Origin: a virus
Direction: 5' to 3' (one strand)
Length of the DNA: 64,000 nucleotides
IMG/VR virus record: IMGVR_UViG_3300045988_162908
Of the stretch, positions 1 through 64,000 are shown piece after piece; within the stretch, counting starts at the first letter, position 1; each line of letters begins with the position of its first letter. A program made the translations under genes and the position numbers. The notes beneath the pieces are model-generated. The model saw nothing but the letters and a program-made list of their open reading frames with translations, made no database searches and had not been told where the DNA came from.

Positions 1-67
1 GTATATCGGTGATAATATCGTTGCCTCTGCCAACTTCTCTCTTGGGCAGAGTGGTGAGGGTGTTGTA

Positions 68-3000
68 ATGGCGTACAAAAATGCTCCGTCTCAACCTTCA
101 AAACCAACTGTTGAAGACTTGTCTCAGCTATCTGACGGATGGTCTCGCACACCTCAGAAAGGTGGGTCTTATAACAAGGTGAGCAACATCAGCTACGGAA
201 ATTACAGCGTCGATAATACTACGAGCGGATATAGCACCTCGGAGTGGTCGGAAGTTTCCGATAGTGGAGAAACATGGCGAAAATCTCCTTCTGGGCTGTC
301 TGATAACTACGGATGGGCAATAATGAAAGTATCATTTTCTACGAATGTAGATAATTCGGACGTTAAAGTTATTATTAAGGCTTATTCCGAGGGCAACTAT
401 GACTTCATTCAAGTTCATGCACTTGATACGGAGATAACAGGTTCAAGCAGCCTTCGGAAGACGGGTGTAGCGTATACATCAGGCAACAGCGTAGAGGATT
501 CGTATTCTTACCACGTGGCAACGGCAGGACAGCATTTCTTCTATGTCTCTTATTGTAAGGATAGTAGCGGTAATGCTAACGGAGACTATGGTTTATTCCG
601 CTTCGACCTATCCGATAATCTCGTCTCTATGCCATCAACGGTATGGATGAGTCAGGCTGTGCTGAAAGACGGGAAGGCTGTACTTCCTTGGTCAACACCT
701 GTACAGATAACAGGCGATGATGCCTATCGAGTAGAAGTTTCTCCATCCACTCTCGTTTTCGATACAAACGAAAATGGTCTTGTTGACTCTGCTACATTAA
801 GCGGTAAATATGCGACTGTGACTGTCTATAAGGGCAATCAGAAGATAAGCGCAGACAACCTCTCTCTGCCAAGCAATTACGCAACGAAAAAATGCACAAA
901 CGTAGATGGCAAAATATCTAATGTCAATGGAGAGGCAAGAATTACTATTGATAGAATAGAACAGGAAACTATTAGCGGAGACGAAAAAGTCAGCAAGTCA
1001 AGCGGACAGATTTCCTTCCCTATCGACGTGTTTGGAGAGCGAAGTACTCTTATGTGGGTTACGGTAAACGTGCAAGTCAACGTTTCTAAGTTCACTGGTT
1101 CTGTAGCATTTGACAATAAGGGCTACAAGGCACAATTTGATGAATTGTCAAAGAATGCTGCAACTAAAAACGAGCTGACCCAAGCAACGTCGAAATTTGA
1201 ACAGACGGCAAGGGAAATCTCACTTTCTGTGAGCGAAAAGTCGATAGCGAGACGTAACCTTCTCGTGGGGAGTGCATTCCAGCGTGATGATAATAACGTC
1301 GAAATATCTGATGGCGCAAGAATCGAGATGAACTCGGGTTATCAGGGCACGAATTGCATTCATATCATTGACGAGACTGACAGGACACCACACTATCTTG
1401 GTGCGTTTTGGGATGGTTCACAGGGTGGTAAGAGTATCGAGATAACAAAGGGCAAGAAGTATATTATATCATGCTGGTATATGACCAATGATGTGAATGG
1501 ACACCTTTATCTTAAAGCGCTTTATACGGACAAGCAGACAAATGCAAAAAGGCAAGGAGGTCCAAACTATCTCTCACCAAGCGCTTTCACTGTTAAAAAG
1601 GTCAATGAATGGGAATTGTTCACAGCGGTTATAGATACAACCGATGCACAATATAATTATCTCGCCTTTAACTTTTTTGAGTCTTGTAATGGCAAATTTG
1701 GTCGCATTGAAGCTTGGATTTGCAGACCGATGGTCGAGGAAGGTGATACTTACAACGGCTGGACGCTATCACAAAACGATTACGACATCATCGGTGCTAA
1801 CTTGATTGACAATTCAAGGACGCTTGATGCAGGTGGTAATGTGCTGGAAGTGAAGGGTCAGAAAGCTCTTGTGGGCGATGCTTATGAACTCACATATATA
1901 GGCTCTGACGACTACAATACATTCTATCGAATAAAAGGCAGCACCTTCCAGCTCGGCGTAGATTATACTATCAGCTTCGAGGTAAGAGGCGATGCTGAGT
2001 ATATGGGTGTATATGCCTATTATCCTATCACAAACACCAAGTTCACTTTTTACGCAGAATCGAAGAATGGTGCAATGACCGAAGTGACAGATGGCGGAAA
2101 GGTTGATAATTATGTTGCTTTGATTCAAGTAAAAGAGCTATCTAAGCAGCAGAGGGTGTGGAGTCATTTTCGATTCAAGGACAGACTTCCTGATCATATC
2201 TACTTCCTGTTCCCAAAGAATGCGCAACAGACTGGCGTAACGAGCTGGAGTGTGGCCATCACGAAGCCGAAAATCGAGGTGGGCGCAGTCGTTACTGAGT
2301 ACACTGAGCGCAAGAGCGACCTTGTGGATAAGGCAAGCTTGAAGGCAGCAGGTATAGAAATTACGAGCGACCAAGTTACCTTGTATGGCAATCAGATACA
2401 CGTAAAGAAGAACAAGACTGATGCAAACGATACAGTGCTTATCGACAACGAGACAGGCCAGGTGTCGGCAGGGCTGATAAATGCTAATAAAGTTGTAGCG
2501 GATGGTATTAAAACGCAGGACCTTGAAGCGCAAAATCTGAATGTGACAGGTAATAGCCGACTTGGAATCTTTCGGATAAAGACATCGGGCGCAGACGAGA
2601 GGGACCAATATACCATAGCTGGCGATATGATTACATACAGCGGAGATTATAAATTCCCTGACGGAACAACGACTATTACTTCTGATGACGGTTTAGCCTA
2701 CTTGATGTACAAGCCTTTGTTCATCAGACAAGGTGCCCCTGATGCGGGTAAGTATATGAGACTCGGAAATTGCTACACAGAATGGGACGATTCCGGATTT
2801 GGTTTTGACCATAGTTATCTATTCAATGGTGCGTCGGCGAGATATGTATGCGGCGGAGTAGAATCTGAGTGTAAAAAGTATGTCCTGCCTACAGATCTGA
2901 CTTACAACGCTAATTATTTCCCAGTCTCGTACATATATTCCATTAAGTCCTCTCCGAATGACCCTGCTTTCGCCATCAATGTGCAAAAGGCAGAAAACAC

Positions 3001-3364
3001 AACAGGTGAGCGAACGGCTATACAGACAAACGGCGCTATACGAGGAGTGTTAGCACCAAACACAGAGATTATTAGTGATACTCAGCAAATATTAAACGGC
3101 GTCGGAATCGTTATTTGCACAAATCCTTCTGATATGACGTTAACACTTCCTGCCAATCCTGTTGATGGTCAGACGATGATAATTATTCAAGGTAATGACA
3201 AAAGGGTATATATCGTTCCTCCTAAAGGCGATACGATATATTGGGGTGGTCAGACGAGATACGATACCGGCAATAGATTCTATTCGGGAACGATAGGACA
3301 GTTTACTATCCTTGTTTTTATCCGTGGGGCTTGGCAACTGCAATTCATGAATTATCGTCCATAA
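68..3364 (+). CDS. large tail-fibre / receptor-binding-like structural protein (1098 aa)
   Basis: Uninterrupted 3.3-kb ORF, S/T/N/G-rich. Two internal segments resemble carbohydrate-binding jelly-roll modules (RRNLLVGSAF..., GANLIDNSRT...). It lies directly 5' of the DGR-diversified fibre gene. The frame is open from nt 2 to the ATG at 68, so the true start may lie upstream of the window. Confidence 0.55.
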   Translation: MAYKNAPSQPSKPTVEDLSQLSDGWSRTPQKGGSYNKVSNISYGNYSVDNTTSGYSTSEWSEVSDSGETWRKSPSGLSDNYGWAIMKVSFSTNVDNSDVKVIIKAYSEGNYDFIQVHALDTEITGSSSLRKTGVAYTSGNSVEDSYSYHVATAGQHFFYVSYCKDSSGNANGDYGLFRFDLSDNLVSMPSTVWMSQAVLKDGKAVLPWSTPVQITGDDAYRVEVSPSTLVFDTNENGLVDSATLSGKYATVTVYKGNQKISADNLSLPSNYATKKCTNVDGKISNVNGEARITIDRIEQETISGDEKVSKSSGQISFPIDVFGERSTLMWVTVNVQVNVSKFTGSVAFDNKGYKAQFDELSKNAATKNELTQATSKFEQTAREISLSVSEKSIARRNLLVGSAFQRDDNNVEISDGARIEMNSGYQGTNCIHIIDETDRTPHYLGAFWDGSQGGKSIEITKGKKYIISCWYMTNDVNGHLYLKALYTDKQTNAKRQGGPNYLSPSAFTVKKVNEWELFTAVIDTTDAQYNYLAFNFFESCNGKFGRIEAWICRPMVEEGDTYNGWTLSQNDYDIIGANLIDNSRTLDAGGNVLEVKGQKALVGDAYELTYIGSDDYNTFYRIKGSTFQLGVDYTISFEVRGDAEYMGVYAYYPITNTKFTFYAESKNGAMTEVTDGGKVDNYVALIQVKELSKQQRVWSHFRFKDRLPDHIYFLFPKNAQQTGVTSWSVAITKPKIEVGAVVTEYTERKSDLVDKASLKAAGIEITSDQVTLYGNQIHVKKNKTDANDTVLIDNETGQVSAGLINANKVVADGIKTQDLEAQNLNVTGNSRLGIFRIKTSGADERDQYTIAGDMITYSGDYKFPDGTTTITSDDGLAYLMYKPLFIRQGAPDAGKYMRLGNCYTEWDDSGFGFDHSYLFNGASARYVCGGVESECKKYVLPTDLTYNANYFPVSYIYSIKSSPNDPAFAINVQKAENTTGERTAIQTNGAIRGVLAPNTEIISDTQQILNGVGIVICTNPSDMTLTLPANPVDGQTMIIIQGNDKRVYIVPPKGDTIYWGGQTRYDTGNRFYSGTIGQFTILVFIRGAWQLQFMNYRP

Positions 3365-3382
3365 TAAATTTTATATAAGCTT

Positions 3383-6184
3383 ATGAAAAAAATAGTGAAA
3401 GGAAATGACTTCACGCTGCGAATCCCAGTGATGAAGATGGTAGAGGGGACAGCTCAGGCTTTCCCTCTGCCAGCCTGTACCGACGTGCTGGTACAGGTGT
3501 GTAATCAGTTTAGGCGCATCCCTCTTGCATTTGAGATTGATGTAAAGGAGGACAATGTTCTCCTTGCGAGAGTAGAGGGTGACAAGATGAGCCTCGGAAC
3601 TTACGCCATCGAGGTAAGGGGCAAAATCTTCGGCAATGACTGGCGAAGCAACGAATATCCTCAGTTTTCCATTGTAGCTAAGAATGCCGATGCTGATACT
3701 GAATTTGGAGAGACTGACGAGGGCGATAATAGCGTGGAGATGGATACCGCTATAGTCATCCTCCCTCCTTCCGTGGAATTGTCTGACCTCATCAATAAGG
3801 CGAATGATGCTCTCAAAACCAACAAGGAGACAAACGATACCCTCAATACTAACGAGGAAGCACGTAAGGAAGCAGAGGTGAAACGAGTATCTGCCGAGTC
3901 TGAGCGAGTATCTTCCGAACAGACGAGAGTATCTGCTGAGGATGCTCGCATGACGGCAGAGACCAGTCGTGTAAATGCGGAATCCGACCGAGAGCGAGCG
4001 GAAGATGCTCGTACCCAAATCGAGATTGAGCGACAGGCAAATGAACTTACACGCAAGGATAACGAGGCGAAGCGTATCAATGCTGAAACATTAAGGAACA
4101 ATGCCGAGAAGTTGCGTGTCTTGCAAGAGAATGAGCGCAAGGGTAACGAGGACGTTCGTAAGTCAGATGAGGATGCACGTATCAAGGCTGAAAGCGCACG
4201 TAGCAAGGCTGAGACCAAGAGAGAGGAAGATTTCTCTGCATCAAAGGAAGCCGCTGACAACGCAACCGAAAAAGCTTTATCTACTTATTCCCACCCTCCT
4301 TATGCTGATAGCGATGGTTTCTATTACAAGTGGAATCCTGACACGCAGAGTTACGACAAGACGGATGTGAACTTGAAGGCGCAGCCTAGCAAACCAGCCT
4401 TTGTCTTCAAGTCGGTTGAAGAAATGGAGACTACGGACATAAATAACTTCGACCTGTATGATTATGTTATCATCAATACCGACGATACAGAGGATGAGGA
4501 CAATGCGAAGCTGTACCTCATAGACAAGAACGAGGATGGCACAAAATATTACCATTACCTTGTTGATATGAGTGGTTTCCGTGGATTTGCTGGCAAGACA
4601 CCTCAAATCTCCATCGGAACGATTACCACCCTACTTCCTAGCGAGAAGGCTAGTGTAGCCATGACCAGCGACGGTATGGATGAGCAAGGAAACCCCAAAT
4701 ACGTCATTAACTTCGCTATTCCGCAAGGACGGAAAGGCGATAAGGGTGATTCATTTTCTTACGCTGACTTCACGGCAGAGCAAATCGAGGAGCTACAAAA
4801 ACCTGCTACTGATGTTATTGCAACACTTGGTCAGACCAAGGTGGATTGTGAGAATGCTACAAAGGCAGCAAACGATGCTGCTTCTGACGCTACCGTAGCT
4901 AAGACCAAGGCAGAGAACGCTGCTTCTGGGGCAGAGAAGTGTAACGTCATCCTTGAAGGCTCTACTATCTCTGTGACCAACAGACACGGAGAAACCGAGT
5001 CGGTAGATGTTATTAATACCGACGAGGAAGTAACCGTTACCATCGCCTCTTCTGTGGAATCTATCAAGGTGGCAGGCATTAAGATTAATGTGTTCCTCAA
5101 TAACGGAAAGACACCTCAGAGCTATACCACCAACGCAGAGGGTAAGGCTACATTCACTATTTATCGAGGAAACTACTATCAGGTCGTATTCCCTGAGTAT
5201 GGCAATGCGCAGCCTATCGCTCCTCAAGGCTATACAGCAGTATTGGGCAGTCGTAATATCAATGTAGAATATCTGCCTTACGATGAAGACAGTATGGAGA
5301 AGGCGATTATCACGGTTACTAAGTACGATAATAACGTGGGGACGGCATGGGAAGGTATTCCTGTTGTTGTGACCGTTGACAGAAAAGATACCACCTATCA
5401 AACTGACGCAAAAGGTCAGGTAACGGTATTCGTACCATATAAGAAGGAATATACTGTAAGAATTGATAATCAGGATGGCTATAACGTTAGCTTTAACAAA
5501 AATTCAAGAACCAATACCGCGAATGTTCCTCAGAGACTTATCGACTACAGGTTCTATCAGTTTAAGGCAGGTATTTTTGTAGTAGATATTGACAAAAATG
5601 AGTACTACATCGAGGACTGGGTAGCAGCAGGCAAAACCGCTGATGATGCGGTAGCTATCAAGGTGGCGGATGCCTCATTATTAGTCAATCATGGTACTTT
5701 CTGTATCCGTACAAGTGACATTAAGAACGTGTCGCAGTTGGTCAGTAAGCCATGGTGTACACAGAACTTGCAGTTCGATTCTATTGCGCTGAATGGTAAT
5801 AATGTAAAAGATGCAAATTACTACAACGGAGAATCTTCATCATACCTTATCAGACAGGAGGCTCAGGAGCGAAGTTTATCTGTGCCAGCTTTTGATTATG
5901 CCTACGATCAGATATTCACAATCGGTGATGAAGAACTTCATGGATTTGTCATGTCGGTTGGTCAGGAATACGTACATGTAGCCAATATCGGTATCATCAA
6001 ACAGGTGTTGGAAACCCTGTATGGCGAAGAAGTAGCTACTAATTATTACGACTTTGTGATGAAGAAATACAGATGGACTTCTACGCAGGGCAGCGCTACG
6101 AACGCTTGGACCTTCAGTAGTAGTGCAAGCAACTTCTACTCCAAGTGGTACGGTTCCGTGGTCCTGCCAGTTTACGCTTGTTAA
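3383..6184 (+). CDS. DGR target protein: tail-fibre-like, with coiled coil, two prealbumin/Ig-like repeats and a C-terminal variable domain
   Basis: 933-aa ORF. Residues ~150-290 are a charged AE..R-type repeat coiled coil. Two NAEGKATF / DAKGQVTV beta-sandwich-like repeats follow. The last 33 codons carry the VR, which matches the downstream TR with adenine-only substitutions. Confidence 0.85.
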   Translation: MKKIVKGNDFTLRIPVMKMVEGTAQAFPLPACTDVLVQVCNQFRRIPLAFEIDVKEDNVLLARVEGDKMSLGTYAIEVRGKIFGNDWRSNEYPQFSIVAKNADADTEFGETDEGDNSVEMDTAIVILPPSVELSDLINKANDALKTNKETNDTLNTNEEARKEAEVKRVSAESERVSSEQTRVSAEDARMTAETSRVNAESDRERAEDARTQIEIERQANELTRKDNEAKRINAETLRNNAEKLRVLQENERKGNEDVRKSDEDARIKAESARSKAETKREEDFSASKEAADNATEKALSTYSHPPYADSDGFYYKWNPDTQSYDKTDVNLKAQPSKPAFVFKSVEEMETTDINNFDLYDYVIINTDDTEDEDNAKLYLIDKNEDGTKYYHYLVDMSGFRGFAGKTPQISIGTITTLLPSEKASVAMTSDGMDEQGNPKYVINFAIPQGRKGDKGDSFSYADFTAEQIEELQKPATDVIATLGQTKVDCENATKAANDAASDATVAKTKAENAASGAEKCNVILEGSTISVTNRHGETESVDVINTDEEVTVTIASSVESIKVAGIKINVFLNNGKTPQSYTTNAEGKATFTIYRGNYYQVVFPEYGNAQPIAPQGYTAVLGSRNINVEYLPYDEDSMEKAIITVTKYDNNVGTAWEGIPVVVTVDRKDTTYQTDAKGQVTVFVPYKKEYTVRIDNQDGYNVSFNKNSRTNTANVPQRLIDYRFYQFKAGIFVVDIDKNEYYIEDWVAAGKTADDAVAIKVADASLLVNHGTFCIRTSDIKNVSQLVSKPWCTQNLQFDSIALNGNNVKDANYYNGESSSYLIRQEAQERSLSVPAFDYAYDQIFTIGDEELHGFVMSVGQEYVHVANIGIIKQVLETLYGEEVATNYYDFVMKKYRWTSTQGSATNAWTFSSSASNFYSKWYGSVVLPVYAC
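6082..6176 (+). repeat. DGR variable repeat (VR)
   Basis: 95 nt aligning to TR 6772-6863. There are 9 substitutions, every one at a TR adenine, plus one 3-nt length difference. The 3' block GTGGTCCTGCCAGTTTACG is identical in both. Confidence 0.85.
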
Positions 6185-6298
6185 TCTCTTTATCTCTTCA
6201 AAATCTCTTCCTCTCTCCATGTAAGCAGCGAGCAGGCAGCGAGCAATGAGCAGGGAGGAGGGATATAAGAGCAATTTTTAATTTCATTCCCTTAAAAA

Positions 6299-6916
6299 AT
6301 GGCATTTACAGAGGATTTGTACATATATAAAGATACGCTACTCTTGTGCAAGATATTACTCAAGTATAGTAATAGCGTGAGTAGAACCGTCAGATTTACA
6401 ACCTACAATGAAGCGGTCGTCAAGTCTTGTACAGCTCTTGACTTGGTTAGGAGAATTAATGAAAGTTGGGAGAATAGAGAGGAGCGTATGCACGATTATA
6501 TTCTGCTTATGTCGGAAGTTAAGTCAAGGATCAGCCTCCTCACGGATGCCGAGTTCTTAAACAAGAAACAGGCAACTAACCTTAATATGATGTCAGACAA
6601 GGTACTGAAGGAGGTGTACGGCTGGCGGAAGTCTGAGCGGAAGCGCAAAGGCGAGAATTGCAGAGTCAACGACAATGCGAGAGTGCCGTCACTGGATGTG
6701 ACAAGGGGTACAATCACGCAACTCACTTATGTGAGAAGTGAGCAGACTGAAAAACAGAGAATGTACCGAGATACGCAGAGCAGCGCTACGAACGCTTGGA
6801 ACTACAGTAGTAGTGCAAACAACAACTACAAGTGGAACAGTTACGTGGTCCTGCCAGTTTACGATTATCCAACAGTGACGAATGCCTCTGTATTTGCTAT
6901 TTTTAAAGGGATATGA
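6299..6916 (+). CDS. avd: Avd-like DGR accessory protein; the ORF reads on through the TR
   Basis: The first ~125 aa are helical and end in a basic GWRKSERKRKG tail, like four-helix-bundle Avd proteins. The position between target gene and TR/RT is canonical. There is no stop until 6916 because the TR is stop-free in this frame. The stop overlaps the RT start (ATGA). Confidence 0.6.
   Translation: MAFTEDLYIYKDTLLLCKILLKYSNSVSRTVRFTTYNEAVVKSCTALDLVRRINESWENREERMHDYILLMSEVKSRISLLTDAEFLNKKQATNLNMMSDKVLKEVYGWRKSERKRKGENCRVNDNARVPSLDVTRGTITQLTYVRSEQTEKQRMYRDTQSSATNAWNYSSSANNNYKWNSYVVLPVYDYPTVTNASVFAIFKGI
6772..6863 (+). repeat. DGR template repeat (TR)
   Basis: 92 nt homologous to the VR. It is adenine-rich at the diversified codons (AAC AAC AAC TAC AAG TGG AAC AGT TAC) and lies 50 nt upstream of the RT start. 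Confidence 0.85.
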
Positions 6917-8079
6917 AATTTGAAAGAGAATATGTTACGATAGAAGAGGTGTATGCCGCCTATTATGACTGCTGCAAGCATAAAGGTTCAACACCAGGTT
7001 GCATCGAATATCAGATGAACTACATTGCGAATAATTATCAGCTATATATCGAACTCAACTCGATGATATATGAGATAAGTAAGAGCAAGGCGTTTTGTGT
7101 GACGAGACCAAAGCTCAGGGAAGTGTTCTGTGCAGATTTCCGTGACCGCATCATTCACCATCTGCTTGCTATCAAGTTCACGGATATACTCGAAGGCGAA
7201 ATGACAGATAAGGCGTATGCCTGCCGTAAGGGTAAGGGAACTGGTTATGGTATCGCTGATGTCAAGAAGCAAATAAAGCGAGTGAGCGATAACTATACTA
7301 AGGAAGCATGGATATTGAAAGGTGATTTACAGGGCTTCTTCATGAGCATCAATCGTTTACTCCTTTACGACCTCTTCGAAAAGGCCATCAGAAAAAAGTA
7401 TCATGGAAGTGATATAGAATGGTGGCTGTGGCTATGGAAGAAAGTCGTCTTACATGACCCGACAAAGAACTGTGTTCGAGTAGGCGATTTGAGCTTGTGG
7501 GATAAGCTTCCTGCTAACAAGTCGCTTTTTACCTGCGGTGAGGGCAAGGGACTCCCGATCGGCAACCTGCCATCGCAATTACTTGCCAACCTTCTGCTAT
7601 CTCGATTCGATAAGCTGATGATAGAGCGAGTGGGCGAAGATGGTGGATATGGCAGATATGTAGATGATTTTGTGGTTATCGGTAGGGATAAAAAGTTACT
7701 CCTGAATATTCTGCAAGAGGCAAGGAACTATCTGTTAGAAGAGCTTGGTCTTACGTTGCATCCTCATAAGGTTAGCCTACAGAGAGCAGCGAGTGGAGTG
7801 AGGTTCACGGGCGTATTAATTCGTCCAGGCAGGACACTTCCAAACCAACGAACGATAGAACATCTATATGACGTGATTGATAGGTTCGGGATGGCGCCCA
7901 ACCCTGAAGGTGAAGTATTACAGAGGTATGCAAACCGCATCAACAGTCTGATGGGTATGCTTGCTCATTGCAATACTTATAACATTAGACGAAAAGCGTG
8001 GACTATGATGCCGCACAAAGACAGAGTTTTCTGCATAAATATGAAGAAAATTAGAATAATGAATAAATATAAAATGTAA
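6913..8079 (+). CDS. DGR reverse transcriptase
   Basis: 388 aa with RT motifs LKGDLQGFF, GLPIGNLPSQLLANLLL (the IGxxxSQ signature of DGR RTs), YGRYVDDFVVIG and LTLHPHKV. It lies adjacent to the TR. Confidence 0.9.
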   Translation: MKFEREYVTIEEVYAAYYDCCKHKGSTPGCIEYQMNYIANNYQLYIELNSMIYEISKSKAFCVTRPKLREVFCADFRDRIIHHLLAIKFTDILEGEMTDKAYACRKGKGTGYGIADVKKQIKRVSDNYTKEAWILKGDLQGFFMSINRLLLYDLFEKAIRKKYHGSDIEWWLWLWKKVVLHDPTKNCVRVGDLSLWDKLPANKSLFTCGEGKGLPIGNLPSQLLANLLLSRFDKLMIERVGEDGGYGRYVDDFVVIGRDKKLLLNILQEARNYLLEELGLTLHPHKVSLQRAASGVRFTGVLIRPGRTLPNQRTIEHLYDVIDRFGMAPNPEGEVLQRYANRINSLMGMLAHCNTYNIRRKAWTMMPHKDRVFCINMKKIRIMNKYKM

Positions 8080-8085
8080 AAGATT

Positions 8086-8676
8086 ATGAAAAAAATTAAT
8101 TTTATCAAGGCCTTTATCCCTAAAGGCGATTTTAGTGAAAAGTATGAGCATGGAGGAATAATGGTTCGCCATCTTGCTGCTGTGCTTGACGAAAAAATGG
8201 GAGCTTACGAATGCTACGAGTGTACCGTTCCTATCGGTGAGTACGATGAAAACGAGGTTCAGAAGGCATTTGTTGAGTTTTCGGCTAAGATGAATGCCTT
8301 GGATCTCGAACAGGCAAAGGCTGATAAGATAGCAGAAATCACAGCCTACGACAAATCCCCTGCTGTCAATGCTTTTTACCTTAACGGAGAACAACATTGG
8401 CTCGACTTTAATTTAAGAGACCGAGTATTTGATGGTAATGAGAGAATTGCTTATAAGGGTCGAGAAGAGACGAGCCTTTGGCTTGATGGAAAGTGTTTTG
8501 TCATGCCTATCACAGTAGCTCAAGACCTCATCTGTACTATTGAGGTGTATGCTAAGGATTGCTACAATGTGACCGCTACTCATCAGGCAGAGGTCAATAA
8601 GCTGACAACCATTGAGGAGGTAGAGGCTTATAACTATAAGACGGGTTATCCTGAAAAGCTTAATCTCAAAGTGTAG
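8086..8676 (+). CDS. hypothetical protein, possibly fibre-associated (DUF4376-like C-terminal half)
   Basis: 196-aa ORF starting 7 nt after the RT stop. The C-terminal pattern (LEQAKADKIAEI...VNAFYLNGEQHWLD...YAKDCYNVTATH) recalls a domain common next to phage fibre genes. Recognised from memory only. Confidence 0.4.
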   Translation: MKKINFIKAFIPKGDFSEKYEHGGIMVRHLAAVLDEKMGAYECYECTVPIGEYDENEVQKAFVEFSAKMNALDLEQAKADKIAEITAYDKSPAVNAFYLNGEQHWLDFNLRDRVFDGNERIAYKGREETSLWLDGKCFVMPITVAQDLICTIEVYAKDCYNVTATHQAEVNKLTTIEEVEAYNYKTGYPEKLNLKV

Positions 8677-8768
8677 CATCATTTTCCCATCATCGGGAAA
8701 AATGATAGCACCATTTTCCTGATGTCACGAAAATGGTAAGACCATTTTGTTGACGTCGATAAAATGGT
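8677..8768. repeat. three phased inverted repeats (CATCATTTTCCC/GGGAAAAATGAT; ACCATTTTC/GAAAATGGT; ACCATTTT/AAAATGGT)
   Basis: Hairpins or dyads at 8677-8706, 8710-8737 and 8741-8768. Their centres are ~31-32 bp apart. They lie between the DGR block and the lysis-like genes. Confidence 0.6.
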
Positions 8769-8801
8769 ATTAATGTGTAACTAATTAAATTTCTAAAGAT
8801 T

Positions 8802-9368
8802 ATGTATGTATTAAGTATGATTTCTTTCCTTCTGTGGGCAGGATTTCTCTTGCTCGCAGCCATGCGGTTCGGCATTCCCGACATGATGAGTGATGTGTAT
8901 TACCAGTTGCAGAGGTGTACGGGCAGTGAAGTGATAGGCGATAAGCGTAAGCGAAATTATGGATGGGTATTTACCGCTGTCATGGTGGCGAGTGCGATAC
9001 TGATGCTCATCCCTATGCTCGACTCTGGCAAGGGAATCCAATGCCTTTCCTTTTTGGGGTGCGCAGGACTGATGTTCGTAGGAGCTGCACCCAACTATAT
9101 TGACAAAGATACCATGCCCGTCCATAAATGCGGTGCGATCGTGGCAGCCATCGGGTGCGTAGGCTGGTGTATGAGCGTGAATATCCTTCCTACGGCCATC
9201 CTTGCAGTGATGCTTCTGCTCACCCTTTGGATTTTGAATAAGCAATGGGAATACTGCCTTGTAGATCGTGATGGACGTGAGCCGGAAATGCACTTGCATC
9301 CCTGGTATTGGATAGAGATAGCGGGTTTCCTTGATGTATATCTCACATATTGGTTGTGCGTATGCTGA
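8802..9368 (+). CDS. multi-pass membrane protein (lysis-cassette neighbour)
   Basis: 188 aa with 5-6 hydrophobic segments. Its end overlaps the next small membrane ORF. Confidence 0.55.
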   Translation: MYVLSMISFLLWAGFLLLAAMRFGIPDMMSDVYYQLQRCTGSEVIGDKRKRNYGWVFTAVMVASAILMLIPMLDSGKGIQCLSFLGCAGLMFVGAAPNYIDKDTMPVHKCGAIVAAIGCVGWCMSVNILPTAILAVMLLLTLWILNKQWEYCLVDRDGREPEMHLHPWYWIEIAGFLDVYLTYWLCVC

Positions 9369-9604
9369 AAAGACTGTTTACCCTCAACAGGCGAGACTGG
9401 ATAGGTCTTGCTTGTTGGTTTCTCTTGAGTGTGCTGATAGGCATCATAGCCCTTCCGCTGATGATTTGGCGGGAGATTTATCAGTACGACAAATATCAGC
9501 TTCCCCGCTTTGAGTGGGAAGATATAGTGAGATATTCGCTTGTCATCATCATCGGTAGCGTAGTTAATTATTGGTTATTAGATTTGTTATTATGCAGATA
9601 TTGA
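9362..9604 (+). CDS. small two-TM protein, holin-like
   Basis: ATG at 9362 (MLKRLFTL...) overlaps the upstream stop. Two hydrophobic helices. It sits immediately 5' of the putative wall hydrolase. Confidence 0.4.
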   Translation: MLKRLFTLNRRDWIGLACWFLLSVLIGIIALPLMIWREIYQYDKYQLPRFEWEDIVRYSLVIIIGSVVNYWLLDLLLCRY

Positions 9605-10026
9605 TAGATAGAAAATGGAAGAAGGAGGGTTACACCATCAGCAAGGTGTATGTAGATGGCGAGGATTTCCACTGCAATTGCCTTGAGGACACCGACCGTG
9701 GATTGTATCAGGGCATGAGTACCGCGGACGTGCTGGCTGTAAAGGAAAAAGGCAAGACTGCCATTCCGAGAGGCACCTACCATGTGATCTACACCTATTC
9801 CCCTCGTTTCAAGCGCCGCCTGCCCCTATTAGAGAATGTCACTGGCTTTGCGGGCATCCGCATCCACCCCGGCAATTCGGCCAAGGACACCGAGGGCTGC
9901 CTGCTTTTTGGCAAGAACGACAAGGTGGGATGGCTCAGCGACTCAAAGCTTTGGACCCTTCGCATCATCGAGAAGATGAAGGAGGCTTGGGAACGCAAGG
10001 AGAAAGTCGTAATCACAATCCAATAA
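9592..10026 (+). CDS. putative cell-wall hydrolase / endolysin candidate (YkuD-like H...GC motif)
   Basis: MQILIDRKW... The motif IRIHPGNSAKDTEGCLLFG resembles the His/Gly-Cys catalytic site of L,D-transpeptidase-fold enzymes. It follows two membrane proteins. Confidence 0.4.
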   Translation: MQILIDRKWKKEGYTISKVYVDGEDFHCNCLEDTDRGLYQGMSTADVLAVKEKGKTAIPRGTYHVIYTYSPRFKRRLPLLENVTGFAGIRIHPGNSAKDTEGCLLFGKNDKVGWLSDSKLWTLRIIEKMKEAWERKEKVVITIQ

Positions 10027-10208
10027 AGGTAAAAAAGTAAAAAAGTAAAAAAGTAAAAAGAGCATTTTTGCTCCAAGATGGACTTTTAAAAGTAAAAGGT
10101 AAAAAGGTAAAAATGGCAGGGATATATATTGCCCTACTGATTTTTTACCTTTTTACCTTTTTACTCTTTTACCTTTTTACCTTTAAAAGGCTCTTTTTAC
10201 TTTTAAAA
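10027..10208. repeat. GTAAAAAG-type dispersed repeat complex (two forward arms plus an inverted arm)
   Basis: Forward arms AAAGGTAAAAAAGTAAAAAAGTAAAAAAGTAAAAAGAGCATTTTTGCT (10027-10073) and AAAAGTAAAAGGTAAAAAGGTAAAAA (10087-10113). Inverted arm TTTTTTACCTTTTTACCTTTTTACTCTTTTACCTTTTTACC (10141-10185). Confidence 0.9.
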
Positions 10209-11031
10209 TAGCGCTTCTGTTTTTGCGCCAAATGGCAGCCATATAGCCATTTTTCTCATTATAGAATTTCACATCGAGGCCATCCGAATTGATGTAGTAG
10301 AGACTGACCACATTTCCTTCTGTGATATAGCCGTTGATGGTAGCTTTTCCGTTCTTGGTAGTATAGGTAGTAGTGAAATCCCACAAGCCTTCCACCACCA
10401 TGTGCATTGTTCCATCCTCATTAAAGGTCATAGAAGCTACGTGGTTCTTTCCAGTTGCATGATCTGTTACCAGAGCATACCATGTGCCACGTAGTGCCAT
10501 ATCATGATCCGTAGCATCTGAAATATCATCCATCTTTTTGCCACAACTTAGTCTGCATTCATTTCCGTTGGCAAATGAGCCTACGATGAATGGGCGCTGG
10601 TCGATATTGATAGAAGTTCCGCTACCAGTTAATGTGTTGTTTTCCTCCAAGTGGATGCCGGATAAGTTTCCATTCAGCAGGTTGCTTACATCAAAAGTAG
10701 CCGGACGACCGAGTACAAACTGGGTAGTGAGCTTATCGCCCGTCATCTGCCAGTAGCCAAAGCCGATGTTAGGCTCACCCACGAGTCCACCCGATGTAAA
10801 GCCCGGACTACCCTCGTAATATACCATGTGGTTCTTGTAGTAGGAGTAAGTGCCGTTGGAGGTACCGATACTCCACTCTCTGCCAGCAAGATATTCCTCG
10901 ATATTCACTTTCTCATCATCATCATCACTACTACTGCAGGATGAGAAGGCAGTAGTCATTACGCTCATTGCCATCATAGCACAGAAGGCAAGAATAGAAC
11001 GTCTCAGTTTGTTTTGAATTTCCTGTTTCAT
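10183..11031 (-). CDS. lipoprotein of unknown function (moron-like, opposite strand)
   Basis: Signal peptide plus lipobox (AFSSC SSSDDDDE). 282 aa. It is the only minus-strand gene in this block and is bracketed by GTAAAAAG repeats on both sides. Confidence 0.75.
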   Translation of the reverse strand: MKQEIQNKLRRSILAFCAMMAMSVMTTAFSSCSSSDDDDEKVNIEEYLAGREWSIGTSNGTYSYYKNHMVYYEGSPGFTSGGLVGEPNIGFGYWQMTGDKLTTQFVLGRPATFDVSNLLNGNLSGIHLEENNTLTGSGTSINIDQRPFIVGSFANGNECRLSCGKKMDDISDATDHDMALRGTWYALVTDHATGKNHVASMTFNEDGTMHMVVEGLWDFTTTYTTKNGKATINGYITEGNVVSLYYINSDGLDVKFYNEKNGYMAAIWRKNRSAILKVKRAF

Positions 11032-11074
11032 ATCTTCTTATATTTAGAATGTATTATTTTTTTACCCCTAAAAT

Positions 11075-11123
11075 AGCAAGCCTGTTCTTTTTGCCTTTTT
11101 ACTTTTTTACCTTTTTACCTTTT
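11075..11123. repeat. GTAAAAAG-type dispersed repeat (inverted arm)
   Basis: AGCAAGCCTGTTCTTTTTGCCTTTTTACTTTTTTACCTTTTTACCTTTT. Confidence 0.85.
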
Positions 11124-11152
11124 CCAGTCCCATTGTTTCACGCAGAATTTAT

Positions 11153-11160
11153 TATCTTTG
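11153..11160 (+). promoter_or_regulatory. Bacteroidota -7 promoter box TATCTTTG
   Basis: Exact TAnnTTTG match followed by CA. No clean TTTG -33 element at the usual spacing. Confidence 0.4.
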
Positions 11161-11251
11161 CAGATGAGAAAACTCGGAGCATGATTCCGAGAGATTTCTG
11201 GGTGAAAAATCGGCTTGATATTCGGAAAGCAATACCGAAACCGCGATAGAA

Positions 11252-11284
11252 TATTCATTGACTATTCATTGGCTATTCATTGGC
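11252..11284 (+). repeat. 3 x 11-bp tandem repeat TATTCATTGNC
   Basis: TATTCATTGAC TATTCATTGGC TATTCATTGGC, with a one-helical-turn period. It lies in the ~320-nt leader upstream of the 11478 gene. Confidence 0.8.
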
Positions 11285-11477
11285 CATCCGCAGAGCATTG
11301 TCGAAAGACTAAAGAAAGGCATTCGTTTTAGAAAACTTTTCTTCTGTTCTGTTGCTTTTATGGTTCTTTTCGAGCCTTTGAAAGACGGAATGTTTCACGC
11401 TCACGAAATCTCGCCCACAACAACCCCGTCTCTGTCTCAAAATTTATTTTATTGTACTTTTAAATTATTAAAAAGTT

Positions 11478-12032
11478 ATGGCAAAAGTTAAATTTGCGCC
11501 TGATGTGGAAAGCATATCGGGCAAGCTCTGCTCCAGAAGCGGAGTTATCTATGCTGTCAACAAGCAGACGGGTGTCACACATCGTATGGAACGACATGAG
11601 TATTCTGATGCTAACACCGAAGTGCAGCAGACTCTTCGCAAGACTTTCTCGTCGATGAGCAAGTTAGCCTCCGCTTGGTGGAAAACCAACAAACCATCAG
11701 ACAAGCAGCCGAAAGGCAGCGAAAACTATCAGCTCTTGATGAAGGCTTACAAGAGTCAGCACAAGATTGGCAATCCCTACAGCTATATGCGTGCGCTTGT
11801 GACCGACGACATGAAGGTGAAGTTGGGCGACCTTGACATTACGGGTAGCGTGACCGCAGGTGGCACTGGCTCGCAGGGTGGAAGCCCTTCCACCGGCAAT
11901 AGCGGCTCGCAGACTGCAGGCGGCACTGGCTCGCAGGGTGGAAGCCCTTCCACCGGCAATAGCGGCTCGCAGACTGCAGGCGGCACTGGCTCGCAGGGTG
12001 CAGGCGGCACTGGTGAAGGTGGCGAAGGCTAA
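11478..12032 (+). CDS. hypothetical protein with a G/S/T-rich tandem-repeat C-terminus
   Basis: 184-aa ORF. The C-terminal TAGGTGSQGGSPSTGNSGSQ units are encoded by a 60-bp tandem repeat. Confidence 0.6.
   Translation: MAKVKFAPDVESISGKLCSRSGVIYAVNKQTGVTHRMERHEYSDANTEVQQTLRKTFSSMSKLASAWWKTNKPSDKQPKGSENYQLLMKAYKSQHKIGNPYSYMRALVTDDMKVKLGDLDITGSVTAGGTGSQGGSPSTGNSGSQTAGGTGSQGGSPSTGNSGSQTAGGTGSQGAGGTGEGGEG
11852..12000 (+). repeat. 60-bp tandem repeat, ~2.5 copies, in-frame
   Basis: 11852-11911 differs from 11912-11971 by 2 nt. The partial third copy 11972-12000 is identical to the second. Confidence 0.9.
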
Positions 12033-12052
12033 AATCCTTCTTTTTTTACTTA

Positions 12053-12640
12053 TTAGTCTTCGGGCAATAATACCACCCCTACCCTAACCTTCTGTCCACA
12101 ATGTGGGCAGAAGGTTTCTGCACGCATCATATTGTTTTCGGTACGGATATTGCCGTTTTCGGTACGGATATTGCCGTTTTCGGTACGGATATTGCCGTTT
12201 TCGGTACGATTATCGGCATTTTCCATCGACTTTTCGTCTGCTGTCATCAGTCTCTTTGGGTCGAGAAATTCCATCAATTCATCCACCTCTTCCTTCTTGA
12301 TGCTTGGGTAGGCTTTCTTCACCAAGTACTGCAATCTCAGAGCGAGTGGCGTGCTGATGTTATTTGCATAGTCGATGGCTTCTTTTATTTCCTGCTCCTG
12401 CACCTGCTCCATTTCTCTATCCTGCTTTTCTTTTTCCGCAGCCTCTTCTGCTGGGTCGGGATAGAAAAGGTCGGTGATGTCGCAGCCGATGCCTTCAGCT
12501 ATCTGCATGAGCTTGGCAACGGTAGGATTGCCTTTTATTACCGAGGTCAAACTTTGAGGAGAGAGACCTAATTTTTCGCCAAGTTGAACCTGGGTTATAT
12601 TGTGATCAGATAATGCTCTTTTTATATCTAAATGCTTCAT
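12053..12640 (-). CDS. XRE-family HTH transcriptional regulator (repressor candidate) with a C-terminal repeat and zinc-ribbon-like tail
   Basis: The N-terminus ITQVQLGEKLGLSPQSLTSVIKGNPTVAKLMQIAEGIGCDITDLF is a classic HTH_3. The C-terminus has NGNIRTE x3-4 and then CPHCGQK. It is divergent from a + strand promoter. Confidence 0.8.
   Translation of the reverse strand: MKHLDIKRALSDHNITQVQLGEKLGLSPQSLTSVIKGNPTVAKLMQIAEGIGCDITDLFYPDPAEEAAEKEKQDREMEQVQEQEIKEAIDYANNISTPLALRLQYLVKKAYPSIKKEEVDELMEFLDPKRLMTADEKSMENADNRTENGNIRTENGNIRTENGNIRTENNMMRAETFCPHCGQKVRVGVVLLPED
12131..12223 (-). repeat. 21-bp in-frame tandem repeat (~4 copies) inside the regulator gene
   Basis: GGTACGGATATTGCCGTTTTC at 12140, 12161 and 12182, a degenerate copy at 12203, and a partial copy before 12140. 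Confidence 0.9.
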
Positions 12641-12677
12641 ATTGCTTTATCTTTATTATATTGTAATTTATGTGGTG

Positions 12678-12685
12678 CAAAAGTA
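12678..12685 (-). promoter_or_regulatory. -7 promoter box TACTTTTG for the HTH regulator
   Basis: The reverse complement of CAAAAGTA matches TAnnTTTG, 38 nt upstream of the ATG at 12640. Confidence 0.5.
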
Positions 12686-12756
12686 TAATATATTTTTATA
12701 ACATACAAGTTTTTAGCCTAAAAAATGGTTAAAATAAAGATTTTTATTTAGAAACG

Positions 12757-12788
12757 TTTGGTTGTTTCGAGAAAACTCCTTATCTTTG
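12757..12788 (+). promoter_or_regulatory. Bacteroidota promoter TTTG-N20-TATCTTTG
   Basis: TTTG at 12757 and TATCTTTG at 12781, 24 nt start-to-start. The same spacing recurs at four other promoters in the window. Confidence 0.6.
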
Positions 12789-12795
12789 CACCGTC

Positions 12796-13000
12796 TAAAA
12801 ATAATAAATTCCAAGAATGTATCGAAGTATATCGTTTTGATTGCGATGTAGTTTGATACGGAATGTCGCATAACTATCTAATGTATAAGAAATAGCTGTG
12901 CGCACTCCCTCGCCTACGGTTAATGCCTTGGGCGTGGTTCTTTCTTTGGAATTTAGAACCATTAGACAGAGGGCGAGGCGCACGGCCTTTTATTTTATTC
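12796..13000 (+). ncRNA. candidate ~200-nt structured RNA in the switch region
   Basis: It starts just downstream of the 12781 promoter. A long hairpin pairs GTGCGCACTCCCTCGCC (12898-12914) with GGGCGAGGCGCAC (12971-12983) and encloses GGTTCT...AGAACC. A T-rich run TTTTATTTTATT follows. There is no credible ORF. Confidence 0.3.
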
Positions 13001-13129
13001 GAGATTACGTATCTTATGCTGACGCGATAGAAGTATTCCTATCCCCCATCTCAGTTTTGATATTGTTTCGTATATATATAATGAATGTATGCGCAAATGT
13101 CTAACAATATTTAATAAATTCCAATTTTA

Positions 13130-13321
13130 ATGATGAAAGAAACAACTATTACCCTACCTATGGGTAAAGCTGACCTTCAAGAGGCAGTTACGGCAGTTAT
13201 CGAGCAGCTTGCCACTGCGCCACCCGACACCGAGAGCATGAGTCAAGAGCAGTCCATATCCTATAATATGGGCTTGAGTATCCTTTTTGCGTGTTTGCGC
13301 TCTACTTTTGTGCAAGCATAA
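13130..13321 (+). CDS. hypothetical small protein
   Basis: 63-aa ATG ORF, first in the rightward unit opposite the HTH regulator. Confidence 0.4.
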   Translation: MMKETTITLPMGKADLQEAVTAVIEQLATAPPDTESMSQEQSISYNMGLSILFACLRSTFVQA

Positions 13322-13348
13322 AGTTTCACTTTTAAAGAGATTAAGATT

Positions 13349-13990
13349 ATGAATCAGTTAACTAAGAAAAGTAGTGAGAGTGAGATTAAGGCATACTTCG
13401 AGAGTATTGCTAAGCTGATGCAGAGTAATGAGCAGTTTCCGGTTAACCTGGAAGATGTTTGGCAGTTGGTATATGCCACAAAGAGTAAGGCTGTACAAAC
13501 ACTCAAAAGAAGCGAATTATTTATCGAAGGTATTGATTATCAATCATTAAACCAAAAAGTACAGCGAGAAGTAGGTGGTACAACGAGAGTTGAATATATG
13601 CTTTCAGTTCCTTGCCTTGAGTTTTTTATCGCCCGCAAGGTTCGTCCAGTATTCGAGGTTTACCGCAAGGTATTCCATAAGGTAGTAGATACGGTGCAAT
13701 CAACCACCATTTCCACTTTCCAACCTATCAGTTTCGTTGACAGTTTAGAGCCGCTGGCAGAGCTTAACCGTAGCATCATGGCTCGTTTCAAGCGATTGCA
13801 GGAAATGTCTGGCGGTTGTTCCTGTGTAACCCAGGTATTGAAAGCTTATCGCGAAGGATACCTTATATACCGTGGTTGTATCAGTGACCTCACCTTTTTG
13901 GAAGGAGTAGCCAAGTGTGACGGCGCAGAATATTTGAAGGAATTGAGATATACCGATGGCGATGGTTCTATTCAGATGCCTAAGATATAG
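13349..13990 (+). CDS. antirepressor-like / AntA-type DNA-binding protein
   Basis: FPVNLEDVWQLV...ELFIEGIDYQ...VEYMLSVPCLEFFIARK resembles AntA/KilA-type N-terminal domains of phage antirepressors. Recognised from memory only. Confidence 0.45.
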   Translation: MNQLTKKSSESEIKAYFESIAKLMQSNEQFPVNLEDVWQLVYATKSKAVQTLKRSELFIEGIDYQSLNQKVQREVGGTTRVEYMLSVPCLEFFIARKVRPVFEVYRKVFHKVVDTVQSTTISTFQPISFVDSLEPLAELNRSIMARFKRLQEMSGGCSCVTQVLKAYREGYLIYRGCISDLTFLEGVAKCDGAEYLKELRYTDGDGSIQMPKI

Positions 13991-14003
13991 ACAGAAACAG
14001 AAT

Positions 14004-14031
14004 AGCCCAGAGCAAAAAGCCCTGGGCTTTA
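14004..14031 (+). terminator. intrinsic terminator hairpin
   Basis: AGCCCAG-agcaaaaagc-CTGGGCT followed by TTT, 14 nt after the stop at 13990. Confidence 0.6.
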
Positions 14032-14309
14032 CCATTATATTTATTTAGTTTTTAGCAAGAAAAATCGCAATTTTATCTATATACTTATTTATTTTTAAGA
14101 TAAAAACGTATATTTGAGTATTTTTTACCCATATTTTTAATAAGGATAAGACGTTTTGGTTGATTTCTGAATTATTTTTAAACCCCGATAACGTATTGAA
14201 AATCAAAGTCTTATAAAACAATTATCGTGTTTTCTTCCTCCCGACTGGAGAATATAAATAATTGATATTTAGAGCAATCCGTTCTCTACGATTGTCCCGA
14301 AAACTTTAA

Positions 14310-14463
14310 GTCGCACGGATTAGCCCCGCCGCCCTGAAACGACTCCCTCCTGCCCTCCTGCCTGGGATCGGTTGGGAATATGAGGCCGCCACCAGGAGGT
14401 AGCCCCACCAGCCACCGCCGGAACTCATCCCCCACCAGCCACCAGGAGGTAGCCACCAGCCGT
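14310..14463. other. isolated GC-rich island with internal direct repeats
   Basis: CCACCAGGAGGTAGCC occurs at 14389 and 14439. CCACCAGCCACC occurs at 14405 and 14432. The island sits inside an ~800-bp AT-rich non-coding stretch. Confidence 0.7.
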
Positions 14464-14636
14464 TTAATTTTTCCTTATATATAATAAGGTGTAAACCATA
14501 TAATCAGAATAAAGGTATAGTAATATATCCTTATTAATATAAGCGTATATTTTTTGTGAATAACTGTAAATATAAAGGTATATATTGTTTTTAAACGTTA
14601 AATATAAGGGTAAATCTTTATTTTTTTCGCAAATTG

Positions 14637-14668
14637 TTTGGTGGAATAAAAATATATTATTATCTTTG
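14637..14668 (+). promoter_or_regulatory. Bacteroidota promoter TTTG-N20-TATCTTTG (entry to the small-gene array)
   Basis: TTTG at 14637 and TATCTTTG at 14661. A leader hairpin CGTAAAAC...GTTTTACG follows at 14673-14699. Confidence 0.65.
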
Positions 14669-15056
14669 CAAACGTAAAACAAAAGGTAATAGTTTTACGA
14701 TTGATCTTTGACTTAATTACATATTGTGTGTAACTGCAGGCAGTTACTCAAAATCACAAACGAAATGAAAATATATAATAAGTAGTAAATACTTATTAAT
14801 AAACATATAAGGATTTTTGCCGTTAACCTTCAGGAAACGGCGGGCACTAACAACAGGCTATTATAAAGAATGTAGCGAGCTATTAGGTAGTGTATCTTAT
14901 TACAGGCGCGGGCGTTATTTTATTGCAACGGTAAGAAACGGTAACAACTCAAGCCAAACGAAATACAAAATACATTACATTATAGACGGTGAAAACATTT
15001 AGCTTTTGCAAAAGAGGCAGCTTCTTTTATAGCCACAAATTAAAACAAGAAACATA

Positions 15057-15083
15057 TTATAGAACATTTAAATTTTGAAAATT
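15057..15083 (+). promoter_or_regulatory. class-1 upstream motif
   Basis: TTATAGAACATTTAAATTTTGAAAATT directly 5' of ATG 15084. Confidence 0.5.
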
Positions 15084-15470
15084 ATGAAAAAGAATTCAGT
15101 TATTGCAAAAGTTGCTGCGATTGCAGCATTAAACCCTTCAGGTTTCACCGTTGACGCTGCAACTTTGCAGCCTGTAACAGCCGGTTACGCGGTTGCTATG
15201 AAACAGACACAAAACAGCTTTGGACCTGAAGGTCTGGCAAAGGTTGCAAACACTATCGAGGAGCTCCAGGCCGGCGCCGCAAAGATCGGCTTAAATATAG
15301 ACGGCCGTCTGGCTTTTGGCGGCTGGTATGACTCAGAAAGCGGCCTCTATTATTATGATGCTACTTTGATTTTTCCGGAAAATTGGAAAAAAGAAGCAAT
15401 CGAGGCCGGTCGCGCAAACGAGCAAATAGCAATCTTCGACCTGTCAAACTTGGAGGAGATTCGATTGTAA
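15084..15470 (+). CDS. hypothetical protein
   Basis: ATG preceded by the class-1 motif. The ORF track starts 9 nt earlier at a TTG. 128 aa. Confidence 0.65.
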   Translation: MKKNSVIAKVAAIAALNPSGFTVDAATLQPVTAGYAVAMKQTQNSFGPEGLAKVANTIEELQAGAAKIGLNIDGRLAFGGWYDSESGLYYYDATLIFPENWKKEAIEAGRANEQIAIFDLSNLEEIRL

Positions 15471-15515
15471 TATAAGTTAACGGGGGCCGTTCCTGGCTCC
15501 CTTATTATCCCTTTA

Positions 15516-15544
15516 TTATAGAAACATTTTAAAATTTAGAAATT
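15516..15544 (+). promoter_or_regulatory. class-1 upstream motif
   Basis: TTATAGAAACATTTTAAAATTTAGAAATT directly 5' of ATG 15545. Confidence 0.5.
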
Positions 15545-15982
15545 ATGAAAAATAAAAGATATAATATCAAAACATTTGATTTTGTAGTTAACGGCGAACA
15601 TATTTATTTTACTTGTAGCACTTCAAACACACGAAACGGCTTTTGTCATCATGTTTTTGCATTCGGAGGCGGCAAAGATTATGAGCACTCCCGCGTATCA
15701 TATTATAACCGCACTTGGGAGACCTTCGAGTATGAAACGGCCCTATATCACGCTATAGAGAAGTTTTCTAAAAGTATGCGTGAACCTTTGCGCCTCGAAG
15801 TGGAGGCGCTGGCACTCGATGAACACAAAAAGGCCGAATGCTTTATAAAAGCATTCGAAGCTAATTTTGTCGCATTAAGCGACGAACAAAAGAAATTTGT
15901 GTGTGAACACACACCAGAAATCACAAACAAGGACCAGGCAAAAACCGTTAACGCGGCCGTTGCCATGATGGCGGCGCTATAA
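15545..15982 (+). CDS. hypothetical protein
   Basis: 145-aa ATG ORF after a class-1 motif. Confidence 0.65.
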   Translation: MKNKRYNIKTFDFVVNGEHIYFTCSTSNTRNGFCHHVFAFGGGKDYEHSRVSYYNRTWETFEYETALYHAIEKFSKSMREPLRLEVEALALDEHKKAECFIKAFEANFVALSDEQKKFVCEHTPEITNKDQAKTVNAAVAMMAAL

Positions 15983-15997
15983 TATATTTTAAGGATT

Positions 15998-16050
15998 CCA
16001 GGGTACAAAGGTAGCCAGGCCAACACGGCGGATCATTCCCGCCGGTACCC
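15998..16050 (+). repeat. structured intergenic repeat, partial copy (R_A)
   Basis: GGGTAC-AAAGGTAGCCAGGCC-ACGGCGGATCATTCCCGCCG-GTACCC. It is homologous to the first half of 17085-17180 and 17679-17773. Confidence 0.75.
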
Positions 16051-16055
16051 CCTAT

Positions 16056-16083
16056 TTATAGAACATTTAAAATTTTAGGAATT
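16056..16083 (+). promoter_or_regulatory. class-1 upstream motif
   Basis: TTATAGAACATTTAAAATTTTAGGAATT directly 5' of ATG 16084. Confidence 0.5.
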
Positions 16084-16395
16084 ATGAAAAAGAATTTTGA
16101 TTTTTTTGGTATCATGGCAAAGTTGAAGGCAGTAGCCGCAAAGGTAAAGTTTTTCTTTGCCGTACTCGCAAAGGTAGAAGTTTTTTATTTTTTCCCTGTA
16201 GCCCTGGCGATCGTCTTCTTTGCGGTTGTTATTGATTGCGTTTTTGCACTTGTTTCCGGCGGGTGCCCTAATGTTGCTAAAGCCGTCGAAGGTATTATTA
16301 TTTTCGGCCTTCTGTCTTTTGTTTCCGCTTTCGCGGGTATTGCCTGTATCGCTGCAGATTGGGACTATACAAAGAAAGAAGTGCTAATTAAATAA
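16084..16395 (+). CDS. hypothetical membrane protein
   Basis: 103 aa with three hydrophobic segments. A class-1 motif lies upstream. Confidence 0.6.
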   Translation: MKKNFDFFGIMAKLKAVAAKVKFFFAVLAKVEVFYFFPVALAIVFFAVVIDCVFALVSGGCPNVAKAVEGIIIFGLLSFVSAFAGIACIAADWDYTKKEVLIK

Positions 16396-16447
16396 TATGA
16401 GATAACAGCGAGAAAAGAAAGTATCAATTTTCTAAACATATAACATC

Positions 16448-16639
16448 ATGGCAAAGAAGACAATTAAACAACAGTACGACGAGTTAGCAAAATACGGTGA
16501 ATGTTTCGAGCAAGAAGGTTATGGAGGCTTTGCCCTTGTAATCGACGAAAACGGGGAACGTGCCCTATATAAGGTTTGTTATAACAATACGGAGGAACTT
16601 TGCGCGCGCTGGCAAAAAAATAAAATACACGTGCCCTAA
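16448..16639 (+). CDS. hypothetical small protein
   Basis: 63-aa ATG ORF in the array, with no class-1 motif. Confidence 0.5.
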   Translation: MAKKTIKQQYDELAKYGECFEQEGYGGFALVIDENGERALYKVCYNNTEELCARWQKNKIHVP

Positions 16640-16767
16640 AAAAGAAAATAACTGGCCCCGTCCTTATATCACAATTAAGGGAGTGCGCCACTATCTCGAC
16701 AACTTCATGCGGTGTGCATAAAAGCCCGGTACCCTGAACCTTCCAGGGTACCCACAAAATAACTATA

Positions 16768-16794
16768 TTATAGAATTTTTAAAATATTGAGAAA
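16768..16794 (+). promoter_or_regulatory. class-1 upstream motif
   Basis: TTATAGAATTTTTAAAATATTGAGAAA directly 5' of ATG 16795. It is preceded by the hairpin GGTACCCTG...CAGGGTACC at 16728-16752. Confidence 0.5.
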
Positions 16795-17055
16795 ATGAAC
16801 AATTATAATATTACATTTTCGCGCCGTTCCAGTACGGCGGCCCTGGTAAGTGTTTTATTTGCCGTGTGTGCCATTCTGTTTGCACGCCTGAATAAAAGTA
16901 CCTTTGCAGCTATAAAAAGCGCCTGGCGATGGTTATTTGCGCCTAAAACCTACTTTGCCAGCGATGGCGACGGTGTAACGGTCAACGGGCTTCAATTTAT
17001 CGGTATTAATCTAATAGCCGCGGCCGTGTGTGTATTACTGTCTATCTCCTTATAA
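16795..17055 (+). CDS. hypothetical membrane protein
   Basis: 86 aa with two hydrophobic segments. Confidence 0.6.
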   Translation: MNNYNITFSRRSSTAALVSVLFAVCAILFARLNKSTFAAIKSAWRWLFAPKTYFASDGDGVTVNGLQFIGINLIAAAVCVLLSISL

Positions 17056-17084
17056 AGATATTCTTTTTCAAACTTTAAATATCA

Positions 17085-17180
17085 GGGTGCAAAGGTATCC
17101 AGGCCAAAACGGCGGATCATTCCCGCCGGCACCTTCTAATAAGTGATAAAGCCGCTTTTATAGCGGTTGCAAAATATCAC
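17085..17180 (+). repeat. structured ~95-nt intergenic repeat (R_B)
   Basis: ~88% identical to 17679-17773. It contains nested stems GGTGC...GCACC, CGGCGG...CCGCCG, GTGATA...TATCAC and CCGC...GCGG. Confidence 0.8.
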
Positions 17181-17199
17181 AAGGAATTAATAAAATATA

Positions 17200-17227
17200 T
17201 TATAGAACATTTTAATTTTTAGGCAAT
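17200..17227 (+). promoter_or_regulatory. class-1 upstream motif
   Basis: TTATAGAACATTTTAATTTTTAGGCAAT directly 5' of ATG 17228. Confidence 0.5.
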
Positions 17228-17446
17228 ATGAAAAAGAAAATTTTCTCATTTGAAATGTACCTTATTATGAACGGTACGTGGACCCTGTTACGTAATTTTC
17301 GTTGTGATATAAACGAAAAGAGAAAACAAGTAGCATACCTTAAAAACAAGGGTTATGTTTACGACCGAAAAGAAAAAGCCTACTTTTTACGAAATGTAGG
17401 CACCGCCTATAATTGCGCCGTGTCAATTAAAAGCTATGAGATGTAA
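17228..17446 (+). CDS. hypothetical small protein
   Basis: 72-aa ATG ORF after a class-1 motif. Confidence 0.6.
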   Translation: MKKKIFSFEMYLIMNGTWTLLRNFRCDINEKRKQVAYLKNKGYVYDRKEKAYFLRNVGTAYNCAVSIKSYEM

Positions 17447-17460
17447 AATATAGTGCTATA

Positions 17461-17489
17461 TTATAGGACGTTTTTAAAAATAGAAAATT
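17461..17489 (+). promoter_or_regulatory. class-1 upstream motif
   Basis: TTATAGGACGTTTTTAAAAATAGAAAATT directly 5' of ATG 17490. Confidence 0.5.
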
Positions 17490-17678
17490 ATGAAAGCAGC
17501 ATCTTTTATTACATCAAAAAATTATAGCGGTGAAGACATTTGTCAAATATATTTGGGACGTCGAGCCGCTGAAGAAGGATACCAGAGTATCCAGGAGCTT
17601 ATTTCAGACTTACCAAACAGGACACCCAAGGGCAAAAGAAGCGGAATTGGTTTTTGGTCCTTATGTTTTAAGAAATAA
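17490..17678 (+). CDS. hypothetical small protein
   Basis: 62 aa. Preferred over the overlapping ORF 17530-17814, which runs through the R_C repeat. Confidence 0.5.
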   Translation: MKAASFITSKNYSGEDICQIYLGRRAAEEGYQSIQELISDLPNRTPKGKRSGIGFWSLCFKK

Positions 17679-17773
17679 GGTGCAAAGGTTTAAGGCCCAC
17701 ACGGCGGATCATTCCCGCCGGCACCTTCTAATAAGTGATAAAAGCCCTATTTATAGCGGCTGCAAAATATCAC
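17679..17773 (+). repeat. structured ~95-nt intergenic repeat (R_C)
   Basis: Paralog of 17085-17180. Confidence 0.8.
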
Positions 17774-17791
17774 GAAGAATTATTAAACAGA

Positions 17792-17818
17792 TTATAGAAC
17801 ATTTAAATTTTTAGAGTT
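17792..17818 (+). promoter_or_regulatory. class-1 upstream motif
   Basis: TTATAGAACATTTAAATTTTTAGAGTT directly 5' of ATG 17819. Confidence 0.5.
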
Positions 17819-18205
17819 ATGAAGACTTTTCATTTTAATTACACGGTGACTCCTTCTGTATTATACGACAAGGAGGGCAACGAAAAAAGTGCGGATTTTT
17901 GGATTGATATTAGAAATCAGCACAGCGAGATCCAGGCGGAAAACCTGAAGGAGGCGTGCCGGGCATTCAGCGAGATTCTGAGCCGTAACTGGTGCATAGA
18001 TTTGACCAAAAACGGCATAAAAACCGCTGAAGGTGTGTATAGAGACACCGACAAAGGAGTAGAACAGGTAGGTCTTGTATTCAAGGCGCGCACGGAGATT
18101 GAATTTGATTACGCTTATAAAAGACGTAATATTCGAGTATGGGCATCTATCCGTGAAGAGTTCATTCCCGATTTTGAGAAAGAAGGCTTTAAGGTATCAT
18201 TATAG
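17819..18205 (+). CDS. hypothetical protein
   Basis: 128-aa ATG ORF. Confidence 0.65.
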   Translation: MKTFHFNYTVTPSVLYDKEGNEKSADFWIDIRNQHSEIQAENLKEACRAFSEILSRNWCIDLTKNGIKTAEGVYRDTDKGVEQVGLVFKARTEIEFDYAYKRRNIRVWASIREEFIPDFEKEGFKVSL

Positions 18206-18226
18206 ACTCTTTAAAATTTTGAGGAT
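18200..18226 (+). promoter_or_regulatory. class-1 upstream motif (overlaps the upstream stop codon)
   Basis: TTATAGACTCTTTAAAATTTTGAGGAT directly 5' of ATG 18227. Confidence 0.45.
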
Positions 18227-18514
18227 ATGAAGAAATTAAAGAAATTAGCTATTTTATTGCGTGCCCTTGGCTTTAAGGTTGAAGTAAGACACGAGCCTAT
18301 CACTTTTGATGATGGCACCGTAATAGAAAATATCTTTGCCGCCGTCGATTTAGCGGGCTGTCACTGGGACATCTGGCACGAAGGTGTTACCTTTGAAATG
18401 CACTTTTATAGGAATAAGGAGTGTATTTATGATCAGGTGTACTACTCGTTTCAGCTTGGAGTTATCAAACAGATTTTTATAGACTTCGACAAGTACGAAA
18501 AATACGCCTGTTAA
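18227..18514 (+). CDS. hypothetical protein
   Basis: 95-aa ATG ORF. Confidence 0.6.
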   Translation: MKKLKKLAILLRALGFKVEVRHEPITFDDGTVIENIFAAVDLAGCHWDIWHEGVTFEMHFYRNKECIYDQVYYSFQLGVIKQIFIDFDKYEKYAC

Positions 18515-18569
18515 GGCTTCCAGGGCACTCCTGGAGTCTTTTATATAGGATGCAAAGAATATCACTATA

Positions 18570-18598
18570 TTATAGAACAATTTTAATTTTGAGGAATT
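18570..18598 (+). promoter_or_regulatory. class-1 upstream motif
   Basis: TTATAGAACAATTTTAATTTTGAGGAATT directly 5' of ATG 18599. It contains an exact TAATTTTG (TAnnTTTG). Confidence 0.5.
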
Positions 18599-19423
18599 AT
18601 GGAAGCAAAGATAGATTTTGAGAATTTGGAAAAAGAGGCCATCTGGAAAATTGAGGACCGCCTGGGTGATTTAAAAGAAGACTCCGGAGACGTTTTTCTG
18701 TGGGCAAGTAATTCTATCCCGGCTACAAAACCGGAACGTTTTAGCAGCGTGAAAAATGCAAAAGAATACGGAATTTTGAGAAATGAGTCTTACATGCGCC
18801 GTGGTATAATGAAACGAGATGAGCCAATAGACTATATTATAGGATCGGAAAAAGATTACCAAAAAACCGTGAAGTCTTGGTTCCGTCGCAAGAAAAACGA
18901 GATGGTAAGAAAGTACCGCGAACACGTCGAAAAACTCGTGGACCGCTCAAACAAAGAAATAACAGCGATGAAGGCGTTTAAAGACGTTTGCCGTACCTTC
19001 GATGGCAAAGTGATAAATAAGCGCTTTCTGGACGCTGCAAGGTATGCTACAGGCTTTTCTTGTAGCTTTTATGATGGCTGTCTTGAAATGAACGCTATCA
19101 ATTCTTACGGAGAATACGCTCCAGGTATCACGTTTTATTCTCCTTGTTGTTCTCTGACACAAAAAGCCTGGAAGTGGACGACAAACGACCGTATGGCTGC
19201 AGCAGAAGCCGTCGATCTGATAGACGGGTATATCTTGAACAAAACACGGGATATTGCTAAATACAAAGATAGCATCAAACATTATGCAAAGTACGTGGAC
19301 CAGGTACGCAAAATCGAGGCTTCTCTTCATAAGCTGGTAAAAACCGATGTAACGATCAGAGGCTGGGCACGTGAACACGACCTGGAGAAGTACCCACTGT
19401 TTGGTCACATCTGGGTATGCTAA
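18599..19423 (+). CDS. hypothetical protein
   Basis: 274-aa ATG ORF. Confidence 0.7.
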   Translation: MEAKIDFENLEKEAIWKIEDRLGDLKEDSGDVFLWASNSIPATKPERFSSVKNAKEYGILRNESYMRRGIMKRDEPIDYIIGSEKDYQKTVKSWFRRKKNEMVRKYREHVEKLVDRSNKEITAMKAFKDVCRTFDGKVINKRFLDAARYATGFSCSFYDGCLEMNAINSYGEYAPGITFYSPCCSLTQKAWKWTTNDRMAAAEAVDLIDGYILNKTRDIAKYKDSIKHYAKYVDQVRKIEASLHKLVKTDVTIRGWAREHDLEKYPLFGHIWVC

Positions 19424-19481
19424 CAAATAGCCCTGAATGCTATTCAGGGCACCCTTTATAGAATGAGTGATTTTTTACTTA

Positions 19482-19510
19482 TTATAGAACGTTTTTAATA
19501 TTGAGGAATT
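19482..19510 (+). promoter_or_regulatory. class-1 upstream motif
   Basis: TTATAGAACGTTTTTAATATTGAGGAATT directly 5' of ATG 19511. It is preceded by the hairpin GCCCTGAAT...ATTCAGGGC at 19430-19450. Confidence 0.5.
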
Positions 19511-20222
19511 ATGAAAGACAATAAATTGTATGTAGATATTTTGAGCCGACAGGCAAATAAGGATGGCAGACCATACGAAATGGCACTGAGCGATTTCTGT
19601 GACTTCCTTCTGGATTTATTCAGCGTCGAGGCATTCAAGGGCAAAGATGTTGACAGCCTGCAAAACTGGTTTAGTGAGCGTATCAGCAAGAAGCCTGACT
19701 TCGGGCTACTGGCTACAAACTGGCTGGTAGATGTAAGCGTGGCACTTCAGAATGGTACCTGGCTTGATGTGTTTGGCATTCTTTATGAGAACATGTACCT
19801 ATTACCTGGCAAGGCCTCCAAGACAGGGCAATTTTTCACGCCTCCTGCCATTTCCGACCTAATAAGTGATATTATAGGCTCGAAGAAAAAAACAGGCTTC
19901 CAGCCCTAATATTTCAGGCAAAACGGTAAATGATTGCGCCGCTGGTAGCGGTCGCCTTCTTCTGTCACACTTTGCTAAAATGAGCAGCCCTGATCCTTCA
20001 GTAGGTAGAACATATAAGTATGTTGCCCAGGATTCAGATCCGCTGGCATGTAAGATGTGCGCCCTGAACATGATGGCGCACGGTATGAATGGCGTGGTAA
20101 TCTGCCAGGATACCTTGGCAATGAGTACACCATCGGCGGTGTATTACGTCAACGAAGTGAAATATCCATTTAATACGCCTTATTATAGCGTGCGTGTAGT
20201 ATCAGGGGATCCAGCAAAATAG
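19511..20222 (+). pseudogene. frameshifted, C-terminally short N6-adenine DNA methyltransferase-like gene
   Basis: ORF 19511-19909 ends ...KTGQFFTPPAISDLISDIIGSKKKTGFQP*. The +1 frame, open from 19878, continues ...ISGKTVNDCAAGSGRLLL...ALNMMAHGMNGVVICQDTL. These are HsdM-like motifs (GQFFTP, xDxAxGSG). The switch point coincides with an A7 run at 19886-19892. Confidence 0.6.
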
Positions 20223-20251
20223 GATTCCCTGGCAATAAAGAAAATAACATA

Positions 20252-20269
20252 TTATAGAACAGATAGAAA
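20252..20269 (+). promoter_or_regulatory. class-1 upstream motif (short form)
   Basis: TTATAGAACAGATAGAAA directly 5' of ATG 20270. Confidence 0.4.
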
Positions 20270-20626
20270 ATGAAGAAATCATCAGTTATATATAATTTCG
20301 CTATCTCGCAGCATCAGGGTAAAATCCTGCTGACTGCCCAGGAATACCCCTGGAGTGTGCTCCAGGTAATCACTTTCGAGCCACAATTTTTCGACAAGGT
20401 GGTGGCGCTTTGCAAGCGCCGCGGTATGGTAGCTACCCACGACAAGGATCGCTCCTTCTGCATCATCCATCTTGGCAGTGGAGATCAGAACGGCAAATAT
20501 CCAGATAGGCATATCAATACCGATACGCCGGCAGCTATCGACAAGTATCTGGAGGCATTGAAAGATGCGATGGCGCAAGCAGTGGTTTGGTATTTTACGA
20601 ATATTATAGAACGTGTGAAAAATTAG
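20270..20626 (+). CDS. hypothetical protein
   Basis: 118-aa ATG ORF. Its 3' end contains the next class-1 motif. Confidence 0.6.
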   Translation: MKKSSVIYNFAISQHQGKILLTAQEYPWSVLQVITFEPQFFDKVVALCKRRGMVATHDKDRSFCIIHLGSGDQNGKYPDRHINTDTPAAIDKYLEALKDAMAQAVVWYFTNIIERVKN

Positions 20627-20631
20627 AAATT
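20604..20631 (+). promoter_or_regulatory. class-1 upstream motif
   Basis: TTATAGAACGTGTGAAAAATTAGAAATT directly 5' of ATG 20632. Confidence 0.5.
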
Positions 20632-20892
20632 ATGATAGAATATTTGTTAGATATATATACGATCCGCAGATATACAAATGGGAAGGTAACATGTGAGAAA
20701 ATCTCGAAAGTACTTAAAGAAAGTACGGTAAAACTTGCAAAACGAGCTTGCAAAAACGTTGGTTATAAGTACATCGGACGTTACAAGGATACATACGGTA
20801 ACTATTATGCCAAGTATGAACGCAAGGATGAAAAGTTATCTAATTCCGAATGTGAAGTTTACTTCAGGCAGATATTCACAAAATTAAAGTAA
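20632..20892 (+). CDS. hypothetical protein
   Basis: ATG at 20632 (MIEYLLDIY...) chosen because the class-1 motif abuts it. The ORF track starts at 20587. Confidence 0.6.
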   Translation: MIEYLLDIYTIRRYTNGKVTCEKISKVLKESTVKLAKRACKNVGYKYIGRYKDTYGNYYAKYERKDEKLSNSECEVYFRQIFTKLK

Positions 20893-20922
20893 TATAGAAT
20901 CAATAAAAAATTAGAAAATCGT
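20893..20922 (+). promoter_or_regulatory. class-1 upstream motif (degenerate)
   Basis: TATAGAATCAATAAAAAATTAGAAAATCGT directly 5' of ATG 20923. Confidence 0.4.
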
Positions 20923-21222
20923 ATGAAGCATATTTATATACTGAGCACTTGCGACAACTGGAAATCCCGCGGCTCAATGATTAGATATTACGTCGGATCA
21001 TCCGACAAGGCTGGCACCCGCCGACTGCTGGCAGCTATCACAAAAGGTATTAGGGATCGCGTTTTCCGTTGGGCTACGAATGGCGAGAAGATTCCGGTAC
21101 TGGAACAGATAGAAGACTTTCAACACGATGTGAAGTTTGCCGGTGCTACAGTTGCGTATGAAATCCAGAGTAAACTGGAAGGCGGCTCGCTGGAGCTCGT
21201 AGAGTTTAACAGTTATCAGTAG
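20923..21222 (+). CDS. hypothetical protein
   Basis: 99-aa ATG ORF. Confidence 0.6.
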   Translation: MKHIYILSTCDNWKSRGSMIRYYVGSSDKAGTRRLLAAITKGIRDRVFRWATNGEKIPVLEQIEDFQHDVKFAGATVAYEIQSKLEGGSLELVEFNSYQ

Positions 21223-21223
21223 T

Positions 21224-21252
21224 ATTGTAGAATCATAAAAAAATTAGAAATT
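21224..21252 (+). promoter_or_regulatory. class-1 upstream motif (degenerate)
   Basis: ATTGTAGAATCATAAAAAAATTAGAAATT directly 5' of ATG 21253. Confidence 0.4.
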
Positions 21253-21513
21253 ATGGCAAAGTTAACAAAGAAAGATAAGGAGTTTTTAAAGAAAATCGGC
21301 TATCTCGAAGAGGATTTCAATCAGATAGAAAAAGCCAATTACAAGTATTACACCAAAGATGATCAGAGAATCAGCGAGGAGGAAGCTCTTAAAAAGTTAG
21401 GTAGAGATCGCTGGCTGTCTGGTATAGGTAGAGCCTGTTTTCATGCTTCATCTGTAAGAGATTACAAGCGTGGTTCAGGATATGTATATATAAATAGTGA
21501 TACTTTCCAATAA
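21253..21513 (+). CDS. hypothetical protein
   Basis: 86-aa ATG ORF. Confidence 0.6.
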   Translation: MAKLTKKDKEFLKKIGYLEEDFNQIEKANYKYYTKDDQRISEEEALKKLGRDRWLSGIGRACFHASSVRDYKRGSGYVYINSDTFQ

Positions 21514-21533
21514 ATAATATCACGATCATCATA

Positions 21534-21561
21534 TTATAACAACATTAAAAAATCAGAAATT
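21534..21561 (+). promoter_or_regulatory. class-1 upstream motif (degenerate)
   Basis: TTATAACAACATTAAAAAATCAGAAATT directly 5' of ATG 21562. Confidence 0.4.
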
Positions 21562-22104
21562 ATGGAATCAAAGAATAATAATAAGAACGGTATGAACGTT
21601 ATAGAGAATATAGAAAACGAAGTGAAGGTAACAGAAGAGAGCCGCAAGGCATACGGACGACCATCTGTTAACGAGGAAAAGGGCTGGAAGCTGGATCACG
21701 TTATCCCTTTTGACTTCTACCACAACGCATATATAAAGAGCCGCATGGGTATTGATGAACTCGTAGAGATAGTGCTGCAGGAGTGTAATATCAGCGCGGA
21801 TGATACCTGTTCCTGGGCAAAAGATATTCGCACACTCATTAAGTACGCCATCGAGCATTTCGATGAGCGGATGGAGGAGGACGAGGAAGACCCGGATGGG
21901 GAAAATGAACTCTTATCAGGGTGCTGGATAGGCGATGCTATCACCCTGCGTGAAGAGGCGTACGAGTGCGCAGAAATGCACCGCAGCCACACACCAGAAG
22001 AGAGACAGGAGTTTCTTGAATATTGCTGGGGATTTGCATCTAAGGCTGCGAGCCGCATCGACCGCATGATGAAGATATTTGAGCCTTCAGACACGAAGCA
22101 GTAA
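21562..22104 (+). CDS. hypothetical acidic protein
   Basis: 180-aa ATG ORF, last gene of the class-1 array. Confidence 0.65.
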   Translation: MESKNNNKNGMNVIENIENEVKVTEESRKAYGRPSVNEEKGWKLDHVIPFDFYHNAYIKSRMGIDELVEIVLQECNISADDTCSWAKDIRTLIKYAIEHFDERMEEDEEDPDGENELLSGCWIGDAITLREEAYECAEMHRSHTPEERQEFLEYCWGFASKAASRIDRMMKIFEPSDTKQ

Positions 22105-22446
22105 CCCACCATCCCATACAGGGGAAGTCTGAAAGCCTTCCCCTACCCCGTCCGGCAGACCGGCAAGCGTGGAGCGACACCACGGCGAGGTGCATTATTT
22201 CTTTGAAATAACTTTGAAATTTTAAATGTTTTTTGCGGAAGCGTCCGCACTTGTTTTCACGCTGTCTGCGGTCCGTGAGGATAGCAGCGGCATTTTTTCC
22301 CATCGCTGCCACGGCTGGCACCATCTATTGAAGATGTGAGGATCGACACCTCAGAGCGAACAATGACTGACAAATAAGGTATAGAGTGCTGAAAACGTGA
22401 TAAAACGTTAAAAATACATCTAAAATAGTATTTTATGTGTATTTTA

Positions 22447-22478
22447 TTTGGTAGTTTCAGAAATTATCCGTACCTTTG
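22447..22478 (+). promoter_or_regulatory. Bacteroidota promoter TTTG-N20-TACCTTTG
   Basis: TTTG at 22447 and TACCTTTG at 22471, 24 nt start-to-start, ~80 nt upstream of the first class-2 gene. Confidence 0.65.
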
Positions 22479-22525
22479 CATCAGATAAAACAAGAAGATA
22501 ATATATAATACTAATAATCATTTTT

Positions 22526-22554
22526 AGCCCTAAGCGCATCACGGTTAAGCGCAA
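22526..22554 (+). promoter_or_regulatory. class-2 upstream stem-loop motif
   Basis: AGCCCTAAGCGCATCACGGTTAAGCGCAA, ending 5 nt before ATG 22560. Stem GCGC/GCGC. Confidence 0.6.
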
Positions 22555-22559
22555 GTAAT

Positions 22560-22925
22560 ATGAAAACAATTTCCTTTAATTTAAATTTTGTAGAAATCCA
22601 ATCCTTGCTTACATCTATTATCAATATAGATAAGTTAATGGGTGTGCATGATTGTTCAGATCAAGACTATCCACGAACACCGCAGGAGGTAAAGATTGCG
22701 GTTGCCATCGAATTGAAGGCGATGGGCGTGTTAGCCTACGACCTCGACAATATCACCGACAAGACCCGCGATACCTTGGAGAATCGAGGATATACGGGAG
22801 AGTGGCAGGACGAGTACGAATCCTTCTGGCTGAAGGGTCAATATGTATGGGTGCGAGTAAGAATGCTCTACAAAACGGACGGAACGCCTGTTATAGCTTT
22901 GGAGGCAAAAGCCAATAATCAATAA
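22560..22925 (+). CDS. hypothetical protein
   Basis: 121-aa ATG ORF after a class-2 motif. Confidence 0.65.
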   Translation: MKTISFNLNFVEIQSLLTSIINIDKLMGVHDCSDQDYPRTPQEVKIAVAIELKAMGVLAYDLDNITDKTRDTLENRGYTGEWQDEYESFWLKGQYVWVRVRMLYKTDGTPVIALEAKANNQ

Positions 22926-22939
22926 TACATTTATAATTT

Positions 22940-22968
22940 AGCCCTAAGCGCATCACGGTTAAGCGCAA
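22940..22968 (+). promoter_or_regulatory. class-2 upstream stem-loop motif
   Basis: Identical 29-mer AGCCCTAAGCGCATCACGGTTAAGCGCAA before ATG 22974. Confidence 0.6.
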
Positions 22969-22973
22969 ACAAT

Positions 22974-23681
22974 ATGGGAACATATAGAAGAGTATTTATT
23001 CCTTCCAAATTTTCATCTGTTGAGAATGCTAACAAAAAGCATAAGAGTAGAGTTTCAGCGTGCAGAAAGAACGGTGTAGTAAACGTTTGTGTCTTCGATG
23101 GTACCGCATCACTCCTGGGTAAGCTGAAGGCTTTCGTCGAAGAAAAGAAGGTAGATTATCATACCTTCGGTGATAACTACAACGGCTACGGCTACCAGGA
23201 TCACTATCACGATTATTACCTGAATACAAAGGACGGAAAAGCATTCATCGAAATGCTTGACGGGAAAAAGAAGGTCGTAAAGAAGGCGAAAACCTGGGAG
23301 GACGTTCGCGACGCATGGGCTCGCTCGCTGGTTAGAAAATCAGAGAATGCAGTTACCTTCGAAGAGGCGCAGCAGATGGCAGAGGAAAAGGTAGATTATA
23401 AGAACGACAGAATATCTGCGATGATCTCGCGCCAGTCTGAGCGAGGCGACAGCGTAAAGCGCGGCAAGCTCATTGCAAAGATGGAGCGTGAAAATCCTTT
23501 CCGTCCTATCCGAGATTACGACCACGCCCTGGCTATCATTGCAGCAAGCAAACGTCACAATAATACGGCCTACGATAGTCTCCTGAACGAGGCGCACGAT
23601 ATGGAGCGCTATGGCGATATTGAGCCAGGAACCGCAAAAGAGTGGGCACGTGAACAGATAAAGAGAACTAAGCAGTTATAA
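22974..23681 (+). CDS. hypothetical protein
   Basis: 235-aa ATG ORF. Confidence 0.7.
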   Translation: MGTYRRVFIPSKFSSVENANKKHKSRVSACRKNGVVNVCVFDGTASLLGKLKAFVEEKKVDYHTFGDNYNGYGYQDHYHDYYLNTKDGKAFIEMLDGKKKVVKKAKTWEDVRDAWARSLVRKSENAVTFEEAQQMAEEKVDYKNDRISAMISRQSERGDSVKRGKLIAKMERENPFRPIRDYDHALAIIAASKRHNNTAYDSLLNEAHDMERYGDIEPGTAKEWAREQIKRTKQL

Positions 23682-23690
23682 TTATTACTA

Positions 23691-23719
23691 AGCCCTAAGC
23701 GCATCACGGTTAAGCGCAA
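23691..23719 (+). promoter_or_regulatory. class-2 upstream stem-loop motif
   Basis: Identical 29-mer before ATG 23725. Confidence 0.6.
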
Positions 23720-23724
23720 ATAAT

Positions 23725-24315
23725 ATGAAGAAGTTTTTTGTATATTTCGACAAGAAAGTTATTATTGACTCAGCAGAAAAAGCCGAGGAGTTTATTAACA
23801 GCCTGACTGACAAGAACGAGCCTGACGGCAGAAAGTTGGAGGTTAACGACAACGTTCATTCCCTTCTGAAGAAGATTTATCAGGACGAACAGGCGGGCAG
23901 AAAATTGCAGACTACAGGCTGTAGCCCATCATCCTTCATCTATTGCTATCCTGCCCTTGCTGATACTCCAGAGGAGTGCGAGAAGGCTATCATAGCAAAA
24001 GAGGCAGCAGACCGCAAGCACAAGCAGGATGAGGAGATCCAGGAGAAGCAGCGTATCGCCCGTGAAATCAACGAGCGCCGCAAGGAACTGGCTGCGATGC
24101 CGAAAGGTTTCTTTACCGTCTGTCTTTGTGCAACCGTCAATTTTTCATATAAATATTATGAGTACGTAGGCTATGCCGAGAATGGCGAGGAGGCATATAA
24201 AATGGCAGTAGCGAAGCTACAGAAAGATTTCGGTACCCACCTCTGGGATTACGATAACATCCTGGATGCAGAAATCATTCCTCGCCTTCTTGGTGATGAA
24301 GTTTATTCGTTATAG
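23725..24315 (+). CDS. hypothetical protein
   Basis: 196-aa ATG ORF. Confidence 0.7.
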   Translation: MKKFFVYFDKKVIIDSAEKAEEFINSLTDKNEPDGRKLEVNDNVHSLLKKIYQDEQAGRKLQTTGCSPSSFIYCYPALADTPEECEKAIIAKEAADRKHKQDEEIQEKQRIAREINERRKELAAMPKGFFTVCLCATVNFSYKYYEYVGYAENGEEAYKMAVAKLQKDFGTHLWDYDNILDAEIIPRLLGDEVYSL

Positions 24316-24351
24316 CATCGGATTTTTATTACTGGTTTATAGATTATTTTC

Positions 24352-24378
24352 AGCCCTACGCATCACGGTCAAGCGGAA
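24352..24378 (+). promoter_or_regulatory. class-2 upstream stem-loop motif (variant)
   Basis: AGCCCTACGCATCACGGTCAAGCGGAA before ATG 24384. Stem CGC/GCG. Confidence 0.55.
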
Positions 24379-24383
24379 CTAAT

Positions 24384-24980
24384 ATGGAAAGAAACGACAT
24401 AGTAGTATTGGAGAATCTTCAGCAAGAAGATGATCAACCAAGATACCTTGTAGTATTAGCTAAGGAAATAGAAAATTATGCCGCAGACGGAAGCAGCTAC
24501 GATTATTCCTTAGAGAACGGCGAGAGTGAGTGTGAGCATGATATGATGAAGGCTATAGAGAAGAAGTTCGGAATTAACACTGCCGAGCTGTCTCTATGTG
24601 GAGAAGACAACGAACTTGAAGCTTGTATCGCTTCTGAAATTAGCGATGAGTTGCTTGCCGAGATAAACACTTTCGCTAAAAAATGGCGAGAGGAAAATGA
24701 ATGGTTTGATAATCCGCTCTATTGGAACTATTTTGATGGCTCAAACTGGAAGTCAGAGCTGTTACATAGTGAAGTAGAAGGTGTGAATGACAACCGTCAG
24801 TATGATTTGCTCGATAGCAATGGCGAGACCGCAAAGGACGTTATTGCGGCATACGACAGAGCCGAGGACGTTCCAAGACAATGGGAAAACGGATATTCTA
24901 CCTTCATTGATGAAGAAACCGGGTATGAGGTTAGATTCTCTCAATGGTACGGACACGCAAGTATGGCAGACGTTTATTAA
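24384..24980 (+). CDS. hypothetical acidic protein
   Basis: 198-aa ATG ORF. Confidence 0.7.
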   Translation: MERNDIVVLENLQQEDDQPRYLVVLAKEIENYAADGSSYDYSLENGESECEHDMMKAIEKKFGINTAELSLCGEDNELEACIASEISDELLAEINTFAKKWREENEWFDNPLYWNYFDGSNWKSELLHSEVEGVNDNRQYDLLDSNGETAKDVIAAYDRAEDVPRQWENGYSTFIDEETGYEVRFSQWYGHASMADVY

Positions 24981-24993
24981 AATCATTATTATC

Positions 24994-25018
24994 AGCCCTC
25001 GACATCACGGTTAAGTCA
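24994..25018 (+). promoter_or_regulatory. class-2 upstream stem-loop motif (variant)
   Basis: AGCCCTCGACATCACGGTTAAGTCA before ATG 25025. Stem GAC/GTC (compensatory). Confidence 0.55.
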
Positions 25019-25024
25019 ATAGGT

Positions 25025-25612
25025 ATGGAGGTTTTTAATCTTGTTATAGAAGGGCAAAATAACCTTAAATGTTTATTAAGCGTAAAATTGCCCGTTGATG
25101 ATCCTAAATATTCAAAGTTTGGGAAAGACTTTTTTGATGATGAGTTTATAAATGATGAAGTCTTTAAATATTTCGATCGTTATTTTATGTATCTTTCAGA
25201 TGAGTTTACTGCCTGGTATCAGCAAAACGAAGAAGAAGCATGGTTTGACTTACGCTTAGGCGATGATGGCAAAATGTATGCGGTAGCAGGCGACTCAGAA
25301 GGTATTAAGTTCTTAAATGAGGTAATCTATATAACATTAGATTATCTCGATCATGAGATAAACTTTATGGGTAGCGAGAAAGATAGTAGTTATTGGTTTA
25401 GTTTTTGGATTGACCCAGATGGTGGCATCCTAAAAGCTGCTGACCATTGTCGTTCTTTTGACTTTTATGACGACTTAAATGATGATGACGCATATTATCC
25501 GATGACAGAATATAGCTTCAAGGCAGCTCTCGATGATTTGATTGCACATAGCGACGACTATCAGAATCCTATCGAGGAGGAGGACGAAGAAGAGGAGGAA
25601 GAGGAAGAATAA
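25025..25612 (+). CDS. hypothetical protein with a poly-Glu tail
   Basis: ATG at 25025 (MEVFNLVIEG...) abuts a class-2 motif. The ORF track starts at 24944 inside the previous gene. The protein ends EEEDEEEEEEEE. Confidence 0.65.
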   Translation: MEVFNLVIEGQNNLKCLLSVKLPVDDPKYSKFGKDFFDDEFINDEVFKYFDRYFMYLSDEFTAWYQQNEEEAWFDLRLGDDGKMYAVAGDSEGIKFLNEVIYITLDYLDHEINFMGSEKDSSYWFSFWIDPDGGILKAADHCRSFDFYDDLNDDDAYYPMTEYSFKAALDDLIAHSDDYQNPIEEEDEEEEEEEE

Positions 25613-25616
25613 AAAA

Positions 25617-25735
25617 GCCCCGACCTAAGCCGGGGCACTGCGAGCCTTCTGGCTCGAATCTACTATAGTAGAAATTTGGCTCTTTAAGAGCGTTTGAATC
25701 CACAGACTTTTGAAAGTCTGACCGTCAACGGAAGT
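25617..25735. other. cluster of 5-6 consecutive hairpins (terminators and/or small RNA)
   Basis: GCCCCG..CGGGGC (with A6 on the 5' side, which is T6 on the minus strand), CGAGCC-ttct-GGCTCG, TACTATAGTA, GCTCTT-AAGAGC, CAGACTTT-AAAGTCTG, and CCGT-ca-ACGG plus a T-run. Confidence 0.6.
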
Positions 25736-25859
25736 TTTATTTTTCTTTCTATTCCATAAAGGTACGATTAAAAATCTTCCGAAGACGGTGCAAATTTAAG
25801 AAATAAAACAATACGGTGTATCAATTTACACGAATTATTAATATTAATTAAGATATTTC

Positions 25860-25886
25860 AGCCCTACCGCAGCACGGCGAAGCGGA
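25860..25886 (+). promoter_or_regulatory. class-2 upstream stem-loop motif (variant)
   Basis: AGCCCTACCGCAGCACGGCGAAGCGGA before ATG 25891. Stem CCGC/GCGG (compensatory). Confidence 0.55.
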
Positions 25887-25890
25887 TTTT

Positions 25891-26364
25891 ATGGAGGATA
25901 TGAAAAATCAGGCATCATCAACCGCCACGAAAGATAGTATCAGCATCGCTCCCCGTGATGTGCTCCAGTGTTACGGCCTATTGGAGGCTCACCTGGATAA
26001 TTTGAAGCCTGGCGAGTATTCCGTCTGCATCAATTACAAGAAAAAGGGTGTTGTAGAGCTGCGCAGGAACCCACGTCCTGCTGATCACCTGAACGTATTG
26101 GAGAAGGTAACGAAGGAGGAGAAGAATACCAAGGCAGCCCTGCATCGTTTTGCTGTCGAGGTTCGTAAGGCGTACCAGTCTGGTATCACCATCATCGGCA
26201 AGACTCATGCCCTGAAAAGTTTCGGAAAACGTATCGTAGATGCAGCGCTATGTATTAAGGAAGCCAACAACCAGTATTATTCCTGCGCTGCTCCTCGTCA
26301 GTACTACGATAAGAATGCGCTGGTATATATGAAGCTGGAGCAGATAGAGAATGAAGATAAATAA
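25891..26364 (+). CDS. hypothetical protein
   Basis: 157-aa ATG ORF. Confidence 0.7.
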   Translation: MEDMKNQASSTATKDSISIAPRDVLQCYGLLEAHLDNLKPGEYSVCINYKKKGVVELRRNPRPADHLNVLEKVTKEEKNTKAALHRFAVEVRKAYQSGITIIGKTHALKSFGKRIVDAALCIKEANNQYYSCAAPRQYYDKNALVYMKLEQIENEDK

Positions 26365-26400
26365 AGTAATTATCGTAACTATTAAAATTCACTTGAAGTT

Positions 26401-27060
26401 ATGAAGAAAGATAGATTTGTTGTAAAATCCAGCAAGACCGAATCTGTAGTATGGACGGTTGAAGATAATATGTCGGGCATAGGCATCACTTTCGTAGAAG
26501 GAGATTTGTTTGATACTTGTAGATATTTTTTCATCGACAAAGCAAAATGCAAGAATAAGAATATTGATGGCATCGTTGCAAATATCACTAAGTGGATAGG
26601 TGAGAACCACCTGGATTTAGCTGTATGTAACGTTTCTGCCCGATTTCGTGCTATCTGGCTGCTGAACGATTCCCACTGCCTGACAGTCATCACTGAGGCT
26701 ATTAAGGGTATCTCTCCTAACGATGTGGATATGGCCAAAGCTTCTGATACTCTCTTTAACAAGGTTCACGATTACGTTCTTACGGGCGATGGCGAAAATG
26801 AGTTCTGTTCCGAGCAGGAGATTACCCGACTCCTTGGCGCGGTATCTATGCTATCAGATAAAGAGGCGATGGAGGTGTATTGTCTGGCTTCCGTCTTCTG
26901 GAATTACAAGGATAAGGCAGAAATAGATATTGGCAATTATGCAGATGATCTTATTTGTTGGCCAGTCTATTTACCTCGTGAGCAACAAGCCGAGGCGATG
27001 GGCAATGATAGCAAGATTATCGAAGCTGAAGATTTTGAACTCGAAGAAGAGGAAAAATAG
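26401..27060 (+). CDS. hypothetical protein
   Basis: 219-aa ATG ORF. Confidence 0.7.
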   Translation: MKKDRFVVKSSKTESVVWTVEDNMSGIGITFVEGDLFDTCRYFFIDKAKCKNKNIDGIVANITKWIGENHLDLAVCNVSARFRAIWLLNDSHCLTVITEAIKGISPNDVDMAKASDTLFNKVHDYVLTGDGENEFCSEQEITRLLGAVSMLSDKEAMEVYCLASVFWNYKDKAEIDIGNYADDLICWPVYLPREQQAEAMGNDSKIIEAEDFELEEEEK

Positions 27061-27140
27061 AACACGAAAAGGCTTTGGCCAAACTTCTATTTAGGAAAAA
27101 TAGAACATTTATAGTAACTTTTTTAAATCACAAAAATAAT

Positions 27141-27335
27141 ATGGCAACGATTACGATTGTAGATAATAAAGGCAGAAAAGGCAGACCTGCTGCTGAAGGC
27201 AAGAAACGACAGTATGTCATCCCTGACGATGTGCATGAGTGGATCATGAGTCACGGAGGCAGCAAGTATATTGCTGATACTTTCCGAGCTATTAAGACTA
27301 CGACCTTACAGGCGCAGGAGGACCCCTCGTTATAG
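27141..27335 (+). CDS. hypothetical small basic protein
   Basis: ATG at 27141 (MATITIVDNKGRKGRP...). The ORF-track start at 27075 is a TTG. Confidence 0.5.
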   Translation: MATITIVDNKGRKGRPAAEGKKRQYVIPDDVHEWIMSHGGSKYIADTFRAIKTTTLQAQEDPSL

Positions 27336-27374
27336 TGTCGGTGATTTTTCACCGATGCTGCGACAAAATTATAA
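27313..27374 (+). promoter_or_regulatory. class-3 element: stem CGCAG/CTGCG enclosing a hairpin, then ACAAAATTATAA
   Basis: CGCAG (27313-17) pairs with CTGCG (27358-62). Inner hairpin TCGGTGA-tttt-TCACCGA. Followed by ACAAAATTATAAAC, 27 nt before ATG 27401. Confidence 0.5.
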
Positions 27375-27400
27375 ACATCAATACTAAAATTTACAAGGCT

Positions 27401-27700
27401 ATGAATAAAGAAGAAATCGAAGAGATTGTTTGCAATAAGCTCGCAAACGATCTGAACTTTAACGAAATGCAGATTCGCCATGAAACCATCACGGATATTA
27501 CAAACAAATGCGGTACCATACAACCTTGCATTATTGCGATGCAGCCGGTTGTAGATTGGTTTAACTCGAAAAAGCTCGAAACCAAACTGAGGAGAGAGCA
27601 AGAGCCTTATGTGGGTGTACTCCTCAATCTGATTGCGTTTCTTGCTGCAAACGACATTGCAGGCTTGACGCAGAACTGGGTACTCAGTGATATGGAATAA
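27401..27700 (+). CDS. hypothetical protein
   Basis: ATG at 27401 (MNKEEIEEIV...) downstream of a class-3 element. Confidence 0.6.
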   Translation: MNKEEIEEIVCNKLANDLNFNEMQIRHETITDITNKCGTIQPCIIAMQPVVDWFNSKKLETKLRREQEPYVGVLLNLIAFLAANDIAGLTQNWVLSDME

Positions 27701-27739
27701 GAAACATCAATTTAAATACATTCAAAAGATTATAGCAAT

Positions 27740-27862
27740 ATGAAAAAAGCAATTACATATTCCCTTGCAGCCCTCGCCCTCGTAGGTGTAGCGGTACTGC
27801 TCTTCTCTACTATCGGTGTAGCAGTATTCTTCCTGCCTCTTCTGGCTGGAGCATTCAAGTAA
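27740..27862 (+). CDS. 40-aa single/double-pass membrane peptide
   Basis: MKKAITYSLAALALVGVAVLLFSTIGVAVFFLPLLAGAFK. Below the ORF-track length cut-off. Read directly from the sequence. Confidence 0.4.
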   Translation: MKKAITYSLAALALVGVAVLLFSTIGVAVFFLPLLAGAFK

Positions 27863-27995
27863 GACAGGGTTTCAAACTCTATCTTACTTGAATATAGTTT
27901 GAAGTAGCAGCGAAACTTCGCTGGGAATCTAAAAAATACGTAGATACACACAATATTCCGGAATGGTATGCGTTATTATGGTATGCGAAGATAAT

Positions 27996-28040
27996 CACAG
28001 GAAGCGGCTATATACTGCTTCCTGTGACAAAATATAAAAC
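27996..28040 (+). promoter_or_regulatory. class-3 element: stem CACAGGAAGC/GCTTCCTGTG, then ACAAAATATAAAAC
   Basis: Perfect 10-bp stem (27996-28005 / 28017-28026). The tail motif is shared with 27358-27374 and 45414-45432. Confidence 0.5.
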
Positions 28041-28068
28041 TAATAACATATTAAAGTCGAAAACTGAA

Positions 28069-29025
28069 ATGAAGAAGAAGAACTTTTTAGTGGCTGCTCT
28101 GATGATGGCAGCAAGCGTGATGTCCCTTACATCATGCAGCGAAAACGAAGTAATCAATCAGTCTGAAGAACAAGATCAGAGTGCAGACCATGGTAAGGTT
28201 GCGGTCAAGTTAGTCTGCTCCCCTACTCCATCGGTAACTTACACCCGTGCATCCATGACAGCGAATGGCAAGCAGCTCACGGATCTCTACATCCTTGACT
28301 ACAACAAGGCAACCGGCAAACTGCTCCAGGTATTACACCAGACGAGCACGGCAGAAGACTTTGCCGAGCCTACGCTGAACCTCGATTACGGCAACCACAT
28401 TTTCAAGGTGATTGCTACGAGAAGCGCATCCCCTACCCTATTGGGTGAAGATGGCGCTTTATGGAACCTGCAGGAGAACACTGCTTTTGCGGTAGCCGAT
28501 GATGGCAATGTGCCTGTAATATGGACGAGTGACAAGACCTCTGATAGTTTCGGAGCTTCGCAGGATGTCAATGTAGGCATAGGCAAGGACCAGACCATCC
28601 ATATCCAGTTGGAGCGTATGGTAGCGAAATTGGTACTCAAGAATACGGGTACCTTTCCGGCTGATTGCAGCACCATCCAGTTGTCTCTCGACGAGTACAA
28701 GACCTGGAACTGGCAAAGCTTCTCCGTTATGGAAGCTGCAAAAAATCAGCGTATCTCTGACGCTTCGCAGTATGCTGGCCAAACGGGTAGTACTATTTCC
28801 TACTTCTTCCTGGCTCCTGATGGCGATGGCTACACTACGGACATTTCTCTCCAGATGAACCGCAAGGATAGCAACGAGCCGTATGCTGCCTTCACCATCC
28901 CGAATGTGCGCCTCCAGCGTAACCGTATCACTACCATAAGCGGTTCTTATTATGACCACCAGTCCGGCTTTTCCCTTACGGTAAATGATGCGTGGGAGGA
29001 AGAACAGAACAATGTAGAGTTTTGA
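28069..29025 (+). CDS. lipoprotein, possibly fimbrillin/Mfa-like
   Basis: ATG at 28069 gives MKKKNFLVAALMMAASVMSLTSC (lipobox). The body has the beta-rich, TRA-containing N-terminal pattern seen in Bacteroidota fimbrial lipoproteins (weak). Confidence 0.6.
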   Translation: MKKKNFLVAALMMAASVMSLTSCSENEVINQSEEQDQSADHGKVAVKLVCSPTPSVTYTRASMTANGKQLTDLYILDYNKATGKLLQVLHQTSTAEDFAEPTLNLDYGNHIFKVIATRSASPTLLGEDGALWNLQENTAFAVADDGNVPVIWTSDKTSDSFGASQDVNVGIGKDQTIHIQLERMVAKLVLKNTGTFPADCSTIQLSLDEYKTWNWQSFSVMEAAKNQRISDASQYAGQTGSTISYFFLAPDGDGYTTDISLQMNRKDSNEPYAAFTIPNVRLQRNRITTISGSYYDHQSGFSLTVNDAWEEEQNNVEF

Positions 29026-29080
29026 GTAAAGGTAAAAAGGTAAAAGAGTAAAAAGGTAAAAAGAGCATTCTTGCTTTTAC
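29026..29080. repeat. GTAAAAAG-type dispersed repeat (forward arm)
   Basis: GTAAAGGTAAAAAGGTAAAAGAGTAAAAAGGTAAAAAGAGCATTCTTGCTTTTACC immediately after the stop at 29025. Confidence 0.85.
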
Positions 29081-29091
29081 CGAGGATAAAG

Positions 29092-29301
29092 CGTGCGGAT
29101 ATGCTATTATGGAATTGCATATTCGCACGTTTCCATTATACCATATTACCATAATCAAAGATTTCCATAACAACAGATTTCCATAATTCAACGTTCATGC
29201 AAGAGTATCATTCCATAAACCCACAAACACACAAACGTGCATATATTTATGCGTTTATGGATTTATGTATTTGTTGATTTCAATATACAAATACATAAAT
29301 C
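29092..29301. repeat. centromere-like repeat region upstream of parA
   Basis: 13-bp near-perfect IR CGTGCGGATATGC / GCATATTCGCACG (29092-29104 / 29117-29129). TTCCATAA octamers in both orientations at 29107, 29163, 29179, 29211 and 29255, plus a degenerate TTCCATTA at 29131. Perfect 15-bp IR GATTTATGTATTTGT / ACAAATACATAAATC (29260-29274 / 29287-29301). Confidence 0.6.
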
Positions 29302-29465
29302 AACGTAGAAACATACACACTCATACATATAGAAATACATTCATACACCAACGAAGAAATAAACACATTAAGCAATAAAAGAATGAATAAATACACTAAT
29401 ACATATACAAATGAACTAATAAATGAAGAAATTTACGCATAAAAGCATTAAATATTTTAAATTTG

Positions 29466-29497
29466 TTTGGCGGTTTAAATTTAATTTCTTAAATTTG
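29466..29497 (+). promoter_or_regulatory. Bacteroidota promoter TTTG-N20-TAAATTTG for parA
   Basis: TTTG at 29466 and TAAATTTG at 29490. It is flanked by two copies of ACACAAACGTGCAT (29229 and 29525). Confidence 0.65.
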
Positions 29498-29661
29498 CAG
29501 TCATAAAAGCACAAAAACATAAAAACACAAACGTGCATTTGTATATTTGTGTATTCATGCACTTATGTGTATGCAGATTAGTGGATGTGTGTATTCGTGT
29601 ATTGTTTCCTGCATTGTCAGGCTAAAGAGAAGATAATAATAAATAACCAAAAATATAAGTT

Positions 29662-30537
29662 ATGGCAGAAACAAGATTGAAAGAAATCCTCGCCTTCGTA
29701 AATCACAAGGGAGGAGTTGGTAAGACAACAACAGTTCAGAGTTTGGCAACAGGTCTTCGTCGTTACGGCAAAGGTCATTTCGGTTTGGGTAAAGATGGCA
29801 AGGAGCGCAAGCCTCGCATCCTGCTAATTGACCTTGACCCCCAGTCAAGTCTCTCCTTCCTCTTTGGATGGAGTGAGGCAGAGAATGCCGGGCAGCCTAC
29901 CGTATATGATGCGATGATACAGCAGTCTCGTTTGCCTGTCTATCAGGTAAGAGAGGGCATATATCTCGCTCCTGCATCTTACAGATTGATCAACATCGAG
30001 CCTTTCCTCAACCAGATGCCGGTACCACGCAAGGCTTTGTTTAAGCTATTCAGTAAGCCGATGACGGAAGTTCGAGGCGACGAATTGACAACGGAAGGAG
30101 TTTCATCTATCCTGGAGGCTTTCGATTACGTTCTGATAGACTGCCCCCCAGCGTTATCTCTGCTTACGCATAATGCCCTATCGGTTGCATCGGGCGTGGT
30201 AATACCTATCCAGCTCGAAATGCTGGCAACAAAAGGTATTGCTGAAATTCTGAATGCGGTGCAGGAAACTCGTGAAGACTTGAATCCTGATATTGATATT
30301 CGCGGTTTGTTCATGGTAATGAGCAATGATCAGACAAGAGCCACTAAGCAGTTTAAGGAGTATCTGGGCAATAAGTTTGATGACTATATGTTTGATTCAT
30401 ACACTCGTCGAGATACGAAGATGGTGGAGGCACAAGCCCTCAATCAGGATATATTCTCTTATTCGCCTTATTGCAGGGTAGGACAAGACTATGAGAATTT
30501 TACGAAAGAGATATTGGCCAGTATGCCGAAAGATTAA
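29662..30537 (+). CDS. parA: ParA/Soj-family partition ATPase
   Basis: Deviant Walker A NHKGGVGKTTT at the N-terminus. Walker B-like VLIDCPP. 291 aa. Confidence 0.85.
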   Translation: MAETRLKEILAFVNHKGGVGKTTTVQSLATGLRRYGKGHFGLGKDGKERKPRILLIDLDPQSSLSFLFGWSEAENAGQPTVYDAMIQQSRLPVYQVREGIYLAPASYRLINIEPFLNQMPVPRKALFKLFSKPMTEVRGDELTTEGVSSILEAFDYVLIDCPPALSLLTHNALSVASGVVIPIQLEMLATKGIAEILNAVQETREDLNPDIDIRGLFMVMSNDQTRATKQFKEYLGNKFDDYMFDSYTRRDTKMVEAQALNQDIFSYSPYCRVGQDYENFTKEILASMPKD

Positions 30538-30585
30538 GGCACCGGACGTTATAGATAATGTATCATTTTAAAAAGAAACATAGAT

Positions 30586-30993
30586 ATGGCAAGACAAGCA
30601 TCGAATAATTTGAATAAGTTTAAAGGACTGGAAGACTCTCCAGCCATCCAAGGTATAGAAAGAATTTATGAGGCTAACGAGGAAGCTCACCAAAAGCGAG
30701 TTGCCGAAGCTTTGGAACAACAGCAGAACGGACAGGGTACCGCAGAGACGGACACTATGTCACAGACTGATGCACCTTCGCACTCTCCGGTCCCTCCTGT
30801 ATCATCTGCCCCTATTTCTACTCCCGAACCTGCTCCAGCGAAAAAAACTGGCAAGAAGACTCAGAACGGCATCACTATCTATGTGCCGATGAACTACTAC
30901 ATGCAGATATTACAGATGAAGATGGAGACGGGTGTTCCTATTAAGGATATTGCCCTGCAAGCTGTCATCGAGTACCTGAATAGACATAAATAA
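30586..30993 (+). CDS. partition adaptor / centromere-binding protein candidate with a C-terminal ribbon-helix-helix (ParG-like)
   Basis: 135 aa. Disordered P/S/T-rich middle. The C-terminus GITIYVPMNYYMQILQMKMETGVPIKDIALQAVIEYLNRH has a beta-alpha-alpha RHH pattern. It lies immediately after parA. Confidence 0.55.
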   Translation: MARQASNNLNKFKGLEDSPAIQGIERIYEANEEAHQKRVAEALEQQQNGQGTAETDTMSQTDAPSHSPVPPVSSAPISTPEPAPAKKTGKKTQNGITIYVPMNYYMQILQMKMETGVPIKDIALQAVIEYLNRHK

Positions 30994-31028
30994 AGGTAAA
31001 AGGGCAAAAGAGTAAAAAGGCTTTTGCT
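30991..31028. repeat. GTAAAAAG-type dispersed repeat (short forward arm)
   Basis: TAAAGGTAAAAGGGCAAAAGAGTAAAAAGGCTTTTGCT, overlapping the stop codon. Confidence 0.75.
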
Positions 31029-31050
31029 GGTAAATGAAAAGTCAGATTTC
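31029..31050 (+). repeat. outlying iteron copy (direct)
   Basis: GGTAAATGAAAAGTCAGATTTC. Confidence 0.8.
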
Positions 31051-31060
31051 TACCTTCTGA

Positions 31061-31099
31061 GGTACCGAAAACTATACCCCTCGGCACTATTTCGGTACC
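31061..31099. repeat. perfect 10-bp inverted repeat GGTACCGAAA-N19-TTTCGGTACC
   Basis: It lies between the two outlying iterons. Confidence 0.8.
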
Positions 31100-31155
31100 A
31101 ACTCACTACATTTGTGGCTAAGTTTAGGCGAAATCCTACTAAATCATTTTACCTT

Positions 31156-31176
31156 CAATCTGACTTTTCGTTTACC
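31156..31176 (-). repeat. outlying iteron copy (inverted)
   Basis: CAATCTGACTTTTCGTTTACC is the reverse complement of the iteron. It is followed by an ~80-bp AT-rich stretch (31180-31260). Confidence 0.8.
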
Positions 31177-31275
31177 AAAAAATGAAAACTTTAAATAGAA
31201 AATTATAAGATTATAGATATTATATATATTAGGAAAATCTTAATAGTTTGGTTTTCAGACACTTACAAAGTTACT

Positions 31276-31407
31276 GGTAAACGAAAAGTCAGATTGTGGT
31301 AAACGAAAAGTCAGATTGTGGTAAATGAAAAGTCAGATTGTGGTAAACGAAAAGTCAGATTGTGGTAAACGAAAAGTCAGATTGTGGTAAACGAAAAGTC
31401 AGATTTG
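31276..31407 (+). repeat. six tandem 22-bp iterons (origin of plasmid-type replication)
   Basis: GGTAAACGAAAAGTCAGATTGT x6, head-to-tail. One copy has AAATG and the last ends TTTG. The array abuts the rep start codon. Confidence 0.9.
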
Positions 31408-31409
31408 AT

Positions 31410-32702
31410 ATGATTGATGATAATGAAAACAAGGGTTTAGCCTGGATAAATACTCCTTTTTCACTCACGAAACTGGATAGACAATACTCTCTTTTTCAGC
31501 AAAATGTGTTGATGATAACAAGCACGCACCTACAGAAGTTTGTAGATGAGTACTTTTTAGAGAAAAGGCAGTTGGGCGATGCTCGTTCTGATTTTCTTTT
31601 TGAGCAAGGCGTGGACCATGCTGTGATGAATATCCCGCCTATTAAGATAGACATCCATGATTTCATTACTTGCGAGAATATGAGCTATCAGAAGTTGAGA
31701 TCGGAGCTAAAGACAAGCATTCTCGATATGACGGTGAAGAGTACGCTGCCCGATGGTAGCGATGAGTTTGCTCATATATTCAGCCGCATGAGTATTCCGT
31801 CATCGAAGAACGGATATACGACTAAGGACGGAAAGAAGGTGAACCGCATATTGGGATATATCACGCTTGAGATTGATCCGAAACTTTCTAAGCGGGTGTT
31901 TGATATGGGACAGGGGTATATTCACCATATATCTATGATAGCTAAGTTTGCTAAGAATGTGAATACCCCTCGTGTCTATATCTATCTTTTGCGACAGATA
32001 GGATTGAGCAGGAGTATGGATATAGCCGTACCCTTCCTGGAGCTGAAATCTTATCTTGGTTTAGTGGAACTTGATTGTAATAAGAAAGAAATCTTAAAGA
32101 ATGAATCTGGAGAGCCTGTTATGAACAAATATCCTAAATTTTCTCAGTTTAGAAAGCAAGTTCTTGATGTGGTATGCAGAGATTTGCAGAGAATGGAAAA
32201 GCTATCCCAGACAGATATTGTGTTTGACGAATTGAAAGATGAGGATATTATCTATAAATCGGGTAAACGGAAAGGTGATCCGGACTTCATCAGATTTCGC
32301 GTGAAGCGCACAGTAGTAGGTGAGAATCATTTATCTAAGGATAAAAATACCGATATTGCCGCTACTCTGAATGAGCGATACAAGCAGAACAGCGTACAGA
32401 AGACCGGGAAACTGGTAGAGGGTGATATATTCGCCCATGTGCATCAGCCTACGGAAAGCAAGATTATAACCGAGAGCGGACAGGGTACCGACAAGTGGAA
32501 GGCTTTCTGTAAGCTCATTATAGGCGACGCTGAAAAATCACTGGTTTCCCGCATTTCCTTTGTCGGTATGAAGAACGACAGGTTCTGCGTGGAGTGCAGC
32601 GATGAGGACTTTGATATGCTTCGAAAGTTGGGCATCGAGGAAAAAGCTAAGGAGTTCTTTGACTGCAAAGGTTCTTTTGCACCAGTATTCTACCGAGGGT
32701 AG
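31410..32702 (+). CDS. iteron-type replication initiator (Rep_3/RepA-like)
   Basis: ATG at 31410 (MIDDNENKGLAWINTPFSLTKLDRQYSLFQQNVLMITS...) preferred over the GTG at 31362, which lies inside the iterons. The N-terminal pattern resembles Rep_3 initiators. Context is iterons upstream and parAB upstream of those. Confidence 0.7.
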   Translation: MIDDNENKGLAWINTPFSLTKLDRQYSLFQQNVLMITSTHLQKFVDEYFLEKRQLGDARSDFLFEQGVDHAVMNIPPIKIDIHDFITCENMSYQKLRSELKTSILDMTVKSTLPDGSDEFAHIFSRMSIPSSKNGYTTKDGKKVNRILGYITLEIDPKLSKRVFDMGQGYIHHISMIAKFAKNVNTPRVYIYLLRQIGLSRSMDIAVPFLELKSYLGLVELDCNKKEILKNESGEPVMNKYPKFSQFRKQVLDVVCRDLQRMEKLSQTDIVFDELKDEDIIYKSGKRKGDPDFIRFRVKRTVVGENHLSKDKNTDIAATLNERYKQNSVQKTGKLVEGDIFAHVHQPTESKIITESGQGTDKWKAFCKLIIGDAEKSLVSRISFVGMKNDRFCVECSDEDFDMLRKLGIEEKAKEFFDCKGSFAPVFYRG

Positions 32703-32706
32703 TCCT

Positions 32707-32879
32707 AAAGGTAAAAAAGTAAAAAGGTAAAAAGGTAAAAAGAGCCTGGCGGGATATTGCTGTTCTTTTTACCTTTTGCCTTTTATAGCAAGAATATTCT
32801 TTTTACTCTTTTACCTTTTTACTCTTATCAGCAAGAATGTTCTTTTTACCTTTTTACTCTTTTACCTTTTTACCTTTAA
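32707..32879. repeat. GTAAAAAG-type dispersed repeat complex (forward arm plus three inverted arms)
   Basis: The forward arm is AAAGGTAAAAAAGTAAAAAGGTAAAAAGGTAAAAAGAGC. The inverted arms include TTCTTTTTACCTTTTGCC, AGCAAGAATATTCTTTTTACTCTTTTACCTTTTTACTC and AGCAAGAATGTTCTTTTTACCTTTTTACTCTTTTACCTTTTTACCTTT. Confidence 0.9.
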
Positions 32880-32913
32880 AATTCTTTGTCCTTCCCATTT
32901 ATTTCTTTCTTTG

Positions 32914-32921
32914 TATCTTTG
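32914..32921 (+). promoter_or_regulatory. -7 promoter box TATCTTTG
   Basis: Exact TAnnTTTG followed by CA, 29 nt before ATG 32950. Confidence 0.5.
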
Positions 32922-32949
32922 CACCAGAAAAATTAAGAAATGAATACGT

Positions 32950-33561
32950 ATGAAACGGAAAGAGATTATACTACTACTGATGATGTCGGTAGTGATGGTG
33001 CTTACAGGCTGCGCTTCTTCTCGTCGAGTGACTGATATGAGTCACCAGGAAGTGAAGGACAGCATGAGGACAGAGCAGACGGATAGTGTACGCAAGACGG
33101 TGGTATCATCGGATAGCGTGCAGAAAAGTACACAATCGACGGTGCAGGTATCGTCTTCCACTACTGAAGGTGATAGCCTCTCTGAAACCATCCATGAGCT
33201 GATAACTGAGACCACGGATGCGCAAGGCAACAAGACGACCACCACGGATAGGACTATCCAGCGCAATTATGGCTCACAGAAACAAAGCAGTTCTCAGTTA
33301 ACTGCCAACCACCAACGGCATGAAATTAAACAGATGCAGCAGAGCGTGGATAGTATTGCACTAAGCGATAAGCGTGATGTGGGTACACACTGGGCAATCA
33401 ACGACAGTTTATCGGATAGGCAGGAGAAGAATACGGAAGATGTCAAAAGACAGTCTTTCATTGAAAAAGCATCCAAGAATGCCTTCGCTCTATTCGTCAT
33501 TCTGGTCATCGTTCTGGTACTTACATCATTCAAAAAACATACAGACAATGGGAAAGGGTAA
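32950..33561 (+). CDS. lipoprotein with an S/T/Q-rich body and a C-terminal TM anchor
   Basis: MKRKEIILLLMMSVVMVLTGC lipobox. Low-complexity middle. Hydrophobic FALFVILVIVLVLTSF near the end. Confidence 0.65.
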   Translation: MKRKEIILLLMMSVVMVLTGCASSRRVTDMSHQEVKDSMRTEQTDSVRKTVVSSDSVQKSTQSTVQVSSSTTEGDSLSETIHELITETTDAQGNKTTTTDRTIQRNYGSQKQSSSQLTANHQRHEIKQMQQSVDSIALSDKRDVGTHWAINDSLSDRQEKNTEDVKRQSFIEKASKNAFALFVILVIVLVLTSFKKHTDNGKG

Positions 33562-33856
33562 AAGAGGAAATGATTTTGACGGAATCGACAATAGCGATCA
33601 GGCGCAAGTAACCTTAGACGATTTCGTTATTCCGGCTAAGATAACGGCATTCTGCAATCAGTATGCGCCATTGGATCATTGGACGGAAGATTGCGATACC
33701 TATACCGACTACCAGTTGAGGAGCTACTTCAAGGCGGTGGTCTGTCCGTTAGGCGACCCGTTGAGTCTGTATCTGCAGGAGTTGAGTTATCACGGCTTTA
33801 AGATGCACAACGATGAAAGTGGTGAGCCGGTCATTTATTGTAAGGCAAAGTTTTAA
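33548..33856 (+). CDS. hypothetical protein
   Basis: ATG at 33548 (MGKGKRGNDF...) overlaps the upstream stop by 14 nt. The ORF-track start at 33374 lies deep inside the previous gene. Confidence 0.55.
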   Translation: MGKGKRGNDFDGIDNSDQAQVTLDDFVIPAKITAFCNQYAPLDHWTEDCDTYTDYQLRSYFKAVVCPLGDPLSLYLQELSYHGFKMHNDESGEPVIYCKAKF

Positions 33857-33875
33857 TTATCAAAATAAAGGATTT

Positions 33876-34457
33876 ATGGGAAAGAACAACAGACCTCACG
33901 TTTATCTCAAGGTAAGTGAGGAAAGCGAGACAGGTAAGAAGTTGCAAAGCTTTATTGATGATTGCAATAGGGTGAGTGAAACGGCAAGAGCCTGGGTGGA
34001 AAAGCAGGGTGGAGATACCTACTTTGAGTCGGTGGCTGGCATGGCTGGCGGTGTAGCGATGGTAGAGTTCAAGAATACCATCAGCAAGCCTGGATGGAAG
34101 AATATAGAAATCCCTAACGTGGAGGGCATCGAGCGAACTCCTTATTTTGTTCCAGAACCTGATAGTGCGTTGGAGAAGGAAATGATGGCGCTGCCTGTTG
34201 TGAGCGAAATGAACCTGATAGGTATGCTGCAGCTCAAGCCTATTGAGGAAAAAGATAAGGATGGCAATCCTATCAAGGACCAGGACGGGAACGCAGTCAT
34301 TCTTCCGTTCTCTTTCGGTGATACGGCTCCTGCCTTGTTCAAGTATCGTGGTTTCTGGTACACGGATGTGCCTTATGAGAGCCTGTCAGACGATTGTCAG
34401 GTAATCACAGAGAAGGAATTTTATCGCCGCAGAATGTCGGCAACAAATAAATCATAA
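33876..34457 (+). CDS. hypothetical protein
   Basis: ATG at 33876 (MGKNNRPHVYLK...). 193 aa. Confidence 0.6.
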   Translation: MGKNNRPHVYLKVSEESETGKKLQSFIDDCNRVSETARAWVEKQGGDTYFESVAGMAGGVAMVEFKNTISKPGWKNIEIPNVEGIERTPYFVPEPDSALEKEMMALPVVSEMNLIGMLQLKPIEEKDKDGNPIKDQDGNAVILPFSFGDTAPALFKYRGFWYTDVPYESLSDDCQVITEKEFYRRRMSATNKS

Positions 34458-34608
34458 AGTGATCGTGAGATTATTCTTTTTCTTAGAAGCGTTCTAATCG
34501 AATTTTAGAAATGATCTTAATTTTTTATTATGTTTTTTATTATTAGTTAGATTTTTTATTATCTTCTTGGTCGCCTATCCATCACGGACGGGCGACCTTT
34601 TTTTTTGT

Positions 34609-35301
34609 TTATTTATCATCGTGCATCAGTGGGTCGGCAGCCATACCGACATTGCCAGAGCCATATCTTGCATCAGTCATGCTGAGTATGCGGTGGGTGA
34701 GGGTGGCAATCTCTCGTTGCTGTTCTGCAATGAGCGTCTGTTGCCCTGCCATCTGTTTCTGTTGCTCTGCGATAATATCGAGCATCTTGTTAAGCGTTGA
34801 TAGGCTCACGTCTGATTCCTTTTCTGGAAGAGACTGATTGATGAAAGCATGATGAGCAGATGATGACTGATGGATGTCTCCAGTCTGAACATTCTGCCTA
34901 TAGGCCTTGATGTTTGTCAGTCCGGGTATGATGGATTTCATGCGATCCACATCCATAGGATCACGCAGGGCACGACCGCCGTTAGGTCGTCTCTCATTTT
35001 GTGAGATATAGCCGCCATTCGGTTCAAACTGGTCATTAATGTCTGGTTGCACATAGTCAAGTTCATCTATGCTTTTATCGTATTTAGCATCCGTATCAAC
35101 GATGAAAGCGGTGATAGGTACCTGGAACGTATTGCAGAATCGCAGGAGTTGGATAGTAGGGATAGGGGCTTTCATTCTTTCCCAATTACCCAGCCTCGTA
35201 TTGCTTGTTGTACCTATGGCATGAAGAATCTGCCTATCCGTAATATCTCTATTCGCTTTTATCCATTTTTCGAGGAAGCTATAATTATAACAATATTTCA
35301 T
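34609..35301 (-). CDS. HTH (XRE-like) regulator with a C-terminal coiled coil
   Basis: Start at M14 (MKYCYNY...). ITDRQILHAIGTTSNTRLGNWERMKAPIPTIQLLRFCNTFQVPITAFI is HTH_3-like. The C-terminal part is Q-rich and heptad-like. It is divergent from the 35435 promoter, with operator-like 10-mers between. Confidence 0.65.
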   Translation of the reverse strand: MKYCYNYSFLEKWIKANRDITDRQILHAIGTTSNTRLGNWERMKAPIPTIQLLRFCNTFQVPITAFIVDTDAKYDKSIDELDYVQPDINDQFEPNGGYISQNERRPNGGRALRDPMDVDRMKSIIPGLTNIKAYRQNVQTGDIHQSSSAHHAFINQSLPEKESDVSLSTLNKMLDIIAEQQKQMAGQQTLIAEQQREIATLTHRILSMTDARYGSGNVGMAADPLMHDDK

Positions 35302-35356
35302 ATCACTAATAATTAAAAAGGTGAATAACTCTAAAAACACACTCTAAACTAAATAT

Positions 35357-35366
35357 TATACGTAAC
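35357..35366 (+). promoter_or_regulatory. operator candidate TATACGTAAC (copy 1)
   Basis: Contains the palindromic core TACGTA. It lies in the divergent intergenic region. Confidence 0.5.
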
Positions 35367-35399
35367 CTATGTTAAATTCCCCTAATTTTAAAAGAAAAA

Positions 35400-35409
35400 T
35401 ATACGTAAC
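35400..35409 (+). promoter_or_regulatory. operator candidate TATACGTAAC (copy 2)
   Basis: Identical 10-mer 43 bp from copy 1, abutting the -33 TTTG of the rightward promoter. Confidence 0.5.
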
Positions 35410-35410
35410 G

Positions 35411-35442
35411 TTTGTTTATTTCAATTTTAATCTTTAAATTTG
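35411..35442 (+). promoter_or_regulatory. Bacteroidota promoter TTTG-N20-TAAATTTG
   Basis: TTTG at 35411 and TAAATTTG at 35435, 24 nt start-to-start. Confidence 0.65.
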
Positions 35443-35468
35443 CAACAAATTTAAGAAATTTAATTGAA

Positions 35469-35978
35469 ATGACAAAGGAAATTATAGAAAAAGTTACGCA
35501 GCAGAACAATTCGTTAGACGTTAACGACCTAAATGCTGAAGAGAAGAAGAATTTAGCTGAGTTTTTATCGGCTAAGGGCTTCACTGACTCTACTTTTTAC
35601 CTTCGATTCTTTCAGAAAGGTTTCGATGCTTGGGAAATTCTGGGTATTAATAACTGTAAAAGTCAGTTTTTAGGTATGCCTGATATAGGTAAGGTATTAC
35701 TTGAGTACGTAGAGCGTGATGCCTTGGGTAACGAGATAGGCGATAAGGGTTATCTCTATACTCTTGCCCAGAGTGATAAGCCGGGTGTATTTTATGCCTG
35801 TTTGAAGCAGGCAGCAAACGGCTTATGTATGAAACTCTACTCCTTCATGGAGGAACGAGGTATGAGTCGTACCACCATCATCAAGCGTTTCTCGTCTGAT
35901 GACTGGAAAGAGTGGGAAAAGGTAGGCATCAAAGCCTTGCTGGAAGAGTTCTTAAAAGGTAAAAAAGTAAAAGAGTAA
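35469..35978 (+). CDS. hypothetical protein
   Basis: ATG at 35469 (MTKEIIEKVTQQ...), 27 nt after the -7 box. The C-terminus ...KGKKVKE is encoded by the start of a GTAAAAAG repeat. Confidence 0.65.
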   Translation: MTKEIIEKVTQQNNSLDVNDLNAEEKKNLAEFLSAKGFTDSTFYLRFFQKGFDAWEILGINNCKSQFLGMPDIGKVLLEYVERDALGNEIGDKGYLYTLAQSDKPGVFYACLKQAANGLCMKLYSFMEERGMSRTTIIKRFSSDDWKEWEKVGIKALLEEFLKGKKVKE

Positions 35979-36094
35979 AAAGGTAAAAAGCAGTCTTACT
36001 GAAAAAGGTAAAAACCTCGCATGAATCCAGGGAACAAGGAAAAGAAGCAGGAATGCTCTTTTTACCTTTTTACCTTTTTACTTTTTTACTTTTC
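35955..36094. repeat. GTAAAAAG-type dispersed repeat complex (forward and inverted arms)
   Basis: AAAGGTAAAAAAGTAAAAGAGTAAAAAGGTAAAAAG ... GAATGCTCTTTTTACCTTTTTACCTTTTTACTTTTTTACTTTTC. Confidence 0.9.
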
Positions 36095-36106
36095 AAAGAT
36101 GAAACG

Positions 36107-36832
36107 ATGATTGACATAACTATTGATTTTGAAACCTGTGCGCTCCCAGCTACCGCAGCCATCATGAGTGTTGGCGCGGTAGCGTGGAAGCGCTACGATA
36201 CCGAAAATCCGTTCTTCGAGAAAAGTGACGGATTGCTGAGGTACCCAACCTTTTCGGCAAACGTCGATTTGCGAAGCTGCTTTGTGAAAGGCTTCACTTT
36301 TGACCAGAAAACTGCTGAATGGTGGTCACAGCAGAGCGAAGAAGCAAAACAGGCTTTGCTCGATGATGATGATGGGGACAATCCTTGTCTTCCGATAGAC
36401 GTGGTTATCACGGACTTGCTCGGTTGGATAAAGGATGAGGTGCTGGCAACGCTGGGAGATACAGACCTTTGCCTTTGGGCGCAGGGTACTGATTTCGACG
36501 TCGCCATACTAAGATATGCCTGCTACAAGTTGGGCATCGAGTTCAATGTCAAGCATACTCAGTTCCGTGACCATCGCACGTACTATTTGGAGGGTGCGCG
36601 TCTCCTATGGGAGGCAAACAATACGTTTGATCACAATAGTGTTCCTTTTAGTGTTGATTGGGCTTATGGGCAAACTCAAGACTATCAGGATATTGCCGAT
36701 GACGGTGCAGCTCATGACCCTATCTTTGATTGCAAGCGCAGTATATATAGCACTTGGCAGATGATGAAGAGAATGCGAGCTTTCCCGATTCGGTTATCTG
36801 AACTCGAAAAACAGAATGTCTGCGGGTCTTGA
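36107..36832 (+). CDS. DEDDh 3'-5' exonuclease (DnaQ-like fold)
   Basis: Exo I DITIDFET, Exo II QGTDFDVAILR and Exo III AAHDPIFDC (H-x4-D). ATG at 36107. Confidence 0.7.
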   Translation: MIDITIDFETCALPATAAIMSVGAVAWKRYDTENPFFEKSDGLLRYPTFSANVDLRSCFVKGFTFDQKTAEWWSQQSEEAKQALLDDDDGDNPCLPIDVVITDLLGWIKDEVLATLGDTDLCLWAQGTDFDVAILRYACYKLGIEFNVKHTQFRDHRTYYLEGARLLWEANNTFDHNSVPFSVDWAYGQTQDYQDIADDGAAHDPIFDCKRSIYSTWQMMKRMRAFPIRLSELEKQNVCGS

Positions 36833-36853
36833 CGTTTTATTGCAGCAAGAGTT

Positions 36854-37276
36854 ATGAAAAGAAGATACGACTATCTGGGCATGAAATATACGCCCAATAG
36901 ACAACATCTGAAGGCATCGGGGCAAAGGTCTAAACATGCCTTTATTCATCGCATCGCTTACACCGAGACGATGAGAGGCATCAGGGATGATATTCCCACC
37001 TTGCTCTTCTATGCTCCATTCGCATTATGCTATGATGCTGCCCAATACATCTATGATATTCTGAAGAATCACGTAGAAGATATTCGGGTTGTTCCCTCGC
37101 ACAGTTGCCGTGTCAAGAACGGCAAATGCTACTGGAGAACAGAGGTGCAGGTAATAGGGCTGAATACGGAGCTTTTGAACTTTGAGAGCTTCACCAGAAT
37201 GCTGATACATCGGATGCAGGTTATCTGCAACTGCAAGATACGGCATCTGAAACTTGAGACATTTTTGAACACATAG
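36854..37276 (+). CDS. hypothetical protein
   Basis: 140-aa ATG ORF. Confidence 0.6.
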   Translation: MKRRYDYLGMKYTPNRQHLKASGQRSKHAFIHRIAYTETMRGIRDDIPTLLFYAPFALCYDAAQYIYDILKNHVEDIRVVPSHSCRVKNGKCYWRTEVQVIGLNTELLNFESFTRMLIHRMQVICNCKIRHLKLETFLNT

Positions 37277-37328
37277 CAACATTTTTACTCATATAACATT
37301 TATCATACAAAAGTTGTACTGAAAAAAG

Positions 37329-37357
37329 CTCCTTCGTTGGGAAACGCGGGAGTTTTT
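37329..37357 (+). terminator. conserved terminator hairpin (copy A)
   Basis: CTCC-tt-CGTT-GGGA-AACG-cg-GGAG followed by TTTTT. GNRA-type loop. 22/24 identical to 61387-61410. Confidence 0.6.
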
Positions 37358-37908
37358 AAATATGAGTAACGACGTGTTTTGATACGTTCCGAATGTTTAT
37401 TTTTTTTAGACAACCGAGCCATCGGTGAAATGGCAGGAAGACCGGAAGGGCGATAGTGGTGCGGTAGAGGATAATCCCTGCCACCACAATAAACGGCTCT
37501 CAAAACGACGCAGGAATAGTCTGATTAAAAAGCCTGAGAATCCTGTTTCAAAAAGTGACCGTGAAATTTGGCGTGTCGCCCGAGGTCTTCTTTATAGTGT
37601 GAAATAATGATATTGACGAATAGACCCATGAGAGGCGAAGGATGGCAGTAATGCGTCCTGAACTCGTTCATACGCGATCCTGTGCCCGAAATAGCAATGA
37701 TACCTGAATGGATAGGTGGGAGATGTATCAATTTTACATAATTTTATGTGTCGTGGCATTACTGATACATTCCTATTGAGGCGCTCGGACAGGTACATAG
37801 CTGGAGGCTTATAACACTGGAAAGCAGGGTCGTCATCACTTAAGTTTGGCCTCGCCTATCTCATTGGGTCTATTTTCGTCGATACTATAAATATACGATA
37901 GTAAGAAA

Positions 37909-40900
37909 ATGATATATCATCCTATAATCAACCAGCTTGCCAATCTCGACATGGCTTTCCTTGTGAAGCCTGCCGATGAGCAGCATATAGCGAATCAGAC
38001 TGCCTGCTTCTGCCCGTTCTGTCAGAAGAAGGCGGATGATGGTATGGATGATAGCGATACACCTGCCCAACAGACTCCGCATTTCATTATCTATAATAAT
38101 GAGCGAGGCGGTATGTACGACGGTGTGGGTGTGGATGACGACAACCAGGCAGGGCATGGAGCCTTGCGCTGGATGTGTACCAAGACCGGCAAAAGCGGTT
38201 ATGGAGCATTGGAACTCTATGCTGCCATGCGCAACCTGCCGATGCACGGGGCAAGTCTTTTGCGCCTATGCCATGACCTCGTGGTGAGGGTGTATGGCGA
38301 CAATGAGAAGACAAGGGTCAAATGGCCGATGCTCTTTGCTAAGATGGACTATCGTACCATTGCCACACAAACTATTGAGACGTTTTCATTTTTACCAAAA
38401 GTTGACTTCAATCCCCAGGAGCTCGCAGCTTTGGGGTGCGATGTCACAATGGTAAAGGGAATCCCTCAATTTGGGTTTGGTAAGGATTTCAGCACGACCA
38501 TGCTGAATGATGATTTCCGCATCTATGCCGTGGATAAAGTGACCTTGCCCAACGTGGTGAGAAACGGGCAATTAGCGAGTGAGGTGATCTATGGTACTCC
38601 ATGGAACCCTCTTTTCGTCTGCTTCGCTACAGACGTGATAGCGCCTCAAGGCAGTTGCGGATGTTTCTTCCGTCCGGCTATGCAGCAAGACCCGATAGTC
38701 TTCTCTACCTGTGAGGATCATAGCGTAAGAAAGGTGAGCAAGTGGCTGATGGGTGATAAGGTTTTCACTTATGCGATGGACCATCGGAGTAACAACTCTA
38801 CTGCCGTTCATTCGGCAATAGAAAAACTGCAACCCGATGAGCCTTATACAGAGACTAAGGAGATATGGGTAGAGAATGAAACGAAGGAAGGAGCGCCGAA
38901 AGGTACTTATCATAGCGAAGAGGAACCCATAGAAGTGGGTGACATCAAGGCGCAGAATATCGTATTCTGCAGAACACCGGAAGACGCATTGAGTATCTAT
39001 TACGCCATGCGTTCCCTGCGTCAGGATAAGGCGCAGGACAGCCATTTTCAGAAATACTGCTGGTACCACGTAGCCTTCTCGCTTGGCAGAAGAAACTTCT
39101 GGTATATCGAGCGGGGGCAGTGGAGGCAGGAAAAGCTCGACTTCAATGCTGTGCAGTATCAGAAGATGAAGCGATTTGCCGAGAGGGTCATCATGCTTTA
39201 CCCTAACGACATCGCCAGCCAGAGGGATTGTGGAGCCATCGCAACCAAGTATTGCGATATTTGCTATGCTACATTGCCAGATGGCTTTAGAAGTAGATAT
39301 AACCAAAGGTGGAACTGGTTGTATGGTTGCTCACCACGAAGCGTGAGAGATTATCTGATGTGCTATCACATGGATGATGCCGACAACTTCAAGTTCGACC
39401 ACGATATAAGGTTGCCGCTATACTCAAGACTGCGAGGTGCCAACAATACGGACCCATTCGAGATAGAATATCCCCGTGACCCTCGAAGTGGCAAACCAAA
39501 ACCGCCTACCTGTAAGGTATCGCCTACTAAGGTTTGGCTTTTTATGACGTGCCATGGATATTACAGAATGATAGACCCTGAGAGTACCGACCTTGTAGGT
39601 CAGTATATCCATCTGGATAGATGTTTCGTTGAATACATCGACCAGAAGAGTATCATTCAGGCAACGAAGACCCAACTCCTGCAGTTTACAGAACAGAGTT
39701 GGCGGCATAATAACCAGGAGCGCAAGATGATGTCAGACTGCGCCAACCTGATAGACAAGAATTTCAGCGAGAAATCGGCTGGCGGCTTGCAGGGTATGGT
39801 GATAGACTTCACCGAAAGTTTCGATGCTCATACGGAATATTTCTTCTTCCGCAATGTGGCGTTGAAGATTACTCCCGAAGTCATCATGCCAGTCAGCTAC
39901 GACCGCCTGAATTTCTTTATCCCAGCCTTGGCAAAGAAACCGTATGATTTCACGATGAGGGTGTTCAATCCTCCTTTCGTAATCAGCGAGAGTCAGGAAT
40001 ATAAGGATAGGGTAGCAGCCATCGCCCAAGAGGAAGCGCAGGTTAACGAGGACGGTTCACCGGTCTTTTCAAGAGAGGAAATCGACCAGAAAAAAGCTGA
40101 GCTTAAAGACTGGGCGCAGACCTTCCGCTGGCAAGTGGACTGGCAAGGCAAGCAGGAAAAAGAACTTTGGCCGATACTGAGAGTGATTCGAGGCTGCTGC
40201 AATATGCAGTGGCGACTGGAGCAGGATTGCATTCGCAACAAAGAACCGATGTCTGCCGAAGCCATCGCCGACATCAACTCCCATTTTGCCAACATGATTT
40301 CCTGTTTGGGAAGAATCTGCTATCGCTCATGGGCCAACATGCAGAGTATCTGCCCTTATCTCCTCGAAGATGAGGTGGAGGACGAGAAGCAGGCAAGTGG
40401 TGGTTCGGGTAAATCACTCATGGTGAATCTCGTGGTAGGTTCAGCAGTGAATATACTTCGTGTCGATATGAAGGACTTCATAACGATAGCCGATGCAAAG
40501 TTCAGCCTGTCTGACTTGTTGATATATCCAGGCAAGTTTAGAGTAGTGCATTGGGAAGATAAGCCTTCTGGTTTCCCGATGAAATACTTCTATAATAAGG
40601 TAACGGCGGGAGCCAAGGTAGAACGAAAGTTCGGCGACCCTATCGTCTTCAAGCTGGAAGAATCACCGTTAAACGTGATTACCAGTAACTCGCAGTTGAG
40701 TGATGACGATGAGAGTACCATCGGACGTTTTCCACTGGTATCATTATCTGATAGATTCTGCCGTGATAACCCTATGCAGCATAAGGTGGCGCGTTCCCCA
40801 AAGGAAGTGATGAAAAATCTCGTGACAGACCCAGAAGAGTTGAATGAGCGAGACCGCAATCAGGCGATATACATCTGCGCCCTTGCCGTTCAGTTCATCA

Positions 40901-41598
40901 TGCGCTATCACACCTTTGTTATCGCTCCTCAGAAGAACGTACAGCGAAGATTGATGGTAAGAGAACTGACCGAGAATACGGTGAACTACTTCGAGTGGTT
41001 CTTCAGCCGTAACGAGGTCTATTCAGCACCTATCTGCGCAGACGAAATGTTCAATGAGTTCATGCGAGATTGGGCTGATGCCAGTGAGGGTAAGAGTAAG
41101 GAGTATAGCCGAGCCACCTTTAAGAAGAAAATCAGGAAGTATTGCAAGAACATGAACATCATTTGCAATCCTGAAAACCTTCTTGTAGGTGAGGACAACA
41201 AGCGCCATGGTTGTTTCAAGCTTCGAGCCTGGATAACGGAGGAATACTTCGTAGGACGGGAATGGGAGAACGATGATAGCGTTGAGCCAAAGCATATCCG
41301 CAAGGTAAAGACGAGTAAGCACGTCTATTTCTTCTTCCGCAGTGGCAAGGATCATATCCCTGAAAGCTATGACGAGTTGAAACGTATCGCCAAAGAGTAT
41401 GTCGATGGTCCCGACCCATTACCTTATCGTGATGATGATGGCAACATCGTTACACTTACTACCGAAGAGGAGGAACGCTGGAAGGCATTCACCTCTCGTA
41501 AGCAGGGTAGGAGACAAGCCATACCAAATGGCAGTGATAGCAACAACAATGCTGCTGCTACGGTAGATGAAATAGATAAGAGTAGCCTACCTTTTTAA
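37909..41598 (+). CDS. primase-helicase-like replication protein (zinc-finger primase region plus P-loop NTPase)
   Basis: 1229 aa. The N-terminal CFCPFCQKK...TPHFIIY...WMCTKTGKSGYGALELYAAM resembles a primase zinc-binding region. Walker A QASGGSGKS lies at ~aa 825. Its neighbours are an exonuclease and a sliding clamp. Confidence 0.6.
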   Translation: MIYHPIINQLANLDMAFLVKPADEQHIANQTACFCPFCQKKADDGMDDSDTPAQQTPHFIIYNNERGGMYDGVGVDDDNQAGHGALRWMCTKTGKSGYGALELYAAMRNLPMHGASLLRLCHDLVVRVYGDNEKTRVKWPMLFAKMDYRTIATQTIETFSFLPKVDFNPQELAALGCDVTMVKGIPQFGFGKDFSTTMLNDDFRIYAVDKVTLPNVVRNGQLASEVIYGTPWNPLFVCFATDVIAPQGSCGCFFRPAMQQDPIVFSTCEDHSVRKVSKWLMGDKVFTYAMDHRSNNSTAVHSAIEKLQPDEPYTETKEIWVENETKEGAPKGTYHSEEEPIEVGDIKAQNIVFCRTPEDALSIYYAMRSLRQDKAQDSHFQKYCWYHVAFSLGRRNFWYIERGQWRQEKLDFNAVQYQKMKRFAERVIMLYPNDIASQRDCGAIATKYCDICYATLPDGFRSRYNQRWNWLYGCSPRSVRDYLMCYHMDDADNFKFDHDIRLPLYSRLRGANNTDPFEIEYPRDPRSGKPKPPTCKVSPTKVWLFMTCHGYYRMIDPESTDLVGQYIHLDRCFVEYIDQKSIIQATKTQLLQFTEQSWRHNNQERKMMSDCANLIDKNFSEKSAGGLQGMVIDFTESFDAHTEYFFFRNVALKITPEVIMPVSYDRLNFFIPALAKKPYDFTMRVFNPPFVISESQEYKDRVAAIAQEEAQVNEDGSPVFSREEIDQKKAELKDWAQTFRWQVDWQGKQEKELWPILRVIRGCCNMQWRLEQDCIRNKEPMSAEAIADINSHFANMISCLGRICYRSWANMQSICPYLLEDEVEDEKQASGGSGKSLMVNLVVGSAVNILRVDMKDFITIADAKFSLSDLLIYPGKFRVVHWEDKPSGFPMKYFYNKVTAGAKVERKFGDPIVFKLEESPLNVITSNSQLSDDDESTIGRFPLVSLSDRFCRDNPMQHKVARSPKEVMKNLVTDPEELNERDRNQAIYICALAVQFIMRYHTFVIAPQKNVQRRLMVRELTENTVNYFEWFFSRNEVYSAPICADEMFNEFMRDWADASEGKSKEYSRATFKKKIRKYCKNMNIICNPENLLVGEDNKRHGCFKLRAWITEEYFVGREWENDDSVEPKHIRKVKTSKHVYFFFRSGKDHIPESYDELKRIAKEYVDGPDPLPYRDDDGNIVTLTTEEEERWKAFTSRKQGRRQAIPNGSDSNNNAAATVDEIDKSSLPF

Positions 41599-41609
41599 AA
41601 GATAAAAAA

Positions 41610-41867
41610 ATGGCAAAGAAAGAAGAAACAAAAAAGAAGAAAGGCATAAGGGTAGCCAATCGCCAAGCGTGGGTAGATACCTTCGTGTATCTCTGCCCTT
41701 GTCACCGAGGAGGAACGGGACCTGGTGAGTATTGTGAAAATCCGGATGGTACCAGAACCAACTGCACGGGTAGATGCACCTATACCGGTAGCGGAGCTTG
41801 CGAACAGGTAACGCAGTTCTTCAATACATACATTAAGTTCGTCAATAAAGAAATTGAATTTATATAA
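41610..41867 (+). CDS. hypothetical small Cys-rich protein
   Basis: 85 aa, with 7 Cys in LCPCHRGGTGPGEYCENPDGTRTNCTGRCTYTGSGAC. Confidence 0.55.
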   Translation: MAKKEETKKKKGIRVANRQAWVDTFVYLCPCHRGGTGPGEYCENPDGTRTNCTGRCTYTGSGACEQVTQFFNTYIKFVNKEIEFI

Positions 41868-41881
41868 TAAATAGAAGTAAA

Positions 41882-43075
41882 ATGAAAATACAAGCGCAAT
41901 CATCCCTCTTGCTCCGTCAAGCCTTGCAGAAGGCTGCGAAGTGTGTTGACCCTAAGAATGCGATCGCCATTTTGGGAAACGTTCTTCTGACTCAGAAGAA
42001 TGGAAAATTTTTCTTTGTGTCGGCTACTACTGATTCTCAGTTGAAGGTTCCTGCACCTTTCTCTGTTGTCGAAGGCAACTTCACTGATGATGTCATACTG
42101 CACCTCGATGACATTCTGCGTCTTCTCGCTACTCTCCCTGGCGACTGCGTGATCACTTTCGAGTTGTCGGAGCAGACAGGCTCACACAGCATGAACATCG
42201 AGTACTGCACCCATAATGGAGAGACTGCCAAGCAAGGTAAGATCAGAATGGACTTTGAGGATGCAACAGAGTTCCCTCTTGTGGAACCATTCCAAAATGG
42301 AATATCTCATATCGCTCTGCCGATTCCAGTATTCAAGGAGGTGCTATCTCATGCAGGTAAGTTTGTGGCTAATGATGAGTTGCGTCCTGTAATGAACTGT
42401 CTCTGCATCGACGAGGCAGAAGACTTATCACAAGTTACATTTGTGGCTTCGACCGGACACATTTTATTGAAGGTTATTCATACCAATGACCCGAAGACAG
42501 GTGGCAGCGATTACTACCGTGAAGGCAAAGCCAGCAAGATTCTGGTACACAGCAGTTACCTCAAGATATTCTCTGTCTTTGATGATTGCGAAACGATTGA
42601 TATTGAGGACAACGAAAACGCTATCCGATTTACAGCGGATGACATTGAACTCATCTGCAAGAAGGTAGAAGGTGGCTATCCTAACTACAACTCAGTGATA
42701 CCTCGTAACAATCCTTATAGCATTGTGATGAGTAAAAATGAGCTGATCAGCGTGGTAAAGCGTGTGGCGCTTTTCTCGTCAGAAAGCAGTAATATGATTT
42801 CTCTTCAGAAGAAGGGAATGTTCCTCAACGTCCATGCTGAAGATATAGATTTCGGTACATTTGCCGATGATCAGGTACTAATTCAGGACAGTAACTGCCC
42901 TGAAGACTTCCGCATCGGTTTTAAGGCAAGTAGTTTGCTGGACTGCGTAGCCGTTATTCCTTGCGACACCATTCGCTTAGAGTTGAATGATCCAAGTCGG
43001 GCAGGAATATTTGTACCAAACGAGTCTTCGCCAAAGCAATTATCATTGCTTATGCCGATGCTCTTGAATGTCTAA
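41882..43075 (+). CDS. dnaN: DNA polymerase III beta sliding clamp
   Basis: 397 aa. N-terminal LLRQALQKAAKCVDPKNAIAILGNVLL. NDELRPVMNCLCID. GGYPNYNSVIP (cf. the FPDY..VIP clamp motif). Three-domain length. Confidence 0.85.
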   Translation: MKIQAQSSLLLRQALQKAAKCVDPKNAIAILGNVLLTQKNGKFFFVSATTDSQLKVPAPFSVVEGNFTDDVILHLDDILRLLATLPGDCVITFELSEQTGSHSMNIEYCTHNGETAKQGKIRMDFEDATEFPLVEPFQNGISHIALPIPVFKEVLSHAGKFVANDELRPVMNCLCIDEAEDLSQVTFVASTGHILLKVIHTNDPKTGGSDYYREGKASKILVHSSYLKIFSVFDDCETIDIEDNENAIRFTADDIELICKKVEGGYPNYNSVIPRNNPYSIVMSKNELISVVKRVALFSSESSNMISLQKKGMFLNVHAEDIDFGTFADDQVLIQDSNCPEDFRIGFKASSLLDCVAVIPCDTIRLELNDPSRAGIFVPNESSPKQLSLLMPMLLNV

Positions 43076-43122
43076 TTTGTTTTTTTATTATATTAAGTTG
43101 TTGTTGTTGAACTGACGTGTAT

Positions 43123-43821
43123 ATGGATGATACTTTGTTGTTTATCCCGCCTTGTTGTGTAGATAAGAAACTACCCAAGGCTGTAAGTGAGGCACCCAGA
43201 AGGATGCTTACCTTTTACACACATGGCGACGTAACGATGGAGAAATTCTTTCGCGCAATCGCCTATCTGATGGATGATGCACCAAGTCACAAGGAGAGTT
43301 TCCTTGTGATGGTGCTCTCCATGCCGGTTCTCTTAAATGAAACGGCAGTCTTTCTGCAGTTGTGTTTTGAGCGAGGATGGATTACCCATCTTGTACTCAC
43401 TACACAGAGGGACATGAGTAATCTACTGTTCACTTATTTGGAGCAATATAAGGATAAAATCCTCTATGCTAACAATAGAAATGTGAGCAGTCTTACCTCG
43501 CACATGGTGCTCTATAAGAACGATAAAGCCCTCACGCTTTCTGGTCCTATGCTGGAGAAGATGAGCGCTAAAACTTCTGCTTACAACCTGTCATTCTTCC
43601 CGAATACTTCCAACTGGGTGAATGATTTGACTTGGGGAAATCCGGTAGAGAATGTTTGCTTTCCTGATGTTCTGTATCAGAGGCAGCATGTCAATAAGGA
43701 GAAACGAAAGGTGACAGACCTGTTATTCTCTCGTTTCCTGAAGGCAGAGTTTCCACCTTACCAAGATGAGAAGAATGAGCCGATGAGCCATTCAGATCAT
43801 TATAATTTTGGGCAGGTGTAA
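43123..43821 (+). CDS. hypothetical protein
   Basis: ATG at 43123 (MDDTLLFIPP...). The ORF track starts at GTG 43117. Confidence 0.6.
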   Translation: MDDTLLFIPPCCVDKKLPKAVSEAPRRMLTFYTHGDVTMEKFFRAIAYLMDDAPSHKESFLVMVLSMPVLLNETAVFLQLCFERGWITHLVLTTQRDMSNLLFTYLEQYKDKILYANNRNVSSLTSHMVLYKNDKALTLSGPMLEKMSAKTSAYNLSFFPNTSNWVNDLTWGNPVENVCFPDVLYQRQHVNKEKRKVTDLLFSRFLKAEFPPYQDEKNEPMSHSDHYNFGQV

Positions 43822-43847
43822 CTTCTGATATACTAATAGATAATGTT

Positions 43848-44159
43848 ATGGGAAGATATACTCAAAGCTTCACTGTCTTACGGCAGTTTTGCGAGAAATG
43901 GCAATGGATAGACCCTCGTAGCAACCAACTTGTTACAGGGTATATCCATCCTCAAACTGCAAGAAAGGTTGAAAGAAAACCCTTCTATATCAAGTTTCTG
44001 ACCAAGACAGGGCATGTCGATGAAGGTGAATGTGTCTGCCTCAAGGTAGATGTGTTGCGTCATCAACGGATGGTCCAGTTCGTCAAGAGCAAGGAAATCC
44101 GTATCGTAAACGACATTTTGGTAATAGAAGTGGACGGAATTAGATTCATTACACACTAA
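43848..44159 (+). CDS. hypothetical protein
   Basis: 103-aa ATG ORF. Confidence 0.6.
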   Translation: MGRYTQSFTVLRQFCEKWQWIDPRSNQLVTGYIHPQTARKVERKPFYIKFLTKTGHVDEGECVCLKVDVLRHQRMVQFVKSKEIRIVNDILVIEVDGIRFITH

Positions 44160-44542
44160 GTTATTAAGTTATTTTGTTTAAAATATTGATTTCATATTGT
44201 TTGTTAAAAAGTTATTAGGTTGATTATATCGTTGCGAAACGAAGACGGTTTTTAAACTCTAAAAAAGTTCTCTTTAATTTAAAAGATGAATATTAAACAT
44301 TATTTTTCATGTGATGAGCTTTTAGCGAAAAGCAAAATTGAACCTTATAATGTATTTGTTAATTCATGTTATCTCCCTGGTCCGTGAGGATTGGGGAGAT
44401 TTTTGTGTCTTGATATAGGTGTAAGACTTATTTTCTGTAGAGACATTCAGTACAAAATAGATTATAGTTATAATAATTCTTAAATTTATATCTAAATGCG
44501 AAAATAAAATAGGTAAGGTATATTATTTCCCTTGTTTTTTAT

Positions 44543-44550
44543 TATCTTTG
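44543..44550 (+). promoter_or_regulatory. -7 promoter box TATCTTTG
   Basis: Exact TAnnTTTG followed by CA. The operator-like 10-mer lies 16 nt downstream. Confidence 0.5.
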
Positions 44551-44565
44551 CACCCGAAAGTATAT

Positions 44566-44575
44566 GTTACGTATA
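44566..44575 (-). promoter_or_regulatory. operator candidate TATACGTAAC (copy 3, inverted)
   Basis: GTTACGTATA is the exact reverse complement of the 35357 and 35400 10-mer, positioned at about +10 of the 44543 promoter. Confidence 0.5.
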
Positions 44576-44832
44576 TGAAATGACAAATGAGAAATGACGT
44601 TAGGGATGACGTTAAGGCTGATTTCTTGATGTGAAAAGCGTTTCTTATTATGAGAAGATAAATGATAAGATAAGTGAGAAGATAAATGGGGAAGGAGAAA
44701 ACCAAAGCTAAACCTTGTTGGATATGTCTATATGGTAGGTTATGTATTAGTGGGCAGTACTGCTTGAAACGTAAGCGATATGTAGAACATCAAGACACTT
44801 CGGGGTGTACAGACAAAGAAATGAATATATAA

Positions 44833-44877
44833 TGAGAAATGAAAAATGAGAAATGAGAAATGGTAAGTGAGAAATGA
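44833..44877 (+). repeat. cluster of TGAGAAATGA/G decamers
   Basis: Copies at 44833, 44847, 44854 and 44868, another at 44588, and an inverted ATTTCTCA at 44916. All lie in the ~380-nt leader of the 44939 gene. Confidence 0.75.
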
Positions 44878-44938
44878 CAAATAATTATCAGTAATATTGC
44901 ATTTGATAATTTCTAATTTCTCATTAAAATAAAGGCTT

Positions 44939-45337
44939 ATGACAGAAATAAAATCAATATTGTTGACGAAAGAAGCCTGGATGAGTAGCTGTTTTAGCGT
45001 GGCGAAATTTTCGGGTGGTATTACCGTCACAGGTGAAGGAGGAAAGAGAAGAGAGTTCTTTGTCGTCAATAAGGAAGGCAAAACCCTCATGCAGGTCGGT
45101 ATTCCAGCCGGTGAACCTGCTGACTTGGTAGATAAGGAGTTTATTCCTCTCTACAAAAAGTTGGGCAGAGAGAAGTTCATCGAGATAGTGAAGGACAATC
45201 CTCTATTGTCTCGTGAGGAACTGAAGAATGTTCTTAGCGAAGCTGCTGATAAGGCAAAGGCAGCAAAGAAGGCTGAGAAGGAAAGAAAGAAAGCCGAGGT
45301 AGAGGCAAAATCTCCATCACTCGATTTCCAAGATTGA
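44939..45337 (+). CDS. hypothetical protein with a Lys/Ala/Glu-rich tail
   Basis: 132-aa ATG ORF. Confidence 0.65.
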   Translation: MTEIKSILLTKEAWMSSCFSVAKFSGGITVTGEGGKRREFFVVNKEGKTLMQVGIPAGEPADLVDKEFIPLYKKLGREKFIEIVKDNPLLSREELKNVLSEAADKAKAAKKAEKERKKAEVEAKSPSLDFQD

Positions 45338-45343
45338 AAATAA

Positions 45344-45432
45344 CGCAGGTAAACAGTTTCGTAGTTTCGGCTTTCGTTAGTTTATTATACCGAGACTATC
45401 GTTTCACTCGTTACCTGCGACAAAATTATAAG
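45344..45432 (+). promoter_or_regulatory. class-3 element: stem CGCAGGTAA/TTACCTGCG, then ACAAAATTATAAG
   Basis: Perfect 9-bp stem (45344-52 / 45411-19). The tail CTGCGACAAAATTATAA is identical to 27358-27374. It lies 28 nt before ATG 45460. Confidence 0.5.
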
Positions 45433-45459
45433 TTTAATCATTAAAGGATTTATGTTAAA

Positions 45460-45939
45460 ATGAGAACATTACAAGAGTTTCAATCAGACGTGTTATCTCC
45501 CTTACGTAAGGAGAGAGACGAGAAGATGATGGCTACTTATGACCACATAAGTAGTCTGAAATCCACGTACCAGCGTGAAGGCAATGAAAGACAGGAAGAA
45601 AAAATCGCCTTTATGAAAGAACAGAAGGAGGCATTAAAGGCTTTCCTGAAGCAGCAGGCTTTTGACCTTGGTGTATTCAACGCCCAGTTGGCCACTCGCA
45701 AAACCAATTCTTTCAATCTCTTCTCTAACGGTATGGCTCGCATTAAGCAAGAGCGCCGTACCATCAATGAGACCTATCAGGACAAAATAGGTCTCGCCTT
45801 CGCCAGATATAATAAGGAACGCATGGTAGCTGGAGAAGCGCCCGTTTTCTATGATAAAATGGATAGCGAAAAAATGGCAAAAGAGAAAGACAATGGCGAA
45901 TATCAAACAGAACCTGATGCAGCCCACTCCTTCGGCTGA
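45460..45939 (+). CDS. hypothetical coiled-coil protein
   Basis: 159-aa ATG ORF. Confidence 0.65.
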   Translation: MRTLQEFQSDVLSPLRKERDEKMMATYDHISSLKSTYQREGNERQEEKIAFMKEQKEALKAFLKQQAFDLGVFNAQLATRKTNSFNLFSNGMARIKQERRTINETYQDKIGLAFARYNKERMVAGEAPVFYDKMDSEKMAKEKDNGEYQTEPDAAHSFG

Positions 45940-46453
45940 TGATCAGGAGAGGATGAGGATGTGCAAGTTCTGCGTGCATGGCCATATCAGTGACCTCGGT
46001 TACAATCATTGCTGGCAGTCTGATATTGTCACTTGGGATGAATGTTCTCCTATGGGTATCTGTAGTGCCTTTAGGGATAAGCGGGAATGGAAACCTTACT
46101 ATATAGCTCACCTCACTACTGAATATCGAGGGAATATCTGTTGGGTCAAGGCGGTTCGCAACTCTCCAGTAAAAGGCAAGAGTCGTATTTTCAAGTACGA
46201 AATCATTGATCCTGTTGCATTAACCAAGGTTACTCTCACGCCTAAAGAGTTCGTTAAGGCATATACTCCTGCCACTCCAGACTCTAAGCCTCCATATCAG
46301 ATGGATGAGTATGAGAAATGGGATGTCTATTGTTTCGGCACATGCAATCCGCAGCTCACTGAGGAACAGAATGCAAGAAATAATCATGAAGCCCATTGGC
46401 AAGAAATCCTTGCTCAGGAGGCTATAGATAAACAGATAAAAAATGAAAAATAA
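45851..46453 (+). CDS. hypothetical Cys/His-containing protein (start uncertain)
   Basis: The ORF overlaps the upstream gene by 89 nt. In-frame alternatives are ATG 45893, 45917 and 45953. Contains CKFCVHGH...HCW. Confidence 0.55.
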   Translation: MIKWIAKKWQKRKTMANIKQNLMQPTPSADDQERMRMCKFCVHGHISDLGYNHCWQSDIVTWDECSPMGICSAFRDKREWKPYYIAHLTTEYRGNICWVKAVRNSPVKGKSRIFKYEIIDPVALTKVTLTPKEFVKAYTPATPDSKPPYQMDEYEKWDVYCFGTCNPQLTEEQNARNNHEAHWQEILAQEAIDKQIKNEK

Positions 46454-46465
46454 AATAATAAGAAA

Positions 46466-47242
46466 ATGAAAGTAGTAAGATTTTTGAAAAGAGTGGGTAT
46501 TGCAGCGATACCAATTCTTGCAGTGGTTATACTTATGCTGTGTTTTAACATCGCAAGTATGTCATCTTTTAATACACATTATCCTGATAAGTTATCTCAG
46601 AAACTGTTTGCAACAAATACGTTATCTATGTATTGGTTTTTTGCGAGCATAGTTGCTTCCCTTTGGGCATTCTTTAAGCTGATGGATTGGGCAAGAGCAA
46701 AAATCCGTCAAATGGATACAGAGGAACCCGAAGCTGAGGAGCACAAGGATGGCGATGAGGGTGAACATACTAACAATGCCAGATTCAAACCTCCCTTCAA
46801 AGCTTCATACCAGATACAAGATTGGTACCACGTCCGCAGATATTTAATATCTGAAGTACTGATGCTTGATGTCTATGGTACCTTACATCTTGACATACCC
46901 AAGCAGCACGAGAAGGAAAATGATCCATTCTGGAAAGATTGCGACGCTTTCGTCTGGGCACTCTTTGTGGATTGTATTGTAAGAAATACCGGTCTTGCTA
47001 AAAAGATGATGCGTGAAGCCGAGACACTGTGCGTCATGGCAGGATGTCGTACTGTCGGATTGCGTTGGGACGATCGAGAAAGCGAGTCTTGGGTGTTAGA
47101 CTGGTACAAGCGTATGGGGTATGAGGAAATAAGAGTAGAGTCTGATGGCCATGCTCATTTCCTTGTTAAGGATTTGAGCAATAAAGCTGACTCTGGTTCA
47201 TCATCTGATAGCGATAAAAAGGACGATGCAACCGAAGAATAA
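46466..47242 (+). CDS. membrane-anchored GNAT-like acetyltransferase-domain protein
   Basis: Two N-terminal TM helices. The C-terminal ...VRNTGLAKKMMREAETLCVMAGCRTVGLRWDDRESESWVLDWYKRMGYEEI is paralogous to 60322-60702 and 56668-57237. Confidence 0.55.
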   Translation: MKVVRFLKRVGIAAIPILAVVILMLCFNIASMSSFNTHYPDKLSQKLFATNTLSMYWFFASIVASLWAFFKLMDWARAKIRQMDTEEPEAEEHKDGDEGEHTNNARFKPPFKASYQIQDWYHVRRYLISEVLMLDVYGTLHLDIPKQHEKENDPFWKDCDAFVWALFVDCIVRNTGLAKKMMREAETLCVMAGCRTVGLRWDDRESESWVLDWYKRMGYEEIRVESDGHAHFLVKDLSNKADSGSSSDSDKKDDATEE

Positions 47243-47399
47243 CCATATTCACACCATTGTCTTAGGTTCTCTTGATACCCCACCTTTCGATAAGCGCTTT
47301 GAGTCTTGTCGTAGGGTATTCAGTCCACAAGGCATAGCTCCTGCGTGCCATACCTGTGGGGGGGTGGAATAGAGCCTAAGATATTGGTGGAGTTTTAGA
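47241..47399 (+). pseudogene. possible relic of a cytosine-5 DNA methyltransferase target-recognition region
   Basis: Stop-free stretch ...CRRVFSPQGIAPACHTCGG, then a G7 run, then in the adjacent frame GGGIEPKILVEF. It resembles the R(V/I)Y..GI(A/S)PTLTA..GGG segment of C5-MTases. There is no start codon and no catalytic motifs. Confidence 0.3.
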
Positions 47400-47431
47400 T
47401 AAAAATAAACCGCAAAAAAGGTAGGATAATT

Positions 47432-48040
47432 ATGGCAAACAAAATAAAGATAAGCAGTTCCGAGCCTGTAAAATACAGCCGACACGATTTTCAGTTGAGT
47501 GATTATGTTTATGCTCCGGTATCTCTTGACGACCCATCACAAGGGAATCAGTTAGCTTATATCGATCAGCAGGATAAAGGTGGTTGCACTATTACCTTTG
47601 CGCAGACGGGCCACATGACTTGCAGAGAATACGATGACCTTTGTCTCGTTCCGATAACAGATGAATGGTTAAAAGAAAATCCGCAGGTGTTCATTCCTTG
47701 CAACGATATAGTACAGCCGGATAAAGGTTTCCGTTTTGCCTATCAGTATAAGTTCTCTGCCAAGCGTTTCCATGGCGATTTCTATATAGTGGCTTACGAA
47801 CTGCATTATGAAGATGAAGAAGAATATCAGCGGTTAGTAAAAGAAGGTCTGAGTTTCTTCACTTGCATCAAGGAGTCACAGGGCAAGGCTACGGTTGCGC
47901 AAATCGTGCGTTTTGTCCCTGGTAATGTAGATTTGGCAGTAGGAGTTATGCAGGTAATAAGCATTCACGACCTGCAGCATTTTCTTCGTCTTTGCGGATG
48001 TGAAGAACTAAAGATTCCTCAGTCTTTACTCGAAGATTAA
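47432..48040 (+). CDS. hypothetical protein
   Basis: 202-aa ATG ORF. Confidence 0.65.
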   Translation: MANKIKISSSEPVKYSRHDFQLSDYVYAPVSLDDPSQGNQLAYIDQQDKGGCTITFAQTGHMTCREYDDLCLVPITDEWLKENPQVFIPCNDIVQPDKGFRFAYQYKFSAKRFHGDFYIVAYELHYEDEEEYQRLVKEGLSFFTCIKESQGKATVAQIVRFVPGNVDLAVGVMQVISIHDLQHFLRLCGCEELKIPQSLLED

Positions 48041-48188
48041 AATATGTAGATATGGAAAATCTAAAGTCTAATGAAGATGAAGATATAGAAAAGATCTGTA
48101 TTGCCTTTGGTGTGAGTAAGGCAGCATTGAAGCTTAAACTCAAGCAACTGGAGTATTTACATAATAAACGTAATAGGAGAAGAAAGAA

Positions 48189-48452
48189 ATGACGTTAGAG
48201 TTATCGTTGGAGGAAAAGATAATCGGAACCATTTTGTGGGTATTTACGATATTCTTTCTGTTGTTGGTTTCTGGAGTATTTGAAGGTGGGCACGAGCCTA
48301 TAAAGCCATCAAATATCCCGCCACCGCCACCACCGCCTCCATCTCGTCCCCATCCTCTACTATTCCGTCGTAGATTAAGAGTAAGAACTAATAAACGAAG
48401 AAGATATGTTGTACGAAGCAAAAAAAAGAACAAAGGCTTGCGAATATATTAA
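48189..48452 (+). CDS. small membrane protein with a poly-proline tract and an Arg/Lys-rich tail
   Basis: 87 aa. TM helix IIGTILWVFTIFFLLLVSGVF, then PPPPPPPPSRP, then RRRLRVRTNKRRRYVVRSKKKNK. Its ATG overlaps the stop of a 46-codon upstream mini-ORF (48052-48192). Confidence 0.5.
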   Translation: MTLELSLEEKIIGTILWVFTIFFLLLVSGVFEGGHEPIKPSNIPPPPPPPPSRPHPLLFRRRLRVRTNKRRRYVVRSKKKNKGLRIY

Positions 48453-48936
48453 AGGTATTCTCGAAGCTGAAGAGAAAGAGTATCAGGCTTACATGAAAAG
48501 AGTAGATGAAACCGTAGGCTTCGAGTTTGAAAAGTGGCAAGGTTATCAGCCTAACCGCAGTCTGCTGAGAGAGTATGAGATAATCGCTATCTGGGTACCA
48601 TCTGAGCGATATGAAACGCTGGATAAGAAGGTATGGAAGAAACGTGATGGCAAGATGCTGGAGGATGGCTATTATGTAGCTGTAGCACCTAATAAGAGAT
48701 ACAAGCAGGGCAAGGCTATCGCTACCGTGCTTGCCTCTTACAAAGCTGTTACCGACCATTTCAAGATATTGAAGGAGTTGGGTGTAGGGTCTCATCAAGG
48801 TGGTTCTATTTCTATCACTCAGCTTTTCTGCTGCAATGACCGTTACTTTGCCTTCTTCGATGATAGTATTCGAGCCGAGAAATCCAATCCTGATTTCAAG
48901 GAAATCACGATAGGAGAGTATGAGGATATTATTTAA
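48406..48936 (+). CDS. hypothetical protein
   Basis: 176-aa ATG ORF. Confidence 0.6.
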   Translation: MLYEAKKRTKACEYIKGILEAEEKEYQAYMKRVDETVGFEFEKWQGYQPNRSLLREYEIIAIWVPSERYETLDKKVWKKRDGKMLEDGYYVAVAPNKRYKQGKAIATVLASYKAVTDHFKILKELGVGSHQGGSISITQLFCCNDRYFAFFDDSIRAEKSNPDFKEITIGEYEDII

Positions 48937-48966
48937 TAGTTATAATGAACAAAAACATTAAAGAAT

Positions 48967-49230
48967 ATGTCATGTGATTGTATTAGCAAAGTAGAGAAGA
49001 TTATCAAGGAAAAGACCAATGAGAGCGGTTGCCTTGATGCAAGTATCGGTGTTCCGTCGGGTGTTTTGAAGGTAAACATTTACGGAATGTTCCACAAGCA
49101 GAAGAAAGATGGTACCTTTCGTGAGAAGTGGGAAAAGCTTAACATCCTTCCTGAATATTGCCCTTTCTGCGGTAAAAAGTATGTTGATGATCAGAAAGAA
49201 GAGACTCAACAGAAAGAAAAAGAGAAGTAG
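48967..49230 (+). CDS. 87-aa Cys-motif protein, partner of the radical SAM gene (paralog 1)
   Basis: MSCDCISKVEK...SGCLD...EYCPFCGKKYV. ~75% aa identity to 57260-57523. Its stop is joined to the next gene by TAGCGTATG. Confidence 0.7.
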   Translation: MSCDCISKVEKIIKEKTNESGCLDASIGVPSGVLKVNIYGMFHKQKKDGTFREKWEKLNILPEYCPFCGKKYVDDQKEETQQKEKEK

Positions 49231-49233
49231 CGT

Positions 49234-50226
49234 ATGAAAACAGAAACGAAAGAGACTCCTATAAAGGGAACATTGATTTACCAGCCGCAGGGTGCGGCTG
49301 GCGAATACGCAAAGTGGGCAATCAATCTCTATCATGGTTGCTCCAATGGTTGCACTTATTGCTATAATCGCAGAGGGGTACTGAGTCATGCCTTTGGCGA
49401 CAAGCCAGAGTTAGCAGCACCTATCGTGAAAGCAAGAGATAAGTATCTTAATAGATATATGAAAAAAAATAATCTGACCGCACACGATGCTATTCCGCAA
49501 AAAGTTATTCGAGATACGACTGCTGTTGTTGCCCTAAATATTGTAGCTAAAGATATAAAAAGAATTGGGGAAGATGTAATTCGTGAAGACGGAGGAATTT
49601 TCTTTTCGTTTATTTGTGATCCGTTTGATCCTGATACAGATATAGATATGCTGCGAATGATGGTTTTTGTATTCTTAGATCATCAAATTCCAGTTACAAT
49701 ACTTACCAAAAATATAGATTGGTTAGGAAACGGAAAATGGAAAGCTTTTTTGGAACCTGATACCTATTGTCCGGATGAAGATTTCCTTCGTTACCTCACC
49801 ATCGGCTTTACTATCACCGGAAAAGATAAGTTTGAGCCTGGCGCTCCTTCTACTAAGGAACGTATCGAAGCCCTGCGTAAGTTGCATGATGAATACAAGA
49901 TTAAGACTTTCGTATCTTTGGAGCCGATAACGGACCTCGATATAGCATTGGAAGTAATCAAGGAAACATCCAAGATTACGAATGAAATACGCCTCGGTGT
50001 TCAGTCGCCTATCAAAAAAGATAGATATGACCCTAACGAGTTTACCGGTTTCGTTGTCTTGGTTAAAATCATGGCACGTAGTCTTGATTGCCGTTTCATG
50101 GTAAAGGAAAGCATGTATAAGCAGGCTGAAACTTTTGAAGGTGATGATAGAGATGTGTGTGTCGCGAAACTTGATGAAATAAGAAAGATTTATGAATCAA
50201 AGCAAACAGAAAATGATGAAAAGTAA
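49234..50226 (+). CDS. radical SAM enzyme (SplB / DNA-photolyase-like subgroup)
   Basis: NLYHGCSNGCTYCYNRRG contains CX3CX2C in the GCxxGCxYCY context typical of this subgroup. 330 aa. Confidence 0.65.
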   Translation: MKTETKETPIKGTLIYQPQGAAGEYAKWAINLYHGCSNGCTYCYNRRGVLSHAFGDKPELAAPIVKARDKYLNRYMKKNNLTAHDAIPQKVIRDTTAVVALNIVAKDIKRIGEDVIREDGGIFFSFICDPFDPDTDIDMLRMMVFVFLDHQIPVTILTKNIDWLGNGKWKAFLEPDTYCPDEDFLRYLTIGFTITGKDKFEPGAPSTKERIEALRKLHDEYKIKTFVSLEPITDLDIALEVIKETSKITNEIRLGVQSPIKKDRYDPNEFTGFVVLVKIMARSLDCRFMVKESMYKQAETFEGDDRDVCVAKLDEIRKIYESKQTENDEK

Positions 50227-50863
50227 ATTAAAATATTACGCCCAGTTTATCGGTATCAACCTGTTAGCGGCATTGATACCAGTCCTTGCCGTTATCCTTA
50301 TTTATGGTATCGGCAATTTAAAGAATGCCTGCACCAATCCTTATGTTATATCGCAGGAGATATATGATTGTTGTCTATGGGCAACCATTGTAGTAATGAC
50401 TGGCTTTTCCGTAGGCTTCTGGCTTCTTTCTTGGGCAGACAGATGGAGAAAGGCAAAGCTTAGTGCTCTAAAGATTAAAAGAGAGCACGAGGAATTAGGA
50501 TTGCGTATCGAAATGAAAGTTGAGCCTATCGAAGAGAGGGCAGGACAGAAGAATATGCCTGCATCTGCTGATTCCCAGTGGGAAGATGTTTCCGGGTTGA
50601 CGGTTAAGGAGATTTATCATCTCTATCACGGTCGTCAAGTTCTGATTACGACTGGTAAGGCGCAAGGAAATTTCGGTTATCTTGCTGGTTATAATAACGA
50701 AGGTTCTGTTCTCTACGTAGGTTTCACTCAATACTACACAGGTTCTTACTTTCTGAATGAAATAAATACTATGCGTGATACGAATCCCGATGTCAGTCAC
50801 GTAGAACCACAATATAAAAGCTACGTGAAGCTCATCCCAAGACTCGCCCGTATTCATAAGTAA
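50192..50863 (+). CDS. hypothetical membrane protein (start uncertain)
   Basis: Three N-terminal TM helices. Alternative ATGs at 50213 and 50216. Confidence 0.55.
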   Translation: MNQSKQKMMKSKLKYYAQFIGINLLAALIPVLAVILIYGIGNLKNACTNPYVISQEIYDCCLWATIVVMTGFSVGFWLLSWADRWRKAKLSALKIKREHEELGLRIEMKVEPIEERAGQKNMPASADSQWEDVSGLTVKEIYHLYHGRQVLITTGKAQGNFGYLAGYNNEGSVLYVGFTQYYTGSYFLNEINTMRDTNPDVSHVEPQYKSYVKLIPRLARIHK

Positions 50864-50925
50864 GAATCATAAAGCATAGATTATGACAACAGCAGAAGAG
50901 GCAAGAAAAGTAAAGCAAAATAGTT

Positions 50926-51507
50926 ATGGAAAAGATTTATTTGTTTGATGTTGATGGCTTGCTGCAGGTGCTGCAAGCCATCAAAGAGGAAAGACCGGTA
51001 GAGTATCGCCCATTGGAGGAACCTAATTGGCGAGATTTCAACCCAGAGGAATACGATATTGATACGGAAAACTGCATATATCGTGTCAAGCCTTGTGAAT
51101 ATAGTGAATACGTGGGAAGTATTGCTATACCTCCTGCGCTTATGCAGGAAGGTGTGATTTATTTTCTGAAAAACAAAGACCCTCGGAGTACTAAACAGAG
51201 TTTTGCTTGCGTAAAGGCTAACCTCTGGTATATAGATAAAAAGATATTGCTTCATTTTTTTTGGAGCGAAGACGGTGATTCAAAAAAGCTTTATGTTAGC
51301 GATCCGGATAGAAGAGTTAGCCGTAGCGAGAAAACAGATAATTTCGCTAATGAAATTATTCCTGATATAAATCTTGCTGATCCTAATAAAGCCGATATAT
51401 ATGTAGCTTCCATATCGCAAGTCAAGATGTTAGAGTCAAGACTCCGAGATGTGGGTTATGAATTGAAGGACGGACAAATGAAAAGGATAGATGGGAACAA
51501 AGCGTAA
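50926..51507 (+). CDS. hypothetical protein
   Basis: 193-aa ATG ORF. Confidence 0.6.
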   Translation: MEKIYLFDVDGLLQVLQAIKEERPVEYRPLEEPNWRDFNPEEYDIDTENCIYRVKPCEYSEYVGSIAIPPALMQEGVIYFLKNKDPRSTKQSFACVKANLWYIDKKILLHFFWSEDGDSKKLYVSDPDRRVSRSEKTDNFANEIIPDINLADPNKADIYVASISQVKMLESRLRDVGYELKDGQMKRIDGNKA

Positions 51508-52087
51508 ACAAACGCCTCTTCTTACTAAGGAGCAGGTAACAGAGCCGCTCCTTCAGCAGCATTTGCGTTGCTGGAAATCGAACCCTAAGTACATTGTAGA
51601 AAATCTGTATGTGTTCGACTGGGAGAGCGATATGCTCATCAAGACCCGAAGCGGATATTGGTATGAAGTGGAATGCAAGATTTCACTCGCTGATTTCAAG
51701 AATGATTTCAAGCTGAAGTGGCGAAAGCATGACCTACTGAAGACGGGGGATGAAAAGCATCGCCGCCCGAACTACTTCTGCTATTGCGTACCATGGTACC
51801 TTAGTGACAAAGTACTTCCCCTCCTTCCGAGTTATGCCGGATTGATAGTGCTTACGGAGACTGGCAAGCTGAACGAGGTAAGGCGAGCTTCGCTCCTGCA
51901 TACAGATAAGTACACCGACGAGGATTTGAAGTTGTGCAATAAGTTCTATTACGCCTATCGCAACTGGAAGGAGCGTGTGGAGGATCATCAGCCTACTAAG
52001 GAAATCAAGCGCCTGAAAGATGAGATTGCTTTCCTCAAGGCAGAATACAAGGCAGTAGCAGGGTGTGACATTCAGGATGCACTCTGA
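51491..52087 (+). CDS. PD-(D/E)XK-fold nuclease candidate (MmcB-like)
   Basis: VFDWESDMLIKTRSGYWYEVECKIS has a D...E-x-K arrangement. Followed by RPNYFCYCVP. Confidence 0.4.
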   Translation: MGTKRKQTPLLTKEQVTEPLLQQHLRCWKSNPKYIVENLYVFDWESDMLIKTRSGYWYEVECKISLADFKNDFKLKWRKHDLLKTGDEKHRRPNYFCYCVPWYLSDKVLPLLPSYAGLIVLTETGKLNEVRRASLLHTDKYTDEDLKLCNKFYYAYRNWKERVEDHQPTKEIKRLKDEIAFLKAEYKAVAGCDIQDAL

Positions 52088-52226
52088 GTATGCCGAAAGT
52101 TAATATATTAATTAAATGTAGCATATAAATACAAATGGGTGGTAACGTGTAGTTCGTATTGACCTTTCAGACGAAAAATAGACAAGTATTAACCATCCCC
52201 TATGGGGTATAGAATAAGCAATAACA

Positions 52227-52523
52227 ATGGAAAGTAATATTGGAAAGAAGGTCATCATTCGTGGTGATAGAAGTGGAGTAGAGTTTGGTGAGCTTGTAGC
52301 ATATAGTGGTAATGAGGTAACTCTGAAGAATGCTCGCCGTATCTGGTATTGGGACGGAGCTGCATCCTTGTCCCAGTTGGCGGTGGATGGAACAGAAAAA
52401 CCTGAAACCTGCAAGTTCACGGTAGCAGTAAATAGCATTACCATTTTAGATGCCGTTGAGATTATTCCTTGCACCGAAAAGGCGATTAAATCTATCGAAG
52501 GGGTAACAGAATGGAAGTATTAG
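52227..52523 (+). CDS. hypothetical protein (conserved small phage protein pattern)
   Basis: 98 aa. NARRIWYWDGAASLSQLA is a pattern I recall from many phage genomes. Function unknown. Confidence 0.6.
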   Translation: MESNIGKKVIIRGDRSGVEFGELVAYSGNEVTLKNARRIWYWDGAASLSQLAVDGTEKPETCKFTVAVNSITILDAVEIIPCTEKAIKSIEGVTEWKY

Positions 52524-53314
52524 AAGATAAGATCAAGGAGTTCCTGGCTACCAACACTGTTATTTCGCGCGTGGGTTATGGCTTTGCATCTGGTGAAGGA
52601 ACCGCTCTTAGCGGTTGTTCTGGCTATGGTAAAGGTGAAAGTGTAGGCGAAGGCGACGGTCTTCCCCATGGCGATGGCTATGATATTCCTGATGGCGCTG
52701 GATCTGGCTTGAGTCTTGGTGAAGGTGATGCCTTTTGTGCAGGATTCGGCTATAATATTGAATTTGTTCTTTCCTCTTACGTAGTCTATGATACTAAAGC
52801 GATAAATGGATATGAGGTACACCGTATAGATAATATACCAACAATCCTAACCTCTATCAGAGGCAATGTTGCACAAGGTTTCGTTGTTCAATCAGATTTT
52901 CAGCTAAAACCTTGTTACGTTGTCAAGGAGAACAATGAATTTGCTCATGGCGAAACTCTTCGTGATGCCTTTGACTCCCTTCAAGAGAAGCTATATAATG
53001 GTAGTACCAGCGAAGAGCGAATTGAAGCCTTCAAGAAGAAGTTTCCCGAGTATGATGTGAAGTACGACAACAAAGATTTGTTTACGTATCATCATGTGCT
53101 GACTGGTTCTTGCAGAATGGGTAGAGAGACTTTTGTAGTAAGCCATGGGTTATCTCTTGATGGCAAGACATCTGTCCGTGAGTTTGTCGAATTGACCCAA
53201 AATGCCTATGGCGGTGATATTATTAAAAAGCTACCAGGCGCATACGGTGTTGAGCAACTAACCACCCTCTCCTGTGAGAGGGAGAAAAAAAAGAAGAGCA
53301 TTGAGTATGATTAG
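52511..53314 (+). CDS. hypothetical protein with an N-terminal Gly-rich repeat
   Basis: 267 aa. GYGFASGEG / GYGKGESVGEGDG / GSGLSLGEGD repeats. Confidence 0.6.
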   Translation: MEVLEDKIKEFLATNTVISRVGYGFASGEGTALSGCSGYGKGESVGEGDGLPHGDGYDIPDGAGSGLSLGEGDAFCAGFGYNIEFVLSSYVVYDTKAINGYEVHRIDNIPTILTSIRGNVAQGFVVQSDFQLKPCYVVKENNEFAHGETLRDAFDSLQEKLYNGSTSEERIEAFKKKFPEYDVKYDNKDLFTYHHVLTGSCRMGRETFVVSHGLSLDGKTSVREFVELTQNAYGGDIIKKLPGAYGVEQLTTLSCEREKKKKSIEYD

Positions 53315-53720
53315 AATTTTCAAAAAAGAAGTCCAGAGATTGTTTCCGATTTTAGAGGCGATTAAGGAAGGTAAGACCATTCAGTTTCATCTTCCGGACG
53401 GATGGAGAGATATTGATGGCGACGATGAGGGTTTTTACCTTGAAACGCTTATTGGAGAATCTGATAAATATCGCATTAAGCCAGAGCCAAAGTACAGACC
53501 ATTCAAGGATGCAAAAGAGTGCATGGCTGAAATGCTGAAGCATCAGCCGTTTGGGTTGATAACATGCCAATGTGCTTTCTTTCATGTTATCTATATAGAA
53601 GATAAATTGATCGGTTATGGAAGTGCCTGTGGTACAATACTACACATTAAATTTAATGATGCTTTAAAAAGGTTTACCTTTGCCGACGGACTTCCGTTTG
53701 GTGTTGAGGAGGAGGAATAG
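53307..53720 (+). CDS. hypothetical protein
   Basis: ATG at 53307 (MIRIFKKEVQ...) overlaps the upstream stop. Confidence 0.55.
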   Translation: MIRIFKKEVQRLFPILEAIKEGKTIQFHLPDGWRDIDGDDEGFYLETLIGESDKYRIKPEPKYRPFKDAKECMAEMLKHQPFGLITCQCAFFHVIYIEDKLIGYGSACGTILHIKFNDALKRFTFADGLPFGVEEEE

Positions 53721-53819
53721 TATAATGTATTGTTTTTGTGATATTTGTGAATACAAGGATAAGTGTAAGTACTATCGAAAGGTAGTTGTTTGTCCTTATA
53801 TGAAAACGGAGGAATAGTT

Positions 53820-54038
53820 ATGGCAGCATGGTTAGCAGTTGATAAAGATGGTGCAGAATATATCTATGCCGACAAGGAACCTCTTCGAGGTAATGACGTG
53901 TGGAGACCAGACACATGGGACGATTGCTCTGATGACGCTTTCTGTGATTTCGTAAGAATGCCTAAAGGCAGTATCAAGAAACTTATCGGAAGAGAGTTGT
54001 CTTGGAGTGATGAGCCAGTCGAACTCAAAGGAGAATAG
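53820..54038 (+). CDS. hypothetical small protein
   Basis: ATG at 53820 (MAAWLAVDKDG...). The ORF-track start at 53790 is non-ATG. Confidence 0.55.
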   Translation: MAAWLAVDKDGAEYIYADKEPLRGNDVWRPDTWDDCSDDAFCDFVRMPKGSIKKLIGRELSWSDEPVELKGE

Positions 54039-54066
54039 TTATGGTAATCGAAAGATAAAATAGCGT

Positions 54067-54288
54067 ATGAAGATAAAAATTATTTCGTTATATTTCCCAA
54101 GTTGCTTTAATGGGAATAGACTTCCGAGTTTTACGGATAAAGCAAAGTACTTCATCATGTACAAAAAACATTGGTGGCAGAGATACAGATACCTGAAAAA
54201 TAGTTTCGGCAATCAAATGATGTTTGACAGCCAAGAAGAAGCCGAAGAGTTTCTTAAAAAGAAAGGTATAGATTATAAAGGAAAATAA
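54067..54288 (+). CDS. hypothetical small protein (paralog of the C-terminal part of 55946-56281)
   Basis: FNGNRLPSFTDKAKYFIMYKKHWWQRYRYL... versus FNGEKLPHFCDDIEYFVKYKKFWWQKYKYI... Confidence 0.6.
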   Translation: MKIKIISLYFPSCFNGNRLPSFTDKAKYFIMYKKHWWQRYRYLKNSFGNQMMFDSQEEAEEFLKKKGIDYKGK

Positions 54289-54291
54289 CGT

Positions 54292-54741
54292 ATGGAAAAG
54301 AAAGAAGAGCTAAAGAAAGAACCGGCAGAAGAATATGCTGGTTTAGGTACAGAAGTCTTTATCTGCAAGAAAGAAGATTTCGATAATCATCCCCAGTGGC
54401 ACAAAGTTTCTATGGTTGATAACAGTACAGTCTCTGACTTCGGTAATTATTTCGTAGGGCAGCCAGTGAGCGAGGAAACGCCTCGCAGTTTCATCCTTTC
54501 CCTCACGTTGGTAGCTGAAAAGGAAGCACACTACGAAGCTCAGATGTTAGCAGTAACGGTATTGCCTGTATTCAGCAAGTCTATGTTATCCATTACCCAG
54601 CCACATGTGCCATTCGAGCTGCGGAACGATTTTACGGAGTTATATCGTAATCCTTTCAATTTCTTCTATAAGGAGTTGGCCGCCCGTTTACCTTATCCTA
54701 TTCGGAATCCGCAGTGGACTCCATCACTGTTTAAAAAGTAA
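54292..54741 (+). CDS. hypothetical protein
   Basis: 149-aa ATG ORF. Confidence 0.6.
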   Translation: MEKKEELKKEPAEEYAGLGTEVFICKKEDFDNHPQWHKVSMVDNSTVSDFGNYFVGQPVSEETPRSFILSLTLVAEKEAHYEAQMLAVTVLPVFSKSMLSITQPHVPFELRNDFTELYRNPFNFFYKELAARLPYPIRNPQWTPSLFKK

Positions 54742-54746
54742 GTAAT

Positions 54747-55508
54747 ATGGAAAAAGAAAGTTTTAGAAAAAGCATTTACACTCTTGAAACCCTGGCGACC
54801 GGAATGTTTTGGCGAGATAAAAATGGAGTACCAGTAGAACAGGTTTATTGGAATCGCGGTCTTTGGGCAGAGCAGGAACGTTTGCGCAAGGCTCTCGATG
54901 AAGGCATGGTTATCAACAACGAATGGTGTAGAGGGGATTTTCGCGTTCCGAGAGTCTTAACTCACGCTCACGGTTTGGATGCTTATCTGAATGGCATGGA
55001 TGAGTTTCGGCGCAGGATAGAAGTTGTCCTGAATCATGGCGTTAATTTTACGGTAGATTGTGCATGTAAATCCTTCCTTTATAGAGACTTAGAAAACCAG
55101 CAGTTTTTTGCACCCGATTACGCCCGTCAATATTTCAGAGAAAGAGGAGAAACTATGACAAAAAAGAAAGTATTACCCCTGGTCATCGGAAAGAAATGGT
55201 TCAAGAAAATCGTTTCTGGTGATAAGACGGTAGAGTGTCTGGAAATCACGAAGTATTGGACTTCCCGACTGGTAAATCAGCAAGCCGAAAGCGGAGATGT
55301 ACTTTTCGATGAGTTCGGTGGCTATAGTACCGTGGTAGGTAAGCCGGAATACAAACCCTTTACTCACGTCCTCTTCTATGCGGGGCTCGCAGAAGACCGT
55401 CAGGTAGTAGAGAAGAAAATCGAAAGTATCTCTATCGGCAAAACGCAGAAAGGTATGTGCCGGAAAGGGTGGTTAAACAAAGACGTTTTCATCATCAAAT
55501 TCAAATAG
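54747..55508 (+). CDS. protein with a C-terminal ASCH (PUA-like) domain
   Basis: The C-terminal 110 aa (KKVLPLVIGKKWFKKIVSGDKTVECLEI...VFIIKFK) are paralogous to the next gene and fit the ASCH pattern (..I.sG.KT.E.R). Confidence 0.5.
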   Translation: MEKESFRKSIYTLETLATGMFWRDKNGVPVEQVYWNRGLWAEQERLRKALDEGMVINNEWCRGDFRVPRVLTHAHGLDAYLNGMDEFRRRIEVVLNHGVNFTVDCACKSFLYRDLENQQFFAPDYARQYFRERGETMTKKKVLPLVIGKKWFKKIVSGDKTVECLEITKYWTSRLVNQQAESGDVLFDEFGGYSTVVGKPEYKPFTHVLFYAGLAEDRQVVEKKIESISIGKTQKGMCRKGWLNKDVFIIKFK

Positions 55509-55511
55509 CGT

Positions 55512-55937
55512 ATGGCAGAAAAGAAAATATTGACCCTTCATCTTGCCGATGAGTGGTATCAGAAGATACTTAGCGGAGAGAAGACAGAGGAGTATCGAGA
55601 ATGCTCTGTTTACTGGGTAATGCGTCTGATAGCAAAAGATGCACCCAACAGAATAGAATTGATATACAACATCAATATTGCTCGTGAGAAGGGAGCATTC
55701 ATGTACGGCTACGTCTGTCAAGGCGGTACCCATGCTTCCGATAGTCCGGAAGATAGAGCATATCGTCAGAAGGTATTGGAGCCTTTCACTCACGTACATT
55801 TCGTTTCCGGTTATCCAAAAGACAATCAGCCGTATATCGAGCGAGAGATTGATGAAATTACTGTAGGCAAGCCTAAAAAGGCATGTGCCCCTGAAGAGTG
55901 GCTTGATAAGTATATGTTCGTAATTAGATTTAAATAG
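55512..55937 (+). CDS. ASCH (PUA-like) domain protein
   Basis: KKILTLHLADEWYQKILSGEKTEEYRE...FVIRFK. 141 aa. Confidence 0.5.
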   Translation: MAEKKILTLHLADEWYQKILSGEKTEEYRECSVYWVMRLIAKDAPNRIELIYNINIAREKGAFMYGYVCQGGTHASDSPEDRAYRQKVLEPFTHVHFVSGYPKDNQPYIEREIDEITVGKPKKACAPEEWLDKYMFVIRFK

Positions 55938-55945
55938 ATAAGCGT

Positions 55946-56281
55946 ATGATACTTGTACAATGTTCAATTTTACAGCTCGTACTTTTAGCGATATTCGTTA
56001 TATCTCTTATCGTGTTGATGGAGCAGGTAACTGAGTATTTTTACTTTAGAAATGAAAAGCGGATTAAGGTACGATTTGATGTGGTTCGTCAGCCCAGATA
56101 TTTCAACGGTGAAAAGCTTCCGCATTTTTGTGACGATATTGAATACTTCGTCAAGTATAAGAAGTTTTGGTGGCAGAAATATAAGTACATAGCAGACTGT
56201 TGTGGTCGTCCGATGAAGTTTGCCAGTGTAGATGCAGCCAAAGAGTGTCTTAAAAAGGAAGGGTATAAATTATGGAAATAA
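55946..56281 (+). CDS. hypothetical protein with an N-terminal TM helix (paralog of 54067-54288)
   Basis: 111 aa. See 54067. Confidence 0.6.
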   Translation: MILVQCSILQLVLLAIFVISLIVLMEQVTEYFYFRNEKRIKVRFDVVRQPRYFNGEKLPHFCDDIEYFVKYKKFWWQKYKYIADCCGRPMKFASVDAAKECLKKEGYKLWK

Positions 56282-56664
56282 GAAACATAAAGTTCAAAGC
56301 AAAACGTCTTGACAACGGAGAATGGGTAAAAGGCGACTTGGTACACAGCACAAGTTATGTTGGCATAAGTTACCCAAGTGACGAGTTTTCTGATGTACCA
56401 ATAGTGCATAGAGTTGACCCTTCTACTGTCTGCCAGTTTACAGGACTGAAAGACTGCGAAGGCAAAGAGGTTTGGGATCACGACCTTCTGCAAAGCCCTT
56501 GCAAAGAAACAGAAGAAATCTATGAGGTTTCGTGGGGTCAAGAAGAAGGAGGTTTCATTGTTAAACATACAGTAAGTGGTGGACGTTTATTGACCTTTTT
56601 ATGCCCTGCGTTGATGCTATTCAGGTTCAAAGTTATTGGTAATAAATTCGATAAAAAGAAGTAG
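56272..56664 (+). CDS. YopX-family protein
   Basis: IKFKAKRLDNGEWVKGDL...CQFTGLKDCEGKEVWDHDLL...VIGNKFD matches the YopX pattern. Confidence 0.65.
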   Translation: MEIRNIKFKAKRLDNGEWVKGDLVHSTSYVGISYPSDEFSDVPIVHRVDPSTVCQFTGLKDCEGKEVWDHDLLQSPCKETEEIYEVSWGQEEGGFIVKHTVSGGRLLTFLCPALMLFRFKVIGNKFDKKK

Positions 56665-56667
56665 CGT

Positions 56668-57237
56668 ATGAAACAAGAAGAACGTGCAGCCTTGGCTGCG
56701 AGATTAAATGCCTTTCTGAAGGAGACTAAGAAGAATTATCTCGATGGAATTGTAGATAATCTTATTCATGAGGCAGAATGTAAAACTGCAATTCTATCTG
56801 ATGAGGAAGCGAAAGAGCCGGAGTTCGTCTTTATATCATATCTAAAAGAGATGACTTGTTACAACGACCATGATGGTTCTTGGAAACATAACATCCTTAC
56901 TCTTACAAATCTGGCTGGTACCGCTTTCGCCTTGATGGAGTTTGATCCTGCTTACAATCCGATAAGGAAGGACCCAGTGTGTGGCTATATCAATAGCTTC
57001 ATCGTTAGCGAGAAAGATCGGCAGAAAGGCATTGGCTCTCTAATGATAAAAACCTTAGAGGCTATATCAGAAGGTTACGGCGTACATATTTTGTTTGTAA
57101 ATTGGGATATTAAGCCTGGACCTGACACTTGGGCAGATAAGTGGCTTACCGGAATGGGTTATCACCAAGACGAGCCAAACGACCCTCGCCCATTTCATTA
57201 TTATATGATGCACAAAAGATTAGTTGTCAGATATTAG
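56668..57237 (+). CDS. GNAT-like acetyltransferase
   Basis: YINSFIVSEKDRQKGIGSLMIKTLEAISEGYG (motif A-like Q/RxxGxG/A). 189 aa. Confidence 0.55.
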   Translation: MKQEERAALAARLNAFLKETKKNYLDGIVDNLIHEAECKTAILSDEEAKEPEFVFISYLKEMTCYNDHDGSWKHNILTLTNLAGTAFALMEFDPAYNPIRKDPVCGYINSFIVSEKDRQKGIGSLMIKTLEAISEGYGVHILFVNWDIKPGPDTWADKWLTGMGYHQDEPNDPRPFHYYMMHKRLVVRY

Positions 57238-57259
57238 AATAATTAAAATATTAAAGATT

Positions 57260-57523
57260 ATGGCATGTGATTGTATTAGCAGAGTTGAAAAACTTATCAA
57301 GGAGAAGACCAACGAGAGTGGTTGCCTTGATACGGGCATTGGTGTCCCATCGGGCATTGCGATGGTAAACATTTATGGTTTATTCCACAAGCAGAAGAGA
57401 GATGGTTCTTTCTGCGAAAAGTGGAACAAGGTTAATATCCTTCCAGAGTATTGCCTTTTTTGCGGAAAGAAATATGTGGAGGATAAGAAAGAAAATGTTC
57501 AACAGAAAGAAAACGAGAAGTAG
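57260..57523 (+). CDS. 87-aa Cys-motif protein, partner of the radical SAM gene (paralog 2)
   Basis: ATG at 57260 (MACDCISRVEK...EYCLFCGKKYV). ~80% nt identity to 48967-49230. Same TAGCGTATG junction to the next gene. Confidence 0.7.
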   Translation: MACDCISRVEKLIKEKTNESGCLDTGIGVPSGIAMVNIYGLFHKQKRDGSFCEKWNKVNILPEYCLFCGKKYVEDKKENVQQKENEK

Positions 57524-57526
57524 CGT

Positions 57527-58144
57527 ATGTCAAGAATATATGAAGATGAAAAGAATGCGGATCATTCCGTTATTCATCTGATGGTAAATACAAATTGTGA
57601 TAATCATTGCATGTTATGTTGTAATGACCAATACTTTTTAAGTTCTGTTCCGGTTGTAACGGTAGAGGAACTTAACAACGCTAAAACTGTGTTGCTAACA
57701 GGTGGCGAACCTTTCAAGATTCCATACTTTGCTGATTTCGTGCAAAATCTGCGCGGCCAGTATAAAAACATAGAAAACCTTTATGTTTATACTTCGGGAT
57801 ATTCTATGTACCACAACGTAGAACAATGGAACAAAAATAAGGTTTATACTGATATTGATGGCGTAAACATCTCACCTAAAGGAACCAATCGTGAACGTTG
57901 GGCTATACAAGGTATGTTAGGAAAGAATGCGATGGATTGTTTCTTTTATATATTTGCCTCCATGAAAAGCTGCAGGCTTATCTTAATGGACCGCAAGGAG
58001 AAAAATGACGAGTTTCTTTCTACCTTGAATCTCCAACAATTCATAGACCTTGGGGTTCGTTTCGATGTAGAGTATCGTGATTGGCAAAGTGAGTTTCAGC
58101 CTAACGGCGGGGTGTGGAGAAGATTACCGGTATTGTTTAATTAA
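57527..58144 (+). CDS. small radical SAM enzyme (QueE / activase-like size class)
   Basis: NTNCDNHCMLCCND (CX3CX2C) and the SAM-binding-like VLLTGGEPF. 205 aa. Confidence 0.6.
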   Translation: MSRIYEDEKNADHSVIHLMVNTNCDNHCMLCCNDQYFLSSVPVVTVEELNNAKTVLLTGGEPFKIPYFADFVQNLRGQYKNIENLYVYTSGYSMYHNVEQWNKNKVYTDIDGVNISPKGTNRERWAIQGMLGKNAMDCFFYIFASMKSCRLILMDRKEKNDEFLSTLNLQQFIDLGVRFDVEYRDWQSEFQPNGGVWRRLPVLFN

Positions 58145-58155
58145 AGAAATAGCGT

Positions 58156-58311
58156 ATGTTGCCAGAATATATTAATCCTTATTACTTGCATCCAATAGGT
58201 TCGAGAATGGCAGATAAATCATTTTTGATAGTCCCTTCTCCCAAAGACTACGGGCAGTACCTTCAGAATAAACGTAGAAGAAATTTTAAAGGTAAAAAAG
58301 TAAAAAGGTAA
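58156..58311 (+). CDS. possible 51-aa protein
   Basis: MLPEYINPYYLHPIGSRMADKSFLIVPSPKDYGQYLQNKRRRNFKGKKVKR. Below the ORF-track cut-off. Its ATG sits in a TAGCGTATG junction and its 3' end runs into a GTAAAAAG repeat, like 35469-35978. Confidence 0.35.
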   Translation: MLPEYINPYYLHPIGSRMADKSFLIVPSPKDYGQYLQNKRRRNFKGKKVKR

Positions 58312-58340
58312 AAAGAGCATTCTTGCTTCTGAAAGTAAAA
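58288..58340. repeat. GTAAAAAG-type dispersed repeat (forward arm)
   Basis: AAAGGTAAAAAAGTAAAAAGGTAAAAAGAGCATTCTTGCTTCTGAAAGTAAAAA. It shares a 33-nt identical core with 59011-59070. Confidence 0.9.
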
Positions 58341-58351
58341 ATAATAGCGAT

Positions 58352-59005
58352 ATGAAAGAGAAGATAAAGCTTACTCATGAGCAGATACAGAAGATAGCGG
58401 AAGGTATCAATGTTATTTGCTTCAAGCGCAACCCCAAGAATCTGGATGAATATGTGCTTTTGGAATACCCAAGAGTAGATGTTTTTCATCAGTCTTGCAT
58501 TTGGAAAGACCCATCTTTTGATTATGATCATCAGAAGGAAGTAAAGCAAACGTTCCTTTCTTTTGAGGCAGAACATACCTATGGCGCAAAAGAGTTGTTC
58601 AAGCCCAGTCTTGCCGAAGTTATTCAGGCTATGCCTCTTGATTTAATAGGAAAGGTGAATGCTTTTACTATCAAATATGATGGTTTTACAGAGGACTGTT
58701 CCAAGCATAAGAGCGTTGTGACTCCTTATCTTATTGGTGCAAAAATAGTGAAGATACCACCTGTAAAAGATAAAAAGGAAGAATGCCGTTTGCATCCGTC
58801 ATCATTAAAGATAGGCGATCTTGTTGGTACCGTTCTCGATAAGTATTGTCGGGTAAGTATAGATGTAGTTATGCCGAATATGCACTTAGAATCTGTATGG
58901 CAGAGTACATTAGATGACGTACCTGAAGAATACCTTAACTGTTCTTTCCGTCCAATAGATATTGTTACGGATTTTGAAGACCGTATTCATTTGATTGTCA
59001 ACTGA
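58352..59005 (+). CDS. hypothetical protein (cassette flanked by direct repeats)
   Basis: 217-aa ATG ORF. Confidence 0.65.
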   Translation: MKEKIKLTHEQIQKIAEGINVICFKRNPKNLDEYVLLEYPRVDVFHQSCIWKDPSFDYDHQKEVKQTFLSFEAEHTYGAKELFKPSLAEVIQAMPLDLIGKVNAFTIKYDGFTEDCSKHKSVVTPYLIGAKIVKIPPVKDKKEECRLHPSSLKIGDLVGTVLDKYCRVSIDVVMPNMHLESVWQSTLDDVPEEYLNCSFRPIDIVTDFEDRIHLIVN

Positions 59006-59010
59006 TTTTT

Positions 59011-59070
59011 AAAGGTAAAAGAGTAAAAAGGTGAAAAAAGTAAAAAGAGCATTCTTGCTTCTGAAAGTAA
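59011..59070. repeat. GTAAAAAG-type dispersed repeat (forward arm)
   Basis: AAAGGTAAAAGAGTAAAAAGGTGAAAAAAGTAAAAAGAGCATTCTTGCTTCTGAAAGTAAAAA. Confidence 0.9.
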
Positions 59071-59093
59071 AAAAAAATAAAAACAATAAGATT

Positions 59094-60305
59094 ATGAGTT
59101 TATATACAAAACAAGAAAAGGTGAAATCCCTTTGGCATCCTATTACCGATGAGGATTTTGATATTGATTTCAGCAAGCCGTTTGTCGTCTGTTGTGTTGA
59201 CACTTCTCTCTTTATCGTGAAAGATTTTGCAGATATGTTTAACTATCTGGATGAAGACCGATTCTACGATGTCAAGACGCAAGCCTTGACTGAAGAAGGC
59301 AAAGAGGAATTTCGAGAAGACTATTTCGGTTATATGTATCTCGACGATGAGTTTTACCAGGCGATAGAAGGGGAAAAAGGAAAGTATCTTGAGGACGTGA
59401 AGGGTAATATAGAAAGACCGAATTTGTTTGTTATGGCCAAAACGGGACCGAGAATATTCACCCGTTCCGATTTCGAGCCGGATGGCAGTCCTTTAATTTG
59501 CTTTACCAGTAACCTGAGTAAGGATTTCGCTGCAATATATCCCGAACTATATCACGTAGAGTATATCGTTAATCTGGATCGAGTTTCAAAAACCCAGCTT
59601 AGTGCTTTGTTCAGAGCTCCTCTTGATAAGCCTAAGACCGCTTACGTTGTAACATCGGGCCCGTATAGCGACTATCGTGTCGATGGAGTGTTTTCTGATA
59701 AAGAGAAAGCAAATTCTTTTGCTGCTAAAGCCTATGATAGGGCTATTGAACGACATAATATTGATGACGAGGAGCAGCTTCGAGAGGAAAACTGGTACGG
59801 AATTGATGTTTTTATAAGTAAATCCTCAAAAGTAAAGGGCGTTCTTGTTAATGATTTATGCAAGTCTGATAGATATTTCGATGCGGTAAGGTTTACGCTT
59901 AGAGAAGGTGCAAATGATTGTTTTTCATTTTATCTGAAAGCTCTCAATCGTGATAAGGCAGAAGCTATAGCTTTGGAGCGTTTTCATGCTCTATTGGCAG
60001 TAGAATCTTCTCATTTCCCTATGTTAAGATGGACGCGTGTTAGAGAACCTTATTGTAGTTCTGATGGTTTCCAAGAAGGTCTCGCATTTGGGTATTTCGA
60101 TTATAAAGCTTATCTAAGTAAGAGGACGGAGCGAGTACAAGACCTGTTTATGAAGATCAAAGATTCCTTACCTATTCCATTGACTGACGAGGACAAGGAT
60201 CATATCGACTGGCAAAATCTTACAGAGGCCGTTTGTCTGCAGCTTATGGATAGTCATGGCTTAAAGGTAGAAATGAAAGAAGATTTGCCTATGGTGTTTA
60301 TGTGA
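59094..60305 (+). CDS. hypothetical protein
   Basis: ATG at 59094 (MSLYTKQEKV...). The ORF-track start at 59031 lies inside the repeat. Confidence 0.65.
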   Translation: MSLYTKQEKVKSLWHPITDEDFDIDFSKPFVVCCVDTSLFIVKDFADMFNYLDEDRFYDVKTQALTEEGKEEFREDYFGYMYLDDEFYQAIEGEKGKYLEDVKGNIERPNLFVMAKTGPRIFTRSDFEPDGSPLICFTSNLSKDFAAIYPELYHVEYIVNLDRVSKTQLSALFRAPLDKPKTAYVVTSGPYSDYRVDGVFSDKEKANSFAAKAYDRAIERHNIDDEEQLREENWYGIDVFISKSSKVKGVLVNDLCKSDRYFDAVRFTLREGANDCFSFYLKALNRDKAEAIALERFHALLAVESSHFPMLRWTRVREPYCSSDGFQEGLAFGYFDYKAYLSKRTERVQDLFMKIKDSLPIPLTDEDKDHIDWQNLTEAVCLQLMDSHGLKVEMKEDLPMVFM

Positions 60306-60321
60306 TTAGCAAGTAGTCTCT

Positions 60322-60702
60322 ATGATTTATAGAAAAGATATGATGATACAAATTCAAGATTGGGAGTCATCCCAAAAGATTATTATCACGGATGAAATCA
60401 ACCACGGTACCGTACAGGTGGAGATACCAAAGCCTGGACCATACAAGGATGAGTATTACCAGTATGCCGATTGCGCTATCTACAACCTTTGGGTAGATGA
60501 GAAATACCGCAAGCGGGGAACGGCTCGTCTCCTGATGGAGACCGCAGAGCGGGAAGCCAAGAAACTTGGCTGCAAATTAGTGCAACTGGAGTGGAACGAT
60601 AAAGATACCGAGGTTTTCGTTCTCGAATGGTATAAACGCCTTGGCTATCATGTAAAGGCATTGAACGAAAACGATCGGCTGTTGCTGGTAAAGGAAATTT
60701 AA
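60322..60702 (+). CDS. GNAT-like acetyltransferase
   Basis: IYNLWVDEKYRKRGTARLLMETAEREAKKLGCKLVQLEW...LEWYKRLGY. 126 aa. Confidence 0.6.
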   Translation: MIYRKDMMIQIQDWESSQKIIITDEINHGTVQVEIPKPGPYKDEYYQYADCAIYNLWVDEKYRKRGTARLLMETAEREAKKLGCKLVQLEWNDKDTEVFVLEWYKRLGYHVKALNENDRLLLVKEI

Positions 60703-60736
60703 AATCCTTTGTCCTCACCATTTAATATTAAATTAT

Positions 60737-60744
60737 TAACTTTG
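60737..60744 (+). promoter_or_regulatory. -7 promoter box TAACTTTG
   Basis: Exact TAnnTTTG followed by CA, 19 nt before ATG 60763. Confidence 0.5.
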
Positions 60745-60762
60745 CAAACAGAAAATAAGAAT

Positions 60763-61305
60763 ATGAATGAAACAGAAAAGCAGATGATGCTGCAACTGAT
60801 GAATGAGTTTTACTCGTTTATGGAAGGCTCTGCCGGTAAAATGAACTTTGAAAATAATACCCTATGGGAAGAGATTGTAAACCTCGACCAGGAATGTGGT
60901 AATTATCGAGAAGTTGTAGTGGAAATCTATTTCACTGATGGAAGGTATATTCAACTGCATAACCACAGTTTTGAGTCACTTATCAATAATAGATATTGTG
61001 GTGACGATATTCAGCTAATTCCAGACGAGAATGGACAACGTTTCCTTTCGATGGGAGGATTGGGAACATGTACTTATGAAGTTTATGTTCCGATGATTAG
61101 CGTCAGTTATGATGATCCTGAAATGGGGCAAACGTTAACCAGTTTCCCTATCTCCTCCGTTTATCGCATATCCCACAGTACCAAAAAGGTGAAGTGGTGC
61201 GAGAAGTGGAGAAAGTTAAGTCCGGAAGATATGAAGTTGCATGAGACTATCTTTCGGAACTTTCGGGAAAAGTATCTCAGTGAGCAGGCTGAAAAGAAGA
61301 AATAG
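60763..61305 (+). CDS. hypothetical protein
   Basis: ATG at 60763 (MNETEKQMML...) downstream of the -7 box. Confidence 0.6.
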   Translation: MNETEKQMMLQLMNEFYSFMEGSAGKMNFENNTLWEEIVNLDQECGNYREVVVEIYFTDGRYIQLHNHSFESLINNRYCGDDIQLIPDENGQRFLSMGGLGTCTYEVYVPMISVSYDDPEMGQTLTSFPISSVYRISHSTKKVKWCEKWRKLSPEDMKLHETIFRNFREKYLSEQAEKKK

Positions 61306-61386
61306 TCTTGTAGTGTTTTCTCAATATCTACTTAATGTTTTTATTTATAGTAGTTTTAATTTTATGGTTAAACAGAATTTAAGAAA

Positions 61387-61420
61387 CTCCTTCGTTGTGA
61401 AACGCGGGAATCTTTGTTTT
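61387..61420 (+). terminator. conserved terminator hairpin (copy B)
   Basis: CTCCTTCGTTGTGAAACGCGGGAA followed by TCTTTGTTTTT. GTGA loop. Confidence 0.55.
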
Positions 61421-61485
61421 TCTTCATAAGTTCTCATGTATTGAAATATACAGATAGATAATACCAATTTCGTTACTTTTGAGGA

Positions 61486-61526
61486 AGAGGGGCGGTTGTC
61501 GCGATGACACCCGCCCTTCGTTTTTT
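61486..61526. terminator. GC-rich hairpin between convergent genes
   Basis: GGGCGG (61490-95) pairs with CCGCCC (61511-16), followed by T6 on the + strand, 7 nt from the terL stop. Confidence 0.55.
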
Positions 61527-61532
61527 ACCTTC

Positions 61533-63536
61533 TTAAACGTTCCTTCCGTCCGGCAGCACGAACCAGCCGATATTGCCTCGCCAGAATTTGCATCCTAAAT
61601 ATAGAGAGTCAAAGGCATCGGTAAAGTCAGTTCTTTGCTGCAACGGCAGATTTTCTTCCGTTTCCGGCTTCTTTTCCTGACTCTTATCCTTTCGGAATCC
61701 CTGATAGCCGATACTTACCTCACAAAGCTGCAGGGCAATAATCAGGTCGGGATTGTTAAGCTGATTGATGCGGATGGCAGGATATTCTATGCCAGCAAGA
61801 CCATTATTGATGATGCGGTGCTTCACCTCATGATTCTCCGGCACACCCATATCTATTGCCGTCACATTCCAACCATTGCGCTCCAACTCTTTAATCACTG
61901 CCTGATAGAATCGCTCATCAGTCAGCGCATACGATGCACCCTGTTTTGCCGTAGAATCGTAGAAGTAAACCACATCACGGTTTACGGCTCTCTTGGGCGC
62001 ATAATAGCGAGAGAAATCATCTACCAACTCCCTCAGCTTGCGCTCGTTCTTCACATAGAAGCTCTTGATAACATTCACTGCCTCTACTCCGTCACGTTGA
62101 TATACCTGACCTACCACCAACGTATTGATGTTGGCGTTATAGTCAAATGCGAGATAAAGAGGAAGGTCGTTTATGCAGTCGCTATCCATACGGCAGTCGT
62201 TTCTCTCGGACAGCTCTTTCAAGTCCGGTTGATAGCTTTCTGACGTAATCTTTTTGCCGCCGATGATGCCCGTAGCCTTTTTTGTTTCCCACTTCGCCAC
62301 TGAGAGCGGATCTATCTCGTTGTCGGGGATATAACCGTGTACCCTATCTATATCCAGGTTAGAGTAAAAACCGTCATTTGATTTCTTGATTTTGATGTTC
62401 AATATTGAAACGGCGAAGGTATAGGCAGGGAGATCTCGCTTTAACTGCCTGATGTAATCCTCACCGAGAATGTCCACATTCTCGAGAGTAGATGCCCTGC
62501 GTACTACGAAAGCTGAACGCCTCAATTCTCTCAGATATTTATCTTGGAATTTCTTAGAACGTAAAAACATCTGCATCTCGAAATCCTCTTCTGGCGTAAT
62601 CAGATATTCGTAATCATAGATGAGTTCGGCATCTTCTGCAGTAACCAGTTTGTAGTTTACCGCCATATCTACCATGTTTTTGGTAAGATGATTTCCGTGT
62701 TTAGGTAGAATACGAAACATGCCCTCATGCTTCAGCATTTTCAATGCTATTGCACGAATCATCGTTCTTACTTCCGCAGGAACCACATGGGGTGTGTGTC
62801 TTGATTTTTGGGCATTATAGAGGAGGTCATTGTAAAAGATAACTTTATTAGCATATTCTTCCAACTGCTCCTGCACCCATCGGTAGGTTTTACCTTTAAA
62901 AAGTCCGTTCTCTATCACTATGTCTAACTTCTCATCTTCTCTTTCCAGCCAACTGCCTTTTGCGGTCAGAGCAGCATCGGAAACGAAAAGCCTACCTCTA
63001 TAGTAAGGGTTATATTCAGAAAACTCTATATTGCCTAATGGATGAGTCTGTCCTGATAGAGAAGGCATAAACTCCTCGTCGATTTTCTTTTTGTTTGCAA
63101 ATCTACCTTCATCCAAAATGGCGTGTGAAAACGTATAAGAGTTTGCTGATGCAGTTTGTGCAAGGGATATGGAAGCCCATTGTGCGCCGTTGGCGAACCA
63201 TATAATATTATCATAATTTTTTGGCTTAAAAATGGCAGGGCGGGCATGTTTCGGTGGCCTTCCCCATCCCATGTGAATACCTATTGTGAAGCCAAACATT
63301 CGTTCCATGGCTGCCATGGTACCAGGAATAGTTTTAGAAAATGCTTGCTGTCTTGAAATAGCAAGCCAAGCTCCCAACATGCCGGGCATAGAGTTTGATA
63401 CCGCCCATACGCGTGGCGCTACCAATCCGTCTGTTTTACCGGTACGTCGTCCAGCTATGACGATTTCGTCTTTTGCTCCCATATAAAAGAGTTCTTGCTG
63501 GAATCTGTTTAAATATATCTGATGTGGTTGCTGCAT
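61533..63536 (-). CDS. terL: terminase large subunit
   Basis: 667 aa. Walker A-like VIAGRRTGKTD near the N-terminus, Walker B-like HAILDEGRF, and a C-terminal nuclease-size domain. Confidence 0.75.
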   Translation of the reverse strand: MQQPHQIYLNRFQQELFYMGAKDEIVIAGRRTGKTDGLVAPRVWAVSNSMPGMLGAWLAISRQQAFSKTIPGTMAAMERMFGFTIGIHMGWGRPPKHARPAIFKPKNYDNIIWFANGAQWASISLAQTASANSYTFSHAILDEGRFANKKKIDEEFMPSLSGQTHPLGNIEFSEYNPYYRGRLFVSDAALTAKGSWLEREDEKLDIVIENGLFKGKTYRWVQEQLEEYANKVIFYNDLLYNAQKSRHTPHVVPAEVRTMIRAIALKMLKHEGMFRILPKHGNHLTKNMVDMAVNYKLVTAEDAELIYDYEYLITPEEDFEMQMFLRSKKFQDKYLRELRRSAFVVRRASTLENVDILGEDYIRQLKRDLPAYTFAVSILNIKIKKSNDGFYSNLDIDRVHGYIPDNEIDPLSVAKWETKKATGIIGGKKITSESYQPDLKELSERNDCRMDSDCINDLPLYLAFDYNANINTLVVGQVYQRDGVEAVNVIKSFYVKNERKLRELVDDFSRYYAPKRAVNRDVVYFYDSTAKQGASYALTDERFYQAVIKELERNGWNVTAIDMGVPENHEVKHRIINNGLAGIEYPAIRINQLNNPDLIIALQLCEVSIGYQGFRKDKSQEKKPETEENLPLQQRTDFTDAFDSLYLGCKFWRGNIGWFVLPDGRNV

Positions 63537-63572
63537 AATAGTAAGTTTTGTTATCCTGAAAGTATGTTGATC

Positions 63573-64000
63573 TTAAAACAGAGAAGGCTGCATCATTTCT
63601 AACTTGATGCGTTTGCAAGCCTTGTCGTAATATTCTTTGTTCAGTTCAAAGCCGATGAAGTTGCGCTTTTCGCGGATGGCTGCGATAGCAGTAGTACCGC
63701 TGCCCATGCAGTTGTCTAAGATAGTGTCGCCCTCGTTGGAGTAGGTGCGGATGAGATACCGAATAAGAGCGACTGGCTTTTGAGTGGGGTGGAAGGTATC
63801 GGCAGAATGTTCCTTGTCAAAGCAGATAACACTTCTCGGAAACTTTTCATCACCCATATTGGTAGGAACCTCGTTGTGATTACCATAACAACCCATTTTC
63901 CTCTGATGCGGTCCGTTACCACGATCGTGGTTTCTCTGATGTGGCGCGCATTTTACCATTTGAGGATTGTAGATAGGTTGTTTCCGATAGAATACTGCAA
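63573..64000 (-). CDS. DNA methyltransferase (N6A/N4C, PF01555-like), 5'-truncated by the window edge
   Basis: FHPTQKPVALIRYLIRTYSNEGDTILDNCMGSGTTAIAA is the HPTxKP plus FxGSGT signature. The frame stays open upstream of the listed ATG to nt 64000 (...KQPIYNPQMVK...). Confidence 0.8.
   Translation of the reverse strand, partial: AVFYRKQPIYNPQMVKCAPHQRNHDRGNGPHQRKMGCYGNHNEVPTNMGDEKFPRSVICFDKEHSADTFHPTQKPVALIRYLIRTYSNEGDTILDNCMGSGTTAIAAIREKRNFIGFELNKEYYDKACKRIKLEMMQPSLF

Follow-up and report, generated by a model that had tools for sequence, protein, structure and literature searches.

The window, i.e. the whole 64-kb stretch of DNA analysed here, contains a gene for a ParA-type ATPase, a gene for a small partner protein, a series of iterons and a gene for a replication initiator, bracketed by an inverted repeat. 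The features of this par-rep region are the following.

29026–29075, + strand: AAAGGTAA-type intergenic array, left arm of the 49-nt inverted repeat bracketing par-rep
29202–29661, + strand: parA upstream region with direct, short and inverted repeats
29662–30537, + strand: ParA partition ATPase, 291 aa (Pfam AAA_31, 8.9e-36, and CbiA, 9e-12; PHROG 164, 1.1e-49)
30586–30993, + strand: small partner protein, 135 aa (alignment, PDB sequence match, AF2 model, Foldseek)
31028–31049, + strand: isolated direct iteron with 2 mismatches, start of the origin region
31061–31124, + strand: single 20–22-mers GGTACCGAAAACTATACCCC (31061–31080) and TCACTACATTTGTGGCTAAGTT (31103–31124)
31156–31177, − strand: inverted iteron, a perfect copy (iteron search)
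31175–31250, no strand: AT-rich stretch adjoining the tandem array, 86–88% A+T against 57.8% for the window
31275–31406, + strand: six tandem 22-bp iterons, the last ending 4 bp upstream of the rep start codon
31410–32702, + strand: replication initiator (Rep), 430 aa (remote homology and predicted fold)
32704–32883, no strand: AAAGGTAA arrays in both orientations, able to pair into a long hairpin and containing the right arm (32830–32878)

A preliminary description of this DNA had named a ParA with the motif KGGVGKTT, and this deviant Walker A motif is indeed located at residues 15–22 of a protein matching AAA_31 and PHROG 164, which is labelled 'ParA-like partition protein'. As the motif starts already at residue 15, ParA is without an N-terminal DNA-binding domain and is therefore type Ib-like. 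It shows 41% identity to the ParA of the S. copri plasmid NZ_CP085934. In the alignment, the small partner begins with 48 conserved aa, continues with a variable linker of Pro/Ala/Ser and ends in a probable ribbon-helix-helix (RHH) domain. Its sole PDB sequence match is ORF56 of pRN1, which we take to be a CopG-like RHH protein, with E=0.048 for the sequence alone and E=0.014 with the profile. The AF2 model consists of an extended segment followed by helices at residues 102–115 and 119–133, and Foldseek places CopG and Arc on top with a target-normalised TM of up to 0.66, all with E>1; the top matches are presumably mostly RHH proteins (CopG, Arc and PutA, with CdbA and MatP less certain). The RHH partner proposed earlier is plausible in fold, from the resemblance to ORF56, CopG and Arc, but statistically weak at these E-values, and the protein is a candidate centromere-binding protein. 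In the type Ib system ParF-ParG-parH of TP228 the ATPase also is without an N-terminal DNA-binding domain and has repeats upstream of its gene, and the small partner likewise combines a flexible N-terminus with an RHH-like fold at the C-terminus. Compared with typical type Ib ATPases the phage ParA is longer (291 aa) with an insertion after Walker A, and the likeness of its partner to ParG lies in the domain layout, the RHH evidence being below significance.

The region upstream of parA contains a 61-nt direct repeat (29214–29274 and 29510–29570), 8/16-bp repeats, inverted repeats and three TAnnTTTG motifs (29458, 29490 and 29542). In two related loci, L016 and L008, the sequence from 29202 onward moves with the par genes and 28046–29201 is replaced, and across relatives the repeat type upstream of parA varies with the type of partner protein. 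This region may hold a promoter together with centromere or operator repeats for the small partner. The arms of the bracketing inverted repeat, 29027–29075 and 32830–32878, are 98% complementary. Arrays of the AAAGGTAA type number 13 in the 64-kb window against 0 in 20 shuffles, and the hairpin arrays downstream of rep are a probable terminator or module boundary.

The six tandem 22-bp iterons of the preliminary description agree with Tandem Repeats Finder, which gives TGGTAAACGAAAAGTCAGATTG in 6.0 copies at 31275–31405 with 98% matching, and the two copies at 31028–31049 and 31156–31177 come in addition. With up to 3 mismatches allowed, all 8 copies in the window are located between the small ORF and rep, and 100 shuffles gave 0 matches. 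The 20–22-mers GGTACCGAAAACTATACCCC and TCACTACATTTGTGGCTAAGTT are each the unit of a tandem array in a sister clade, and TCACTACATTTGTGGCTAAGTT contains a DnaA-box-like TGTGGCTAA (31113) and a TAnnTTTG motif (31107). The AT-rich stretch is a candidate DNA-unwinding element. Close relatives have 3–7 iteron copies, and among the related viral loci the iteron sequence shifts with the Rep clade.

The listed rep ORF begins at a GTG (31362) within the iterons; the true start is likely the ATG at 31410, which makes Rep 430 aa long, like most homologues. Rep alone has no match in Pfam, PHROGs or NCBIfam. In an alignment of the Rep of the window with 29 relatives, Rep3_C is matched by 24 and Rep3_N by 4 of the 30 sequences, and the family profile matches R6K pi with E=7.8e-6 over WH2. 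An AlphaFold model (pLDDT 76) gives a Foldseek probability of 1.0 to RepE54, pi and RctB, with target-normalised TM of 0.62–0.70 to 7soz, 2nra and 1rep. The Rep_3-like initiator suggested earlier consequently stands by remote homology (Pfam matches of the relatives, pi profile and fold), but not by a direct match to a family model. Rep comprises two winged-helix domains like those of Rep_3, RepE and pi and, at its C-terminus (about residues 358–430), a conserved domain specific to the family. The two winged-helix domains and the 22-bp direct repeats beside the gene are shared with RepE of F and pi of R6K, which lack the extra conserved C-terminal domain of about 75 residues.

The closest parallels to this arrangement are found in Segatella plasmids. 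On the circular plasmid unnamed2 of S. copri DSM 18205 (NZ_CP085934), parA is followed by a small ORF, seven 22-bp iterons and rep, whose product, a 'RepB family plasmid replication initiator', shares 58% identity with the phage Rep; identities to the Segatella plasmid Reps range from 43 to 58%. In GTDB representative genomes the Rep family is nearly confined to Segatella and Prevotella, and among the matches are replicons with a plasmid or extrachromosomal label (HDD04, HDD05, G8 and 1A8_2). Blanco-Miguez et al. 2023 (PMC10635906) report both large extrachromosomal elements and circular plasmids from closed genomes of the S. copri complex. The Segatella plasmids thus share replicon family, gene order, Rep C-terminal domain and host clade with the phage. 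In the regions read they carry metabolic and other cargo and are without virion genes, and they have further iteron arrays downstream of rep, whereas the iterons of the phage are located only upstream. In Segatella plasmids with a related Rep the iterons are also 22 bp and start with GGTAAA[CT] as in the phage, while the small partner proteins are unrelated and not alignable with that of the phage; the 22-mers are therefore tied to Rep and not to the partner. PLSDB gave no match to the module at the DNA level. Modules of this kind replicate genuine circular plasmids and extrachromosomal elements of S. copri, and judged by such sequence comparison the phage replicon is of a working type.

Relatives of the element are catalogued in IMG/VR as viral contigs. 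Of the 77 related viral loci, in which Rep identity ranges from 25 to 100%, 72 have ParA 1–2 kb upstream of Rep; the module is therefore old in this phage lineage and kept by selection, rather than inserted by chance. Every locus read agrees in the sizes and order of the flanking phage genes, and IMG/VR contig 132449 has the same par-rep backbone with a different tail module. The par and rep types have been recombined between related viral genomes, which fits what is expected for incompatibility determinants.

The phage nature of the element is evident from genes for a tape measure, head maturation protease, endolysin, holin-like protein, virion and minor-tail proteins and a diversity-generating retroelement (DGR). 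Features of the window outside the par-rep region that bear on its lifestyle are listed below.

Within 3383–8079, + strand: DGR target, a tail or virion protein (variable repeat, VR, 6082–6179; PHROG 23208 and 4120)
6772–6866, + strand: DGR template repeat (TR), VR/TR pair with mismatches at template adenines
6913–8079, + strand: DGR reverse transcriptase (RVT_1, 8.5e-16)
12053–12640, − strand: Cro/C1-type HTH regulator (HTH_3, 3.5e-8), on the strand opposite to the surrounding genes
36053–43075, + strand: phage replication genes, i.e. 3'-5' exonuclease, 1229-aa primase/TOPRIM-like protein and DNA polymerase III beta clamp

The DGR, already noted in the preliminary description, has the reverse transcriptase as well as the adenine-mismatched VR/TR pair and looks functional by its sequence; the block of tail target and reverse transcriptase marks the element as a phage. 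Two HTH regulators had been claimed, one of which is clear (12053–12640), and a second on the minus strand (34609–35340) has a weak match only. The former is a candidate lysogeny repressor by its one HTH domain. The exonuclease matches Rv2179c-like (5.8e-24) and PHROG 255, the primase/TOPRIM-like protein has a tblastn match to the primase/TOPRIM gene of Polaribacter phage Leef_1, and the beta clamp contains DNA_pol3_beta domains; this set may constitute a lytic replication module. A terminase had also been reported, for which no model gave a match, and the recognisable lysis genes are located outside the window and not within it as described. No sequence relation to catalogued phages was found. 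Many ORFs match no family, and an unusual recombinase could be hidden among them.

The par-rep phage is common, and its host is the human gut bacterium Segatella (Prevotella) copri. Contigs of 103–108 kb are circular permutations of each other, and in one of them both ends fall within the iteron array and overlap exactly over 55 bp. The summed gene distances amount to 107,254 bp, compared to contigs of 107,226–107,314 bp, so that the assemblies yield a circular map of ~107.25 kb. The ~43 kb outside the window was tiled from contigs with identical or near-identical genes, ~27 kb of it from contig 146368, which belongs to a close relative with a 100% identical Rep, and not from the window's own contig. 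As in the preliminary description, HMM scans of the window with Pfam and PHROGs yielded no match to any family of integrases, recombinases, excisionases or transposases, and the same holds for the tiled remainder. Neither a tRNA nor an att-like feature is present in the window, and there is no host DNA in any locus read. The comparison made with N15 has no support, as no scanned protein matched a protelomerase family. A tailed phage of ~107 kb infecting the S. copri complex carries a plasmid-style replication and partition module, and each computational check called for in the preliminary description came out in its favour. With the plasmid-type module, the circular map and no integrase, the predicted phage-plasmid is supported in silico, and from these we infer the plasmid state in the host.

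We consider it likely that 29.0–32.9 kb is a complete low-copy plasmid maintenance module and that the phage persists as a low-copy circular plasmid prophage rather than inserted in the chromosome. Rep monomers would bind the 22-bp iterons and, with host factors, open the adjoining AT-rich stretch, the presumed unwinding site, for theta replication. The array abutting the rep start, together with the two isolated upstream copies of which one is inverted, could provide autorepression and copy control by handcuffing. ParA and the small RHH partner would act on the repeats upstream of parA as a putative centromere, so that the copies are segregated at division. Without an integrase the prophage should stay a circular plasmid, and the primase, clamp and exonuclease of the phage may carry lytic replication, giving a presumptive split between lytic and plasmid modes.

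Against a phage-plasmid, a circular map without host flanks is equally expected of a virulent phage, and none of the isolate genomes shows the par-rep phage as a plasmid. A virulent or carrier-state phage is an unlikely alternative, in which Rep and iterons would be a productive origin like lambda O at ori-lambda, and ParA and its partner would position or distribute replicating genomes in a prolonged non-lysogenic infection. Iteron-binding initiators can serve lytic replication, as lambda O does; moreover, no integrase was found, neither a toxin-antitoxin nor any other addiction module was recognised, and the contigs are unit-length and circularly permuted like free phage. No DNA polymerase was recognised among the scanned proteins, and the phage may therefore always need a host replisome recruited by Rep. 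ParA and a partner beside an initiator are nevertheless a hallmark of low-copy inheritance, and we know of no role for them in lytic growth. The entire module is also syntenic with stable Segatella plasmid replicons, and the additional isolated and inverted iterons point to copy limitation, iteron arrays with such added copies being copy-limiting devices. The separate primase, clamp and exonuclease for productive replication, the opposite-strand Cro/C1-type regulator, and the shuffling of par and rep types, which fits selection on incompatibility, further argue for the plasmid prophage.

That the phage is an ordinary integrating temperate one, with an integrase or other recombination route missed and par-rep as passenger or back-up, is quite improbable. 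The many ORFs without family throughout the genome would allow it, as would two over-length contigs (170,862 and 185,680 bp, read only within 10 kb of the gene) that might hold host DNA, and one plasmid-type Rep of the family is located in a 3.14-Mb S. copri contig (L417). Against this, recombinases of the tyrosine and serine types rank among the families that are easiest to detect, and Pfam and PHROGs gave none in the window or the tiled remainder. The window lacks tRNA or att-like features, the listed contigs of 93–111 kb are near unit length with scant room for host flanks, and retention in 72 of 77 relatives speaks against a passenger. An assembly chimera of a Segatella plasmid and a phage is barely credible. 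Contig 132449, joining the par-rep backbone to another tail module, indicates that mosaic or chimeric joins occur in the group, but the collection of independent assemblies has the exact Rep in 55 of its blocks and the exact ParA in 216, the flanking phage genes are uniform in all loci read, and Rep is as divergent from plasmid Reps as given above with no DNA-level match in PLSDB; a chimera was rejected in practice on these grounds.

Phage P1 is a ~100-kb tailed phage that is maintained as a unit-copy circular plasmid without chromosomal integration. Its oriR has RepA with the incC and incA iterons, partition is by ParA-ParB-parS, and the lytic replication functions are separate. The combination of an iteron-binding initiator and ParA-type partition in a tailed phage of ~100 kb is common to both. 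The ParA of P1 is of type Ia and carries a DNA-binding domain at its N-terminus, its ParB is an HTH protein and iterons lie on both sides of repA, whereas in the Segatella phage ParA begins at Walker A, the partner is RHH-like and the iterons are only upstream of rep. P1 also has Cre-lox for cyclisation and dimer resolution and the phd-doc addiction module, in contrast to the Segatella phage, where no recombinase or toxin-antitoxin was recognised. In Bacteroidota, Schmidtke et al. 2024 (PMC10983915) proposed that crAssphage (Carjivirus communis) is a phage-plasmid, on the basis of two genes of the RepL type, a toxin-antitoxin pair, and data from expression and culture; iterons did not turn up in a text search of that paper. 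Both are gut Bacteroidota phages without integrase and with a proposed extrachromosomal persistence, but the Segatella phage differs from crAssphage in its canonical ParA, Rep_3 and iteron replicon, its tape measure and its host genus.

The partition and replication genes of the phage lie together on the plus strand, in the following order.

29662–30537, plus strand, parA, 291 aa, with KGGVGKTT at residues 15–22
30586–30993, plus strand, gene for a small partner protein, 135 aa, directly downstream of parA
31275–31406, six tandem 22-bp iterons
31410–32702, plus strand, rep, with ATG as the likely start and 430 aa, the length of most homologues (the ORF is listed from a GTG at 31362)

The Rep protein itself (31410–32702) has no match in Pfam or PHROGs (both with E up to 0.01) or in NCBIfam (E up to 1), and the description of the gene product as a Rep_3-like initiator, which was made from the sequence before any database search, therefore rests on its family and on structure. 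A search of a collection of 5.8 billion proteins gave 57 relatives, and when the 30 sequences of an alignment (the window Rep and 29 diverse relatives) were scanned singly, 24 matched Rep3_C (PF21205, best 3.9e-6) and four matched Rep3_N (PF01051, best 1.6e-6). The family profile matches the R6K pi chain 2nra_C with E=7.8e-6 across the second winged-helix domain. An AlphaFold (AF2) model built on the family alignment, with a mean pLDDT of 75.9, has a predicted tandem winged-helix (WH1-WH2) fold, and its 41 PDB matches at E<=0.001 are exclusively RepE54/Rep iteron-complex chains, pi or RctB, with probability 1.0 and a target-normalised TM of 0.62–0.70 to RepE and pi. The family hits, the pi profile match and the model matches together indicate that Rep is a divergent two-winged-helix initiator. 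Unlike RepE and pi, it carries an extra C-terminal domain (about residues 358–430; 32482–32702), which accounts for about half of the columns that are invariant in the family alignment and is conserved across the whole family, plasmids included. The last 220 nt of rep are 82–85% identical in DNA between phage clades, and the first two-thirds of the gene, the DNA-binding part, are not alignable in DNA between them.

The 416-bp spacer before rep contains the six tandem copies of TGGTAAACGAAAAGTCAGATTG already recognized in the preliminary description; they are 98% matching and abut rep, with the end of the array 4 bp before the ATG. At up to three mismatches the iteron occurs eight times in the 64 kb, always within this spacer and in none of 100 shuffles, with one non-tandem copy at 31028, in direct orientation, and another at 31156, which is inverted and perfect. 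The A+T content just upstream of the tandem array reaches 86–88%, against 57.8% window-wide. The order is thus an isolated iteron, short conserved elements, the inverted iteron, the AT-rich stretch, the iteron array and the initiator gene, as in a textbook iteron-type origin, where Rep would bind the iterons and the DNA would open at the AT-rich stretch. The steady rise of GC skew follows gene orientation and is uninformative on the origin. Close relatives have arrays of 3–7 copies of the same iteron abutting rep, and in clades with 34–39% Rep identity the arrays are made of different 22-mers, so the direct repeats adjoin rep and change with the Rep type.

The leader at 31028–31177 contains one copy each of three different 20–22-mers, the third of which includes a DnaA-box-like TGTGGCTAA and a TAnnTTTG motif. 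In sister clades (loci L047, L052, L059, L060, L061, L062 and L063) it is another of the three that has been amplified into a tandem array, and one or two perfectly conserved copies of the window iteron are retained, with flanks that are only 70–84% identical.

ParA, named in the preliminary description from its KGGVGKTT motif, is borne out by matches to AAA_31 (8.9e-36) and to PHROG 164 'ParA-like partition protein' (1.1e-49), and NCBIfam partition models match it below their cut-offs. The protein has the deviant KGGxxK[ST] Walker motif and no N-terminal DNA-binding domain, as expected for a ParA of type Ib. Its small partner has a conserved N-terminus of 48 residues, a Pro/Ala/Ser-rich linker of variable length and 45 conserved C-terminal residues. 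The only PDB sequence match, a weak one, is pRN1 ORF56 (E 0.048 alone, 0.014 with a profile), which we take to be an RHH protein of the CopG type; in the model two helices come after an extended segment, and the best Foldseek matches are CopG, Arc, PutA, CdbA and MatP (target-normalised TM at most 0.66, all with E>1), the first three presumably RHH proteins and the last two less certainly so. The small protein is consistent with a ribbon-helix-helix protein on these three counts and significant on none. Several repeat families are found upstream of parA in 29202–29661, and the type of repeat near the par operon changes with the type of partner protein in the relatives; the region is a candidate for the centromere.

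The module is homologous to and syntenic with replicons labelled plasmid or extrachromosomal in closed Segatella genomes. A tblastn search of PLSDB with Rep gave three records, all from Segatella. S. copri DSM 18205 has a circular plasmid of 58.9 kb on which a ParA, a 99-aa ORF, seven 22-bp repeats and a 'RepB family plasmid replication initiator' follow one another in this order, with further repeat arrays downstream of rep; its Rep and ParA are 58 and 41% identical to those of the window, respectively, and the small proteins of the two give no alignment. A scan of GTDB with the Rep family profile, using one genome per species, found 26 loci; Segatella copri or Prevotella stands in the title of 23, and the replicons titled plasmid or extrachromosomal among these loci include HDD04 (135 kb), HDD05 (72 kb), G8 (90 kb) and 1A8_2 (40 kb). 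The iterons of the plasmid relatives are likewise 22 bp and have the start GGTAAA[CT] in common with the window iteron. The tandem 22-mers were also considered as the centromere of the small protein, but this is less likely, because plasmids with a related Rep and an unrelated small protein share the period and the GGTAAA[CT] start, so that the 22-mers go with Rep. By descent, the replicon belongs with the replicons of Segatella plasmids and extrachromosomal elements. Strain names and record titles suggest that the plasmids and extrachromosomal elements that Blanco-Miguez et al. described (PMC10635906) include the HDD and HDE replicons. In S. copri H-2632 a plasmid-type Rep, 58% identical to the window Rep, is found with iterons inside a chromosome-sized contig of 3.14 Mb (L417; NZ_JAVSCC010000001.1, 2,615,248–2,636,522), which suggests that a plasmid or extrachromosomal element has integrated or that the contig is mis-joined.

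The phage itself is carried by metagenome contigs alone, and its one close match in GTDB is a 4.5-kb MAG contig (L403). Megablast of 29000–33000 against catalogued phages and plasmids, and tblastn of Rep against catalogued phages, gave no match, and there is therefore no named phage relative in the catalogued-phage collection. Close relatives in GenBank are solely uncultivated 'MAG TPA' virus records, where the Rep relative of the same 90% cluster has an automatic label derived from the structure of a protein-DNA replication complex.

In IMG/VR, 98 stretches encode relatives of Rep with 25–100% identity, almost all on contigs of 50–110 kb. A ParA homologue is located 1–2 kb upstream of rep in 72 of the 77 loci kept, and in three of the remaining five the contig breaks off shortly upstream of rep. 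A ParA with 94–95% identity is paired with a Rep of 34–39% in L470, L471, L475–477, L481, L482 and L484, and a Rep with 90–92% identity with a ParA of 42% in L443, L454, L456, L457 and L468. From the conservation of ParA with Rep, the mixed combinations and the pattern of DNA identity along rep it follows that the module is an old, selected and recombining part of the phage lineage.

The exact Rep and ParA of the window, and two further window ORF products of 667 and 933 aa, are encoded on many metagenome contigs of 102–108 kb. On contig k127_9916 the genes for the 667-aa and 933-aa proteins are in the opposite order to that in the window, and the two distances between them sum to 107,254 bp, in agreement with contigs of 107,226–107,314 bp; the two ends of a scaffold of 102,983 bp both fall within the iteron array and overlap exactly over 55 bp. 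The map is therefore circular, or circularly permuted, with a length of about 107 kb. The 43 kb outside the window were tiled from L013 and L317, which are loci on contigs with the exact 667-aa and 933-aa proteins, and from L152, L161 and L324 on contig 146368, whose Rep is 100% identical. The following phage genes were assigned.

3383–6184, virion or minor-tail protein, 933 aa (PHROG 23208 and 4120)
3383–8079, DGR, with VR 6082–6179 at the C-terminus of the 933-aa tail protein, TR 6772–6866 and reverse transcriptase 6913–8079
36053–43075, replication genes for an exonuclease, a 1229-aa primase/TOPRIM-like protein and a beta clamp
window, minus strand, HTH_3 regulator
start before the window, fibre of 1859 aa, the end of which is the first ORF of the window (1098 aa)
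L317 1689–3194, just upstream of the window start, ketoacyl-ACP synthase (PF00109, PF02801), then an acyl carrier protein (weak PP-binding match)
tiled 43 kb, tape measure, 1849–2072 aa (PF10145; PHROG 25337 and 28)
tiled 43 kb, head maturation protease (PHROG 53, 1e-20)
tiled 43 kb, LysR regulator (L161 14616–15593), a full-length family member among head genes
tiled 43 kb, endolysin (PHROG 315, 1.2e-37)
tiled 43 kb, holin-like protein
tiled 43 kb, primase-like protein
tiled 43 kb, guanylate kinase and thymidylate synthase
tiled 43 kb, two DNA methylases and PAPS reductase

Virion and lysis genes of a tailed phage are thus present alongside plasmid replication and partition genes, and this arrangement recurs in independent assemblies. 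The DGR of the preliminary description looks complete, with a reverse transcriptase and a VR/TR pair whose mismatches fall at template adenines. It also listed lysis genes in the window; the recognizable ones, for the endolysin and the holin-like protein, are located in the tiled stretch outside it. The terminase of that description was not recovered, as PHROG and Pfam scans of the window and the tiled 43 kb found no terminase, portal or capsid, and PDB sequence searches for these with the 667-aa, 627-aa and 1229-aa proteins gave nothing usable. The head maturation protease has only distant relatives, in phages of Flavobacterium and Polaribacter.

It is unusual for a phage to carry a ketoacyl-ACP synthase and acyl carrier protein, which here adjoin the tail fibre genes, or a LysR regulator. 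The replication proteins comprise two primase-like proteins, a 3'-5' exonuclease and a beta sliding clamp (36053–43075; L152 16553–17617), and no DNA polymerase or helicase is recognizable among the genes of the phage, which may recruit the host polymerase via its own clamp. Contig 3300045988_132449 (82,685 bp; L072, L237) has the same par-rep backbone (Rep 99%) and a different structural arm, with a second type of tape measure (PHROG 9959, 6.4e-57) and a fibre of 2427 aa. Among the best 80 of the 155 relatives of this tape measure almost all are on other viral contigs, of 43–94 kb, and the contig reflects either a tail module exchanged between two phage groups or a chimeric assembly. It was dropped as a source for the upstream tiling, having a different tail module and no similarity to the other tiling, and contigs with the exact 933-aa protein of the window were used in its place. 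Two contigs with the module exceed the length of the map, namely ERZ27246448:k141_20124 (L430; 170,862 bp) and a contig of 185,680 bp carrying ParA P0180; both have ordinary phage sequence within 10 kb on either side of the gene, the part read, and the excess length could be a concatemer or a host junction.

No integrase, resolvase, large serine recombinase, transposase, excisionase or protelomerase was matched by Pfam or PHROG models in the window, in agreement with the preliminary description, or in the tiled 43 kb, within the sensitivity of HMMs on a genome where many ORFs are without any match and where part of the tiling comes from a near relative. The precomputed Pfam tables of the retrieved contigs list no integration family, and scans of the window for tRNA and Rfam families were empty. 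The break of one contig falls inside the iterons.

Phage genes and plasmid rep and par genes in the same replicon, with no match to an integrase or transposase, are among the features of a phage-plasmid as Pfeifer and colleagues reportedly used the term in 2021, another being occurrence as a separate replicon in a bacterial cell or closed isolate genome, and we regard it as probable that the module is the maintenance system of a plasmid prophage. The phage would then persist as a circular, low-copy plasmid, and its set of primase, clamp and exonuclease would serve lytic growth. The main alternative is a virulent or carrier-state phage, for which Rep and the iterons are an ordinary origin. That would leave unexplained why a ParA pair is conserved, why the iterons have a copy-limiting layout and why the region is syntenic with plasmids. 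The lifestyle had been likened to that of P1 and N15. The likeness to P1 holds in function, as both are phages of about 100 kb with an iteron initiator and partition by ParA, but the window phage has another type of partition, no recognized cyclisation recombinase or addiction module, and a different sequence. The likeness to N15 finds no support, with no protelomerase family matched by the scanned proteins and a circular assembly map.

In the open literature searched no phage-plasmid of Segatella or Prevotella is described, and the sole proposal returned for Bacteroidota is crAssphage; the present phage would be a second, clearer case in this phylum. It involves no new mechanism and is of clear interest to gut-phage and Segatella biology. 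Segatella copri is among the most prevalent bacteria of the human gut, and possession of a ready-made plasmid replicon would explain how a widespread 107-kb phage persists in it without an integrase. The replicon is related to that of the large extrachromosomal elements in which S. copri species differ, and phage and element may compete or recombine. To our knowledge there are few genetic tools for Segatella, and the stretch at about 29.0–32.9 kb offers a small and well-delimited candidate replicon for shuttle vectors. According to an essay (PMC11652159), obligate anaerobes, with S. copri as an example, have few phages or none. Lifestyle predictors keyed to integrases may call such phages virulent, a point on phage-plasmids also made in a preprint on the gut phageome (10.1101/2025.02.07.636470).

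A more speculative idea, to which we give little credence, is that the phage lineage runs a system for diversification of incompatibility in which single non-cognate 22-mers act as decoy iterons. The par and rep cassettes would be exchanged independently between genomes, and the DNA-binding two-thirds of Rep would be swapped along with the iteron array while the conserved C-terminal domain stays. Each origin leader would keep one copy of each of the 22-mers from which sister clades build their arrays. These decoys would act by titrating or handcuffing initiators, either those of rival phage-plasmids or those of the large extrachromosomal elements resident in S. copri. If so, replicon incompatibility, beyond receptor or immunity specificity, would decide which phage and extrachromosomal element share a strain.

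Thirteen arrays of the 8-mer AAAGGTAA, with 4–5 units on either strand, are found at gene boundaries in the window, and none in 20 shuffles. Their positions include the following.

10022–10187, AAAGGTAA array
11085–11128, AAAGGTAA array
29026–29065, AAAGGTAA array
30992–31020, AAAGGTAA array
32704–32746, AAAGGTAA array
32797–32883, AAAGGTAA array
35952–35992, AAAGGTAA array
36053–36096, AAAGGTAA array
58284–58319, AAAGGTAA array
59008–59038, AAAGGTAA array

None of the arrays coincides with the recombination breakpoints of relatives, which are at 28045 and 29202. A pair of 49 nt (29027–29075 and 32830–32878, 98% complementary) brackets the par-rep module; it was considered as the ends of a transposon-like cassette and is more simply one pair of this genome-wide family. 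Forward arrays start at or just past stop codons, and pairs of forward and reverse arrays could fold into hairpins of about 40 bp, the arrays being candidate terminators, regulator sites or recombination boundaries.
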